Part shown: positions 1-64,000 of the stretch, one piece after another
How the letters are laid out: each line of letters opens with the position of its first letter
Position numbering within the stretch: position 1 is the first letter of the stretch
DNA from: Takakia lepidozioides
Lineage: Eukaryota; Plantae; Bryophyta
Assembly (NCBI GenBank): GCA_030704615.1
Contig: CM060733.1
Coordinates: 21,948,001-22,012,000 of the forward strand
Reading direction: 5' to 3'
Length of the DNA: 64,000 nt
Made by a program: the position numbers and the translations under genes
Notes under the pieces: generated by a model
Seen by the model: the letters and a program-made list of their open reading frames with translations, nothing else
The model's database searches: none
Told to the model about the DNA's origin: nothing

Positions 1-2769
1 TTGCGGCCACCAATACTCCCTGGATATCAATTCCATTGTTTTGTTGAAGCCGAAACGTCCTACAGCCGGAAGATCATGACATGTTTGAAGAATTCGAAGT
101 CGTTTAGGTCTTGGAGGTACATAGAGAAGTCCCTTGAAATAAAGTAAGCCATCTTTGAATTCGAAGTCGTTTGTAACATGTGGGTTGTCTCAAAGTCGAT
201 TTAGTTGACTTTGTAGTGTCGTAGCAAATTGGTCGTTCTTTAGTGTTTCATGAATTTCCTTTATGATCTCTGCATCGTCATAGGTGGACATGGATAGCAT
301 ATTCAATTAGAGGTTTGCTGGTTTCAAGATGATGGATCTATGTCGGTCGAAAGCTGCCTCCCTTTTTTTCGGCGCAGGATACGATCGTCGAGAAATAGCA
401 TCGGGTTTCCCTTGAAGATATCCGAGGCAATAGATAATAACAAAATCAAACCTTGCTAGTGACATACCTCATCTTGCTTGACGTCGATTCAAAATACGAG
501 CACTCATAAAATATTCGAGGTTTTTGTGACAATGACCTGATGTTTAGCTCCCTCCAATAGATGACGCCACTCCTCAAAAGCATCGATGATCGCTAGAAGT
601 TCTTTGTCATGGATTTCATAATTGATCTCTGCAGCGAAAAATTTGCGAGTACGAAAACCAACAGGGTGAAGTCGGTCATCCGTACCGTATTAAGAGAGTA
701 TAGCGCCAAGTGCAAAGTCCGATGTATCTGCTTCCAAAAAGAATGGTTTAGATGGGTCTGCATGTACCAGTATTGAAGCCGCTGTAAATGTCTGCTTCAG
801 CCTTTCAAATGTCTGGTCAGCATTTTCGTCCCATACAAATTTGTCCTTCTTTTCAATGGTGCAGCAATTTTGGAGTAGTCATTGATGAAGATTCTATAGA
901 AATTTGTAAATCCCAGAAAACATTGTACATCTCGGACCGAAGTTTGTTTAATCCACTTGATGATGGTTTGTATTTTCTTCTGATCCATAAAAACACCTTT
1001 GTCGGAAAACCGCGTACATTTACCTGTCAAGGGATATTGATGAGGATTGAGATTGATTCTGGTGTCTAGCCGCATGGTCCCTACTATGACTGGACATCTT
1101 CGTTTTCCGACCTCCTTGTATCGAACACTTGAATTGCGCCCCAAGTTTGAATCTTTTCTTGTTGGGGCAGTTTAATGCTATGTGATCTTATTCTCCGCAA
1201 TAGAGGCATAATCCATTCGAGCGCCGTCTTTGTTTTTATTGTGGCGTCAATGGCTTGAATCGGACAGCATCAATCTGTATAAGATCACTATTAGATGTCT
1301 GATGAATCGCCGTAGTAGCAGCTACATGATGCGTCGTCCACCATCCAGATCGCTTCTCTTGACGTCTTTCGAACAAATGATTATCGTATGCAATGACTTG
1401 GGTGATGAATTCGCTCAGTGTACTCACATTTGGCATTGTCAGCAACAAAAATTTTACATCATCTTTTAGCCCACATCGAAACTGACTAATGAGGCTCTTC
1501 TCATTCCAGTCGAGGTTGCACGCAAGTTGTCGAAATTCGGTAGCATAAACGGAAGCAGGACGTGCTCTTTGTCGAAGATTTTGTATCTTTGTCTCTGCAA
1601 CTCTCTCTCTATCATTCTCTTCAAACTTTGTAGTGAACTCGGACATGAACGCTTCAAAATTGTATAGTAAATGCGAATTTTTTTCTAATAGCGGTGCAAA
1701 CCAAGATAGGGCAGTGCTTGATAGAAGGATGCCCACGAATCCCACTTGAGTACTTTTATCGGGGTAGCGTTATGGATATAGTTGTAGGAACAATCATACT
1801 TGTTGAATAAAACCGCGAAATCTTGATCTCGTCCCATCAAATTTCACGGGCATGCTGATCTTTGGTTTTCTCATAATCTGTTGAAGATGAACCGTTGCAG
1901 TATGAGCTGTTGTAGTAGGAACTCGTATTGTTGAAGATCCATTGTTCGACTCCTTTAACTCTGAAATTTGTTGTTACAAATTGTGGAGAGCGTTGCCAAG
2001 ATCTTGATACTGATCAGCTTGTAATTGGGCGGTAGAGGTACGATGTTTTTACATCTGGAGCTGAAGACTCTGCAATGTAGCGACCATTTCCGTAAATGTG
2101 TCTTCCATCTTAACTAACTAAGGAACATACTTTAGTCTCGCCAAACTGTCAAAGATGAGAACATGACTGAACTCAAACAAGATATCAGACTAGAGGTACA
2201 AGACTAGACAATAAGTCAAGGTCGGTGTGGTCGAATGCATGATGGGTAAACATGAATCAAGATGATCTTTATAACAATGGACAAGAGTACAAGATACTGG
2301 AACTCGACTCGAATACTGGAATGCTGGAAACTGGACTGGGTACCGAAGACTGGAAACTGGACTAGAGTACTGGGACTGGGAACAAAAGTAGCTTGAACTT
2401 GTGTTGGCAAGACTCAAGAGTGTCCAGTCTCGTCTCCTATATATACTGGCTACTAGGAAGTTCCCTAAGAAGCTTCCCCAATGGAGGTTTCTTGATGAAG
2501 AAGTTTCCAAGGTTAAACAAAGTGATGGAGAAGTTTCCTTAAACAAATGAGGTATCTTGATGGAGAAGTTTCCTCCAAATGAAGCTTCCTGAGCAGTTTC
2601 CCAAGTTACTCTCGGTAATTTGGTAAACTTTCGGTAACTTGATAACTAATGATAAATCATGGTAGATCATGGTAAATCACGATAAGTTACGGTAACTTCC
2701 GGTAATATGGTAACTTGACAACTTCTGGTATTTACTCCTGGTAAGTTCCTCTGGACTATGTCCGTGACA
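1..2769 (-). mobile_element. Ty3/gypsy LTR retrotransposon, degenerate and internally deleted, continues past the window start
   Basis: LTR 2147-2769 with TGTCA...TGACA ends; PBS-like TGGCGAGACT (2134-2143, minus). Gag (ORF 1236-1745, retrotransposon gag-like, CCHC-knuckle remnant near 1180-1210). Connection/RNase H ([55 protein letters not shown]). Stops and frameshifts; RT core missing. Confidence 0.9.
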
Positions 2770-3800
2770 GAAACCTTACTTCACAATCCTTCTAATTTGT
2801 GGTCATGTTTGGCTCTGTGGATCCTCTGTTAGCACATTGAGGAGGCTGATTCTCCACTACTACATTTTACTCTAGCACATAAGGCTCTTTCTCAGTTTGT
2901 AATTGATTGTTGACCTAGGGTTGTTGCCAGGGATGCAATATGATTTTGGTGATTGTTGCAGACTAAGACATCTAGAGATGCGAAAGCAGGCAGAAACAAG
3001 TAAATATGGTGGCGTATTTCAAGTTCCAGTGAGGACTTCTGGCCATTATCATGTATCATCTTGTGTTGTGTTTTACAACCTTGTTGGGATTTTGTTTTTG
3101 TAAAGGTTGATTTGAACTGTGCTGTCTCGAGCATCTTTGGAATTTTTTGGAAACTCCATGTGGAATTTGTGTGGATAATTTTCTGATTATTGTAGGAATG
3201 AATGGTGCTAATGAAATGATGAGTTGGATCAAGTGAACACTTAGATTAAATTGAAAACTGCAGGTGGGCTGAAAAATCAGCCTTTTGCACTCCCAGTTCC
3301 TTACATGTACTTGTAAGATGACCCAACTTTGTATTAGTGCTACACCCGGCTATAGGATGAACATAACCAGCCAACCATTGCGGATCCACCAACGTGTAGG
3401 CACTTCAGAAAACCAGTCAAATTTGGCTGCATGCTTTGCTATAAGAAATACACTATTGTAAAAGACTCTTTTTGAAATGGATAATCTACATCCAAAATGT
3501 CTGCATCCTCCATTGCCTGAAACCGTTCTTGTAGAAAAATATAACCCGCTCCCAAAGGTGTCACCACCAATGTTCATGAATACGCTAATAGGAAATTCAG
3601 TTCACACTAGAATATTCAGTGCTAACAACTTCTAATGAGGTAAACCCAAAACCCTGAAGATACTGAGATATCATGAACAAAAGAAAATTCATGCATGTCT
3701 TCTGGTACAAATATTTGTCTAGTTAAACTAATCCCTGAACAAATCATGTAGCCACAGTTCAACCTATTTTTGTAAAATTTCGTGATACACGTACAAACTG

Positions 3801-3839
<39 letters not shown>
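3801..3839 (+). repeat. poly(A) tract
   Basis: About 39 consecutive A. Confidence 0.95.
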
Positions 3840-3841
<2 letters not shown>

Positions 3842-4125
3842 AAATGAAAATACTACATCACCTGATTTTTTATTGATGACACAGTTAAGTAGGGATTACG
3901 AATTTCAGCATGCACAGCCTCAATGTGCTTCTTGGTGAAACATGTTCTCCAACAAAATCAGAGCGAATCTTTTTACCCATAGCTTCTTCACAAATGTAAT
4001 GTGAAGGAGATTTCCGAGAGGTTGATTCACGCACTCAGCTTCCCAATCCAAATATGTGCAGTTCCAAATTCTCATTTTCAATTTATTAAATTCACAATCT
4101 TGATATATTGGATATGTTGCAATGT

Positions 4126-7100
4126 TTTTTTGTTTTTTTGTTTTTTTTTTAATAAATGAAAGGGGACAGAGGCTCTTTTAATCAAATTGATAGAAAAGTC
4201 AGAAGGTGGAAAAAATAACCACCACCAAGGCCGTGAGGCTTATTGAGGGGAAACTTCCCCGTGACCCTAGCAAACAAGCTAAATAGCAAGAGGTAACCGA
4301 GAGCTAGAGATATGTGTGTGAGAGAGAGGTATAGATTATAGGAAGGATTTTAGGGTGATCGAAATAGTGGTTGTAAAGAAGAGGTATGTAGAAAGCGAAG
4401 GACGTGCAGGAGAGGCAACATTTGCAATAACATGTTCGCGATTTGAAGGTTTTGAGCTGCCAAGACTGCTGAGTGAGGAGATTAAGGAGTAGTAAGATTG
4501 GGGGAGCAAGAAATCATCAGTACAGCCGATTGCCAGTGCTGGTACGAGAGTCCGAGCTGATCCAAAACAAGGTATCAGAACCTCAGCTGTGCTCTTGATT
4601 TAGTGTCCCTAGCTCTTTTATGCCTGCAATTGAATTCGGCCTCATCTCCCTCACCATGAGACTTCCCATTGAGTGGGGATGGCGTCTTTCCAGGTAAAGC
4701 GCATGTCGGGAAGGCTGGAGCCGAGCAGGTCGCCTTTGCCCCAGGAGTGTATGAAATCTTGAAGCAACTTGCGTCCTCGTTGTTTTGAAGTTCTGGGAAT
4801 AGTTGCACACGTAAAGTCCCACGCTTTCCTCCCCTCAGTTAATAGATCATGATATGTATGAAACAAGATCGATTTGCCTCTGGGGTGTTTGCCCTCATAA
4901 ACCTAGGCACACCTTGCTTTCCACAGATTCCATAAGGTGTGAGCTCTCAGAGAAGCCCAGACCGGGCAGCTAACCTGAGATTGAGTAATATGAACATTGA
5001 GGAGCAGCAGTGAAGGAGGGGGTGGATTGGAGAAAGAGGCCCAGTGAGAATAGAATCCAAGAATTACTCTCCATATCCTACTTGAGATATTGCAGGAAAG
5101 CAAACAATGTTCAATAGACTCTGGTTCAAGCAGGCAGAGGGGGCAGGCAGGCTGGTCCTCATGGGTAACAAGCCTGATGGGGAGTATTCTGTGTGCCAGT
5201 TTCTATAGGAAGCCGGATACTTTTGCAGAACGGTCCTTCCTCCAAATGTCTCTCCAGACTTTGTCCCAGCAGCCTTGAGGTAAACTGTGGTTGCCCCATT
5301 TGGCTGTCCATTTTCTTTGAAAAGAGCGAGGTGGGTTGATGAGAGAGTAACCCAGCTTCACATAATAACCAAAGAAAAAGGTTTTTTTGCTGTCCATCCA
5401 CCGCCACTCTCCTGGATCGAATTGCAAATCAGCCAAAGGGCAGGATAGGAACCAAGTAAATGATTCGTGAAAGGCCCATTGCACTTCCATTCCTGGAGGA
5501 GGCAGGGGGTTGGCATTGCCTTTACTGTCCAACACTCTTATGTGGCAGAGGTTGTCCTTGTTGTGGTCTGTAATGCCTTGAAAAGCCAGACTATCTTCAG
5601 CATCTGGTATGAAGCCTATCCCTGTTGTTGTGTTTCCATGCGTGGAGAGAACGAGGATTACCGTCCATTGATTGTCCGTTAGTGCAGCCATCCAAGCGGG
5701 GACTATCTAGTCTGTTTGTGGTTCATCAAGGATGGGCATCATGTATTGTGGGATATTTGATAGGACAATGTTCCAAGCTCTAGACCTTCTTCCACCTAGG
5801 GATGTAGAGACTTGCTCCTCCATCAAGAATTGGTCGTGCTCTCTAATAGAGGCGATGTGGGTGAAGCCTTTCCCTTCCAAAAAAGCCCAGGCCGGGGTAT
5901 GTTTCAGCAGAGGGGTAGAGTCCATGTTGAAGTTGATGAACAGCGGCTGGCAGAGGCATTCTTGTATAGTGGCAGGCATTCTCTGCGTGAGGTTGGCACC
6001 CCTCAGGGCATGCCATGCTTTCCAAATTGTTTGCCATGGTCTGGATTCCAACTTAATTCCTGCATTTCTACCTTGGACAATCCACCTGAGAGAATGAGCC
6101 TAGAGGGGAGAAGATGCGGGGATAGACCCCATCAAATAAGGCTGAATGAGTTTGCTCCAGGGAGTACTCCTGTGTTTTACTGCCCTCGGTATCCACTTTG
6201 CCAATAGTGCTTTGATATGAGCTGCAATGTCCAAAATTTCCAAGCCTCCCCTCTTTTGGCACAGCTGGTCCCATGAGACTAGCGCCTGTCTCAATGGCGT
6301 AGCGGGGGTGCCCCCCCAGATGAAATTTCTAATGAGGGCTCTTATCTCCTTATGGAGGGCAACCTCCAGGTCCCATGCTGCAGCAAAAAACCATAGTGAG
6401 CCTTCCAGAACTTGATTGGCTACTAGTGCTCTGCCCACCATAGAAAGCATTGCCGAGCTCCAAAAAGCTAGGCTTCTCTTAAGTTTGGAAAACACCTCTT
6501 TCATTCGGTTGTGCTGCGTAAGATGTATGCCCATCTGGTGACCTAGGAAGGTGTGTGACTCCCCGAGAGGATTCCCATGGACTTTCCCCAGTTCACTTTC
6601 AGACTTGATCCAATACAAAAAGTATGGAGGGCATGTAGCGCTCTGTCTATGTTATTTTTCCTTGTATTATCTAGCAGGAGCACCGTGTCGTCTGCATACA
6701 TAGATAATTTCAGCATTTCGGGCCTGTAGGTGGGCAATTGAAGACCAATGATGTCGTGTCTAGAGTCCAGTAGATGACCCAGTGAATCCGCCGCAATCAA
6801 GAAAAGAAATGGGGCGGGTGGACAACCTTGTCGTACTGATCTGGATATTGGGAAGGATCTGGAGATTACCCCATCAACCATTACCTTGCTGGAGGCCGAA
6901 AGAAGCAGTATCCGAACCCATGCCAGGAAAGGACCCCCTAGCGCTATTTTTTCCAAAACCTTCATGAGAAAAGGCCAGTCAATGGAGTCGAAAGCCTTCT
7001 CAAAATCCAGCAGAAGGAACGCCAATGGCTGATTATTCACCTCAGCTCTGTGGAGGCTCTCATGGGCTAGAAGGATGTTATCAAGAATCATGCAATCCTT

Positions 7101-8911
7101 AAGGAAGTCTGTTTGATTTTTCCTTATGATGTTCGGCAGCAACGGTTGCAGCCTGAGTGCCAAGGCCTTTGCAATGATTTTATAGGTAGAGTTTAGCAAC
7201 GTGATTGGCCGATAGTTTGCCATATTGTCTCTTTCCCCCTTTTTGAAAATCAGTGTTACCAGTCCCTCCGAGATCTGGGATGGCATGATATTTTTGTCCA
7301 TGATGTCATTGGCCATTGACAGGAAATCATCTCCTATAGTTTGCCAGAGAACTTTGAACAACTCAATAGGGAGGCTGTCCAGGCCTGGTGATTTTTGAGA
7401 GGCCATGGAATCCACTGCCCTTCCCAATTCATGCATGTCAAAGGGTGATGTCAGGCTTGTTTTTTCCCTGTCAGAGAGAGCACAAATGACTTGGCTGACG
7501 AGAGTCGCCATAGCATGGTCCTTTGGATCTGTGGGGGGCTGCCCTTGGAAGAGCCGCTGAAAAAACCTTGCGGCCACCGATGCCATCTTTTTGGGGTCTT
7601 CAACCAGCAATCCAGTGTCAAGATCATGCAAGGCCGGTACCAGAGTCGCTGCTCTCCTTTGTGCTATTTTGGCAAAGAAGTATTTTGTCATTTTTTCACC
7701 CTTTAGTGACCAGTTAACTCCTGCCTTGATTCTCATGAAGTTCTCCCTGGCATGCAACAGAAGTGACAGATTCCTTTTGGCAAGTCTGTAGGACGTCATT
7801 GTGTATGGGCCCTCATTTCCTGTCTGCAATTGGTACTGGCATACCTCCCGACATTTTGTCAAAGCTTTCTGCCTGCGATTGCTTTCTTCAGCTTTCTCCC
7901 TGGATATATTCTGACAGAGGTTCCTCAGTATACGCATCTTTGCCAGGAATCGAGCTGTGGGTGAGTGGGAGGGGGTGACAGCAGTTGTCCACGCATCCAG
8001 AGCTTTAACAACCTCTTGATCCTTTAGAAAAGTCGGGTTGAGCTTGAAGTAGCCCCTGCCTTTCACTCTAAAGTCGGGTGTTGTCACTGAAATGTGAACC
8101 GAGGAGTGATCAAACCCTGGCTGGATGGGATCCAAATTGTGACGTTTGGTTCAACCCAACAGTGCCACCGTGCAGTAGAATCTATCAAGCCTGGCCTGGC
8201 AAAGATTTAGGAGGGTCTCTGTTATTTAATGTGTATTTTAATTCACCTTGTCATGGGGCTGTGGCATCCAGCAGTCCGACCGCCAAAGAAAGGTTATCCC
8301 AGGCGTCTCTTTCAGCTGGCGAGAGACCGTGAGCCGAGTGACCCAGCCTGTCTTCCTCATTTTCAACCATATTGGAATCTCCCTACAAAAGCCAGTGCTG
8401 TATGTGCGGGTTTTGTAGCAGCTTGTCTCTGATCTGATTCCAAAGCCCTATTCTTTTATCTTCCCCATTTGGGGCATAGATGTTGAGCACCCCAACAGCA
8501 CCCAGGGATTGGCCCAAATTAAGGGCAAGAAACTGAACTTTGCCCTGTATCCAAATGTCAAATGTTAGCAACAATATGCTGACCAAGAGAGGGGGATGCC
8601 AGAATTGTCGTGCCCCCTCTGTCCACAACTGTGGGGTTCCAAAAAGCAGTAGCAGGTGGCCAAATTGAGGTCCCTAAGGAGGTAATTTTCATTTGATCTA
8701 ATTTGTGCTCTTGTAAGAGGAGGAGGGAAGAGTTTCTAATAAATCTAGAGGCCCAGGTTCTGACTCTTGCCCTTTTTGGGGCTGAGTGATCAGAGCCAAG
8801 GCCTTTGACATTCCAGGAGAAGACAAAGAGGTTCATGTAGGAGGGAGAGAAAGGCCCGTGTGAAAAGCACGATTTGACGGCCATATTGTTTCGAAGTGAT
8901 ACTTGGTTCAT
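4126..8911 (-). mobile_element. L1-clade LINE ORF2 (APE endonuclease, RT, zf-RVT), frameshifted
   Basis: FSWNVKGLG...LLQEHKL and VLNIYAPN (APE); NYRPITLLN, LLDFEKAFDSIDW, SVRQGCP, YADDT (RT, ORF 6543-8135); C-terminal CPLCLLEPESIEHCL on the minus strand near 5100-5140; T-rich tract 4126-4150 reads as a poly(A) tail on the minus strand. Confidence 0.92.
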
Positions 8912-11900
8912 TTATCGGACGGAGGCAGAGTGGAGACCCATTTAAAACCAGACAGGGGAGGGAGTAAAGCAGGAAGTTTCCAGGTAAAACTTGTTAAACT
9001 TGTTATAGTCAATTTTCTTTGATAGAGTGATCTATATTACTAACAAAACCAAACATCAAAAATAGAAACATGGTGGTATTCTAGTACAGTATGAATGGTT
9101 GGAGGTATTGCAATCCCATGCCAATGAAACTAGGATGATTCTAAGGAGAAAATAACAGCATGATGCCTACCTATTCTCTTTCAAATTTGAGAATTGATTC
9201 TTTCAAAAGAAACTGTCATGTTTGCTCCCCATTCTGGACTTCTTTATTCAACGCAGATATGGTTGGAGAAGACATCAGCCAAGGATGTCAGTATTTCCAC
9301 TGCAGAAACAAGCAAAGGACAAATAGTTCACATTTCTTCCAAGGTTTGGGTCTCCAACAATGGCTCAAGTAGATTTAAGATCACTCGAACAGGGACCAAG
9401 TGCGATTTGGCTGTGGCGCAGTTCGCCACGTGGCAGGGCGACATCAGTCAAATGTCCCCTGTTTGCGGTTGGATTGGCACATGTTACTTATTCACACCTG
9501 TAAGAATATCCAGCCAATTAGAAATTATGTATAATGTAAATAAGAATGCACAAAAAAAAATGAACAGTTTCAGCAAGTAACAACAATAATAATATGCTTA
9601 ATGGTTTGTCCCAACAGGTTATTTAAGCACAATCGCACGACAATGTAAGGCGCATCATACACTAGCACAATGCACACGATGGTCCAATATTGATCTAGTT
9701 TTGAGCTGGTGTTGAGTATCATCTATTGCATATATTGCGTTGATTTCTTCATTTGTTCTTGTATATTGTATTGTAGAAAAGTGAAGATCCATTTGTTGTT
9801 TGTAGCAGGGTTGGATTGATATTCGGTTGCTATCACACTAGACATAGTTATCCCAGCTCGAAACTTAAACCAATGTGGATCAAAACTCTTGATACCGTAG
9901 GACCAATTTTTCACTTTAAACAATTCTAATTGGTATGCCCAAAAATCGATACTAGACCAATAGTAGTTATTTCTTCCTAGGATTAGAACGACTTAGAATC
10001 CTTGCTATCTTGTAGTGTGAATATGTGGCATTTTTTATTTTATTTTTCCTGCAGCTGTTTGATGGGGCTAAGTACTTAAGATTTTACAACATTTAAGTAG
10101 TTGGATGAATGACCGTGATGGATGAAATATGGGTCACTGGATGAAAGCATCCATCTGCCAAACATCCCAGTGCCCTGGATCGGCGGGATTTATGAGTTGC
10201 GGCGTTCTTCATGCAAGCACGCAAGCACGGGCATGGCAAGCTGTTGACACTTTGTATTCTGGAGTAGACATCAGCCTGCGTGCCTTAGTTATTGGCTGCG
10301 ATTTACTTTCCTGTTCCTGTTTTTGGTGAGAAGATCCCTCCTCTTTAGCGGGAGATAATGGAGGTGGCTAGGGAGAACCATGACTCTAGAATTGGGCATG
10401 TTGAAGTGAGAATTTGAGGAAGCACACTGAAGCTCCAGTTTTTGGGAGAAATTGTCATGGCTGGCTAGGATAGTTAGCATTGCAGTGGTTAGGGTGCATT
10501 AGCTGCTCTTCATTGCATTCATGAGAGGCTAGAGAGGGTGCATTGGGGGTATTTCTTCAGTGCAGTCATGAAAGGCTAGAGGCTTGCATGGTGAGGTCAC
10601 TGATTTGTCCTGATTTCCTTATGTTGCATTCAACATTAGCTCTGGCTTGGCATGAAGGGTGCATGATCCAACCTTAGGCATCTGGAGGTAAAATGAGAGA
10701 GGGCCGGATGGGCATTCATGTAGTTCGACCAGCTGTTTTGAAGGGAAATCTGTAAGTACCAGTGGGTGGTTGCTTTCCATGGGATGTACCTGTCCTGGGG
10801 TCACGATTGTATGGGCATCCAGGCAGTGTGCACGGTGATATTCTCGAGTTACTGATGTCCGAAGACAGATTGACCCTGCCTCCGTCTTCCCTTCCGCTGC
10901 GGTTTGGGTGGGGTGTGTGAATGACTCTGATGTGTTAATGTTTGTCTCTGGGGTGTTTACGTCAGCCCCCTTCTTTCACACCACAATCTTTTTGGAAAAT
11001 AAAAGAGGATTAGAGTTTATTTACATTAGATTAAAATGATTATCCTAGTTCTTGGCATGCCAAATCTTTCCCACCCATCTCCCACTTGATGTCATGAATA
11101 TCCCTCCCAATATGTGTTACGAAATTTTGACCAAGTATAAAAAGTACAAAGACAAAATAACACTACTAATAGTGTGTCACACATCGGTGTGACCATATAT
11201 ATGTATATGTATATGACGCCAACCGAAGCTACTGTAAATAAGAGCCTCTTTCCTTTCAAGGGTGAGCTCTATCGAAACACCGTGGCTAGCTGGCCACTTT
11301 CAATCTTGCGTTTATTTATAATAAGAGATGTAAGCGAAGACATGGTGTGTAGGAAGGGGGTGGTATGCTTAGGGAGTGGCTTGAGGTTTTCCTTAAGGAT
11401 GTGGAAGTTGTGGCTATGTGCAGCTCTTTTGACACCTACAGTAATAATAGAGGGGAGCTGTGTTCCATCTGTGTTGGTCAAGGGCCTGTATCATTCGTAA
11501 CCTGTAATCGTCTCATTTGTATTGAATGGATTGATGTGGGTATCTATCATGGCAGATTGTGAGCTCTAAAGGATGGTAGTGGTCGATGAGATAAGGAATC
11601 CATGGATGAGCATAGTGCTTTTATTTCACCTTTCCAAAATCGCCACAAAGGCCACATATAAATTCTACCCAATGCCCATGTGGCGAGAATGATGAGGCGG
11701 TAGGGTTAGAATAGTGGATGTATAACATTTGTCACATTTTAATATGTCCACGTAGGAAAAATCTGGCTTCTGATATTTAACCCTTAGCGAGTTTTTGGCG
11801 AATGTTTTAATTTTTACTCCTGTAATAATGGGTGGGTGTGGGCGATCTGAATAGGGTCAAAGGATGGGAGTACAAGGGGCTGGGCAGCTGATCCATATTC

Positions 11901-13405
11901 TAGGTCGACGTTTTGCCAGTTTTAAAAACACTGGATGAGCCGGATATCACGACACAGTCTTGCGAGACAGCAACAAGGGTGCGCCCGAGGTGTGCATGGT
12001 AGGAGCCATGATGGGACCGTGTGGTTCGGCGGTAGGCCTTGGAACGTTCATGCATTGATAAGGTTGAACCATCTAGATTTAGGATGTGAGAGCATAAGCT
12101 TGAGGATATGTCTCCTTGATTACGACGAGCAATGCAAAGTCAGTGTATTATAGGGTGGGTGTAGTGGAGAACAAGGTGGGGCCATGTGTCTATTTGGGGG
12201 CGATGCGGCATAGTGTACAAATGCTTGTTAGGATATAATAAAGGCCAAAATAAATTCCCCTTTGATTACCCATGTATTGGGGTGACATAGTAACCCAACA
12301 TGAATCTACTCATAGCTACCAACATCACTGCCTTACAAAGAGACTACTCGTTGCTCCACACTAAGCTAAAATCTTATATAAGTGAGTCCAGGTAGGCCGG
12401 GGTGGGATGATTTAACATAGGGTCTGTCTTAGGACACTAAAACCGACGAAAGCATGAAAGTATTGCACACTTGCATTAAGTTCTTCCATTCATTTTTATT
12501 ATTTCCCTTTTGTAGCAGCTATTTTATATTAATGAAAACCTGTACTTGTGTCCCAGAATCATGTCTGATATATATTAGAAATCAAGATATATATATATAT
12601 ATGTTTCACTATATTTCTTTCATTTTAATTGGATACTGCCAATACTATTTGTCCATCAACAAAAGGGGGAAGGATGGGATTCATCGGTTTTTCATCTGAG
12701 GCAAATTCAGCGAATTTACAAAGCATACCTACTGCTAAACAATTAAGGAAACATTTGGAAAAAAAGCCTTAGTATGGCTCTCGGGCCGAGGGTTTTTAAT
12801 TTTCCCTTCCCTGCAATAAAATTCAGAGGGCCATCTATTGACAAGGAAAAGGAAGCAAGGGGTCCCGCGATACAAAATCCCGAGAGAGAGTGGATTGCAA
12901 ATATTTGAAAGACAGTCTCGGGTAGCGTAGCTAGCTGCGGGACCGTCTCTCTCTCTCTCTCTTCACTGCGTTGCCTCGGCGGTCTAGATGGCCACAGCCT
13001 CGAGGGCTGCGGCCGTGGGCTCGGGCGGGGAGGTACTACTGAGTATAAAGCATATGTCTGTATGGGGCATTTCATCCTGTCTTGCCGTGAATTCTTGATG
13101 CCCACTTCGTTCTCTCCGGCTCCCTACTCTGTAAGCCTTCCTGTTTCTTGGTTTCCTTGAGCTTCCTCTTCTCTCATTTAATTCTGCTTACAGGTGAGCT
13201 TTCAATTTTAGTTGGGGTTCGTTGCCTTCTACTCTACCAGTCTAGGCGGAGTTGTTTGCCATAGATCTCCATTACATCTTCTGTGTTCTTACCCTGCTTG
13301 ATCATTGAATGCACATTGGGCTGAAGGTCATTCGAAGCCTTTGGTGGACGTGTGCGGCTGCCAATCTTTTTTTCTACCCAATTCGCGAATTTTCGTTCTG
13401 AGCAG

Positions 13406-16400
13406 ATGGAGTGTTTGGGTACTGTGATTTCCAACCGCGGTCTCGCGACAAAAGGTTCTACTTATCTCGCCAAGAAAAATGGAATTGCTGCGCGGTGTCC
13501 AAGCGCCTTCTATGCAGACAATGGTGGAAAGACTCTCTCTGTGAAGACGGTCCGTCTGTTGTCGGGGAGCCTCTGCGTGAGTGCTGCTTTAAAGAACCAT
13601 ATTCATTTAGTACTTTCCACCCTTTCCTAGTTTCAGAGAAAGATAGAGGAAGTCTTCGAGGTCCAAGAAAACAACTATTGTCACAAATTGAGTTTGGTTT
13701 TATGAAAGAGATGGGCTTCATGGGCCTTTTCTGTTGGTTGGCGCAAGCGTCAGGTGGAAGAAAGCAAGTGTACTGCAGTGTGGTTGGAAAATGAATTGCT
13801 GAATTTATGAAGGAGATTTGCTTTAGTCGACTTTGGGGGAGAAAGAGAGGGATAGTTCATAGTTACCATTGTCATGGAGAACACACGTCCATAGGGTAGA
13901 CAGAGGATGCGTTTCTATTTTAGTCACGGGAAACACAATTTTTTGGCTCTCCTCTGATTTTCCTTTTGTTTTCTTCATCTAGAGTAGGACAAGTTGTAAA
14001 TGCCTCCAAACTGCAAGCCAAGTATTATTTCAGGGACACGTCTCTGTAGAGTTTCAGGGTTGAGTTGACAATGGTGATGAAACTGAGACCTGAAATTCTC
14101 TATCTTTAATTTCTATCTGTATATCTTAGGCATCTCATTGGTAAGAAACTGGAGTTGGGCTGCAAGGAGGAAAAGAAGCTAGTTCCTTAAGGCTTTCAAA
14201 TAACAAGAAATCCTAAGAGTTGTTTGCATGGTTTATGATAGTTTCTCTGGGCTCAAAGGGGATCTCGGAGGGGGAGATTTTTGTTTGCAGATTGAAAAGG
14301 GATATCAATATGGCAGGAAGCCAGCAATTACTTGCAAGGTACTCAACACAGCTCTGGACACACCGGCTGTTCAAGCCCCAGAGTCCTCTCCAGGTAAGGT
14401 TGGGCAAAGTGACATGGAGACTTTTAAGACGTGCTATAACTCTCTTAAAGGATGCATCTCGGTGCTGTGTAGGGGCAGTTAATTGTCTGGTGGGATGTGG
14501 TTCGGGTGGTTTCTACTCTTTTCCATTCCTGGGTTTAGGGTTTATTCCTCTGCATGTGGGTGTTGGCTGAGAGACATCCAATTATAGACATGGCTTGTAA
14601 CCTGTGCCCTGGCTGGAGAGAGCAGACAGTGTGGAAAGGGGAAAAGGATGAGGATAACAGAATAGGGGAAAGTACCATTGCTGAGGGTTCGCTCCATTAC
14701 TGAGAACTTCCTTTGTAGATGAAGCTGGCTTGTGGGAGGGTGTGATGGATTGGCTTTTAGTCCATGCTTGCCAAATTATTGCGTTTGCTCTCTATCTGCC
14801 ACTGTGCCTCTCTGTAGTAAGCTCTCTGCTACACTCACTGTTGTCTGACTCTCAAGTTGCACTGGTGCGTTTTAGTCACAGCTTGTTCTGACAGTAGCAC
14901 TGCTCTTACATTGTTGGTTTCGTGGAAATGTTTTGATGGACAGAGCGTTTGCAGTTCACGGAGGCCTCGCAAAGGGGCAATCTGGTGCCAGTGTTTCGCC
15001 GCATTTTTTCTGATGGTTTGACTCCAGTGGGGGCGTATCGTTGCCTTGTAAAGGAAGATGACCGTGAAGCTCCCTCTTTCCTGTTTGAGTCTGTTGAGAA
15101 TGGCCCTACTGTCAGCCAGGTGGGTACCGCTCTCCACACCCTGTTTATGATTTGGTGGCTGGCAAGAGCACCATGTTAGAGATTGTCATTGAACCAGGAG
15201 GGTTTATTTCCTGTGCAGCCTATTGCTAGAAGTCTGGGGCATCTCAGCTTCAAAGCTGATCAGAAGCTGTAATGTCCCATTGGCCCTCTGGGCTTCTGGT
15301 GGCTGTACTTCTCTTTTTTAATGCTCATGTGTTCCTTTCTGTGTGTGCATGTCCTGTCAGTACAAATTTTGTCATCAGTCACTCAGCTCGCAATTACCTG
15401 TGCCTGGATTGTGGTCCGCTGTGCCTACTGTGCTGTTCCAAACCTTGAATGGCTCCACAAGGGTTGATATATCCCATGGGGACTATGCCATCATATACAG
15501 GGGCCCTTCATGAGTGCAGTTCTCTGTGTGATATTAGTATTCCCGATCAGCTGGGGGGGAATGGGGAACAGATACAGAAAAGGCCTGGTATCATGTTGTT
15601 AGACCAAAGGTTGGTGCCTCTCTCAGCCTTGGTTCTAGAAACAGATAGACTAGACAAGGGAAGGTGAAGGCTGAATGAGGAGAGGGGTTGTGACAGGGGC
15701 GATACAGCATGGTCGGCGCGCAGCCGTCCATGGAGGTGATAGCCAAGCAGGACTCAGTCACTGTATTGAACCATGAGGAAGGCACCCGGGTGGAGAAAAT
15801 GTCGGATGATCCCATGTCGGAGCCCTCGGAGATTGCATCCCAGTGGCAGCCAGTTAAAGTTGATGGTCTTCCAGATATTTTCTGTGGTATTTGTCGATTC
15901 CATCTTTTCTCTCATGTGTTCTTCTCTCTACCCTAACACGTCACAGGGAGATGTGTGGTTATTTGGTCAGGAACCTGTCTCTAGTTGCTCATCTTTTCTA
16001 GGTCTCTGTGCATCATATGTAGCATGTGGTGTGGTTACACTTGTTGCTAATCTCGGAAAGCTATATTTTTTTGTGGGCCCTATGATACTTAAAACTGGTG
16101 TCAATGGTATTACAGGTGGGTGGGTCGGCTATTTCTCATATGATACGGTGAGGTACACCGAGAGGAAGAAGTTGCCTTTTTCCGGAGCTCCTCAGGACGA
16201 CCGTGGCCTTCCCGACATCCATTTGGGGCTCTATAATGATGTGGTGGTCTTTGACAGTGTGTCCAAGGTTTCATCCATTTACCTGCTCCATTATCTCTTT
16301 GACTCAATGCGGTGTAGATCTTGACTGATCTCTGGCAACAATTTTAGAATCAAGCTGTAAATTCTACCCCTGACATTGGCAAGCTGGCCCAGTCATAAGG

Positions 16401-19400
16401 CAGGATGACTAAGATGAACAGCCCTTGCATTGTGAGAGCGAGATTAACAGCTAGGATGATAGTAGTTCAAAAGGTGCAACATCGATGGAGATACTTTGAA
16501 CCTGTACCACAGACTTCAGGTCCAAAGTCGGTCTTTGAGACCCAGAAACTCATTTCAACCATTGTCCCTCTGGAGCAAAAAGTTGAGTTGCACTGACCTT
16601 GTTTGAAAACATACAAGAGTTTAAAGACACAGATAAATAACTGATGGCAATGGTGTGGATTGTGAGTGACTTGGATGTGGCAGATGGTGTATGTGGTACA
16701 TTGGGTCCACATTGACCGGTTTGACACCCTGGAGCTTGCTTACAAGGATGGGCGGCGCCGGCTGGATCAGTTGGTGGCTCGCCTTCAGTCTGTGGACAGG
16801 TATTTAACATGCCTTCAAAGATGTCAAGAGATGGAATTTTGAGAAATGACATACTTCACTGTAGTATCCATGGTTTTCGTTATTTTAAGGCAGCCAACCT
16901 TTTGTATTAGTAGTATCTTTCAAGGTACTCTCAAAGGTAATAGGTGCAAAATCTCGCAGACCAACTCATCATGCTGGATGGAAAGGACGAGTGTGATGAA
17001 GTCACAAGTGGTAGGATCAAACAGCTGTTGGTAACTAACAGACAAGGGGGGAATGGAAGTTATGGCTCGGCCCAACTCACAAGAACCATTCTGAAGGTTG
17101 AGAGCAGTAAATCTTTGGACTAGGACCTGGTTAATTCTCTAAAGTGCAGGTCCTAGAGAAATTTAAATCTTAGGAAAATTACACATGTACCTAACTTTGT
17201 CTCTTCAATCACTATGTTTGGGTGGGTATTGGCAGACCAAAACTCCCTAGTGGTTCCGTGGACATGTCAATAACGCAATTTGGCCGAGACAAAGGGATTT
17301 CCACATTTACCCGTGATCAGTTCAAGGAAGCGATTTTAAAAGTGAAGGAGCACATTTTGGCAGGTGACATTTTCCAGCTGGTCTTGAGCCAGCGCTTTGA
17401 GCGTCGCACATTTGCTGATCCTTTTGAAGTCTACCGTGCACTTCGCGTTGTGAATCCAAGCCCCTACATGATCTATTTGCAGGTATCTCTCTCTCTACTG
17501 GCTTTAATACTGACTTTTGCGGTGTGTTTACCTCTATGTCTGGAATCTGTCTTGATGCGTCCCTGTGGATGCAATAAGTACTTTAGTTTTGTCTTCCTTC
17601 TGGCCCTCTGTGGCTCTCTACTTTTGTCGCCCTTTTCCCATTGTGACTGGAACTGCATTTGCAGCCACATGTCACATGTCAGCTTTAGAAGTGATCTATA
17701 GTAGCAGTGGTGAACAGTATCTCATGTGTGCTAGTATGTTGTTGTTGCTGCCAGCCCTTAAAATGGCAGTCACAAGTTTTGTTGGCTGTGGGTGAGCAAT
17801 ATGGGAAATTTGGGGTGAAACCAAAACTGTCTCATGAAGTGGGGGCCTATGCTGTCAAGGGTAATTCTTTGTCCTTGACACATAGGCTCTCTAATAGTAA
17901 TTCTTTGTCATTTTCTTGTCTTGCAGCTTGAAGTCTGGCAATGTCTGTTTACCAAAAGAAATTCTTTGTTGAAATTTGGGAGACTAAGAAAGACATCGTG
18001 CCATGCTACTGCAGGCTCGAGGCTCGATATTGGTGGCTTCCAGCCCGGAGATCCTCACTCGCATCACAAAGGTATGCGACCTGTGCTCATAATTGCTTTG
18101 ATTTGTCCGTTAGGCTGGGGATCTTACTTGCATCAATGTAGATGTTCTCCGAGTATCTAGAAAGAGAGGGTAGACAGAAAGAAGAGATGGAACATCAAGA
18201 AGGCTCAATATCACATCCACACGAGGTCAGAGCGAGAGAGAGAAACAAACAGCATCCAATACATCTAGAAAAGTGAAGAGTCTGGGGAGCCAAGCAGAAA
18301 GGAGAGAAATTAGTAGCATCCAGAGAGAGATAGAAGGCGCGCGCACATGATACTTTGTTCACTCCCGTTAGCCTGGCGAATCCTCAGGGGAGCGAAGCGA
18401 AGCCTCGGACCTGGCACATGCAGCGAACGGTTCTTTGGCCCCGCTGCTTTGGTGTTTTTTATGTTGGGGCGAAGCGAACCTGGGGCTCGCTTCCTCACGA
18501 TCACCCCGCTGACATGCACTGGCATGGCGAATTAGCCCCTCTGACGGGCGAATTCGCCACGTTAGGCGCTCATGTGCCCAGCCCTAGAGAGACAGTCTGT
18601 CTGGTTGTCATGGGACCTGAGTGACGGGTGCATGATTCCTTGGTTTAGCAGTTTCCTTGTTAGGTCCTCACTGGACCCAAACCATTTGACTTTTTCGAAT
18701 CCGATACACAGATCCACGCACATATTGTTTGTTATGATTGTCCATAGGGGAAGGTGGTGAACAGGCCGCTAGCTGGGACTCGGAGACGTGGCAAAACAAT
18801 TGAAGAGGACAAAGAGATGGAGCGTGACTTGCTGGCTGATGAGAAAGAGTGTGCCGAGCATGTCATGCTTGTTGACTTGGGCCGTAATGATGTTGGCAAA
18901 GTATGCCACTCTGTTCTTTTCCCATCCTTCCTCCTAATCTATGGTTTCTTTGTGTTTATGTGTCAAATGGTCCATTCTGGTGACATTTTTGGTGCATGGC
19001 TGGTTTTTGTTGCACAAGGACCGGAAAGTTTTGTTGTTCTTTTGCATTTCAGGATTCTGTTACTTCATCAACTTAAACTGGGCTGCTTCAGGAGGTTGTA
19101 AAACATGTAAAGTCTGCATGCGTAGTCCACAGAGAAACTCTACTCTTGTAAAAGAAAGAAAAAGGGCTCACTGGCTCTGCTGCTCATGATAGGCAATTGA
19201 TTAGTGATTCTGTGGCTCACTGCAGAATTTAATAACTTGAAAGCCACTAACTGGGGCTTTTGGAAGAGGGCAGGTGTCAAAGGCCGGGACAGTGAAAGTA
19301 GAGAAGCTGATGGAGATTGAGCGCTTCTCTCATGTGATGCACATTAGTTCCACTGTAAGTTGGTTTCCCTGTCCAGTACTAGTTGTGTGGGGATGTTGGT

Positions 19401-20822
19401 TGTGCTCTGGATCTACATCTGGTGCACGAGTTGAAGCCTTTGGTGGCCACGAGGTATGTGTTTGTGCTTGAACTCCATTTGGGAATCCTTGGGAAGGTTG
19501 GTTGATATTGCTCACTTTATGCTGAACTAGTCAGTCCATTTGCTTGACCAGGTGACAGGTGAGCTGCTGGATGATCTCTCATGCTGGGATGCTCTGCGTG
19601 CTGCATTACCAGTGGGCACGGTTAGTGGGGCTCCCAAGGTGAGTCCCTGCATAAGGTTATGACGGTTTCTGTGAACTGCCACGTTTGCCTGCCTGTGTGG
19701 GGTTGGTCAATTCTGTGAGCATCATCCATGGCTTCCCTCTCCTTTGGAATCTGTTGATGTCATCTATCAATTGCTGTCTATCAGCTTTCTGTCTGTCTAT
19801 CACATCCACTCCCACCCTCTCGTTCTCCCTTATGTGGGTTTCTACACTCCGGAATCTTTAGGCTACCATGATTGATGAATAGGGTTCAGGTTGCCGAGCT
19901 CTATTCTCCATGAGCATATTGAAATTATCTCATAGAACAGGACAGGAGATGATGCAATGCAAAAATGGGTAGGAACCAAGTAGGATACTTGATGCTAAAA
20001 CCCGTGTCATGACATGGCAGGTGAGGGCGATGGAACTCATCGATGAGTTAGAACCCACTCAAAGGGGTCCCTACAGTGGTGGCATTGGTGGGATCTCTTT
20101 CACTGGTGACATGGACTTAGCTTTGGCCCTCCGCACTATGGTGTTCCCTACCCGGCGCACAGACACAATGTACTCATATAAAGATACAAACCATCGCTGT
20201 GAGTGGGTGGTTCATCTCCAGGTATGCCTTTCATGCATCTCAAGCACCGAGTGCCCTGTATCGCATGCTTTTTACTGGTTTTGGGTGGGGGAATACATCA
20301 TTTCCAACAATGACAGGGAATCGGCATTGAGTGCACATCATTACTCATTCCTGTTTCTTTTGATGATCTGGTTGAGTAGCTGTACCTTTCCTAATGAAGT
20401 TGTTCATATCTTTGTATTACGTGCACACTCTTACACAAATGCCTGTTCCTTAATGTCCACAATGACCCAGACACTGAACATCAAGGGAACTTGCATAGTG
20501 ATTGCCTTTGTGCACCTCTCTTTACTGATCACATGCTCTCAAGTGGTTATTGATGTTATTCAGTAAGAGGAAATTATTCTTGTGTCAAGGAAAGTTGATG
20601 TGGTTTCTACCCAATCATAACATCAGAGACACAGAACACTAAATTATGTATGCCCTTGTCATCGTACATCAACAACCTTGTGTGCAATGTCTGCAGGCGG
20701 GTGCAGGCATTGTTGCTGACAGTGATCCAGAGAGTGAGTATCAAGAGTGTGAGAATAAAGCTGCCGGGCTTGGTCGTGCTATCGACCTTGCAGAGTCTGC
20801 CTTTGTGCAAGGAACTCGGTAG
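13406..20822 (+). CDS. ASA: Anthranilate synthase alpha subunit (component I), plastid-targeted, 13 exons, about 619 aa
   Basis: GT-AG exons with consistent phases: 13406-13576, 14291-14393, 14944-15119, 15697-15886, 16116-16267, 16684-16799, 17236-17482, 18015-18071, 18748-18900, 19274-19354, 19552-19638, 20021-20221, 20697-20822 (1860 nt). Motifs: [79 protein letters not shown]. The first two exons (transit peptide) are less certain. Confidence 0.95.
18337..18584. mobile_element. Putative small MITE in an ASA intron
   Basis: GC-rich insert with imperfect inverted ends (GCGCACATGA ... TCATGTGCCC) and GCGAA subrepeats; no clear TSD. Confidence 0.35.
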
Positions 20823-22644
20823 TTTTCTTGTAGTTCCATGGAAGTTCCTCTGTACACATTTTCCTTTGAATCCTTGGCTCTATTCCAGTGTATACTGTTG
20901 GAGCCATGAAATTTGGATAAAAACAGTAGTGCCTCGCATATTTCGTGTGGTTTGTACACATGCTGATTCACAGTTCTGAAAGTCAGAAAAGGCGGTTCAC
21001 TGGACATTGAGCTATCTTTTTAGGCACTTCCTAGAGTGTTGATGTTGGAGAGGGTTGGATGGTAGAAGCAGACAAATGGGCTGCTGGGGCATTCAGCTCA
21101 GGATATTACTTTTTTGGTACTTCAATGAAGGCCCACGATTGAGAAATTTCTTTTGATGAACGTCTCAAACTGAAGACAGCTCCACTCCTATTTTCTGGTT
21201 TGTTTCTGTCGTTGATTATAATATGATGTCTTTTGCCATTGAGCTCTTATCACCAGATCTGTCCAAATGAGGCCTTTCTTTCTTCTTCCTTCACTCTCCC
21301 AGCTGTCCTTGCTGGCAACTCATATTTCCCTTTTATTCCCATGTGGTACTCTAACACTGGATACTATAGCACCTCTAACATATCTTGATAAAGTAGAAAC
21401 AGCGCATGAACCTTTTCTATCCCTGAAAATAGGCTCTGTAAATTCACTGGATGTAAAAGAATCTTTATCTTTTATCTTTTATCCCTGAATAAAGAGGGCT
21501 TCAACATGTAATCAGGGCCACCACTAGTTAGGCTAATATCTGTGGTAAGTTGTGGGTCATTGCATTGAACATTTTGCATCCATGAAGTGAATGTCCTTGT
21601 TATTCTTTCTTTATGTGATTTTTGAAGTTTATCTCTCTTATTCTCTAGATCTGCTATATTTTGCATCCACCTTCGGTTGCATCCATGAACTCTTTTCCCA
21701 GGTTTTCCCCAAATTTTCCATCATACTTTATGCGTAGTTCTATAATATTCTTCCATACAGTGAGGGTGATAGTAGCAAAAGGAAAGGATGCAATCAGTAT
21801 TAAAACGAGTTAGTCCAAGCACCACCAAAAGTTCGAATCGGTCAAACCATAGGTTGTCCACCACTGCAAACTCATCAGTAACACAATCCAGCGTAGTATG
21901 TGGTTGTGTGGGCTGGATTATACACGCACGGTTAGCAGAGCGATGCTTCAGACTGAGACTGATCGTCCAGGTGGTAATCTTCAAGCTGATACTGATGTGT
22001 AGCGTTTAGGCACAGCTCTACAGTACTGTGTTGGAGCTGTGTTACAGTACTGTGTTGCAGGGCATTTGACTATGTCTTTCAAGGACCATCTGGGAAGCGT
22101 AACTAATACTGGAGCACATGTGATTAACGTTTACTGAATCACAGATCATGTCTAACTTTTGGTAATCCGCCAATTGGCCACCACCACTTTGAGTACTTTT
22201 GTCTAAGCAGTGCAATACAGTACCTGACTTTGTCCAGTCTGCCACATCAAGATTGCATGTTATGGATGTCCAACCATTTAAGGTGGTGCTTCATAGTGTT
22301 GCATCCTACCTGAGTTGCTCTCATGACTCTCTGAATTGCTAATTTCTTCAGTGAATTTTAGACATGCATGCAACAGTCGCAACTTTCTGAGAACTTTCTT
22401 CTCCAGCGACTTCAATTTGATATTGGCAGGCAGCCAAGTGGTGAGAAGCTGTACTTGTGGAATCTGATAATCAGCTCCCAGCAGCACTAAAGAAGCTGCC
22501 AATTGACAGGCATCTCGCAATCGCAGAATGTGAGGAAAGTGGTCACAGAGGCTGATGGGTACCAGGGCTCCACATCTCATTGCTCCTGAGCAAGACTACA
22601 GACGGTGCACATTTATGTGAAACAAAATTCAACATTGCCGTAAT

Positions 22645-22692
22645 GAATTATCCCATATCGTTTGCCCGGCTTCCGCAGGACTCGTATAAGTA
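22645..22692 (+). promoter_or_regulatory. snRNA-type (type 3 Pol III) promoter: USE + TATA
   Basis: TCCCATATCG (22651-22660) matches the plant USE consensus RTCCCACATCG with one mismatch; TATAAGTA starts at 22685, a 24-nt spacer that fits the short Pol III-type spacing. Confidence 0.85.
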
Positions 22693-22711
22693 CTAAAACC
22701 AGGCAAAGTGA

Positions 22712-22975
22712 AATATCCTTGAGGGACCCGGCCAGGCGTGGGGTCGGCCGCGAGGGTAGCGGGCAGGCTCGTACCCAAAACCCTAAACTTGTGAGGGCAG
22801 AAGGCAGGGAGGGAGGGGGTTGATCCGGGGCTTACCCCAAAAATACAAAGCACCGACGCCTGCCGCCCCGCGACTGCGCTGCGTGTGGCACGCGCGGGGT
22901 TGCGAGTCTCGTGTCTGTACGCACAGTGGTTCGCCGCGCTCGCATCGAGTCCCGTGTGCTCGGTCGCCTCCTTTT
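22712..22975 (+). ncRNA. TR: Telomerase RNA (TR) gene, candidate, about 260 nt (5' end estimated from the TATA position)
   Basis: Template AAACCCTAAAC at 22778-22788. Hairpin GGGTA-GCGGG-CAGG-CTCG-TACCC (22754-22776) directly 5' of the template. Pseudoknot: GGGGT 22816-20 pairs ACCCC 22834-38; CGGGGCTT 22826-33 pairs AAGCACCG 22848-55. P1: GAGGGACC 22721-28 pairs GGTCGCCTC 22962-70. TTTT at 22972-75. Its 3'-of-template sequence recurs at telomeric junctions at 37344, 40282 and 47321. Confidence 0.88.
22972..22975 (+). terminator. Pol III T-run terminator (putative)
   Basis: TTTT directly after the 3' strand of the P1 helix. Confidence 0.6.
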
Positions 22976-23008
22976 CTCTATCACACTCTAAGTTACTGTA
23001 TTTGAGCG

Positions 23009-23034
23009 AGAGAGAGAGAGAGAGAGAGAGAGAG
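23009..23034 (+). repeat. (GA)n microsatellite
   Basis: Direct reading. Confidence 0.95.
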
Positions 23035-24578
23035 CAGTGCAGGTAACACTCGCGATCCAAAATTGACAAGAGTGGGACTCTGCTGTGAGCTGATCTACGA
23101 GTGAGGACGTTTCAATGTGTTTAAATCTCTTAGACCAATTGGAACTGTCAGTTGACCTCTTCAGTTGAAGATAGGATTCCCTCTTGCTACTTGTCGTTAA
23201 CTCGTTTCATTGCAATACCTGGTAAGTATTAGATGGATAAAACGATACAAAGCTGGGCAGCCAAAAGAGTTCAGCTTCTGCTATAAAGCAACTGCTTACA
23301 AATAGTTCACCAAAGCGGGAGTTCTTGCTCTATCTCGATCTGCAGCTCATATGCTGTGTCCACATTGCATTTGCGTGAACTGCGTACCATCATTTGGGGT
23401 GCCAATCGAGTTTGGGATAGTGCCATTCGAATAGAGTCAGTTCTTAGGCACATGCCTGATGACGATTTCATAAAGGAGCTCCAAAAGGAGATAGAGAAAG
23501 CAACCAGGTGTATCCGGACCATCTTTCACGGCCGAGTGTATTAGAAGTGCAACCCTATTCTGGGCGACTGGCCACAAGTTCGTTGTTGATGGTGGCCATA
23601 CAACCAACAAGAGCAACTCCTTTATCGAGAGCTTATGCAACCTGAACTGTACTGCCCTATTGTTGCCAAGTGTGTGGATCAATATCTTCAGCTTAGTATT
23701 TTGTCCACAAGTTGGCTGTTGAGGCTGCGTCTCTCCTTGTCCACCACCTTCAAACTTCACAACCTTCCGCAGCTACAAGGTGTAGAGCTGCAAGGTGGAG
23801 GGATTGAGGATTGTCCATAGGGTGCCGGCTAGCCCAGACTTAGCAAGCATATGCGTCAGGGTAAAAGCTAGATTTAATTTTGTGAGCGGCGTTCCTTTTG
23901 CTTAAAGTCTTCGCCAACTGGAAAACTGACGTGTCAGGTATGGAATACCAAATGAGCACTTCCATGTCCAATAAACGTTGCCTCATTTCGAGTAAACTTT
24001 GCTTCATTTCACTAGTGTGACTGTGTACTGAACAAAAGAATCTTCTTAAAAGATATCTGGGAATGTCTCGGCTCCACTAGTTCGACTAATTATTGAACAA
24101 AAGCACGTTTCAATTTTTTTTTACAGGATTAAGAATCGTTTAGTGAGCCATGTTGTATTGGAAATGAGCATTTGGCCTTCTAAGGGTGCCGTTTGACCCA
24201 AAAACCATGCATCATTAATTAACTCATCCACTAAACTCATCCACTAGTGTGATTGTTTAGACAACACTTGTTGGTTAAACATGATGTTTGGAAGTGGACG
24301 TTTGGCCTTCTAAGAGCGCGGTTCAACCATTAATCATGTTCCACTAAACCATCCATTAATTGTTTCCAAGTGTGCCGTTAGACCATTAAATCGTGCATCA
24401 TTAAACCAAGTCTCATTAAATTATGCTCTATAGTGAGCCACTATTTGTTGGAAATGAGGCAAAGTTTATTGGAAGTGAGACAAACTTTTGGAAGCGAGGC
24501 AAAGTTTATTGAAAATGAAAGTGGTCATTTGGCTTTCCAAGTGCACCGTTAGACCATTAAATCATGCATCACTAACCC

Positions 24579-25188
24579 GGGGGGTTGGTATCGTGTGAGC
24601 ACAGAGTTAAGAGAAACGGTGTGAGCACAAAAAAAAACGCCGCGTGAGCAGAATCCACGTTTATGGGGGTAACATGTGCATCAGCGGAAATACAAATAAT
24701 AGGCGGAATAGGGACTTTACTTCGCTAGTAGGCGTTACATCGAATCTGAATATAACTTAAACCTGAAGATCAGAATCCACATGCACCTGTCAGATAGTTC
24801 GAACCTCTAGCCAAGTTTTGCTGGCGAAAATACAAGTTTGGCTGGCGAAAATCATTTGCATTTCGCTAGCGAAACCTGTTTTCTAGGTGGTTATTGGGGA
24901 TGTTCTAAACAAAATGTTACCAAATGCCACATTGTTTAAGTGCGCTGATCTTTGAGTTCTGGAAGATATATTTGTGGGTTATTGTGCTCACACGTGTTAA
25001 GCTTTGGACAATTAACTTCATGAAATTTTTCGGGTGAGCACAGTTTTCAGATAGTTTCGTATTTCTTACTACGTGAGCGCATTTGGGTTTCACAATAGCA
25101 TATTCTCAAGAATCTTCTAGAATATGCGGAATATTTCTTTGTGCTCACGCCCGCTGGCGTGAGCTTGCTCACATGCTACCCAACCCCC
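24579..25188. mobile_element. MITE, probably hAT-derived
   Basis: Imperfect TIRs GGGGGTTGGTATCGTGTGAGC / GCTCACATGCTACCCAACCCCC; 8-bp flanks ACTAACCC / ACTAAACC (one mismatch) as a TSD; GTGAGCAC subterminal repeats. Confidence 0.7.
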
Positions 25189-26988
25189 ACTAAACCTAAT
25201 CTCATTAAATCGTGCTCCATTAGTGAGGCAAAGTTGATTGGAAGTGAAACAAAGTTTATTGGAAATGAAGCAAAGTTTAGTGGAAATAAGGCAACGTTCC
25301 TATTGGAAATGGAAGTGGTCATTTGGTATTCCAAGAGGATCTACTTTAGAGGATTAACCTCTAAAGTACCCAGTCCAAAAGCATGGAGGGGCAATCTTTT
25401 GGATTTCGTGTCCATTTGTACCAAGAGTTGATGAATGTAGTTATGGATGAAAAGAAAGCAACTTCCTTGACAAGATACTAGCCCTGTCGGGAGTGGACTT
25501 TATCTTCCAAAACTATATTATCTAATCACACCATGCGTTTAATAGTTAATACATGTTGATTTGCAATGTATGTGATTGATGGAATTAGGAAAAAAAGAAG
25601 TATTTTGTACCCTAGACCCACTTCATTGTTGGCATTTATTTGTTTGTTAGGTCTCATAGTACATACAGTGGAACTAGTCCTTACATTGATTCTTGCAATA
25701 TATCTTGTTTGTTTGATAATATGTAGGATGAGTCCCTTGTAATTGAGAGTTGGAGCGCCTCCAAAAGCTTGTATCTCTTGATGACGATTGTCACGAAAGA
25801 ATCTTGGACTATTTATATAAACACAAGACAATTGAGAGGTGCTTGCAAGATGACCAAGATGACCAAGTCAGTAACATAGAAGGAGGTGGAAACAACTAAC
25901 ATTGGAACCACCGAAGTCTTCCAAACCTAGATTTGACTACCGCAAGAGAGTGGACAAGCTAGAAATTCTTAGTAAATTAATAAAATGATGTACTATATAT
26001 ATTGGTCATATAGAAAGCTAAGATTCAAAATAAGCAGATTGCAATGCAATAGTTTGCTAGGGCTTTTGGTCAATCAGATAAAAACTGGAACATCAAATAT
26101 TGGGCTGAATATGCAGTATCAACAATTAGCTAGAGGTAAGAAGGGAAACTTGAGTTCAAAAGCAAGAGATCATTACTCATGTCATCGAATTTAAACTCTA
26201 GTGGAGCGGAAGGTGCATCAACCCAAGCCCATAAATGTTGCACAATGACCATCCCCAATAATCTCCTTCAACCATAAAGTCTACTGATGGAAATATTGAA
26301 GTTATCAAATGTTTGATGGAGGTTAATGTGACAAAAATGGTCACGATATTAAAGAGTAACATTGCAATCTCTGCATGATGCGAAGATTGTTAGTATAATT
26401 GTTGACACGTGGGTGAGAATGAGAGGATGGAATTTTTTTTTGATGGAAGGCAAGGCAACAGTAAATCAGGTCGATAAGGGTCCAGAGGAGCCAATGTGAA
26501 GGATCTTGTCACTGAGATAAAATCACTCTTGCAGCAGGAGGAGAGACCTGAGCACGGGAGGGATCTGGAGCTTCTAGGGCACATTGATGCTCAAGTGAAC
26601 GTCCGAATTCCCAAACCGAATTCATCAAAACCAAGTGGTAATTCTTTTCCACTCAACGCTTAGTGAAGTAAATCATTAGCTTTAGATATGCTTCAATCAC
26701 CTTGCAAGTGGATTTTTCCTAATGATTTTATCATACATGTAACATGATATTTTATGGATGTGAAACATTTCAACAATCAATTGGGTGAACAAACATCACT
26801 GCGTTTACAGAGAATTTGCGACGTCCACTACCCCCAAAGCTTGAAATGTGCGCCGAAAACATCATGAGCCAATTTGCAACTATATTGGGACGGAATATAA
26901 TTGTAGATAAAATTTAAGGCTTGTGCAGCCTCATGAACCACCTACAATTGTGATTTCAAGACGTCGCAAACACACTGTTATGGGGAAT

Positions 26989-27464
26989 CCATGAGCAGTG
27001 AGCAGCTTTGCCGAACTTCACCGAACCACACGGACCTGTTTGCCGAACCACTTCTAGGTTTGGGATAGGTTCGAAGTTCGGGATACGTTCGGTTTACGAA
27101 ATATTCCCATTTTGGATTCCAAACGAGAATTTTACTAAATTTATATTGCATATAACCCCTCAAAGATTGAAAGGTCGGTGCCAAACCCCATTTCATACAC
27201 TTAAAAAAACATTTCAAGGAAAAAAAAAAAAAAAAAACTATTTTCTTGAAAACGTAAGTGCCCGCACTGTTCGACGCCAAACAGTGCCATAGGCTCGGTA
27301 GTGGTCTGAACTGGTTCGACATAGGTTCGGCACAGGTTTGAAAGAATATTCCTCGACATAGGTTCGACACATGTTTGGGAGAATATTCCTTGGATAATTG
27401 ATATATTCCTTGGATATTCCCTTAAGTTCGGCATTGTTCGGCAAAACCTACTCACTGCTCATGG
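26989..27464. mobile_element. MITE with ~30-bp TIRs
   Basis: CCATGAGCAGTGAGCAGCTTTGCCGAAC ... GTTCGGCAAAACCTACTCACTGCTCATGG; many internal CCGAAC/GTTCG subrepeats. Confidence 0.75.
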
Positions 27465-28861
27465 ACCTCTGCTCATGGAAAACTCAACCTCCATTGTTAT
27501 AGTGTTGTTATAGTTCTTGTAATTCTCTTGCGACTCTTTTTCGTCACAACGTTACATATATAAATTTAATGTTCAAGTCACTGCCAACGATGAGCTTGAC
27601 GAACAGGCAAGCGATTTTTCCAGATACAAGAACTTTACACTTATGACATTGCTGGCAATATCAAGATTACAAAAGTACCTAAGAGATTGTGTGTAAAACC
27701 GAGATGTACAAGTAGTTTTGATGAGTTTTTAAAGTTTCTTCGCAAGAACTGAAACCATTTGCAATAGAGTATTGAGCTCCTCCTGTGAAGCATCAAACTC
27801 GAAATAAAACGATTCTGCTGCGTATTGCCGCACTAACTGTAAGTTTGGATTCAAAGGTCGAAGTGGGGGCAGCAAGCCATGGCGAGGGGCATCGGATCCT
27901 AGGAGAATTCTGTGATACAAAGATTGGAAGAGAGAGAGAGAAGAGCAAGAGGGACAGAACGAAGTGCAAGAGTGACGAGGTTGGAGCTGGACAGTTTAAA
28001 GACGAGAGACAGAACCTAATCATCATATTGACAGAACCCCCTATCTGGCCTTCTATTTGCTACCCCTTCTGTCTGATGCATCATAGAATGGACCTTAGCC
28101 CTAGTGCATTTCTCGACTGAGCATTTCTTCATGAGATGCACGACGACAGAATAAAGCAGGATTTTAACCCAAGCAAGGAAGTTGGATGAGTCTATACCCA
28201 ACTTTTATAGGATCCCTATGAGAAGAGATTAATTGATTCGATCAAAAACTTTCTAAAAATCTGGCATTATGAGAGCTATTATTATCCTAAAGACTTGTAA
28301 GTTGTGGGTAAAAAGCTCCACATCTGTCCAAAAGAACAATCATGCTGATATGTAATGAGATTCGAGATGAACTTATAGGAATATACACCAATCACGGTGG
28401 AGATATGTTGATATATGATAATGATTAGCTTACTGGAATATACAGGTCCAACTTGAAGACACAAATCTCTTTGGAGATAAGATAGTTGTGACCTTAATAT
28501 ACGAACTCACGCATGGGTATCTAATCTGCCAGTGCTACTGAATTTATCAAGCTAAATTCTGGAAGCAGACTCAAACCTTAAACCACAACGCATCAGGTAT
28601 TGCTTCTATATGTGACACGCCTTGATTGTAGAGAACAGCCTGGCTGGTCTGCTTTCTTCTCTCTTGTTTTAGCTCATTCTCTCACTCTCTTCGACTCAGT
28701 CGTCACCCCAGCCACCACTTACAGCTGTGCTCGTTCTGGGTCACTTAAAGGAGAATGACCTGGAACCCCTTCAATCATCTTTCCTTCAAGGAATTATGGG
28801 GCTAGAGGTACAATACCATCATAGATTTTGCGTGTGTACCACATCTAACCAAGGCCATCTG

Positions 28862-31800
28862 TGTCGCGGCCCTTTGCCTTGAGGGCAGGGGGTCGGGACG
28901 TAGAGGGGCTGCCCCTGTGGTGGGGGCGGTGGCAGCAATAGGTACGGGGGGCTGAAGCACCCTTGAGTGCCCAAGGCACTCAAGGAAGCGGAGGCGCTCA
29001 CTAGGTGGAGCCCCGCACACCGGGTTGCGGTGGGGCTGGCTCCACAATGGATGGTGGTAGCTTAGTGGGACTTAGTGGGGGTGGCATAGGACTCACCATG
29101 GGGCGGAGACCTTGTGGTGGGAGTCGTGGGGAGTCTTGGGACTCACCACGGTCCAATGGGGCCGTGGTGGGTGGGCCAAGACTCACCGCGACTCATCACC
29201 GGGAATCGAGGGTCTTCGTGGTGGTTCGCCATAAAATGGCATGGTTGTTTGTGAAACCCCCGCGGACAGTCACAGAAGTATATATAGGGAGTAGTAACCC
29301 CGAGAACGGTGCAAGCCCGTTGGTGACCAAAAACTAGTGAGTAAGCGAGCGAGCCGGAAAGCGACTAAGGAGTGGGGAGCTATTTCGGACTGCCATCTAC
29401 CAAAGGGAATTTCCACTAGGCCCAAATTGGTGGAGGGTCTGTTGGGGGAAGAAAGGGGGACCGTTATGTCCCGGTGAGCAGCCGAAGCTCCGAGTTGGCC
29501 GGCGGTCAGGTTGGGAGTTAGGCGCGCGCATCAAAGCGAGTAACTATGACTTGAAGGGGAGCTTACCGAAGTGAGGTGCACGACACTTGGTATCAGAGCT
29601 TAGAGTTCAGTACGCGATCGTCCTTGGGATCGGCCTCAGCATGGGGTCGGGCAAGCCAAAGCGAAAGCGGAACGGCCCGAAAGATGATGATCCTGGTGAG
29701 CCCGATGGGGGCGACGTGTCACCGAAGCGGCCATTTGAGGAAGCAACGCATGCTTTTGAAAATGAGGCCACTCAAGAATGGGAGGAATCTGAGGAGTCGG
29801 AGCCCGAGGAATCTCTGAGAGCTCCAACAGACCAACAGATGTCTCCCATGCCAGCAGCCTTTTGGGAAGGGTTGTTGGCGCAGTTTGGCAGGACGTTGAA
29901 AGACGTGTTGAAGGCGGCTAATGCCACCCCCACTAAGTCCGACTAAGCTATCACCACCCCTCGTGGAACCACTCCCACCGCAACCCAGTGTGCGGGGCTC
30001 CACCTAATGAGTGCCTCCGCCTCCTTGAGTGCATTGGGCACTCAAGGGTGCTTCAGCCCCCTCATCTATTGTCGCCACTGCCCCCACCACAGGGGCAGCC
30101 CCTCTCGTGTCCCGACCCCCTGCCCTCAAGGCAAAGGGCCACGACAGGGACAAGACAATGTGATGGCCGATGCTTGAAGTAGAAAGCAGCAGCTAATGTT
30201 GGTGTACAGGGGTGAGACGGTGCTCCAAAGGAAGATTCGAAAGGCTTACCGCAAGGATGAGATGGCGAAGTCCGTGATGCGGGACTTGAGGATGTGGGTT
30301 AAATCGCAACTTGTAAAATGAACTGCTCCGGTATAAGCAAAAACGTCTCTACGTGCCGAAGGGAGGGATCAGAGATAGTCTCTTGAGAGAATGCCATGAT
30401 GGCCCGCTTGCGGGCCACGGCGGAGCCAAGCGCACCACGGCACTCTTGAATAAAGAGTATTTCTGGCACAAACTGAGGGAGGAGGCCAAGGAGTATGTCA
30501 AGACATGCACCACATGCCAACAAAACCGGAGCGAGTACAAAAAGCAAGCGGGGCTGTTACAACCCTTGCCGATTCCAGAGGGGTCTTGGGAAAGTGTCTC
30601 GATGGATTTCATGACTGCTATGCCGCTGTCAAAATGATTCGATGCAATCATGGTGGTGGTGGATATGTTCAGTAAAATGGGTCATTTCATCCCCACCAAG
30701 GAGACGGCAACGACACAGGAGACGAGGCGACTTTACTTCGCCCACGTCTTCAAGCACTCCCGAAGGATATTGTCTCGGACTGCGATCCAAAGTTTGCGAA
30801 GAAATTTTGGAGGGCACTTTGGAAGAAGATGAGGACGAGGCTCAAGATGAGCACTGCCTTTCGACCTACGACGGATGGCCAAACGGAAAGGGTGAATTCC
30901 GTGGTGAAGCAGATCTTGCGGAATTACTGGTCTATGAAAAAGCACCGCTAGTGCCGACAAGTTGGGCTGCCCAAGACGTTGAGGAACCGGCAGCAGCAGC
31001 AGTGTTGGAGGAACACGAGCGCTTGTTGACGCTCGCAAAGTACAACATCGCCAAAGCTAGGAAATGGTATGAACGGCAGGCAAATCGGAAGCGGAGGGAA
31101 GTCAAGTTTGAGGCAGGTACGGAGGTCTGGTTGAACATCAAGAATTTTCGACTACCTCCGGAAGTGAGTCCGAAGTTTGTATCTCCGTATGCGGAACCCT
31201 TTCGCATCCGGAAGGTTATGAATGAGGATGTGTATGAATTTGATCTGCCGGCAAACAGTAAGGTGCATTTGGTATTCCACGTCTCCTTTTAAAAGCCTTA
31301 CTTCAAAGATAAAGCGCGTCCGAATCGGCATCAAGTGTTGCGTCCGCCACCTGTGCTGTTGGATCATGAAAATGAACCAAAGTACGAGGTGGAGGCAGTG
31401 CTTAAGTCGAGGAGGTTCAAGAATCTTGAAACGGAGTATCTCGTGAAATGTAAGGGCTATCATCATGTGGAGGCATCTTAGGTACGTGCCTTAGAAATAG
31501 GGAACGCATCCGAGACGGTTGCAGCTTTTGAAGGGCGACCTCAAAAGCGGAAGAAGCGTTGATGGGGACATCAACCTTGGATCGTGGGGGAGGAAATACA
31601 TGCTTAGCCCGGCTTAGCTAGCTCAGGAATCCGATTGCAAAAACTTGTGTTGTACAAATTTTGTTATAAATGAAATGGTTTCCAAATGTTGCGCCTCCTA
31701 TTTTGTTTGGAATGGTGATGCATGGCATGGTTGGCTAGTGTGTAGAATGCATGCTAGCTTACAAAAGTTGGAGAGGTAAATTGGATTAATCGTGTGTTTG

Positions 31801-32673
31801 CGTAGTGTCGAAATCGGATGACTCCCATCCAAGGGGCAAGGAAACTTGCACCTTCTTTGGGAGTTCACATGCTAGTGCGCACCTGGCGCGTGCGCGTACT
31901 ATAACTGCGCTACCGAGGGGATTGCCTTGTAGTGCGGGCTAACGCGGAAGCTACGTGCTTCCGTTCACGTATTATAATTGTGTAGCCTCGGGACGAAGTC
32001 GTAGTGCGGCTTTGGCGTGTTCCCGTACCTTAGGCCAGCATTCCAAAGCGGACCCAATTGTAGTGATTGGGGCGCACGGTTGTTTCAAGGTTATCTTCCT
32101 AGTCAAAAAAAGGTTCAAGGTGAACCTTTGCTCAAGGTGATGCCAAAAACGGCATCATGAGCGGTCGCAAGCAATGTTGTTGCAGTAAGGTGATTCGATC
32201 CTCGGGGAGGATCGTTCCTTGGCCGTGAAGTGGGCCAAAAAGAGTGCACTAGGAGGAGAGGCTCCACCCTTGGGCGGGACATGGAGAAAGTCGGCCGAAC
32301 TAGCTAGTGGAGAGTAGAGTCAAGTGTGGGGTTTGGTTCTTTGCCATGGGACGCCATGGTGCGGAAACAAACTCTTTGATGTGGTACGCCACAACTTGGA
32401 TGTTCGTTTCTACAAATGGATAAGTCGATGAGGACATCGACTCCCTGTCGGTAGGGGTGTGTGTCGCGGCCCTTTGCCTTGAGGGCAGGGGGTCGGGACG
32501 CAGAGGGGCTGCCCTTGTGGTGGGGGGCGGTGGCAGCAGTAGGTACGGGGGGCTGAAGCACCCTTAAGTGCCCAAGGCACTCAAGGAAGCAGAGGCGCTC
32601 ACTAGGTGGAGCCCCGCACACCGGGTTGCGGTGGGGGTGGCTCCACAAGGGGTGGTGGTGGCTTAGTAGGACT
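28862..32673 (+). mobile_element. Ty3/gypsy chromovirus remnant; 3' LTR truncated at the PLE junction
   Basis: 5' LTR 28862-29585 (TGTCG...CGACA); PBS TGGTATCAGAGC at 29588-29599 (tRNA-iMet). Integrase HHCC (ECHDGPLAGHGG...CTTCQQN, WESVSMDF) and chromodomain-like YEVEAVLKSRR at 30300-31560, with stops and frameshifts. 3' LTR starts at 32462 and stops at 32673. Inverted LTR fragment 29925-30146. Confidence 0.9.
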
Positions 32674-32816
32674 TGTGTTGGACGATCTCTCCAGCCAAGA
32701 CAATTTTGGATGTTTTCCATCCATTAGGTATTTTCTCTCCCCCCCCCGAGACAAGTTCACTTTCCGCAGTATATAAGCGGGGTGAGGGGTGCACATTGTA
32801 TCTCTTTTCCTTCTCT

Positions 32817-32860
32817 TTCCCACTGATGAGCTCACGCGCTGAGCGAAACTAGTTTGGGGA
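32817..32860 (+). ncRNA. Minimal type I hammerhead ribozyme (family A, 5' pLTR)
   Basis: TTCCCA-CTGATGA-GCTC(ACGCGCT)GAGC-GAAAC-TA-GTT-TGGGGA. Confidence 0.9.
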
Positions 32861-33402
32861 TTATAGAGATTCGCTTTGCTGCATCTTGTGTTCTTGTCTC
32901 TTTGTCTCATTGGCGGCGTTGTTGTTGTTGTTGAGTTTTAGATTTGATCTTCTGCATAGTTCATTGCATTCATTTGCTTTGTGTCTATTGTAGTGCATGT
33001 TTTAAACTCCTTTTCGAGTGTTACATGTTAGATCTCCTTCTAAGACTGCTCTTTAGTGTGTCTATTCTCTTTCTCAGAGATAGGTCACTATTCTCCTGTC
33101 CTTACAGTGAATTAGTTTCATCACACACACTTGCCTCTTGCATATACTTGCATTCGCACTTTAGAACGTTGCAACATCACTCCCACTCTGTTCTATTCTA
33201 GTTTTGTGTTTCAGGATCGATTCTTTTAGTTTTGATTCACAGGCTAGATATTTCTACAAGCTTTCTAAGGTGTCCATAACTGGCCCCCCTAAAAACTTGT
33301 TTGCACTTTGCTACTAATGCACCCGGTGCATTCGCGGTTCGAACTCTGTTGCACTGCTACATGTATTTGTTTCCACTCTTTTGTAAACCCTAAACATTTG
33401 TT

Positions 33403-34599
33403 ATGATGTTAGCTGCAACTTCTGAACCTTCTTCTTCCAAGCGTCCTAGGATAGAGATGAATAGTGATGGTGCTCCTGCAGAAGATCGACCGTCTTATTC
33501 GCCTCCAAGGGATTTATCTCCTACTCCAAGGCCGCAAGTTGGGATCTTTTTCAACCAGAATGATCATTCTCCAGACTTTGTGGATGCTATTCGCAAGTTG
33601 TTGGACAACTCTCTGGCGCAGTACAAGAAGGATTTCAAGAGACTTCAACGTCTCAAGGCAACTTCCGACAAACTCAGATCTCAAAAAGCTGCCGGTGAAA
33701 TTCCTCATGCTTGTAGAGTTGCTTGTCCGAAGTTGGTCATCTCTTCTGCCTCTGTCCAGACGTCTTTGGATGCTACTGTCCTAGCAGCCACTGTTGCTTA
33801 CCATTCAGCTTTGCAAACAGCTTTTATTCAAGCTCATTCCGATCTGGTACAAGAAGCTGAAGCTGTTTTGAGCAAATCCTCTGATGTTTTCATTGCTCGA
33901 CTCAGGGAGATCAACTTGCATGTGGATGTATCTTCTTGCACAGACCAGATTCAGGATTCTTCTTGGCTCTTTGATGAGCTTGACTTTGTGTGCACTCAAG
34001 CCACTACAGCCTGGTATGCCGGAATTTCTTGCTTTCGCGCCAACCACAACCTCGGTACTGCAGTGAGGGATAAGGCGTTACATGAAAGGAACCAAGCTAG
34101 AGATCAGGCCATGGCAGATGCTGATGTTCTTCCTACTGAGCCTACCATTGCCGAGCTAGTAAGGAAAGAGGTGCAGAAACAACTTTCCCACTCACGAAAG
34201 AAAACTTCTCTCTCTCCTACTCGCCCTAAGCAACATCAACGAGCGCGTTCTTCCTCTCCTAACCACAAGAGGCGACAACAGCGTGGCCGCTCACCTGCTC
34301 GACGAGTCTCCAAGACTCAACCTACCAGCCGAGGCACTTCAGCAAAAGCCAAGGTAACTTCCTCCAAGGCAAACTCTTCAAAGCAGCAGGGAAATGGCCA
34401 ACAGCGGAATGGGACTGCTCGCACCCGTTTCGCTGCATCGCGTTCATCTTCTCCGAGCAAATCCGCCCTACGTTCTCAGACCCGTTCTGGTTCTGGACAA
34501 CAAAAGTCGGGGCAAAACCAACAACAGAAGCTCAAGAAGAAGGTCACATGGGCAGATCCAAGCCGAAGAGAGCTCGCAAGCTCTTCTGGTGGCCGTTGA
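33403..34599 (+). CDS. PLE ORF1 (predicted helical/coiled-coil protein with a basic Ser/Arg-rich tail)
   Basis: 398-aa open frame directly after the 5' pLTR; overlaps the RT frame in -1. Confidence 0.75.
   Translation: MMLAATSEPSSSKRPRIEMNSDGAPAEDRPSYSPPRDLSPTPRPQVGIFFNQNDHSPDFVDAIRKLLDNSLAQYKKDFKRLQRLKATSDKLRSQKAAGEIPHACRVACPKLVISSASVQTSLDATVLAATVAYHSALQTAFIQAHSDLVQEAEAVLSKSSDVFIARLREINLHVDVSSCTDQIQDSSWLFDELDFVCTQATTAWYAGISCFRANHNLGTAVRDKALHERNQARDQAMADADVLPTEPTIAELVRKEVQKQLSHSRKKTSLSPTRPKQHQRARSSSPNHKRRQQRGRSPARRVSKTQPTSRGTSAKAKVTSSKANSSKQQGNGQQRNGTARTRFAASRSSSPSKSALRSQTRSGSGQQKSGQNQQQKLKKKVTWADPSRRELASSSGGR
34389..34459 (+). promoter_or_regulatory. -1 programmed ribosomal frameshift signal (slippery heptamer + H-type pseudoknot)
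   Basis: G GGA AAT at 34389-95 in the ORF1 frame; 6-nt spacer; 12-bp stem 34402-13 / 34424-35; loop TGCTCG (34416-21) complementary to CGAGCA (34454-59). Confidence 0.8.
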
Positions 34600-36455
34600 G
34601 GGATGTAGAAGGCTATAAGCTTTATCTTTTTTCTTGCAAGAGAGTCTCTCAGGCAGAGAACAGGTTAACCAACGTGGCCATCCACAACGTGGCCAATCGT
34701 CCACTCTCTTGTTTTGAAAAGAAGCTTTTAGGCCTAGGTTTGAGTTTTATTCCTCATCCTACTCCTCCTTCTCCCTCTTCTATTCTTGATGCTTATGACT
34801 CTTTGGCTCAATCTTTACGTCTTCGATATCACTTCAGGGATGCTAGAGATACACCCATTCCTCCTTTCAGAGTTCCTCAACCTTCTTGGGATCAGTGTGT
34901 GCGACTTCCTGCTTTGGAAAGCATTATCATCGAGGGTCGCAACATTGTAGAGACTCGGTTAAGGGAGGTGGCTCGCTCTGCCTACAGGTCTTCTATTCGA
35001 GGTCACCTCAAGACTGCGATACGCTGTCTGAGCAGAGATGAGTCCATCGTCATCAAGCCAGCAGACAAAAATCTTGGGTTGGTGATCATGCGGAAGGACT
35101 GGTATGTGGATGAGGGACACCGCCAACTCCACGATGGACAAGTTTACGAATCCGTGGCAGAGATCCCATTTGACAATCTCGCATATGGTTTGGATGCATT
35201 GCTCGCTTCCGCTCTCTTGTTTGGATTGATTGACAGGCAGACAAGGGACTTTTTGGCGCTCAAGCCCCAAGGGGGCTACCGACCCTGCATGTTTTATCTC
35301 GTGCCCAAAATGCACAAGCCTGTGGTGGTTGGGAGGCCGATTTGTTCATACAACGGATATGTTTTTGAGCACGCATCCAAGTGGTTGCATCACCATCTGT
35401 TTCCCATTCTGCTCGAGGAAGATAACCATTTGATAGATTCTATATCTTTGTTGAAAGATCTGTCGGATAGGCAACTTCCTGGCGACGTGCTTTTGTTCAC
35501 CTTTGATGTGGAGTCATTGTATCCTAGCATTCCTACTGGGGACGGGCTTCGACGATTGAAGGAGATGATTGCCGGCAAGCTCAAGTCACCTCAGTTTGAA
35601 AGATTCGTCCTGAGTCTTTCTCGCATGGTGTTGGAGAATAACTATCTTCAATTTGGCTCCAGCTATTGGCATCAGATCCGAGGCACGGCAATGGGTAGCA
35701 ACTTTGCTGTTGTTTATGCTTGTCTCTTTCTTTGCAGCTTAGAAAGAGAGTTGGCTGGTGCTGGAGGAGGCATGTGGCCTCTATACTACAAGAGATACAT
35801 CGATGATGGATTTGGAATTTGGGCAGGATCTCGGGCAAGTTTGGAGGCTTGGCTCGATGGATACAACTCTCTTAGTCCCACAATTCGGATTCAAAGGGTA
35901 ATCTCTGAGTCTACGGTTGACATTCTTGATATTCAGTTCTTCAAGGGAGCTGATTTTGTCAACCATGGGATTTTATCTTCGAGATGTCATCAAAAGGCAC
36001 TCAACAGATACCAGTATTTGCCATGGACCTCGTGTCATCCACGACACCAAAAACGAGCATTCATCATTGGCGAATTACGACGTTACACTTTGAGGGAGAG
36101 CACACGGGCAGGTTTTTCTGAGATCAGGCAACTGTTCTATGAGCGACTGCGTGCTCGAGGCTATCCAAAGTCTTTTATCTTGGAGTGTTTTGTGCTTTGT
36201 GACTATGCACAACGTGCTACACTGTTGACTTCAGAGTCCACTCGTAAGTTGACGGGCAAGCGGGCCCCCTTGGTTTTGAAACTTGAGCATTCGCGTTATA
36301 CTCAAGCTCTAAGCTTTGAGGGAGTCCTAAACCCTAAACTTCATGAGGGCTTTTTGAAAGTTCCGCAGTTAGTGTCTTTTGACAGACCTATGGTATGTTG
36401 GAAGAGGGCACGGAACTTGCGTTCCTATCTAGTTCGTGCTATGTTACAAATCTAG
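34548..36455 (+). CDS. PLE reverse transcriptase without GIY-YIG endonuclease; probably made as a -1 frameshift fusion with ORF1
   Basis: PLE motifs IKPADKNLGLV, YLVPKMHK, GRPI, FTFDVESLYPSIP, QIRGTAMGS, YKRYIDDGFGIW, SCHP...KRAFIIGELRRY, RARGYP. Ends at RNLRSYLVRAMLQI* with no Cys linker or GIY-YIG domain. The frame is open upstream to at least 34323. Confidence 0.93.
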   Translation: MGRSKPKRARKLFWWPLRDVEGYKLYLFSCKRVSQAENRLTNVAIHNVANRPLSCFEKKLLGLGLSFIPHPTPPSPSSILDAYDSLAQSLRLRYHFRDARDTPIPPFRVPQPSWDQCVRLPALESIIIEGRNIVETRLREVARSAYRSSIRGHLKTAIRCLSRDESIVIKPADKNLGLVIMRKDWYVDEGHRQLHDGQVYESVAEIPFDNLAYGLDALLASALLFGLIDRQTRDFLALKPQGGYRPCMFYLVPKMHKPVVVGRPICSYNGYVFEHASKWLHHHLFPILLEEDNHLIDSISLLKDLSDRQLPGDVLLFTFDVESLYPSIPTGDGLRRLKEMIAGKLKSPQFERFVLSLSRMVLENNYLQFGSSYWHQIRGTAMGSNFAVVYACLFLCSLERELAGAGGGMWPLYYKRYIDDGFGIWAGSRASLEAWLDGYNSLSPTIRIQRVISESTVDILDIQFFKGADFVNHGILSSRCHQKALNRYQYLPWTSCHPRHQKRAFIIGELRRYTLRESTRAGFSEIRQLFYERLRARGYPKSFILECFVLCDYAQRATLLTSESTRKLTGKRAPLVLKLEHSRYTQALSFEGVLNPKLHEGFLKVPQLVSFDRPMVCWKRARNLRSYLVRAMLQI

Positions 36456-36750
36456 AGGCTAGTTGTATTTGAGACATGCAGTTAGCTTCTAGTTTGGATG
36501 ATTATCCATTTTGGAGAGAACATTAGGATGTTTTTCATCTAGATTTTCATGCGTTGGATATTTCTCCCCTGCCGAGAAAACTTTGGATGTTTTTCATCTA
36601 AGTTTTCATGTGTTGGACGATCTCTCCAGCCAAGACAATTTTGGATGTTTTCCATCCATTAGGTATTTTCTCTCCCCCCCCGAGACAAGTTCACTTTCCG
36701 CAGTATATAAGCGGGGTGAGGGGTGCACATTGTATCTCTTTTCCTTCTCT

Positions 36751-36794
36751 TTCCCACTGATGAGCTCACGCGCTGAGCGAAACTAGTTTGGGGA
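36751..36794 (+). ncRNA. Minimal type I hammerhead ribozyme (family A, 3' pLTR)
   Basis: Identical to 32817-32860. Confidence 0.9.
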
Positions 36795-37317
36795 TTATAG
36801 AGATTCGCTTTGCTGCATCTTGTGTTCTTGTCTCTTTGTCTCATTGGCGGCGTTGTTGTTGTTGTTGAGTTTTAGATTTGATCTTCTGCATAGTTCATTG
36901 CATTCATTTGCTTTGTGTCTATTGTAGTGCATGTTTTAAACTCCTTTTCGAGTGTTACATGTTAGATCTCCTTCTAAGACTGCTCTTTAGTGTGTCTATT
37001 CTCTTTCTCAGAGATAGGTCACTATTCTCCTGTCCTTACAGTGAATTAGTTTCATCACACACACTTGCCTCTTGCATATACTTGCATTCGCACTTTAGAA
37101 CGTTGCAACATCACTCCCACTCTGTTCTATTCTAGTTTTGTGTTTCAGGATCGATTCTTTTAGTTTTGATTCACAGGCTAGATATTTCTACAAGCTTTCT
37201 AAGGTGTCCATAACTGGCCCCCCTAAAAACTTGTTTGCACTTTGCTACTAATGCACCCGGTGCATTCGCGGTTCGAACTCTGTTGCACTGCTACATGTAT
37301 TTGTTTCCACTCTTTTG

Positions 37318-37468
37318 TAAACCCTAAACCCTAAACCCTAAACTTGTGAGGCCCCCCTAAAACTTGTTTGCCCGGATCGTGTTTATCTTGCACCCGGTGC
37401 CTCCGCGTTGTACTGCTACACTTGTTTTGACGCTTTATGTGAACCCTAAACCCTAAACACTAAACTTG
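37318..37468 (+). repeat. Telomeric tract, TR-like linker, family B 3'-end fragment, telomeric tract
   Basis: (AAACCCT)3 to 37343; TTGTGAGG 37344-51; family B end 37350-37441; telomeric repeats 37442-37465. Confidence 0.85.
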
Positions 37469-38684
37469 AGCGATGATTTGTTGGAGGAATCCGCGAAAGC
37501 TGAGTTCATTCCTAGTTAAATCTAGAATGATAGGATGATTTTGTAGTGCAAATGTCCCTAGCATTATTAATTTTGCCTCTTTGATAGCCCTAGTGTTGAT
37601 GTTAAAGTCAAATGGTTCCAACAATTAATTTGGACCATTGACTAATTAATGCAGTCTTGACTTGGAGGCTAAATTAGTGCTTTAGTGGCATTATTATTGC
37701 CTTGGGAATTATCCCATATCGTTTGCACATAGTGAGGGTGCTTTTCTAGTATATAAGGATAGGCTTGGCTCTTAGGACTTCATCTCTTGGTGTTCCACTG
37801 ATGAGCTTGAGCAATCAAGCGAAACTTGTTTGGAATAAAACACCTTAACTCTTTTTGTGTCTCCACACTTAGAGAAGTCGAGAGTCTAGTCCTTGCCCGT
37901 CCGGGCAACTTGGATCGAAGGGGTGCTCGGCTCTGAGGGGAATCCCAACCCTTGGATACTTCCGAGGCCTTTTTTCTTTCCGAAGCACGGGCGTATAGAA
38001 CCTTCCGTTTGACGCCATCTTAGCCACCGCTTACAATGGGGAAGGCGGCTGGGGGTATATAGTAATCGTGTCGGGCAAGCTAATTTAGCCCCAACTACAC
38101 GGTTCCCCCTGTCGTACGCCCGATGGTCGGAGAGAAGGGATTTGGTTGATCCTCCCTCGAGTTCATCTCGAGCGATCAGAGAACTATGGGCATGCGCAAG
38201 TCTCTGCCGACCTAACCTTCTCGTCGATGACCTTATGCGGTAATCCCTCCCATTCTTCCTTAGAGGTACGAACCTCTTTTTGAAGGTGGGGCATATAAGT
38301 TTTCCAACTAGGGGTTGAGACTTGACCCTATGTTTGTGAGTGCCTTGAGCGCATGCTTGCCCATAGTGAGCAAGATTTTTGTCGCTAAACAAGGAGAAGC
38401 AAACATAAAAAAGCTTATGGTTGGAGCGAAAGTGCCTCATTCTTCAATTAGAGAACCTTATCTCGTGAGGGCGGGAGTCGTTGCATAAGACATAATAGTC
38501 TTATAGCATCCCTTTAGGCACGATAGGCGCACTTTGTATGCATTTGTCTTGGTTTCCATTGCATTTGTATTTGGGTCCTAACCGGCCCCCCTTAAAATTT
38601 ACTGTGTCTTTTTCCAGTATTTTTTCTACTTTTTGTTACCTTTGCAAGCCTTTGTTGACCACCCTAAACCCTAAACCCTAAACC
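37469..38684 (+). mobile_element. PLE family C, 5'-truncated (RT C-terminus + pLTR), ending in a telomeric tract
   Basis: Starts with a frame encoding AMICWRNPRKLSSFLVKSRMIG*, homologous to family A PMVCWKRARNLRSYLVRAMLQI*; USE at 37712-21; TATA at 37750; hammerhead; (ACCCTAA)n at 38661-38684. Confidence 0.8.
37789..37844 (+). ncRNA. Minimal hammerhead ribozyme (family C)
   Basis: TTCCA-CTGATGA-GCTTGA(GCAA)TCAAGC-GAAAC-TT-GTT-TGGAA; stem I extends through GGTGT/ACACC. Confidence 0.88.
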
Positions 38685-40281
38685 GTTTGTATCCCCTGCT
38701 TTAGATCGTTGCATTGTTATGTGCTCTGTGTCTATACGGCATGCCATAAACTCCCTCTCGAGTAGTGTATGGGAGATCTGCATCTAAGTTGTTCCCAGTG
38801 TGTCCATTCTCTTGCAAAACAGAGATAGGGTTCTTATTCTCCTGTGCATCCAGCGAAATAGTTCTCATACGCACATTTGCCTCTTGCATAGGTTTGCAGT
38901 TGCATTTCAGGACACCTCGCATACTTCTATTCTAGTTTCCTGTCTCTCAGGATCTCTCCTTTCAGGTTTGATTCACAGGATCTGAAATTTTTCCAGGGGT
39001 GCATAACTGGCCCCCCTAAAACTTGTTTGCCCGGATCGTGTTTATCTTGCACCCGGTGCATCCGCGTTGTACTGCTACACTTGTTTTGATGCTTTATGTG
39101 AACCCTAAACTTTCTTATAGTGTTAGCTGCAACACATCTTTAATCGCCTTCACGTAATGGAGGCAGATGTTGATCTTCATTCTTTTGACCAAGCTGCTCA
39201 TTCATGTGATGAGGCAACAATACGAAGACCGAGCCGTGTTTCTTCTTGGAGGTCGGAAGGTGGGGATCGTGGTTGGACACGTTCGGGACAACAGAGCTGC
39301 AGGCTTTAGCAAGACGATGGTTGCGCGATGGTCTGCGTGTGCAAAGCTCTTACGAGTTGTGCGTTCCTTTTGAAGTGGTTTCAGCCCTTACGACTTTGCA
39401 CAACATGCTCTAACTTCAGCATAATTGGTTGTTGCATAGTCATAAACTCACGGAGTTAGTTGTATTTGAGAGATATGCAATTGACTATTTGGATGATTTT
39501 TATTCTTTGGATCTAGTTCTCTCTTGTCGAGAACTTGTTTTCATCCACTGGATGACTTTCTCCCACCGAGACTTTTTGGACTATTCTCTCCGTACGAGAC
39601 GTCTGTTGGATGGTTTTTCTCCTCACGAGACATCTACTGGAAGATTGTCCACACGAGGCAGTTCACTCCTAGTAGTATATAAGCGGGGGGTGGGGTTTGT
39701 ATCTCATTCCTTTTCTTTCCCACTGATGAGCTCACGCGCTGAGCGAAACTAGTCTGGGGTCTATAAAGATTTGGCTTCGCTACTTTGCATGATCTTGCCT
39801 CGTGGTCTCACCCTTTGAAGTTGTCGAGTTTTAGATGCATTTGTATCCCCTGCTTTAGATCATTGCATTGTTATGTGCTCTGTGTCTATACGGCATGCCA
39901 TAAACTCCCTCTCGAGTAGTGCATGTGAGATCTGCATCTAAGTTGTTCCTAGTGTGTCCATTCTTTTGCAAAACAGAGATAGGGTTCTTATTCTCCTGTG
40001 CATCCAGCGAAATAGTTCTCATACGCACATTTTGTCTCTTGCATAGGTTTGCAGTTGCATTTCAGGACACCTCGCATACTTCTATTCTAGTTTCCTGTCT
40101 CTCAGGATCTCTCCTTTCAGGTTTGATTCACAGGATCTGAAATTTTTCCAGGGGTGCATAACTGGCCCCCCCCTAAAACTTGTTTGCCCGGATCGTGTTT
40201 ATCTTGCACCCGGTGCATCCGCGTTGTACTGCTACACTTGTTTTGATGCTTTATGTGAACCCTAAACCCTAAACCCTAAAC
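38685..40281 (+). mobile_element. PLE family B, non-autonomous unit of about 1155 bp in partial tandem, ending in a telomeric tract
   Basis: 38685-39110 repeats at ~39840-40267 (period about 1155); homologous to the family A pLTR; only ~350 bp internal sequence and no RT; (AACCCTA)n at 40258-40281. Confidence 0.82.
39717..39760 (+). ncRNA. Minimal hammerhead ribozyme (family B, GUC cleavage triplet)
   Basis: TTCCCA-CTGATGA-GCTCACGCGCTGAGC-GAAAC-TA-GTC-TGGGG. Confidence 0.9.
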
Positions 40282-42241
40282 TTGTGAGGGCAGGCTCTTC
40301 CATTTCCCGCACTGGCAAATGACCTACTGTTGTGTTTGCCTGCAATCTTTCTTATTCATGAAGCAGCGGCGCTCATAAGGTGATGGGGGAAGTATCATGC
40401 ACTTTGTAAATATGCACTTTCTCCTCAAGTATCCCAATTTGTTGCATTCTGCTGTGATCTCTTGAGATTCAGGTGTTGAATGTCACAGCGTCCCACTCCA
40501 CAAACGATCAAAGTTCTCTGTGGTGTCGCATCTATGTTTTACTTTTGATCAGTTTGCTCACTGTAGAATGCATGTTGGACATGGATAGCAACTGTGAAGA
40601 CCTGCTACTCACCTCGTGCATCCTCACTAACACACATCTTGATGTGGTGGTTTTTGGGACGGGCACAGGTGAGGGTCTTCACTCGATGTGTATTTTTTCA
40701 GTTTGCAGATGATCAAAGGACTTGGCGATGGTGACGATTGACGCTACATACTGCTTCAGTGGGGCATCCGATACGATTCGGCCTCTCAACCTTAATCCTT
40801 TTTGGGTTTTATGGGTTGTAACCTGATTATAAGTCAGTTTTCTGGTATGATACCAGTCTGATCTTTGGCACCATATTAGTGAGGTTTTCAACCTGATTGT
40901 AAATCAGTTTTCTGGCATGATACCAGTCTGAGCTTCGGCTGCATTTTGATATGGTGCTGGAGTACCATCTCCAGACCTTATAAGGCTATCCAATGATGCT
41001 TAAGATAGGCCTTCTCATGCTGATTTAACACGGTAAGTACCAAGCGGTCCTTTTTTACCATTGAGGTCAGAGTTCTAAATTTAAAATAGCCCCGGTTACA
41101 CTGTTTTAACTTAGAGATTACCAAGCAGCTGGCGTGATGGGCTTTTCAGATTACATAACACTTGTTTTAAGGTTGCCAAGCGATGCCATTGGAACCATCC
41201 TTTGAATTTGAAACAGGTTCAGTTTTACTATGTTAACTTGGAAAGTACCAAGTTGTACTTGACTTGGAAGAATACCAAGCAGTGGTCTTGTTGGGCTTTT
41301 TCAAAATACATAGGGGCTGGTTTAACTTATCGAACTACCTTTTGGAATACCCTTTGAGCTGGTGTTGTCTATAAAGTTATGATTATGCTCATTGTAGCAC
41401 TCCACTCTGATTGAGTTTTGGAGAGATGATTGGAAAACCAGATCCAGACCTTTTGTGCATTCATGGAACATAGAAATAGCATGCTGGCTGGTCTACATTA
41501 TCAGGCTGGGCTCTTGGAATTGCAACACCTGCAACTCATTCTTAAAGGCTCAAGTGTTTATGCTGATCTGGTATGTACCCCAAAATGATGCCAAAAAACA
41601 GCATCATGAGCGGTCGCAAGTAATAGTTGTTGCAGTAAGGCGATTTGATCCTCGATGATGATCATACCTTGGCCAGGGGACAACGACGCAATGGCGTGAG
41701 CACGTGAGCGCGTGCTCACGCAGGAGTGACGTGGCGTGAGCGTGCACCCACGCTGACGTGGCGTGAGCGTGATGTCATCAGGTTGACATGGCGGCAAATG
41801 CTGACGTGACACTGTATCCCCATCTGCCACGTCAACATGAACATGTGGCGCCTATAACCGAGGATGGTCCTATGACCATGGGATTAATGCAAAGAATCAT
41901 TACCTGAATAAAAGATGATTGTAGTGCATAACGACAGGAGAACATGTAGACTTCAAAAGGAGCAATGATGCATGTGCTTTTAAAAGTTGCCACTGAGACC
42001 TCACTGAGTATAGTTCGAAGCATAATGGAGGGATAAGGGATGCCATATCATTGCACCAACTACGATATTGCAAATGAATTGAATTGAATTGAATTTCCAT
42101 GACAATGTTGCAAATTGCACAGTTCATATGGTCGTCCACACACCAGATTGCATACTCATAGTCCATAAAAAGCACATTTCAGATTGCACATTCCAGATTG
42201 CACATTCACCACATTCCAGATACACGAAATGATAGTTGATG

Positions 42242-43624
42242 CTACCTATGTGTTGAATCCCGCTGCAACAGATTATCGACCTCGTTGAAACTCGGCGTGG
42301 CCTGGTGAACGAAATTGTCACGCTTTGGATCGCAAACCATCCTCTTCAAAAATATGTAATACAAATTTTTGCAGGGTATGAATTTTCCTCTCTTGCCCAA
42401 ACTGGTTAATAGCATATTCACAAAATCAGGACATGTGCAATTGGGGAAATTAGAAACCGTGACGTCATAGGCCCTATCATGAACAGCAAATGTCGAAGTG
42501 ATCATTGTGTACACCCAACCATACCCTGGATCGGGTACTTCCGTGGTGCTTGCAACACGAGCTTGGAGCATTCTTGCGGACTCCACTTTGCCGAAATGTT
42601 CAGCGGTTGGAGGGAAACGCCAAACCAGCTTTCCATCTCGTTTGGTTGGCCACAAGTCAGGATTTGTCGGAGGGACCCGAGATGACACAGAAATAGAAGC
42701 ACATGCATGCAGTTGGGGTTGTCTCGCAAGGGAAAAGCCTACCTCCTCCACCATTGCAATCTCCTGACTTGTGAGATGTGTTCCCATCTTGACGGGCCAA
42801 ATGGTTGGAGGAGCTGGCTTCATCACCACGGAAGGTCGCACAGTTCCATGCACACATCTACCACAATCGTCTGCGCAGAACCAGAACTTGTGGTTCTTGG
42901 CTTCTGGTTGGCCGTATGGACGCATCAAACCCGTGAAAGTAGGAGCAGGAGTCCAGGCACCGCCCCTGGATATAGATGAAGTACATTTCTCGAAATTAGT
43001 TGCCCTGATTGCTGTACATTTTACACGAGACCCTGCATTTGTGTGTTTTATGTGCCAAACGTGGTCAGAGCATGCGGACTCCAGCACATGAAGGGGGTAG
43101 TTTCTCTCCTACACCATTTCAGTGGTACTGTTTGATGCTAGAGCCTACCGTCGTGTCGGAGGTTCCTCCACAATGGAGATTCCGGAAATGGATCTGTCAT
43201 GCAGGGGAACACGAGGCTTCGAGAAGTTATCACGGTCTGCCCTGTGCGAATCGGATTCCGAACCAGGTTGGGTGTTCAATTTCCTCTTACAGTAGCCGAA
43301 TCTCTCATCCCCTTCAAGATGTGGAACTCTTGAAACAAGTGGCGTTCCCTGGGCATACATGCTCACCGCTCGTGCTATCTTGCTTGGATCCCCAGATCTA
43401 TTTGCAGCACGCAACATCAACTCCAGTTTGTCCGGACCTTTGCCACTAACCCCACATCGCAAGAAATCTCGGTATCTGGTTTGTTGTTGCAAGGCACGTA
43501 TCAGATCATCTGTTGTTGCCACATACAAATCCCGACCGCGTTTCCCAGACTGTTGCAACCATGCGTTGTGCACAGTCTCTGTCAAATTGCAAGATGGCAT
43601 GTCCGCCATTTCTTCAATGGACAT
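42242..43624 (-). pseudogene. SWIM zinc-finger (MULE-like transposase C-terminal) remnant
   Basis: NLTETVHNAW (MULE catalytic-E region) and PNCTCPDF...PCKNLYYIF (degenerate SWIM CxC...CxH); split ORFs, 5'-truncated by the tandem repeat. Confidence 0.6.
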
Positions 43625-43636
43625 GTTCTACATAGT

Positions 43637-45498
43637 GATCTGATATTAGTCCGAGACCTGTGAGAGGGTGTCTGGAACGTGCTCGCAAAGTTTGGAAGCT
43701 AACAAAAATGATTTGGATGGGCAACCATCCGTTCACCCGTTGAATGTATTCTGTTGGAGTTGTTATTGCTTTGGGACCTGTTGGACTGTGTTTCGTGTGC
43801 TCGCGATTTTTTTTTTCATTCCGTTTTTGAATGGGGCGTGTAATGTAGCCATATGCAACGTGCGTGCCAAATTTGGGAGCGATCAAAATTCATTTGGACC
43901 CAAAACCACAGTTTCTTCCCTGTTTTGCACTCCAAACTTGATTTGTTTTACTTCATGCACTCTTCATAGAGAGTTTCGCAATAGTGAGCGAAGAGAACAC
44001 TTTTTTTTTGGGGCATTTTTTATTGGTCCAAATTTTGGCGGGGGAGTAGCCGTGGGATGTTGGAAGCCGCAGAACAAAATTGAGCCAAAAACAAAATCGA
44101 TACGTGCCAGAAACCCCCACTGAAAGGCAGCGCAAACCTATTTATTGGCTTAAAATAAATTTAAATTCAATTAAATTGTGGAATGGCTTGCGTCGATGGG
44201 GAGGCAAATGATTTATTCCTCTATTGTGTCTCCGCACATGATGTGGGCAAAAGAGGGGCTTCAACCACATCCGTTCAATGGGTGCAATAGCCGTGCACGC
44301 ATTGCAAGATTTCTTTTTCGCATTGAACAAAAACCAGATGACAAGGGAACGCCTCATTGGACAATCGAACGATTTTTCGATTGATCTTGTATTACACTGG
44401 GACGTATCTGAGGGTACATTGAACACACTGGCCAAGTTTCAAAGCGAACGAAAATCATTTGGATGGGCAACCATCCGTTGGCCCATTGAACGAATTTCGA
44501 TTGATCTCATATTACTCTGGGGCCTCTTACATGGCACATTGAACACAGTGGCTAAGTCTCGAAGCGAACCAAAATCATTTCGATGGCCAACCATCCGTTG
44601 AACCATCGAATGAATTTTGATTGATCTGATATTAGTCCGGGACCTGTGAGAGGGTGTCTGGAACGTGCTCGCAAAGTTTGGAAGCTAACAAAAATGATTT
44701 GGATGGGCAACCATCCGTTCACCCGTTGAATGTATTCTGTTGGAGCTGGTATTGCTTTGGGACCTGTTGGGCTGTGTTTCGCGTGCTCACGACTTTTTTT
44801 TCATTCCGTTTTTGAATGGGGCGTGTAATGTAGCCATATGCAACGTGCGTGCCAAATTTGGGAGCGATCAAAATTCATTTTGGCCCAAAACCACAGTTTC
44901 TTCCCTGTTTTGCACTCTAAACTTGATTTGTGTTCTACTTCATGCACTCTTCATAGAAAGTTCTGTAATAGTGAGCGAAGAGAACACTTTTTTTTTGGGG
45001 CATTTTTTATTGGTCCAAATTTTGGCGGGGGAATAGCCGTGGGATGCTGGAAGCCGCAGAACAAAATTGAGTAAAAAACAAAATCGATACGTGCCAGAAA
45101 CCCCCACTGAAAGGCAGCGCAAACCTATTTATTGGCTTAAAATAAATTTAAATTCAATTAAATTGTGGAATGGCTTGCGTCGATGGGGAGGCAAATGATT
45201 TATTCGTCTGTTGTGTCTTCGCACACGTGTCGCACACATGCGAGCAAAAGAGGGGCTTCAACCACATCCGTTCAATGGGTGCAATAGCCGTGCACGCATT
45301 GCAAGATTTCTTTTTCGCATTGAACAAAAACCAGATGACAAGTGAACGCCTCATTGGACAATCGAACGATTTTTCGATTGATCTCGTATTACACTGGGAC
45401 GTATCAGAGGGTACATTGAACATCCTGACCAAGTTTCAAAGCGAACGAAAATCATTTGGATGGGCAACCATCCGTTGGCCCATTGAACGAATTTCGAT
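43637..45498. repeat. ~986-bp tandem duplication with ~120-bp subrepeats
   Basis: GATCTGATATTAGTCCG.GACCTGTGAGAGGG at 43637 and 44623; recurring GGATGGGCAACCATCCGTT. Confidence 0.85.
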
Positions 45499-46688
45499 GA
45501 TGTGTTACAGCTAACACTGTAAGAAAGTTTAGGGTTCACATAAAGCGTCAAAACAAGTGTAGCAGTACAACGCGGATGCACCGGGTGCAAGATAAACACG
45601 ATCCGGGCTAACAAGTTTTAGGGGGTCAGTTATGCACCCCTGGAAAATTTTCAGATTCTTGTGAATCAAACCTGAAAATGAGAGATCCTGAGAGACAGGA
45701 AACTAGAAGGGTTTAGGATTTTTAGGGTTTAGGGTGGTCAACAAAGGCTTGCAAAGGTAATAAAAAACAGAAAAAATACTGGAAAAAGACACAGTAAATT
45801 TTAAGGGGGGCCGGTTCGGACCCAAATACAAATGCAATGGAAACCAAGACAAATGCATACAAAGTGCGCCTATCGTGCCTAAAGGGATGCTATAAGACTA
45901 TTATGTCTTATGCAAGGACTCCCGCCCTCACGAGATAAAGTTCTCTAATTGAAGAATGAGGCACTTTCGCTCCAACCGTAAGCTTTTTTATGTTTGCTTC
46001 TCTTTGTTTAGCGACAAAAATCTTGCTCACTATGGGCAAGCATGCGCTCAAGGCACTCACAAACATAGGGTCAAGTCTCAACCCCTAGTTGGAAAACTTG
46101 TATGCCCCACCTTCAAGTTTAGGGTTTGGGGTTTGGGGTTTATGGGTTTAGGGTTAGGGCCTACAAAAGAGTGGAAACAGATACATGTAGCAGTGCAACA
46201 GAGTTCGAACCGCGAATGCACCGGGTGCATTAGTAGCAAAGTGCAAACAAGTTTTTAGGGGGGCCAGTTATGGACACCTTAGAAAACTTGTAGAAATATC
46301 TAGCCTGTGAATCAAAACTAAAAGAATCGATCCTGAGACACAGAAAACTAGAATAGAACAGAGTGGGAGTGATGTTGCAACGTTCTAAAGTGCAAATGCA
46401 AAGATATGCAAGAGGCAAGTGTGTGTGATGAAACTAATTCACTGTAAGGACATGAGAATAGTAACCTATCTCTAAGAAAGAGAATAGACACACTAAAGAA
46501 CAGTCTTAGAAGGAGATCTAACATGCAACACTCGAAAATGAGTTTAAAACATGCACTACAATAGACACAAAACAAATGAATGCAATGAACTATGCAGAAG
46601 ATCAAATCTAAAACTCAACAACAACAACAACGCCGCCAATGAGACAAAGAGACAAGAACACAAGATGCAGCAAAGCGAATCTCTATAA

Positions 46689-46732
46689 TCCCCAAACTAG
46701 TTTCGCTCAGCGCTTGAGCTCATGAGTGGGAA
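46689..46732 (-). ncRNA. Family A hammerhead with a mutated core (CTCATGA), probably inactive
   Basis: Reverse complement reads TTCCCA-CTCATGA-GCTCAAGCGCTGAGC-GAAAC-TA-GTT-TGGGGA. Confidence 0.75.
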
Positions 46733-47957
46733 AGAGAAGGAAAAGAGATACAATGTGTACCCCTCACCCCGCTTATATACTGCGGAAAGTGAACTTGTCT
46801 GGGGGGGGAGAGAAAATACCTAATGGATGGAAAACATCCAAAATTGTCTTGGCTGGAGAGATCGTCCAACACATGAAAACTTAGATGAAAAACATCCAAA
46901 GTTTTTTCGGTAGCGGAGAAATATCCAACGCATGAAAATCTAGATATAAAACATCCTAATGATCTCTCCAAAATGGATAATCATCCAAACTAGAAGCTAA
47001 CTGCATATCTCAAATACAACTAGCCTCTAGATTTGTAACATAGCACGAACTAGATAGGAACGCAAGTTCCGTGCCCTCTTCCAACATACCATAGGTCTGT
47101 CAAAGGACGCTAACTAGGAAATTTCAAAAAGCCCTCATGAAGTTTAGGGTTTAGGACACCCTCAAAGCTTAGAGCTTGAGTATAATGCGAATGCTCAAGT
47201 TTCAGAACCAAGAGGGCCCGCTTGCCCGTCAACTTACGAGTGGACTCTGAAGTCAACAGTGTAGCACGTTGTGCATAGTCACAAAGCACAAAATATTCCA
47301 AGATAAAAGACTTTGGATAGCCTCACAAGTTTAGGGTTTACGGTTTAGGGTTTACGGTTTTTTAGGGTTTTAGGGTTTAGGGTTTAGGGGTTTAAGAAAA
47401 GGGTTTTTGTTTTTGTTTTTATTTTTGTTTTTTTAGGGTTTAGGGGTTTAGGGTTTAGGGTTCACATAAAGCGTCAAAACAAGTGTAGCAGTACAATGCG
47501 GATGCACCGGGTGCAAGATAAACACGATCCGGGCAAACAAGTTTTAGGAGGGCCAGTTATGCACCCCTGGAAAAATTTCAGATCCTGTGAATCAAACCTG
47601 AAAGGAGAGATCCTAAGAGACAGGAAACTAGAATAGAAGTATGCGAGGTGTCCTGAAATGCAACTGCAAACCTATGCAAGAGACAAAATGTGCGTATGAG
47701 AACTATTTCGCTGGATGCACAGGAGAATAAGAACCCTATCTCTGTTTTGCAAAAGAATGGACACACTAGGAACAACTTAGATGCAGATGTCACATGCACT
47801 ACTCGAGAGGGAGTTTATGGCATGCCGTATAGACACAAAGCACATAACAATGCAATGATCTAAAGCGGGGGATACAAACGCATCTAAAACTCGACAACTT
47901 CAAAGGGTGAGACCACGAGGCAAGATCATGCAAAGTAGTGAAGCCAAATCTTTATAG

Positions 47958-48001
47958 ACCCCAGACTAGTTTCGCTCAGCGCGTGAGCTCATCAGTGGGA
48001 A
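47958..48001 (-). ncRNA. Family B hammerhead ribozyme
   Basis: Reverse complement of 39717-39760. Confidence 0.9.
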
Positions 48002-49768
48002 AGAAAATGAATGAGATACAAACCCCACCCCCCGCTTATATACTACTAGGAGTGAAATGCCTCGTGTGGACAATCTTCCAGTGGATGTCTCGTGAGGAGA
48101 AAACCATCCAACAGATGTCTCGTACGGAGAGAATAGTCCAAAAAGTCTTGGTGGGAGAAAGTCATCCAGTGGATGAAAACAAGTTCTTGACAAGAGAGAA
48201 CTAGATCCAAAGAATAAAAATCATTCAAATAGTCAATTGCATATCTCTCAAATACAACTAACTCCGTGAGTTTATGACTATGCAACAACCAATTATGCTG
48301 AAGTTAGAGCATGTTGTGCAAAGTCATAAGGGCTGAAACCACTTCGAAAGGGTTTAGGGTTTAGGATTTAGGGTGACTTTTTGAAGTTGTCGAGTTTTAG
48401 ATGCGTTTGTATCCCCTACTTTAGATCATTGCATTGTTATGTGCTCTTTCTCTATACGGCATGCCATAAACTCCCTCTCGAGTAGTGCATGTGAGATCTG
48501 CATCTAAGTTGTTCCTAGTGTGTCCATTCTCTTGCAAAACAGAGATAGGGTTCTTATTATCCTGTGCATCCAGTGAAATAGTTCTCATACGCACATTTGC
48601 CTCTTGCATAGGTTTGCAGTTGCATTTCAGGACACCTCGCATATTTCTATTCTAGTTTCCTGTCTCTCAGGATCTGTTCTTTCAGGTTTGATTCACAGGA
48701 TCTGAAATTTTTCCAAGGGTGCATAACTGGCCTCCCCTAAAACTTGTTTGCCCGGATCGTGTTTATCTTGCACCCGATGCATCCGCGTTGTACTGCTACA
48801 CTTGTTTTGACGCTTTATGTGAACCCTAAATTTTCTTATAGTGTTAGCTGCAACACATCTTTAATCGCCTTAGGTTAAAGAGAATCCAATTGTAGATTTA
48901 AGAGCAGAGGCTCAAACATTTAGGGTTTAGAGTTTAGGGTTAGGGGTTTAGGGTGGTCAACAAAGACTTGCAAAGGTAACAAAAAATAGAAAAAATACTG
49001 GAAAAAGACAGTAAATTTTAAGGGGGGCCGGTTCGGACCCAAATACAAATGCAATGGAAACCAAGACAAATGCATACAAAGTGCGTCTATCGTGCCTAAA
49101 TGGATGCTATAAGACTATTATGTCTTATGCAAGGACTCCCACCCTCACGAGATAAGGTTCTCTAATTGAAGAATGAGGCACTTTCGCTCCAACCGTAAGC
49201 TTTTTTATGTTTGCTTCTCCTTGTTTAGCAACAAAAATCTTGCTCACTATGGGCAAGCATGCGCTCAAGGCACTCACAAACATAGGGTCAAGTCTCAACC
49301 CCTAGTTGGAAAACTTATATGCCCCACCTTCAAAAAGAGGTTCGTACCTCTAAGGAAGAATGGGAGGGATTACCGCATAAGGTCATCGACGAGAAGGTTA
49401 GGTCGACAGAGGCTTGCGCATGCCCATAGTCCTCTGATCGCTCGAGATGAACTCGAGGGAGGATCAACCAAGTCCCTTCTCTCCGACCATCGGGCGTACG
49501 ACAGGGGGAACCGTGTAGTCAGGGCTAAATTAGCTTGCCCGACACGATTACCATATACCCCCAGCCGCCTTCCCCATTGTAAGCGGTGGCTAAGATGGCG
49601 TCAAACGGAAGGCTCTATACGCCCGTGCTTCGGAAAGAAAAACGGCCTCGGAAGTATCCAAGGGTTGGGATTCCCCTTGGAGCCGAGCACCCCTTCGATC
49701 CAAATTGCCCGGGCGGGCAAGGACTAGACTCTCGACTTTTCTAAGTGTGGAGACACAAAAAGAGTTAA

Positions 49769-49824
49769 GGTGTTTTATTCCAAACAAGTTTCGCTTGATT
49801 GCTCAAGCTCATCAGTGGAACACC
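49769..49824 (-). ncRNA. Family C hammerhead ribozyme
   Basis: Reverse complement of 37789-37844. Confidence 0.88.
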
Positions 49825-49910
49825 AAGAGATGAAGTCCTAAGAGCCAAGCCTATCCTTATATACTAGAAAAGCACCCTCACTATGTGCAAACGATATGGG
49901 ATAATTCCCA

Positions 49911-50168
49911 AGTACAAGAAGACATACCCTACAACCCTTGCTACGAAAGCCTTGCAAAAATTTATGGAGTGAAGGCAAGTGGAGCTTCTGCCTGCCTTCA
50001 CAAAGTTTGCAAAGCTTCAATAACCTTGAAACGATCTGGTGACAACAAACCCTAAGTACTTAAACCTCACTATCAGCAAACTCAGGCCGCAGAGCCCTAA
50101 GAAACTCAGACCGCCACAAGAAAACCTAAATTATCCCGATGACAAAACCCCGATGACAGGGAGAAGGG
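49911..50168 (+). repeat. ~260-bp segment duplicated at 53663-53920
   Basis: AGTACAAGAAGACATACCC...GACAGGGAGAAGGG occurs at both positions. Confidence 0.85.
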
Positions 50169-51520
50169 AGAAGGAAATTGAGGAGTTGCCTATAGCAGAG
50201 TTCGCAGAGACTCTTGTCAAATTTTTCTGCATGGTGAAAAAACGCAGCGGTGACCTCTTCCCCTCAGATAGGTCATTGCAATCTCATGCTTCTTTCTCTC
50301 TTTCTTCTGAGCTTTCCGCGGACGTTATAAAACACCATTTCATTTCATTTCATTTCTCTTACGAACACTGTACTGACTAGCAGATGAGAGAGATGGTCAC
50401 ATGCGTGCTTCTAACAGGTCATTTATGCTCATGGCTGTTGCTCTCTTGCAGCAAATGTAGTTTACAAATTCGATAGAAGGAGATAGACACATAAGTGGGT
50501 TTGGATCTCTGTTGATGTGTAGAATGGGTGGATTGCTTGGTTGGGACTTCGTGACGAGAACAGAGAAACGCTGTGCAGCAGGGAACAAATTAGACACTGT
50601 TATGACTGGTTGGCCGTTTGCTTCCGTTCTTACACTCAAAACGAATCCAATTCTCTGGTTGGCTGGTTGGATGTTTCGAGGGTTTGCACGAATCCTCAAC
50701 TTCCATTACAAAACGTTGGCACTACAAGGTCAGCATGATGGTCCAATTGTGGAACCCAACAAAGACATGCTGTTTGAAAAGGCCCGAATTGTGTGCATGG
50801 AGGCAATGAAGTATTCCATCCTCAATGGGGGCAATGTGAAGAAGTCAAAGCTGGTTTTGCATCCCCGAGAGTCAGAGTAAGTTTTCTTACAGCATCCAGA
50901 TAACCAGATTTTGGACCCAGATGGGTTGGTACGGCGGCTGGTGTATTATGATAGGGAGTAAAGGAAGAAGTTGCCGGAGAATGTGGATGAAAGCCGAAAA
51001 GGGGCGGCGGCGAGCAGTGATGCTACTGGATGTGAGAAAAATGGAGACGGTTGCCTGGAGAATCATAGCAATGATTTGCAACAGCCCTCTGCAAACCATG
51101 ACCCCGATACAGATGGTGACAGTTTGATCGGCCCTGAAAGTGTGAGCAAGGAAAACACTAAGAGTTTGGGGGTCACACATTGGTGTTGGAGCTACCTGGT
51201 TTGGGATGGTTGAACTTGCTGGTTGCAGCATGGGATGTGTGCGCATATAAAGAAGGCTGCTCAAATTAAGCAACTGGTCATCTGGTCATCTGGCGGCTCG
51301 CTGGTTATCTCATTTCCCCCCTGAATTCTGTATTGTAAGTCCTAGTACTCGATAAATACTTTGATAAATGTAGCCAAGCCCTCGGGAGTATCCAACTTTT
51401 GAAAAGTGGTGGTGAAGCTGTATATATTTTAAAACTTTTGATCCAGACAAAATTGGTGTAGAGGACTCTCCCTGTATAAGAAAGGCTTTCTTTTAGCCTC
51501 CCGCATTTTACCAAATAACT

Positions 51521-52913
51521 TCAGGTGTAGCCAATAGAGTCAGCCTCTACAGTTTCATGTAATTTGTACAGGAGATAACCAAGCATCTTCCAATGCCTTC
51601 TCAGCAGTACCGCAATGTGGGGATTGCATAAGTACTCCCAGCTGATACAAATCTGACTGGGGAGTGTAGTGGCCGTCCTCCAACATGTCCTCGCTCCAAT
51701 CAGCAAAAGGCAGAAATCCTTCTGGCAATTTGAATGGAGATTGAGCTACCGTTTCAAGGTCTATGAGCATGAACCCCTCCGCTGAAACCTGCACAATATT
51801 GGGCAACCGGATATCCCTATGGACGAGGTTTGCCGCATGCAGGACAGACAAAGCCTTTCACACGTCCCGAGCCAACAGCTTCATATCGTTCTCCGACCTC
51901 AACAACGGGGAGTAGCCCAGCGTACTGATCACAATATTATAAGTACCTCTACGATCCATTTCAGGCTCTGAAATTACCTCCGGAAGAGAAGGGACTCCTC
52001 GTGCAACATTGTAGGCCTGCCGAATCAGTTCAAAAGTGGTCATTTTCTCAATACAATACCTTGGGAAGTTCCTTATTGCCTTCCGAACACTGCTCGGCTG
52101 AAAGTATATCGTCCTATCCCCACATTCTTCTTCAGAAAACATTGCCCGCCGGCCTGGCACTTCCGGGATTGACTCCACCATCTTCTTCATGATCTCATAG
52201 GCATTGCCAAGGCTGAGTAACAAGAAGAGGCGGTCAGAAAGGTTCAAGACATTAAGACATGGGTTGATTCGAAATGCCCTCTTTCCATCCTTGTCGATAT
52301 AAACCCATTGGAAGGCTGTGCCTGCTGCGATATAGCCGAGAATGAATTGAACCTCCCCATAAAACATCGGACTAAGTGGCATCATCTTTCTCAAAATATC
52401 CTCTTCAGCAGCAGGTAAGCCGGCCAGCTTGTCCTCACCAACCAGAAAAGTGCATCCACCGGCAATTCCAATCATGTCAGGCCTCAGCTGTTTTCCAATA
52501 GTTTTGGTGCTAGAAGTACCTGTCTTGCTTTCACTAGTATTGAACAAAAGCTGGGCATTCAAAGCAGGCATGCAGAACCGGTCATACAAAGAGAATACCG
52601 TCTTAAAACAAAATCCCACAAATATGGATACGTCCTGCTCTGATACTGGAGGGGCAACATTGGCAAGCAACAATGCTGATAGCGTCACAGGGAGCTCTGA
52701 CTCATCTGCCTCCACGATGAAGTCCCATGCCTGAGAGGGCAACTTCTGTCGGAGTGTCAAGTAGGTAATTTTGCACACAGGAAGCTTTCCGTGATCCGTA
52801 GGAAACAATACTGCTGTTAGCTCACAAGAGTTTTGTGGGAGCTTGATAGGCTGAGGCCGCAGCAGAGAATGGATCCACATTCCAGACCTTTCAATCAATT
52901 CTGGTGGACACAA
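51521..52913 (-). pseudogene. Crinkler-like REase (PD-(D/E)xK) + protein kinase gene with an in-frame stop
   Basis: LRPDMIG...FLVGEDK (REase-like) followed by LVHRDIRLPNIV...MLIDLE...SDLYQLG (kinase); TGA at 51858-60 splits two same-frame ORFs. Confidence 0.65.
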
Positions 52914-54239
52914 ATAACAATTCAGTTAAGCATAGCAAGGAAGACCAGAACAGAGTAACAAGAAGCAAGGAAATGCACAATGGTGGTAATTATCATACTA
53001 ATGAAGTAATTAATTAACATATAAGACACATAAGATTCGTGATGGTTCATCTGAAATAACAACCAAAGGAGCCTCCTCATCATCAAACTTTAAAACATAA
53101 AAAAAGACAAGCTCAGACTGCCCTAGGCAACGTGATCTCACACTCTAACCATCATCCCATGTTGTTGAGTTGCATCTATCATGTAGTGCACAACCAGAAT
53201 TCCACATATAAATAACAAACAACCGTGTCTTTCAAAGGACCCTCCTGCGCTGGAAAGCTGGCTGTCATGGTGGACATACCGATACTGCCAATTGGGAGCA
53301 TATGTTCGCAATGTAAGTGTTCGCTTTCTCCATACACTGTGCAACTCGTTACTCTAGCTAATCATTGTCCAGACAAACTCCAGAAACAAAACCTAAGTAT
53401 CAAGAACTCCACAAATACTCGATGCAACAAATAAAGACAACCCTAGGCACTCATGAGAAATGAGGGGTTTGAACGATACTACTCATATTTGCAGCCACGC
53501 ATCAAACAAACCCTAGCTATGAAAAGAATCAAGAAAAGATCCCAGCATCAGCAACCTAGGTGCCAAGATTCTACACAACCTCTGAATTACACCAAACGGG
53601 ACGTTGGGGATTTAGGGGACCGTGCGGGAGTAAACATAACCTACAGGACAAACAGCTCCAGTAAGTACAAGAAGACATACCCTACAACCCTTGCTACGAA
53701 AGCCTTGCAAAAATTTATGGAGTGAAGGCAAGTGGAGCTTCTGCCTGCCTCACAAAGTTTGCAAAGCTTTCAATAACCTTGAAACGATCTGGTGACAACA
53801 AACCCTAAGTACTTAAACCTCACTATCAGCAAACTCAGGCCGCAGAGCCCTAAGAAACTCAGACCGCCACAGGAAAACCTAAATTATCCCGATGACAAAA
53901 CCCCGATGACAGGGAGAAGGGTTTACCACTGCCTTTACTTGTGTCTGTTGTTGAAGGAGCATCAACCTGCTTAAAGGTATAGTCTCCTGGGTCCAAGGAA
54001 TCGCTCCCAAGCAGCAGAACTCCCTCTTGATTAAACAAATCCCCATATTGATTTGCATTGTCATCGGGTGTCTAGAGGGCAAGTATGAAAATAAAGTAAC
54101 CCCACCTTCAAAGGGAGATCGTTAACCGAGCGTCACTACCCTAACACTAGTCATAGCTAAGAAACAAACTAATCATGAAGAATTGTCCCTTTTCTTTCCA
54201 CTATTGTTCTATTGTTGTTCTATCTTGAATCTTTGGCAT

Positions 54240-55816
54240 TCCGTCCTTAAGCTCCCGACGAGATGAATTCAAGGTCAGATGGTGGGGTCAGCTGCAACAT
54301 ATGCCCAACACCAGATATCCTAAGTTAATCGACTCTATATCTTGGAAACAGGACCGCCCTGTCAAACAGGCTAAGTCCTGGCAGAAGAGAGTAGAAGAGA
54401 TTCTCAAGGACCTGGACCTGGAGCCGCAAGTCTTGACCCTGCTGGATAAATCTGACTTAGAGGCTGTAGTGTCCAAAGCCATGTCTTTTGCCATGAGATT
54501 GTCTGATGAAAATGAAGTTAGGCAGAAAACTTCCCTGAACCTGTTTCCAGTCAGTGACATGGGGGAGGACATCTTGGATGACCTCAAGGGTCTACCCACT
54601 CTCGGCACTAGACTGAAATTTAAACTCAGGGCAGGAAGCCTACCTTTGAACAGCAAACAGAAGCAGAGAGGAAAGAGAGAGTGCAATTGCCCGTTGTGTG
54701 GGCAATCTGAAGACAGTATTCATTTTTTGATACACTGTCCAGGGTTCTCTCACCAAAGAGACGCTCTCTTCAAATCTATCAAGGGAATTGTGCCTGTACC
54801 CCTGTTTACCAACTTTGAAAGTCTCGAGGCTGAGCCGAAAACCCAGGCCCTGCTGAGGCCTAGTTTTTGGGCAAATCACACACAGCAGATTGATGCTTGT
54901 GTGAAGGGATTTCTAGAGGATATCTGGAAAACCCGGATTAATTCTATATATCAAGGTAAGTCTTACTACCAACGTCAGCCCCTGACAGAGGTAGGTTCTA
55001 TCCCTTTTGTTCCCGCTCAAACTGGGCGCGGGGTCAATGTCCACAAGGCTACGTAAGTCACCAACAACCACATTTTGTCATCGACCAATTAACGGCTCAA
55101 AACATGCGCACAATTTCGGCTAGAGCTTTCTATCCTCTGAAGATGGTACTCAAGAAATCGTAAAGGTTTGAACAACACTACTGATTCGCAGGTCACATGC
55201 ATCAAAGTACTGAAGAGAGAACAGAAACTCATTCTTCGCACATTGGTAGCAAACCCTACCAGACTCCCTCCTTGACGCACTATCTGACACCCTAAACCAC
55301 AACCATGGTTTCCATAACCAACAATCCCACACAGAAAGTAGGCTGCGAAGACAGACACAACACCGTTCAACCAAGAAGCAAGAGACGTCACAAAAATCAG
55401 ATGAAGACCTTTGAACAGCAAACAGAAGCAGAGAGGAAAGGGAGAGTGCAATTGCCCGTTGTGTGGGCAATCTGAAGACAGTATTCATTTTTTGATACAC
55501 TGTCCAGGGTTCTCTCACCAAAGAGACGCTCTCTTCAAATCTATCAAGGGAATTGTGCCTGTACCCCTGTTTACCAACTTTGAAAGTCTCGAAGCTGAGC
55601 CGAAAGCCCAGGCCCTCCTGAGGCCTAGTTTTTGGGCAAATCACACACAACAGATTGATGCTTGTGTGAAGGGATTTCTAGAGGATATCTGGAAAACCCG
55701 GATTAATTCTATATATCAAGGTAAGTCTTACTACCAACGTCAGCCCCTGACAGAGGTAGGTTCTATCCCTTTTGTTCCCGCTCAAACTGGGCACGGGGTC
55801 AATGTCCACAAGGCTA
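54240..55816 (+). mobile_element. LINE 3'-end fragment (zf-RVT-like) with a ~410-bp duplication
   Basis: TRLKFKLRAGSLPLN...CPLCGQSEDSIHFLIHCP; ~54642-55051 is repeated at ~55407-55816. Confidence 0.7.
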
Positions 55817-56925
55817 CGGCAAACAACGTCCTATGAGTACAATCTATCTTGAATCTGAGCAGATTCCATCCTACGGAATAAATAAATTATTTGCAAACCC
55901 TGATGGGTGAACGCAGCCAAGAAACTTACACCACACCTAGTTGCCAGGAGTGCGCAACCCTGAGTGCACATCCAGAATTCGACATCTAAATAACAAACAA
56001 CCGTGTCTGCCAAGGACCCAACCCAGGAACAAGAATTGCTAACACTTTCTAGTCCACTTTTTACCCTCCACACTTTACACAGTCACTTCAAGATCTCTCC
56101 TCTTGCCCATGGTGATACAAGGGAGGGAGGTAGAAGGTGCTGTAGATTCTTGGGAGAGCTTTGCCACTTCTGCTGCTGATAGAGTCATGGAAGGAAACTA
56201 ATTATCTGTGGTAGAGCAGTAAATTGGTGGACCCATGAGATCAAGCTCAAGATTGCTGAGAGGCAGGCGCTCTAAAAGGACTGCTGTAATATCAAAGATG
56301 AAAAAACGCTCTGGTCTAGATACTACCAACTGCGTAAAGAGGTCAATCAGCTTGTAAGGGATCAGAAGAGGCTTTACTGGGAGAAGTTGTACAGTGACAT
56401 AAACTTAACCCACCATGGTCATATTGACAAAAGATTCTGGTTGGCCTTACAGCCAATCATCATAACACCAACAATTGCACAACCCTACATGTACCCTACC
56501 TGGATCTTGGCAAGAACCACAACAGTGATAGACAATGTATATAGACTGGGAAAACATAACACACCAAAGAGAAAGAAGACAAGAATGCAGAACGCTTTTA
56601 ACCTGCCCTCATCTGCCGCAACCTGATCGACCTTAAGAAAATAAGTGTCCTTTTAAGTCTGGAAAACTTGGACATTCAATGAGCTAGCAAAACACATTTT
56701 AGCACAAAACCCTAACTGCTCCGGCTCACCTACACGGTCCTAAAGCATACCTGCATGAGTATGTGGGCGTGTAGAACAACAGGTCATAATCAAGCAAAGA
56801 TTCTGAATTCAAGGTGCCAAGAATCTACATAACCTGGGCCCACGGTACGGTGTGGCTAACATGCAGTAATGAACTTTAGTGCTGCGGTGCACACTTGCGC
56901 AAGAGACCGATAGCGAACAAGTACA

Positions 56926-56961
<36 letters not shown>

Positions 56962-57869
56962 TAAAGAGAGCTTGAAATTGCTGGGAGGGAAGCGAATGGA
57001 AGCTGCGGGTGCGACAATCCAATCTTGAATCTGAGCAGATTCCATCCTACGGAATAAATAAATTATTTGCAAACTTTAAGCACCTGACCTTGTGTTCATT
57101 GACTGCTTAAACTACTCGAACTCAAGACAGAAAAGCAAAGAAAAGCAACAAAACCAGGAAGAAAAGCAAAACCCTGCTACCTGCTGTAGGTGCTACAAAG
57201 TATCCCCACAACAGACGTATGTGACCAACCAAGAATACTCGAGGTGTGCTGAGGTGCTCAACCCTTACAGTAGCCATAGCTGAGAAAAAAACTAATCTGC
57301 AAACCCTCAGCACTTAGGAATGGTTTGACACAATATTCTGAAAGATCGTTGATTCACAAACTCAGAGCTAACAAAAACGAGTCCAGCCAAAGGCTCAATG
57401 ACGAAACAGATAAACTGCAAAACCCTAAGCACTTGATCTTCTCTTCATTGACTGCTTGCACTAAAAGAGCCTCCCCATCATCAGACTTGCAGACATAAAA
57501 ACAGACGGGCTTATACTGCCCTAGGCACCCATCAACGTTCACCAGACTCTCTCATAACTTCTCATTAGTGAAGTATTAGCTCATATTCCACACATGGGGC
57601 AAACCAAAGCATCAGACACAACAAAAGGAAACCAAATGAATAACTATCCCAGCAACAATGGACATCATTAAGGTAAATTTTCAGCCCACGTAAATAGATA
57701 CTAAATTCAGCTTGCAATACCTGGCAATACTGGCAATACTTGGGTTGGCTTCCGCTTTTTGGACAAAATTGCTTTCTTGAATCCTCTTCTGTCCCCCCTG
57801 GCAGCCTCTGGAAACTCTTCATCCATAATCTCATCGAGCTCCTGCTCTGACAAAACTTCACAAAACAAA

Positions 57870-57890
57870 AGGGTTTAGGGTTTAGGGTTT
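57870..57890 (+). repeat. Short interstitial telomeric repeat (AGGGTTT)3
   Basis: Direct reading. Confidence 0.85.
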
Positions 57891-58722
57891 CCGAATAACA
57901 CTTGTTTTGTGAAGCTGCCTTCGTGAGAATTTGGAAGACTTTACCACGAGGTTTTGAGTATCGACATCTCTACAGGCATTGGAACTGTGGTCCCCCAAAG
58001 AGAAGTTGGGGGAAATTCATGCTATCTTGCTGTCAGTGCAAACAGCTAAGAGCTGCTAGCTGTTTTTGGTCAACTGCCATCCTTGCTGGAGCAGAGTTTG
58101 TACACATATGACTTGCTGCTGTTCCAGAGTTTTCTCCAGAAAGTAAAGCAAGTGCAAATATCCACAATCACAAGTAAGGATTGTTTACTTCTCCCCAGAA
58201 TCAAACAATTTGGATAGTACAGGGAGAATGTCAAGCTCCACATCAAGGTCTCCTGTCCTTTAATTCTTGAAACCAATTTGTGCTATGTTTTGTTGGTGAT
58301 GTGGCTCTAGTAGCTCTTTCTTATAAGACTTGATCACTTTTTCCTTCCTTGCAAAGGTATCAGCTGCCATTCCCAAGCAGACAAGGGAGAATTAGGAAGA
58401 TTGCACTGTTACAGAAATTTCACGGTGACAGCACGTTTTTTTGAAGCGTAAGTTCTGCTCAACATACCCACCAAAGTGCGAAATGTACAAAGAGAGATCT
58501 CTTTCAGAACAGATTCACAATGAAACTACCTATCATTGCAACTACACCACGGCCCTCCATTTCACTCAGGATGCTCGCTGGCAGGAAGGACTAACATTAA
58601 GCTCAGTATTTCAAAGAGCTGCAGGGACAGTCCCCAAACTTTTTTTCCTTGCTGATTAACATCCAAAAGTGCACCCTCAAAGACTACCTGTGCTTGGGTG
58701 CGTCAGAGACTCCCCCTGCAAA

Positions 58723-59768
58723 TCAGCTGGACTTGTCATCCAGGGTTACAAATGCCTTGAGTATGGGGCTTATCCTATCTGACAGACCTCCCTTTTCTGA
58801 AAGCGTTAGTGAATTATCCTTCACGACACTTTGGAGCTTCTTCACTGCCAGCTCTAGTTTCTCTTGCTCTGCAATCACACGATTTGCTTGTTAGATATGG
58901 TGCTTCTGCATTTTGCAGTGGTGACCGAATGTATTGTTGTTTCCTCCTCCCAAGCCTCCCCACCTTATGTGTCTCTCTCATCTGCTAACGATGTCATGGC
59001 AGGATTTTTGACCCAACATAAGACAGCGAGAATCAATGTTGGTGGGAAAATTATAACATGCGTAACCAACCTTCTTCCAGATCACCGTGAACTCGATGAA
59101 AGGGATGGCGGACGAACATATCAGAGCCCGGCCATATCACCCAAACAGGTGCCGTCCCATCATGTTCTCCACAGGTGAGGCATCCCCCTTCCCCTGCATT
59201 CGTATTTTGAGCCTCCAGTTCCTGCGAGAGGACACTGGAGCGAGAGGTGCGAGCCTGCTTGCGTAAGGCCGTCAATGCTTCTCTGTTCCCATTACGCAAT
59301 CTGTCGCACTCCACCAGCTACCCACATGGAGAACCAACCAGACTTTCTAAGATTTTCAAAGAACCACAAGAACGGGAGAAAATTTCCTTACAACAACAGG
59401 TCCGACATTCCGTGACAGACGCTACAAAATTACACACTAGTACAGGACAGAGGAGTGGCTCTACTCACTAAGACGCGATAGAATTTTCTTGGGGTTGTCT
59501 AGGGAGAAATACAGGCAATCTCAGGTCACGATGATTCAATCACAAACCTTTCATAGATCTATTCACTGTTATGCGATGAGGCTGGATCCTCTGCGTCGAT
59601 TCATGCGGTAAAGAAAACTTAAGAAACCACGTAAAACATACACATAATCATCACCATGCCTGCTTAGATGAGGTCTGTGCCAACCTGCTGGCGGGCAAGC
59701 AGGAACTCGTCTGCCACAGCCTCGACCTCCGCCAGTCGCTTTTGCAATCGCTGCACTCCCTCTTCCAT
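58723..59768 (-). CDS. PDRG1-like / prefoldin-family protein, 3 exons
   Basis: Exons 59685-59768, 59071-59317 and 58723-58868 with consistent phases; MEEGVQRLQKRLAEVEAVADEFLLARQQ|LVECDRLRNGNREALTALRK...WPGSDMFVRHPFH...|EQEKLELAVKKLQSVVK. Confidence 0.8.
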
Positions 59769-59987
59769 TCTGACATGCAAGCAAACGCTCGCAGGGACCT
59801 AATATATTTTGACATTTTGTATGTATTTTATTAGGTTAATCTTTTCAGCTTTGAGAGAAGAGATAGGGTTCCTATTCTCTCCTCCACTTGAGCCATGGCT
59901 TCCCTCTCTGCTTGTACCGGTACCACACACGCTTCCACAGTTGCACGTATTTCAACTCCAGCTCGGATCTAAGAGGGTAGGGAGCGG

Positions 59988-60744
59988 ATGGAAGTCGAAG
60001 TGAAGCTGAGGCTGCCTGATGCAGCTGCACATGAAAAGGTTGCTTTGTTATTGGCCCCAACACATGAGGTCACATACCAGCAGGAGAACATCTTCTTCGA
60101 TGGCTCCACCCAAGAATTGAGGTCACAAAGGTCAGTGCTCCGACTGCGATTCTACAACGGCGACGTGCGCTGTGTGGTCACGCTCAAGGGAAAAGCTGTC
60201 GTTGTGGATGGCATCAGTCGGGCAAAAGAGGTGAGACTCGCTTGGAACTCGTGCATTCTCATTTCTTACAAGCAAACATGCGGAGGTACTGGAATAAAAG
60301 TCCAAAGTACTGTCTCTTGTGGAGTTGTGGAGATGGGTTGTGTAAATCGGTATAACTTCTGTCAACTTCTGACAGGTGGAGGAGGACATCGACTCAGCCC
60401 TGGGAAGAGCATGTGTGGCAGACCCATCTCGATTGGCTGGTATAGGTGGCAAGCTGATCCAACATGTGGTGTCTCAGTACAATTGCCGAGACTTTGTGTG
60501 CCTCGGAGGTTTCAGAAACGTCCGTAATGTGTATAGCTGGGAAGGGCTTAAACTGGAACTGGATGAGACCCAGTATGCTTTTGGGACCACTTACGAGATT
60601 GAGTGCGAGACCACGGAGCCAGAAAAGTTTCGGCAGCTGTTGGGTGAGCTTTTGAACGCAAGTGGGATTCCATACTCCTATTCTACAATCACCAAGTTCG
60701 GTGTATTTAGATCTGGGAAAATACCCACCTTGACTGGAGCTTGA
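59988..60744 (+). CDS. TTM3: CYTH-domain triphosphate tunnel metalloenzyme (TTM3-like), 2 exons
   Basis: MEVEVKLRL (ExExK motif), QENIFFDG, LRLRFY, LELDETQYAFGTTYEIECE; exons 59988-60230 and 60376-60744. Confidence 0.9.
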
Positions 60745-62374
60745 GGGGGTCTAGAGGAGGTCTGCGTGTGTCTGTGTGAGGAAAGGGCCAGTTGTGATCT
60801 ACCGAAGGACATTCTTGCAAAAACACAAATTAAACAAGACTTGAAAGCTACTCAAATGCGTTACCCGATCTCGAGCGACTTCTGTTTCTTCAAGCTGCTG
60901 AATACAGCAAGCTTTTGATAAAACTATTTGATGTCAAATGGATATTGCTTAACAACAACATCATCGTGCAAGTTGTCAACTTTCAGTTTCTCTTCCACAC
61001 CATCGAGGTTTATATTGGCACAGGCACCATCGCCTGAAGCTCCAGCTGCATCACAACGAAGTTGTAACGATATTCAACCTGCAAGAGCGAGTTTTTCAAA
61101 ACTGCAAACTTTATTCAAAGAGGAAAGTCTCTTCAACACTGTGGCTGTCTCACCAGAGCTAATCCATCACGAGCGGGATCAATATACAACATCCTTCTGA
61201 CAGAAGCAATCCATGTAAACAGGAATGCGAAGTCCTCCTGCCATGTCTGCAAGCAAAATAGTTTTGAGGTCATAGGACAAACCTTTTGGCAAGGGCTCCT
61301 CTGTGAAAATAAAGAAAACTGATTCTCGTTGCATGGGAGCATCAGGATTCAGCTTCTCCAGTTTCCAGCTGACCGGGTCCGTTCTGTCAAGGCCGTGGTG
61401 AGGGAAATTCCGCGGGGTCCTGTCAGTCCCCGAACCAGAATGATGAGTGGACAATGAATGCCATCTAATTTGATGGTCATATATCCAATGTAAGCAGAAG
61501 GGTACCAGTATTCGCTTCGAGGCAAGGTTTGCCTAAGGAGGTATCCTACGCGAGGAAGGTCAGAGATGCTCCTGTGATTGCACGAAGCCGAGGAATGAGA
61601 GCAATTTCAGAAAACATTCAACTTCTATGAAGGCTTGAGACGTGTCTATATGCGTGGCGTCAGGTCAGGAAACCTCACCCCCCCCTGCTTAGCAGCTGGT
61701 CGGTGGAAACGAATGTGACAATGTAGAGATACCGATCATCCTCCACAGATAATTTGAGCCTCACGGACGTCGAGTGCTGGACCATAAAGCCACCTGGTCT
61801 AGAGCCACATGCTTTCCCAGACTGATCAAACTTTGAAGAACTTAGCTCACACACTTCGGACTTCAGACTTGCTACGTTCTTTCTACTCTTCTTCGGTCCC
61901 TGTCCACGATTGGCTTTCGGCCAGGCCACTTTCTTATTCCAACTTGCACATTTACAGATTTCAGATCCTTTCATTTCAGATCGCCGATCCTATTTGGCCT
62001 CTGTTTAGAATCTACTTTGTCAACTTTTGTACATGAACTGCTCTTCTATCATGCTCTATGCATAATATTGGAATTCGCATTCTAGATCGCCCAACCACCA
62101 CATTGTGCCTTGATCAATCAACCATCATGGGGCAGTGGAGGTCTGATCATCATCTCCTTCTTCAAAGCCCGTTTGCTCACACCGCTTCAAAGCCCACTAG
62201 CTCTCTCTGCAGTGCTTTTTCTTCTTCCTGCAGCTGCCATTTTTCCATATTGAAGTATGGCCTCTTCAATCATTTACTGTAAGTTGCTAGCCACCTCACA
62301 TATCATCCCATTATTCTTTCTCACCGTTCCCAGCACATTCACTATGCATTAGAACCCGTTCTTAAATGTAATAG

Positions 62375-62880
62375 AGAACGGGCCGTGTTTGGCCAATTCT
62401 GCCCTGTAAGGTGAGGGGCTTGCCCAAAGGCCGCTTACAGGGCAGAGTCGGCCCAACACGGCCCGTTCACTACCGTTAAAAGCAGGGTGTGGCGTATTCT
62501 CGCCGCCACCTGGCGCACTATGATTGGGGTTCAATTATCCCATATCGATTGCCCAGATTCAGAGCCCCGGAGAGGATATAAACGGGAAGGGCCCGTCCCA
62601 ACACGGCCCGTTCACTACCGTTAAAAGCAGGGTGTGGCGTATTCTCGCCACCACCTGGCGCACTATGATTGGGGTTCAATTATCCCATATCGATTGCCGA
62701 AATTCAGAGCCTGGCTGATGGCTGATGACATGGGCCTGGGTGGTTGCTTTATCGTCCTCGGTGCATAATCGGCCATCCCTGCTGATTCTGCCTGCCGAAT
62801 CGGCAGTACGCCCTGGGTGGCCGATTCGGCCTGAGAATCAGTCGAAAAAATGGCAGAATGCGCCACACCTGCTTTTAACG
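62375..62880. repeat. Long hairpin, 145-bp-period tandem repeat carrying USE motifs, and an inverted partial copy
   Basis: Inverted repeat ~62375-62468; direct repeats 62452-62553 and 62597-62698; inverted copy ~62852-62881. Confidence 0.75.
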
Positions 62881-64000
62881 TTAGGTACGTAAGAAGACTG
62901 CTCCATAGCCCAATGCCATCTGAAGCTTCTACTTCCTGACTCGGTACATGAGCTGTCATTGATGAACTTGCCGACCAACTACTCGAGTCTGGCAACAAGG
63001 TGGGGTGGTTGCATTGTTGTTTTCGGGTGGTCGCGACCTGCCCCTGCCTGTTACAAACCTCTCTCTGATAAGCGCATGACAGTCGACACTGCGACTGTGT
63101 TGAGATTGTCGAGGCAGAATGCGAGATCGGCCAGTTGCTTAGATAATTGCCCTTGTACCTCTTGCAAGCAGGCCTCCAGCTCTGCCACATGAGACTTTAA
63201 GATATGTCCAGCCTGCTCACCCTGATCGGCAATATCGGCAGCAACAGAACCATTGTCGTTGCGGGATGACTTATCCACTAGCCCTTGTAACACCGCCTCT
63301 GTATTCCTCACTCTACTCGGGAGCTTTCTTATTGCATCTGACGCGGCTTGCTTGATTCCCTCCGCATTTTGGATCCACCATCTCTCCACCACGGATCCTC
63401 CTTCAGTCTCTAATAAGTGCTCCCGTGTTGTGGGTACTCTTTTACCAGGCGGACCGGGGTGTCTACTTCCAAGCAATTCCAATCACTGAGAGTTGAGTAC
63501 TTTGTCAACGATGCATAATCGCGGGTGGCGGCTTAAACGTCCACGCAAGCAGGAGGGGTGGGCCTCGTATAGGAAGTTGAAGGAACCCTTTGTAGGAACC
63601 AGTAACATCCGTCTTCTCCTTCATACTGCACTTAAATCACTCATCCGGCCAACCAGCACTCTCATGATCTGGAGACTGGGTCCACTACGCTGGCAGGCAG
63701 CTTGCGTCACCCGCGGCTACTACTCGAATTCTTGTTGAACGTGGCTGACATTGGAGCTGGTCATTTTTTTCCAGGTGCGTTTCCCTCTTCATGCTGGAAT
63801 TCCTCTCAAGAAACTTCATGTGAAAAGTTGTGTCTGTCATGGACTATAAAACCATATGGAAAAATAAAATACTTTCGAACTGATCGAATGTGGATTGTAC
63901 TAGTGGATTTTAGCAATGTGCTCTCAATTTTGAAAGGCATTTCCAGTTTCAAAAGAAAAGTTATTGATGCATGAGGTATGGCTGCAACTGGTTGCACCTT

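What the first reader, a model, noticed from the sequence alone, without database searches (positions are those of the whole stretch)
22645..22975. Unannotated telomerase RNA gene about 1.9 kb downstream of anthranilate synthase
Seen in sequence: USE TCCCATATCG, a 24-nt spacer and a TATA box; a ~260-nt GC-rich unit ending in TTTT; an 11-nt template AAACCCTAAAC (1.5 repeats, complementary to TTTAGGG); a hairpin just 5' of the template; a two-stem pseudoknot just 3'; and pairing between the 5' and 3' ends. Established: land-plant TRs are Pol III transcripts from USE-TATA promoters with this template-pseudoknot layout. From recall, the blocks GGGGGT..CCGG..TTACCCC AAA..CCGAC..TGCC resemble angiosperm TRs. 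Inference: this is the TR of this species. Protein-based annotation would miss it.
Basis: partly seen in the sequence, partly recalled or inferred. Interest (0 to 1): 0.92.

Follow-up and report, generated by a model that had tools for sequence, protein, structure and literature searches.

The report
Bryophyte telomerase RNA with genomic footprints
This is very probably the gene for the RNA that templates telomere synthesis in a moss or liverwort; nearby repaired DNA breaks carry copied pieces of it, which is direct sequence evidence that the RNA has been used, though the gene class itself is well known.

Summary
The anatomy is real: USE, 24-nt spacer (plant Pol III spacing), TATA, a ~260-nt 65% GC unit ending at the first T4, a hairpin abutting the telomere template, and a possible pseudoknot. 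Alone this is only moderate evidence: Penelope-like elements (PLEs) spread both the USE word and telomere words through this window, and the folds are weakly significant (9/1000 shuffles). The strongest evidence lies elsewhere. Three telomeric tracts under PLE insertions continue into 8, 8 and 12 nt identical to the bases just 3' of this template (P about 2e-12). In two cases unfilled copies of the target show 6 and 4 of those bases were added, not pre-existing. So this RNA was reverse-transcribed while TTTAGGG repeats were made. DNA depth fits one or two copies, not a SINE. Not obtained: any homolog, covariance-model hit, covariation or transcript (the two RNA runs cover the neighbour mRNA, not this unit). 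Verdict: new member of the known land-plant TR class in a bryophyte (0.9). The scan had noted the linker on other DNA of this genome; my look-ups returned no other TR gene.

The parts
22651..22660 (+). USE of a type-3 snRNA promoter; its 21-nt context 22645-22665 is identical to USEs in PLE repeats at 37706 and 49907(-)
22685..22692 (+). TATA box, 24 nt after the USE (Pol III spacing 23-24 bp in PMC8287931)
22712..22975 (+). Predicted telomerase RNA, about 255-265 nt; start inferred at 22710-22721; 65% GC, CpG o/e 1.04 against 0.58 for the window
   Evidence: start site is inference
22721..22728 (+). 5' strand of closing stem (P1a-like), pairs with 22962-22970
   Evidence: 60/1000 shuffles as strong
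22733..22739 (+). Candidate P1c 5' strand, 7 Watson-Crick pairs with 22856-22862; competes with 22803-08/22859-64, unresolved
22754..22776 (+). P1.1-like template-boundary hairpin; natural variant T22772C keeps it by shifting the bulge (-12 against -10 kcal/mol; A or G would weaken it)
22778..22788 (+). Template, 1.5 repeats, for TTTAGGG
22789..22800 (+). Bases 3' of the template that are copied into healed junctions elsewhere
22816..22855 (+). Pseudoknot: P2 22816-20/22834-38, U-containing 5-nt loop, P3 22826-33/22848-55, A-rich 9-nt loop
   Evidence: geometry compared; no covariation data
22869..22904 (+). Long 3' hairpin (P4-P6-like by position only)
22972..22975 (+). T4 Pol III terminator, first T4 after the TATA box
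37319..37351 (+). Footprint 1: 3.5 telomere repeats, then 8 nt of TR flank; 6 nt absent from unfilled target copies, GG microhomology
40258..40293 (+). Footprint 2: about 3.5 repeats, then 12 nt of TR flank; no unfilled copy in the window
47321..47353 (-). Footprint 3: repeats, then 8 nt of TR flank on a broken PLE RT copy; 4 nt added, GAGG microhomology
46114..46130 (-). Tract joined at a 3-nt microhomology (TTG, already in the target) to the first bases 3' of the template
14943..20822 (+). Neighbour gene: anthranilate synthase alpha (matched exons to stop codon); its mRNA contigs end near 21134-21176, before the TR

Best explanation
The locus is this bryophyte's telomerase RNA gene. The USE and TATA box 24 nt apart recruit Pol III (inferred from published spacing), giving a non-polyadenylated RNA of about 260 nt ending at T4 (inferred). 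With TERT, a telomere end anneals to the 3' part of the template and is extended to the hairpin at 22754-76, which stops copying, giving TTTAGGG (inferred; no tract in the window reads into the hairpin). At broken DNA ends, a 2-4 nt match lets the end anneal further 3', at 22789-22800. The intervening TR bases are copied once, then repeats are added (copied bases shown at two junctions; the enzyme is inferred). Endonuclease-less PLEs then prime on the new G-rich overhang, which preserves the healed end inside the chromosome (follows from PMC8557442).
For: Promoter, size and terminator fit the class. Hairpin and pseudoknot geometry fit published bryophyte TRs: about 5-bp G/C-rich P2, 7-12 bp P3, U in the first loop. 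Three of 17 tract ends match the flank for 8 or more nt, P about 2e-12. Unfilled copies show added bases. Element-internal telomere seeds are about 1.5 repeats and lack the linker, while junctions have extra repeats. The main unit in tracts is CCCTAAA, 23 of 34, with no 5' read-through. The body is unique in the window. DNA depth is 94 against 59-78 in neighbouring contigs, while repeats reach thousands. Natural variant keeps the hairpin.
Against: No homolog found: Rfam has no match, motif scans gave only chance hits, no synteny in moss-like AS loci. No transcript: zero depth over 22749-23142 in two RNA runs that do cover the spliced AS mRNA; library type is not on record, and poly(A) sets normally miss TRs. 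The first pseudoknot loop is 5 nt against 6-8 published, and P1c is ambiguous. Depth is up to about 1.5 times the neighbours, so a second copy is not excluded.
Confidence: 0.9

Rival explanations
1. The locus is a silent or redundant TR paralog; the footprints were templated by a near-identical copy elsewhere.
For: Depth over the unit is somewhat above neighbours and contigs break at 22573/22611 and 22944. TR duplication and transposition are common in plants. No transcript seen.
Against: Promoter, template, stems and terminator are intact. Depth tracks GC content across contigs in run X1 (5.9 to 17.7). My look-ups in the scan's notes returned no second TR gene (weak evidence).
Confidence: 0.05
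2. The unit is a PLE-derived or SINE-like Pol III RNA with a telomere-complementary priming site, not TR.
For: The 21-nt USE context is identical to that in PLE repeats. PLEs here carry the same 11-mer. The PLE RT frame has a word resembling template plus flank at 36326-36350.
Against: No hammerhead and no other similarity to the PLEs. PLE USEs have 28-29 nt spacing or no TATA, and two lead to hammerheads. Near single-copy depth. Junction linkers match this locus exactly and differ from the PLE word, which encodes a conserved LNPK(L) peptide.
Confidence: 0.03
3. Chance assembly of common words in a GC-rich island.
For: Each word is common here; global folding z is 0.03.
Against: Cannot explain three junctions matching the flank for 8-12 nt with added bases.
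Confidence: 0.02

Closest known systems
Bryophyte and land-plant telomerase RNAs (Fajkus 2019 PMC6765143; Fajkus 2021 PMC8287931: 11 moss and 12 liverwort TRs, Physcomitrium knockout)
   Same: USE-TATA type-3 promoter at Pol III spacing, about 260 nt, T-run terminator, P1.1 hairpin 5' of the template, short G/C-rich P2 and longer P3, 5'-3' end pairing.
   Different: Sequence homology not tested; GC-rich rather than AT-rich 3' part; first loop 5 nt; P1c unresolved.
Vertebrate TERC-ITS loci (PMC2246262, PMC8537989)
   Same: Interstitial telomeric tracts preceded by a few bases copied from the 3' side of the template (8 of 14 mouse loci; one Xenopus locus), with microhomology at the break.
   Different: Plant; no inverted distal TR fragment; here the tracts are capped by Penelope-like elements. 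I found no plant report in the searchable papers.
Endonuclease-less PLEs, Athena and Coprina type (described in PMC8557442)
   Same: Neighbouring elements have RT without endonuclease, hammerheads and reverse-complement telomere seeds, and attach to telomeric overhangs.
   Different: They are the recorders of TR activity here, not the source of the locus.

Membership tests
Land-plant telomerase RNA | Type-3 promoter: USE and TATA at Pol III spacing (23-24 bp) | tested here: met
   24 nt
Land-plant telomerase RNA | Template of at least one repeat plus 1 nt matching the species' telomere repeat | tested here: met
   11 nt; CCCTAAA is the main unit of the window's interstitial tracts; true chromosome ends not seen
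Land-plant telomerase RNA | T-run terminator, length about 260 nt | tested here: met
   first T4 at 22972; start site inferred
Land-plant telomerase RNA | P1.1 template-boundary hairpin (non-seed plants, gymnosperms) | tested here: met
   9 bp, kept by a natural variant, no read-through in tracts; alone not significant (159/1000)
Land-plant telomerase RNA | P2/P3 pseudoknot supported by conservation or covariation | tested here: inconclusive
   geometry possible, 92/1000 shuffles, no homologs for covariation
Land-plant telomerase RNA | P1c closing the core, P4-P6 stem, three-way junction | tested here: inconclusive
   competing pairings
Land-plant telomerase RNA | Homology to known TRs by covariance model | not testable with these tools
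   no Rfam match; published models and sequences not held; no homolog fetched
Land-plant telomerase RNA | Transcribed as a non-poly(A) RNA | tested here: inconclusive
   no contig in two small RNA runs of unknown library type
Land-plant telomerase RNA | Templates telomere repeat synthesis | tested here: met
   indirect: its 3'-of-template bases are copied in front of repeats at three junctions; enzyme not identified
Land-plant telomerase RNA | Reconstitutes activity with TERT; loss shortens telomeres | not testable with these tools
   needs bench work
SINE or PLE-derived repeat | Many dispersed copies | tested here: not met
   depth 94 against 59-78 for single-copy neighbours and thousands for repeats
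SINE or PLE-derived repeat | Hammerhead or sequence shared with PLE bodies | tested here: not met

The most novel reading that the evidence does not exclude
The linker and first repeats under the PLE insertions were made by the Penelope-like reverse transcriptase itself, a TERT relative, which anneals a broken end to the host telomerase RNA, copies through the template and then jumps to its own RNA. A retroelement would then be borrowing TR to make its own landing site. All footprints in this window sit under PLE insertions, but that is also expected if only PLE-capped healed ends survive inside chromosomes, and the extra in-register repeats fit TERT better.
Probability: 0.1. Interest if true: 0.85.

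Novelty: new member of a known kind. Interest (0 to 1): 0.47.

Why it matters
A TR for one more bryophyte is routine. The added value is that the genome records the RNA in use: bases 3' of the template are copied into healed breaks, up to 12 nt beyond the normal alignment region. That validates the gene without an experiment and shows that this stretch is open to priming in the working enzyme. It gives a plant parallel to vertebrate TERC-ITS loci, which I did not find reported in the searchable papers. It also suggests a cheap way to find or check TR genes in any genome rich in telomere-targeting PLEs: read the recurrent linker at tract ends and look for it behind a USE-TATA promoter. It makes a clear test possible of whether telomerase or the PLE enzyme makes these junctions.

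Tried and rejected
Rfam at gathering and E-value thresholds: nothing relevant. Template-plus-pseudoknot motif scan: 8 hits in 596 Gb of prokaryote genomes as background and 28 in metagenomes, none with promoter and full template; the motif was chosen with help from my memory of angiosperm TRs. Synteny: AS loci L039-L054 and TTM3 loci L037-L038 from other plants hold no USE-TATA-template unit and no BLAST or nhmmer hit; TR synteny is lost even within a genus, so this is uninformative. RNA runs: no coverage. The 146-codon minus-strand ORF over the unit has no Pfam match and was rejected. AS 3' UTR reading rejected: mRNA contigs end 1.5 kb upstream. PLE loci of Selaginella (L055) and L056 show no recurrent linker in the short stretches held. 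The PLE in-frame word resembling template plus flank was rejected as the linker source. Species not identified.

Full report
Organism and setting. The window is from a bryophyte: the two exons of a TTM3 gene at 59988-60729 are 72-78% identical to moss proteins, and exon 2 only 54-60% to vascular plants and algae. No named liverwort or hornwort protein was among the comparators, so moss or liverwort is open; unchecked scan notes say liverwort. The neighbour is anthranilate synthase alpha, stop codon 20820-22. From 32.7 to 50 kb lie Penelope-like elements (PLEs): the RT at 34548-36455 has relatives in Selaginella and Cryptomeria, with hammerhead cores and short telomere seeds.

Observation. Published Arabidopsis spacing is 23-24 bp for Pol III and 32-34 bp for Pol II (PMC8287931). 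The unit is 65% GC with CpG o/e 1.04, against 42-47% GC in the flanks and CpG o/e 0.58 window-wide.

How much is chance. The USE word occurs five times exactly and the template 11-mer 21 times in the window. The other four USEs have 28-29 nt spacing or no TATA box, and two lead to hammerheads. Global folding is no better than shuffles. The hairpin and pseudoknot together are matched by 9 of 1000 shuffles, the end pairing by 60, with criteria set after the fact. The geometry does fit published bryophyte TRs, apart from a 5-nt first loop and an unresolved P1c.

Footprints. Of 17 telomere-like tract ends elsewhere in the window, three continue into the bases directly 3' of this template: 8 nt at 37344, 12 nt at 40282 and 8 nt at 47328 on the minus strand. 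Chance is about 2e-12, treating ends as independent. The sequence beyond the match differs at each, so they are separate events. For two the unfilled target is in the window. At 37344 five other copies of the target share at most the last GG, so six bases were added. At 47328 the intact PLE shares only GAGG, so four were added. At 46116 the tract joins at a TTG already in the target, equal to the first three flank bases. Element-internal seeds have about 1.5 repeats and no linker; junctions have extra repeats. No tract reads into the sequence 5' of the template, and CCCTAAA is 23 of 34 units. The simplest reading: a broken 3' end annealed to the RNA 3' of the template by 2-4 nt, the intervening bases were copied, repeats were added, and a PLE then primed on the new overhang (PLE behaviour from PMC8557442). 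The copied bases are shown; the enzyme and order are inferred. I noted this match before opening the scan's notes, which hold the same idea for this window and a CTCACAAG linker 20 Mb away; that word is the reverse complement of 22788-22795. Those notes are leads, not support.

Copy number, variation, expression. In DNA run X2 the contig over 22611-22944 has depth 94 against 59-78 for neighbours and thousands for repeats; in X1 depth follows GC content. This excludes a SINE family and fits one, at most two, copies. Both runs (one sample) read C at 22772; this swaps an A-U pair for a G-C pair by moving the bulge and strengthens the hairpin, whereas A or G would weaken it. It is one variant, so suggestive only. 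Two small RNA runs cover the spliced AS mRNA, ending near 21134-21176, and have no contig over the unit. Their library type is not recorded and poly(A) sets usually miss TRs, so this is neither support nor refutation.

Homology. None obtained. Rfam gave no match, motif scans only background, and AS or TTM3 loci of other plants no syntenic unit. Published TR sequences and models were not available. Membership therefore rests on promoter, template, terminator, hairpin and footprints; covariance-model homology, covariation and transcription remain untested or inconclusive.

Comparison and verdict. It works like, and meets every defining feature that could be decided here for, a land-plant TR (PMC6765143, PMC8287931). 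Moss and liverwort TRs are already described, so the gene is a new member of a known kind. The footprints parallel mouse and Xenopus TERC-ITS loci, where repeats are preceded by bases from the 3' side of the template; I found no plant case in the searchable papers, which is a limited search. Confidence in functional TR 0.9; silent paralog 0.05; PLE-derived RNA 0.03; chance 0.02. Interest 0.47, raised above routine by the footprints.

Noticed in passing
window 37706-37830 (+) and 49907-49785 (-): PLE repeats carry a USE whose 21-nt context is identical to the TR promoter, then a TATA box at 28 nt and a hammerhead core; the spacing is between the Pol III and Pol II values. Promoter capture from TR or an snRNA gene is possible but untested.
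   Followed up: partly
window 62449-62711: 118-nt direct repeat with a USE in each copy (62538, 62683); the first has a TATA box at 29 nt, the second none. Class unknown.
   Followed up: no
window 36326-36350 and 47155-47131 (-): The PLE RT frame holds a telomere-like word followed by bases resembling the TR flank (one mismatch, one indel). It encodes LNPK(L), conserved in distant PLE RTs including Selaginella (L055:11615), so the likeness may be coincidence or mimicry.
   Followed up: partly
window 19636-20694: The runs guessed to be DNA show exon-exon joints of the AS gene and two substitutions (20155, 20170): a processed AS retrocopy elsewhere, or RNA in those runs.
   Followed up: no
window 22035-22564: A diverged copy of this stretch, lacking 386 nt, exists elsewhere and appears in the RNA runs.
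   Followed up: no
window 21430-21472: Very high-copy short repeat (depth above 19,000 in X2) between the AS gene and the TR.
   Followed up: no
window 51858-52913 (-): 351-codon ORF with no Pfam match.
   Followed up: no
L043:10209-10237, L046:10209: Moss-like AS loci have a 2.5-3.5-repeat telomeric tract at the start of the intron after the searched exon, polymorphic in length.
   Followed up: no

What the first reader, a model, noticed from the sequence alone, without database searches (positions are those of the whole stretch)
37344..47328. Telomeric tracts start with TR sequence lying 3' of the template: footprints of priming outside the template
Seen: the candidate TR reads AAACCCTAAAC-TTGTGAGGGCAG. 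The same non-telomeric tail follows telomeric tracts at 37344-51 (TTGTGAGG), 40282-93 (TTGTGAGGGCAG, 12 nt) and 47321-28 (minus strand). At 37344 the adjoining family B sequence normally reads AACTGGCCCCCC, so TTGTGA is foreign and only GG is shared. At 47321 family A normally reads GATAGCCTCGAGC, so CCTC is a 4-nt microhomology and ACAA is foreign. Shorter CAA/TTG matches occur at 46114 and 37466. Inference: broken or truncated cDNA 3' ends annealed to TR by 2-4 nt up to ~12 nt downstream of the template, and the RT copied TR flank before making repeats. This supports the TR call independently and gives a signature of de novo telomere addition.
Basis: partly seen in the sequence, partly recalled or inferred. 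Interest (0 to 1): 0.93.

Follow-up and report, generated by a model that had tools for sequence, protein, structure and literature searches.

The report
Telomerase RNA footprints at healed breaks
In this plant, five of nine telomere-repeat patches added to broken or cut-short DNA ends begin with bases matching the part of telomerase RNA just beyond its normal template, showing how telomerase grips non-telomeric ends; a similar trace is known in mouse, but I found no report of it in plants.

Summary
CCCTAAAC+TTGTGAGG occurs four times in the window against 0.06 expected: at the telomerase RNA (TR) candidate and at three tract ends. The 22.7-kb locus has a plant type-3 promoter (USE, 24-nt gap, TATA), a hairpin just before the template, a closing helix and a drawable pseudoknot. 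No homolog or transcript was found. Five of nine de novo junctions end in TR 3'-flank sequence. Other copies of the joined repeats split each tail into foreign TR bases (0, 2, 4, 6, 7 nt) and bases shared with the broken end (3, 1, 4, 2, 5 nt; P about 4e-4). This ladder refutes a fixed repeat terminus. Best reading: telomerase pairs non-telomeric ends with RNA up to 12 nt beyond the template, copies back into the template and makes repeats; endonuclease-less Penelope elements then prime on them. Some junctions may be secondary copies, and sequence cannot show which enzyme acted. Mouse TERC-ITS loci show a similar trace (PMC2246262). Unchecked notes from this scan report the linker at other loci of this genome.

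The parts
22651..22660 (+). USE of a plant type-3 snRNA promoter (TCCCATATCG)
   Evidence: the same motif recurs at 37712, 49901(-), 62538, 62683
22685..22690 (+). TATA box, 24 nt after the USE (Pol III spacing is 23-24 nt in Arabidopsis, PMC8287931)
22710..22975 (+). Candidate telomerase RNA, about 265 nt. The start is estimated; it ends at a T4 run at 22972-75
   Evidence: expression not shown
22754..22776 (+). Hairpin immediately 5' of the template (P1.1-like boundary element)
   Evidence: pairs drawn; RNAfold hairpin -7.5 kcal/mol
22778..22788 (+). Template AAACCCTAAAC (contains no G)
22789..22800 (+). TR 3' flank TTGTGAGGGCAG, source of the footprints; part of a 27-nt linker before the pseudoknot
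22816..22862 (+). Drawable pseudoknot (P2 22816-20/22834-38, P3 22826-33/22848-55 with one mismatch) and 3' strand of the 7-bp closing helix (22733-39/22856-62)
   Evidence: the script placed the P2 3' strand one base off, corrected here; no covariation available
32674..37343 (+). Family A endonuclease-less Penelope-like element: ORF1 33403-34599, RT ORF2 34548-36455, hammerhead in the terminal repeat, ends in a 26-nt tract
37344..37351 (+). Footprint 1: 6 foreign nt + 2 nt shared with a truncated family B piece (37350-37465)
37466..37468 (+). Footprint 2: 2 foreign nt + 1 nt shared with truncated family C (37468-38684); tract 37442-37465
   Evidence: table 7, all four runs
40282..40293 (+). 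Footprint 3: 7 foreign nt + 5 nt shared with a fourth repeat family that starts at 40289; tract 40258-40281
   Evidence: table 7, all four runs
46114..46116 (-). Footprint 4: 3 nt shared with truncated family C, 0 foreign; degenerate tract 46117-46159
47321..47328 (-). Footprint 5: 4 nt shared with truncated family A (47321-24) + 4 foreign nt (47325-28); degenerate 134-nt tract 47329-47462
38661..38685 (+). De novo junction without a clean TR flank
45707..45735 (-). De novo junction with 1 nt shared inside the template
48348..48374 (-). De novo junction with CCT shared inside the template (ordinary healing)
48918..48954 (-). De novo junction without TR flank, next to 47 nt of unknown origin
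40294..45498 (.). Core segment from whose two ends the element/tract chains grew outward
   Evidence: chain direction inferred from tract strand

Best explanation
Telomerase heals non-telomeric 3' ends, here mostly 5'-truncated Penelope cDNA ends or breaks inside those elements, plus one break in another repeat. The end pairs by 1-5 bp with the TR stretch +1 to +12 downstream of the template. The enzyme copies the remaining 0-7 flank bases, runs through the template, stops at the P1.1-like hairpin and then adds repeats. An endonuclease-less Penelope RNA anneals by its own terminal CCCUAAAC to the new G-rich tail and is reverse transcribed. The cycle repeats until the chain is joined back into the chromosome. 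Shown: the tails, their identity with the TR flank, the foreign/shared split and the chain layout. Inferred: that TERT is the copying enzyme, the order of events, and that each junction is a separate event. Corollary (inference): the template has no G, so ends finishing in C can pair only in the G-rich flank; four of the five footprints have C as the last shared base.
For: 4 hits against 0.06 expected. Five of nine junctions carry the flank. Two further 8-nt matches given the first have a rough chance of 4e-10. Shared bases total 15 over five junctions against a null mean of 0.69 each, P about 4e-4. The normal sequences of the families at 40289 and 37468 fit in all four runs. No junction copies TR 5' of the template. 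Tracts at 46117 and 47329 have unique variant repeats despite 95-97% identical flanking elements. The locus has the plant TR promoter and core layout of PMC8287931. Precedent in mouse.
Against: No TR transcript or homolog found, and the whole candidate does not fold better than shuffles (z 0.49). No genome-wide count was possible. The two plus-strand family B tracts are both 24 nt, and one C-B junction contig has about twice the depth of other junction contigs, so junctions can be duplicated. My recollection of in vitro work is that telomerase usually starts within or at the edge of the template. The four runs are one sample, possibly the assembly's source.
Confidence: 0.72

Rival explanations
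1. A few founder junctions were made by telomerase. Most tails are second-hand: read-through Penelope RNAs, or DNA copies by break-induced copying, carry tract plus tail and prime at new ends by microhomology in that tail, giving the same ladder.
For: B tracts at 37442 and 40258 have equal length. A, B and B each have exactly 14 nt beyond the element's own repeat. The C-B junction seen at 45708 has contig depth 150, against about 50-95 for other junction contigs in X2. At 45499 a B copy extends past its terminal repeat and joins the core without an added tract.
Against: Tails follow both A and B. The 46117 and 47329 tracts are unlike any other. The founder tail would still be TR-derived.
Confidence: 0.15
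2. The Penelope RT, a sister enzyme of TERT, jumps from its truncated template onto TR, copies flank and template, and repeats are made by slippage on element RNA ends.
For: Four of five healed ends are element ends. The 47329 tract holds variants resembling family A's 3' boundary.
Against: A free RT has no reason to stop at the template's 5' boundary, yet no junction reads into the hairpin. The 40282 end is not in families A-C. Tracts of 24-134 nt need reiterated synthesis.
Confidence: 0.08
3. TR pieces are captured by end-joining or another RNA-templated repair polymerase, and telomerase acts only afterwards.
For: Non-TERT copying was left open for mouse TERC-ITS.
Against: Only the bases contiguous with the template appear. 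No other TR piece occurs in the window.
Confidence: 0.03
4. The tail is the fixed end of an unrelated repeat, or chance, and the 22.7-kb locus is only another junction.
For: The same 19-mer occurs in five independent metagenome loci, none TR-like.
Against: The lengths vary, and the ends always fall on microhomology. The 22.7-kb locus has a promoter, helices and no element end next to its 11-nt tract. A few 19-mer hits are expected by chance in a collection that size (my estimate).
Confidence: 0.02

Closest known systems
Rodent and vertebrate TERC-ITS (Nergadze 2007, PMC2246262; Sola 2021, PMC8537989)
   Same: [quoted passage not shown] A Xenopus locus carries a fragment adjacent to the template.
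   Different: The mouse loci also carry a 31-118 nt inverted piece of the TERC 3' domain and are rare. Here there is no distal piece, the flank footprint is at 5 of 9 junctions, it ends on microhomology with ordinary DNA, and the host is a plant.
De novo telomere addition and ITS insertion with 1-5 nt microhomology
   Same: Short pairing of the break end, then repeats. Junctions 48348 and 45707 are of this kind.
   Different: Described as pairing in register with the repeat (template or alignment region), not up to +12 outside it.
Endonuclease-deficient Penelope-like elements, Athena/Coprina type (as summarised in PMC8557442, PMC5537684, PMC13564844)
   Same: Two ORFs, RT without GIY-YIG, hammerheads, reverse-complement telomeric repeats, truncated head-to-tail chains with added repeats. 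Close RT relatives in Selaginella, Cryptomeria and Closterium.
   Different: This chain is interstitial among genes. I found no description of TR-flank linkers at such junctions, but the primary papers of 2007 and 2017 were not available.
Land-plant telomerase RNA (PMC8287931, PMC12133305)
   Same: USE+TATA at Pol III spacing, template within 200 nt of the USE, P1.1, short G/C P2 and longer P3, closing helix, downstream stem, T-run.
   Different: Homology, expression and function could not be tested here.

Membership tests
Land-plant TR | USE and TATA at Pol III spacing | tested here: met
   24 nt against 23-24 nt in PMC8287931
Land-plant TR | Template of at least one repeat + 1 nt within 200 nt of the USE | tested here: met
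   11 nt, starting 118 nt after the USE; matches the TTTAGGG tracts
Land-plant TR | P1.1 boundary hairpin and closing helix P1c | tested here: met
   5+4 bp hairpin; perfect 7-bp helix; single sequence only
Land-plant TR | Pseudoknot 3' of the template, supported by conservation or covariation | tested here: inconclusive
   Drawable at about the published dimensions; no homologs for covariation; whole-RNA z 0.49
Land-plant TR | T-rich terminator | tested here: inconclusive
   Only four T at 22972-75
Land-plant TR | Homology to published bryophyte TRs | not testable with these tools
   Supplement not held; no Rfam hit; no syntenic copy near anthranilate synthase relatives
Land-plant TR | Expressed and required for telomerase activity | not testable with these tools
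   No RNA run holds it
TERC-ITS | Interstitial telomeric tract preceded by bases from 3' of the template | tested here: met
TERC-ITS | Long TR fragment (31 nt or more in the mouse loci, from a distal domain) next to the tract | tested here: not met
   Longest match outside the template is 12 nt; works like the flank part of TERC-ITS but is not filed as one
EN-deficient Penelope-like elements | Penelope-type RT without GIY-YIG domain | tested here: met
   635-aa ORF ends without an endonuclease; relatives share the layout and list no GIY-YIG family; my own Pfam scan gave no hit; no tree built
EN-deficient Penelope-like elements | Terminal repeats with hammerhead and sense-strand C-rich telomeric repeats | tested here: met
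EN-deficient Penelope-like elements | Location at chromosome ends | tested here: not met
   Flanked by genes and other repeats on both sides, so now interstitial

The most novel reading that the evidence does not exclude
In this lineage telomerase has no effective 3' template boundary, and flank priming is its usual way to heal non-telomeric, especially C-ending, DNA. It works in a relay with the Penelope RT, which hands over its cDNA end or itself uses TR, to patch internal breaks genome-wide.
Probability: 0.22. Interest if true: 0.85.

Novelty: new variant of a known kind. Interest (0 to 1): 0.62.

Why it matters
It gives genomic evidence that the repeats between endonuclease-less Penelope copies are started on telomerase RNA rather than on the element, a point usually assumed. 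It shows how far outside the template a plant telomerase may pair a primer in vivo, and suggests why: the template has no G. Practically, recurrent linkers beside interstitial tracts read out the TR sequence next to the template, a cheap way to find or confirm TR genes in genomes where TR is unknown.

Tried and rejected
Synteny search through relatives of one anthranilate synthase exon: no USE or TR in 13 loci. Penelope loci from Selaginella, Cryptomeria, Closterium and three Logan contigs show no recurrent tail, but they hold few de novo junctions. The TR-like stretch inside ORF2 (36326-50) was not counted: it encodes LNPKLH, and LNP(K) is conserved in relatives. The octamer at 53748 was rejected because it has no tract. 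Rfam gave nothing for the TR. A literature search for the motif itself gave nothing relevant. An extra joint in run X2 (tract+TTGTG joined to family B at 38995, 4-nt match) fits the ladder. It was seen in one run and flagged 'between: not known', so it was kept out of the main statistic (with it P about 5e-5). The species was not identified. The closest anthranilate synthase relatives come from metagenome contigs whose sample ids I recall as peat-moss samples, which suggests a moss; this is unverified.
Full report
Setting. The window is plant DNA (intron-split anthranilate synthase; plant USE motifs). From 32674 to 49912 two chains of repeats and TTTAGGG-type tracts point outward from a 5.2-kb core. 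Family A is a two-ORF retroelement whose 635-aa RT has 46-51% identical relatives, among them Selaginella and Cryptomeria proteins, and no endonuclease. Families A, B and C carry hammerhead cores and end in C-rich telomeric repeats. This is the layout described for endonuclease-deficient Penelope-like elements (PMC8557442). By that model each element's cDNA is primed on a G-rich tail, so the side of a tract away from the element's 3' end is where repeat synthesis began.

Observation. CCCTAAAC+TTGTGAGG occurs at 22781, 37336, 40274 and 47321(-), against 0.06 expected. Setting aside repeats that belong to the elements themselves (33384, 36326, 39101, 45527, 47142), nine tract junctions are de novo. 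Five end in ...TAAAC then TTG. Three isolated tracts outside the chains (14531, 55289, 57870) do not.

The decisive test was to find what each joined sequence normally reads. Copies in the window give 37344 = 6 foreign + 2 shared, 47328 = 4 + 4 and 46116 = 0 + 3. For the other two I laid contigs of four runs of one sample on 36250-40850. In all four runs, other copies of the repeat at 40282 align only from 40289 and carry a different upstream sequence ending GATGGC, so 7 nt are foreign and GGCAG is shared. Other copies of family C align only from 37468, so TT is foreign and G is shared. That 'place' means the first aligned base was checked on the loose end at 37625. So the foreign bases always equal the TR bases next to the template, and the switch falls where the broken end matches TR. 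Random joins give 0.69 shared bases on average; the observed total of 15 over five junctions has P about 4e-4. A sixth joint, in one run only, fits but is tentative.

Is 22.7 kb the TR? It has a USE at 22651, a TATA box 24 nt later (Pol III spacing in PMC8287931) and an 11-nt template. It also has a hairpin ending one base before the template's A run, a perfect 7-bp helix enclosing template and pseudoknot, a drawable 5-bp P2 and 8-position P3, a downstream stem and a T4 run (layout as). A contig that I read as this locus appears once per run, at the depth of other unique junction contigs (joint 37726-40266; depth is not a copy number). Against: folding z-score 0.49, no homolog and no RNA evidence. 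I put the TR call at about 0.9.

Mechanism. Shown: the tails equal the TR flank, are contiguous with the template, vary in length, end on microhomology, and never extend 5' past the template into the hairpin. Inferred: TERT pairs the end at +1 to +12, copies 0-7 flank bases and the template, halts at the boundary hairpin and reiterates; a Penelope RNA then primes on the new tail. The 27-nt linker between template and pseudoknot leaves the flank accessible (inference). The template lacks G, so C-ending DNA can pair only in the flank. Four of five footprints have C as the last shared base, and the clearest in-template junction ends in AGG. This is suggestive only, since the flank is G-rich by composition. 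The unique variant repeats in the 46117 and 47329 tracts argue for separate synthesis events. The equal 24-nt B tracts and one junction at about double depth leave room for secondary copying, which would lower the event count but not change the origin of the tail.

Comparison. [quoted passage not shown] The trace is therefore a known kind. What differs here is the plant host, the high share of junctions, the absence of a distal TR piece, the measurable annealing ladder, and the link to Penelope cDNA ends. Within the library I could search I found no plant or Penelope report. The primary Penelope papers of 2007 and 2017 were not held and might mention such linkers. Unchecked first-reader notes report the same linker 20 Mb away and a recurrent linker on another piece of this genome; they are leads, not evidence.

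Verdict. The genome-wide count and an in vitro assay remain decisive.

Noticed in passing
window 37706-37830 (+) and about 49790-49907 (-): Family C carries a USE region identical to the TR promoter over 21 nt, with a TATA 28-30 nt later, leading into its hammerhead.
   Followed up: partly
window 62449-62711: A 118-bp tandem duplication, each copy with a USE; the first has a TATA about 29 nt later. Possibly an snRNA-type promoter or its remnant.
   Followed up: no
window 36326-36350 and 47131-47155: Inside ORF2, a 14-nt telomeric tract followed by TTCATGAGGGC, close to the TR flank. It encodes LNPKLHEG; the in-frame tract is also present in Selaginella and Cryptomeria elements.
   Followed up: partly
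window 47329-47462: The long tract holds variants TTTACGG and TTTAAGAAAAG that resemble family A's 3' boundary, possibly abortive element priming between rounds of repeat synthesis.
   Followed up: no
window 48380-48918: A family B piece in inverted orientation inside the minus-strand chain, followed by 47 nt of unknown origin.
   Followed up: no
window 45499-45536: The minus chain starts with a family B copy that runs 28 nt past its terminal repeat and joins the core with no added tract.
   Followed up: partly
window 32674 and 49912: The chains' outer ends join two different repeats with 1-3 nt overlaps and no target duplication.
   Followed up: partly
window 51858-52913 (-): A 351-aa ORF with an LRPD motif, Crinkler-like by eye, between 259-bp direct repeats (49910-50168, 53663-53921); no Pfam hit.
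   Followed up: no
window 56899-57059: A short fragment of large-subunit rRNA sequence.
   Followed up: no
L003:695-731, L005:5280-5316, L007:472-508: One AT-rich locus in three metagenomes has a short tract followed by the same 8-nt tail. It could be the same footprint in another moss, or chance.
   Followed up: partly
L001:1232-1343: Tandem units with telomeric tracts followed by TTGTGAGG or TTGTGGGG in an unidentified organism.
   Followed up: no
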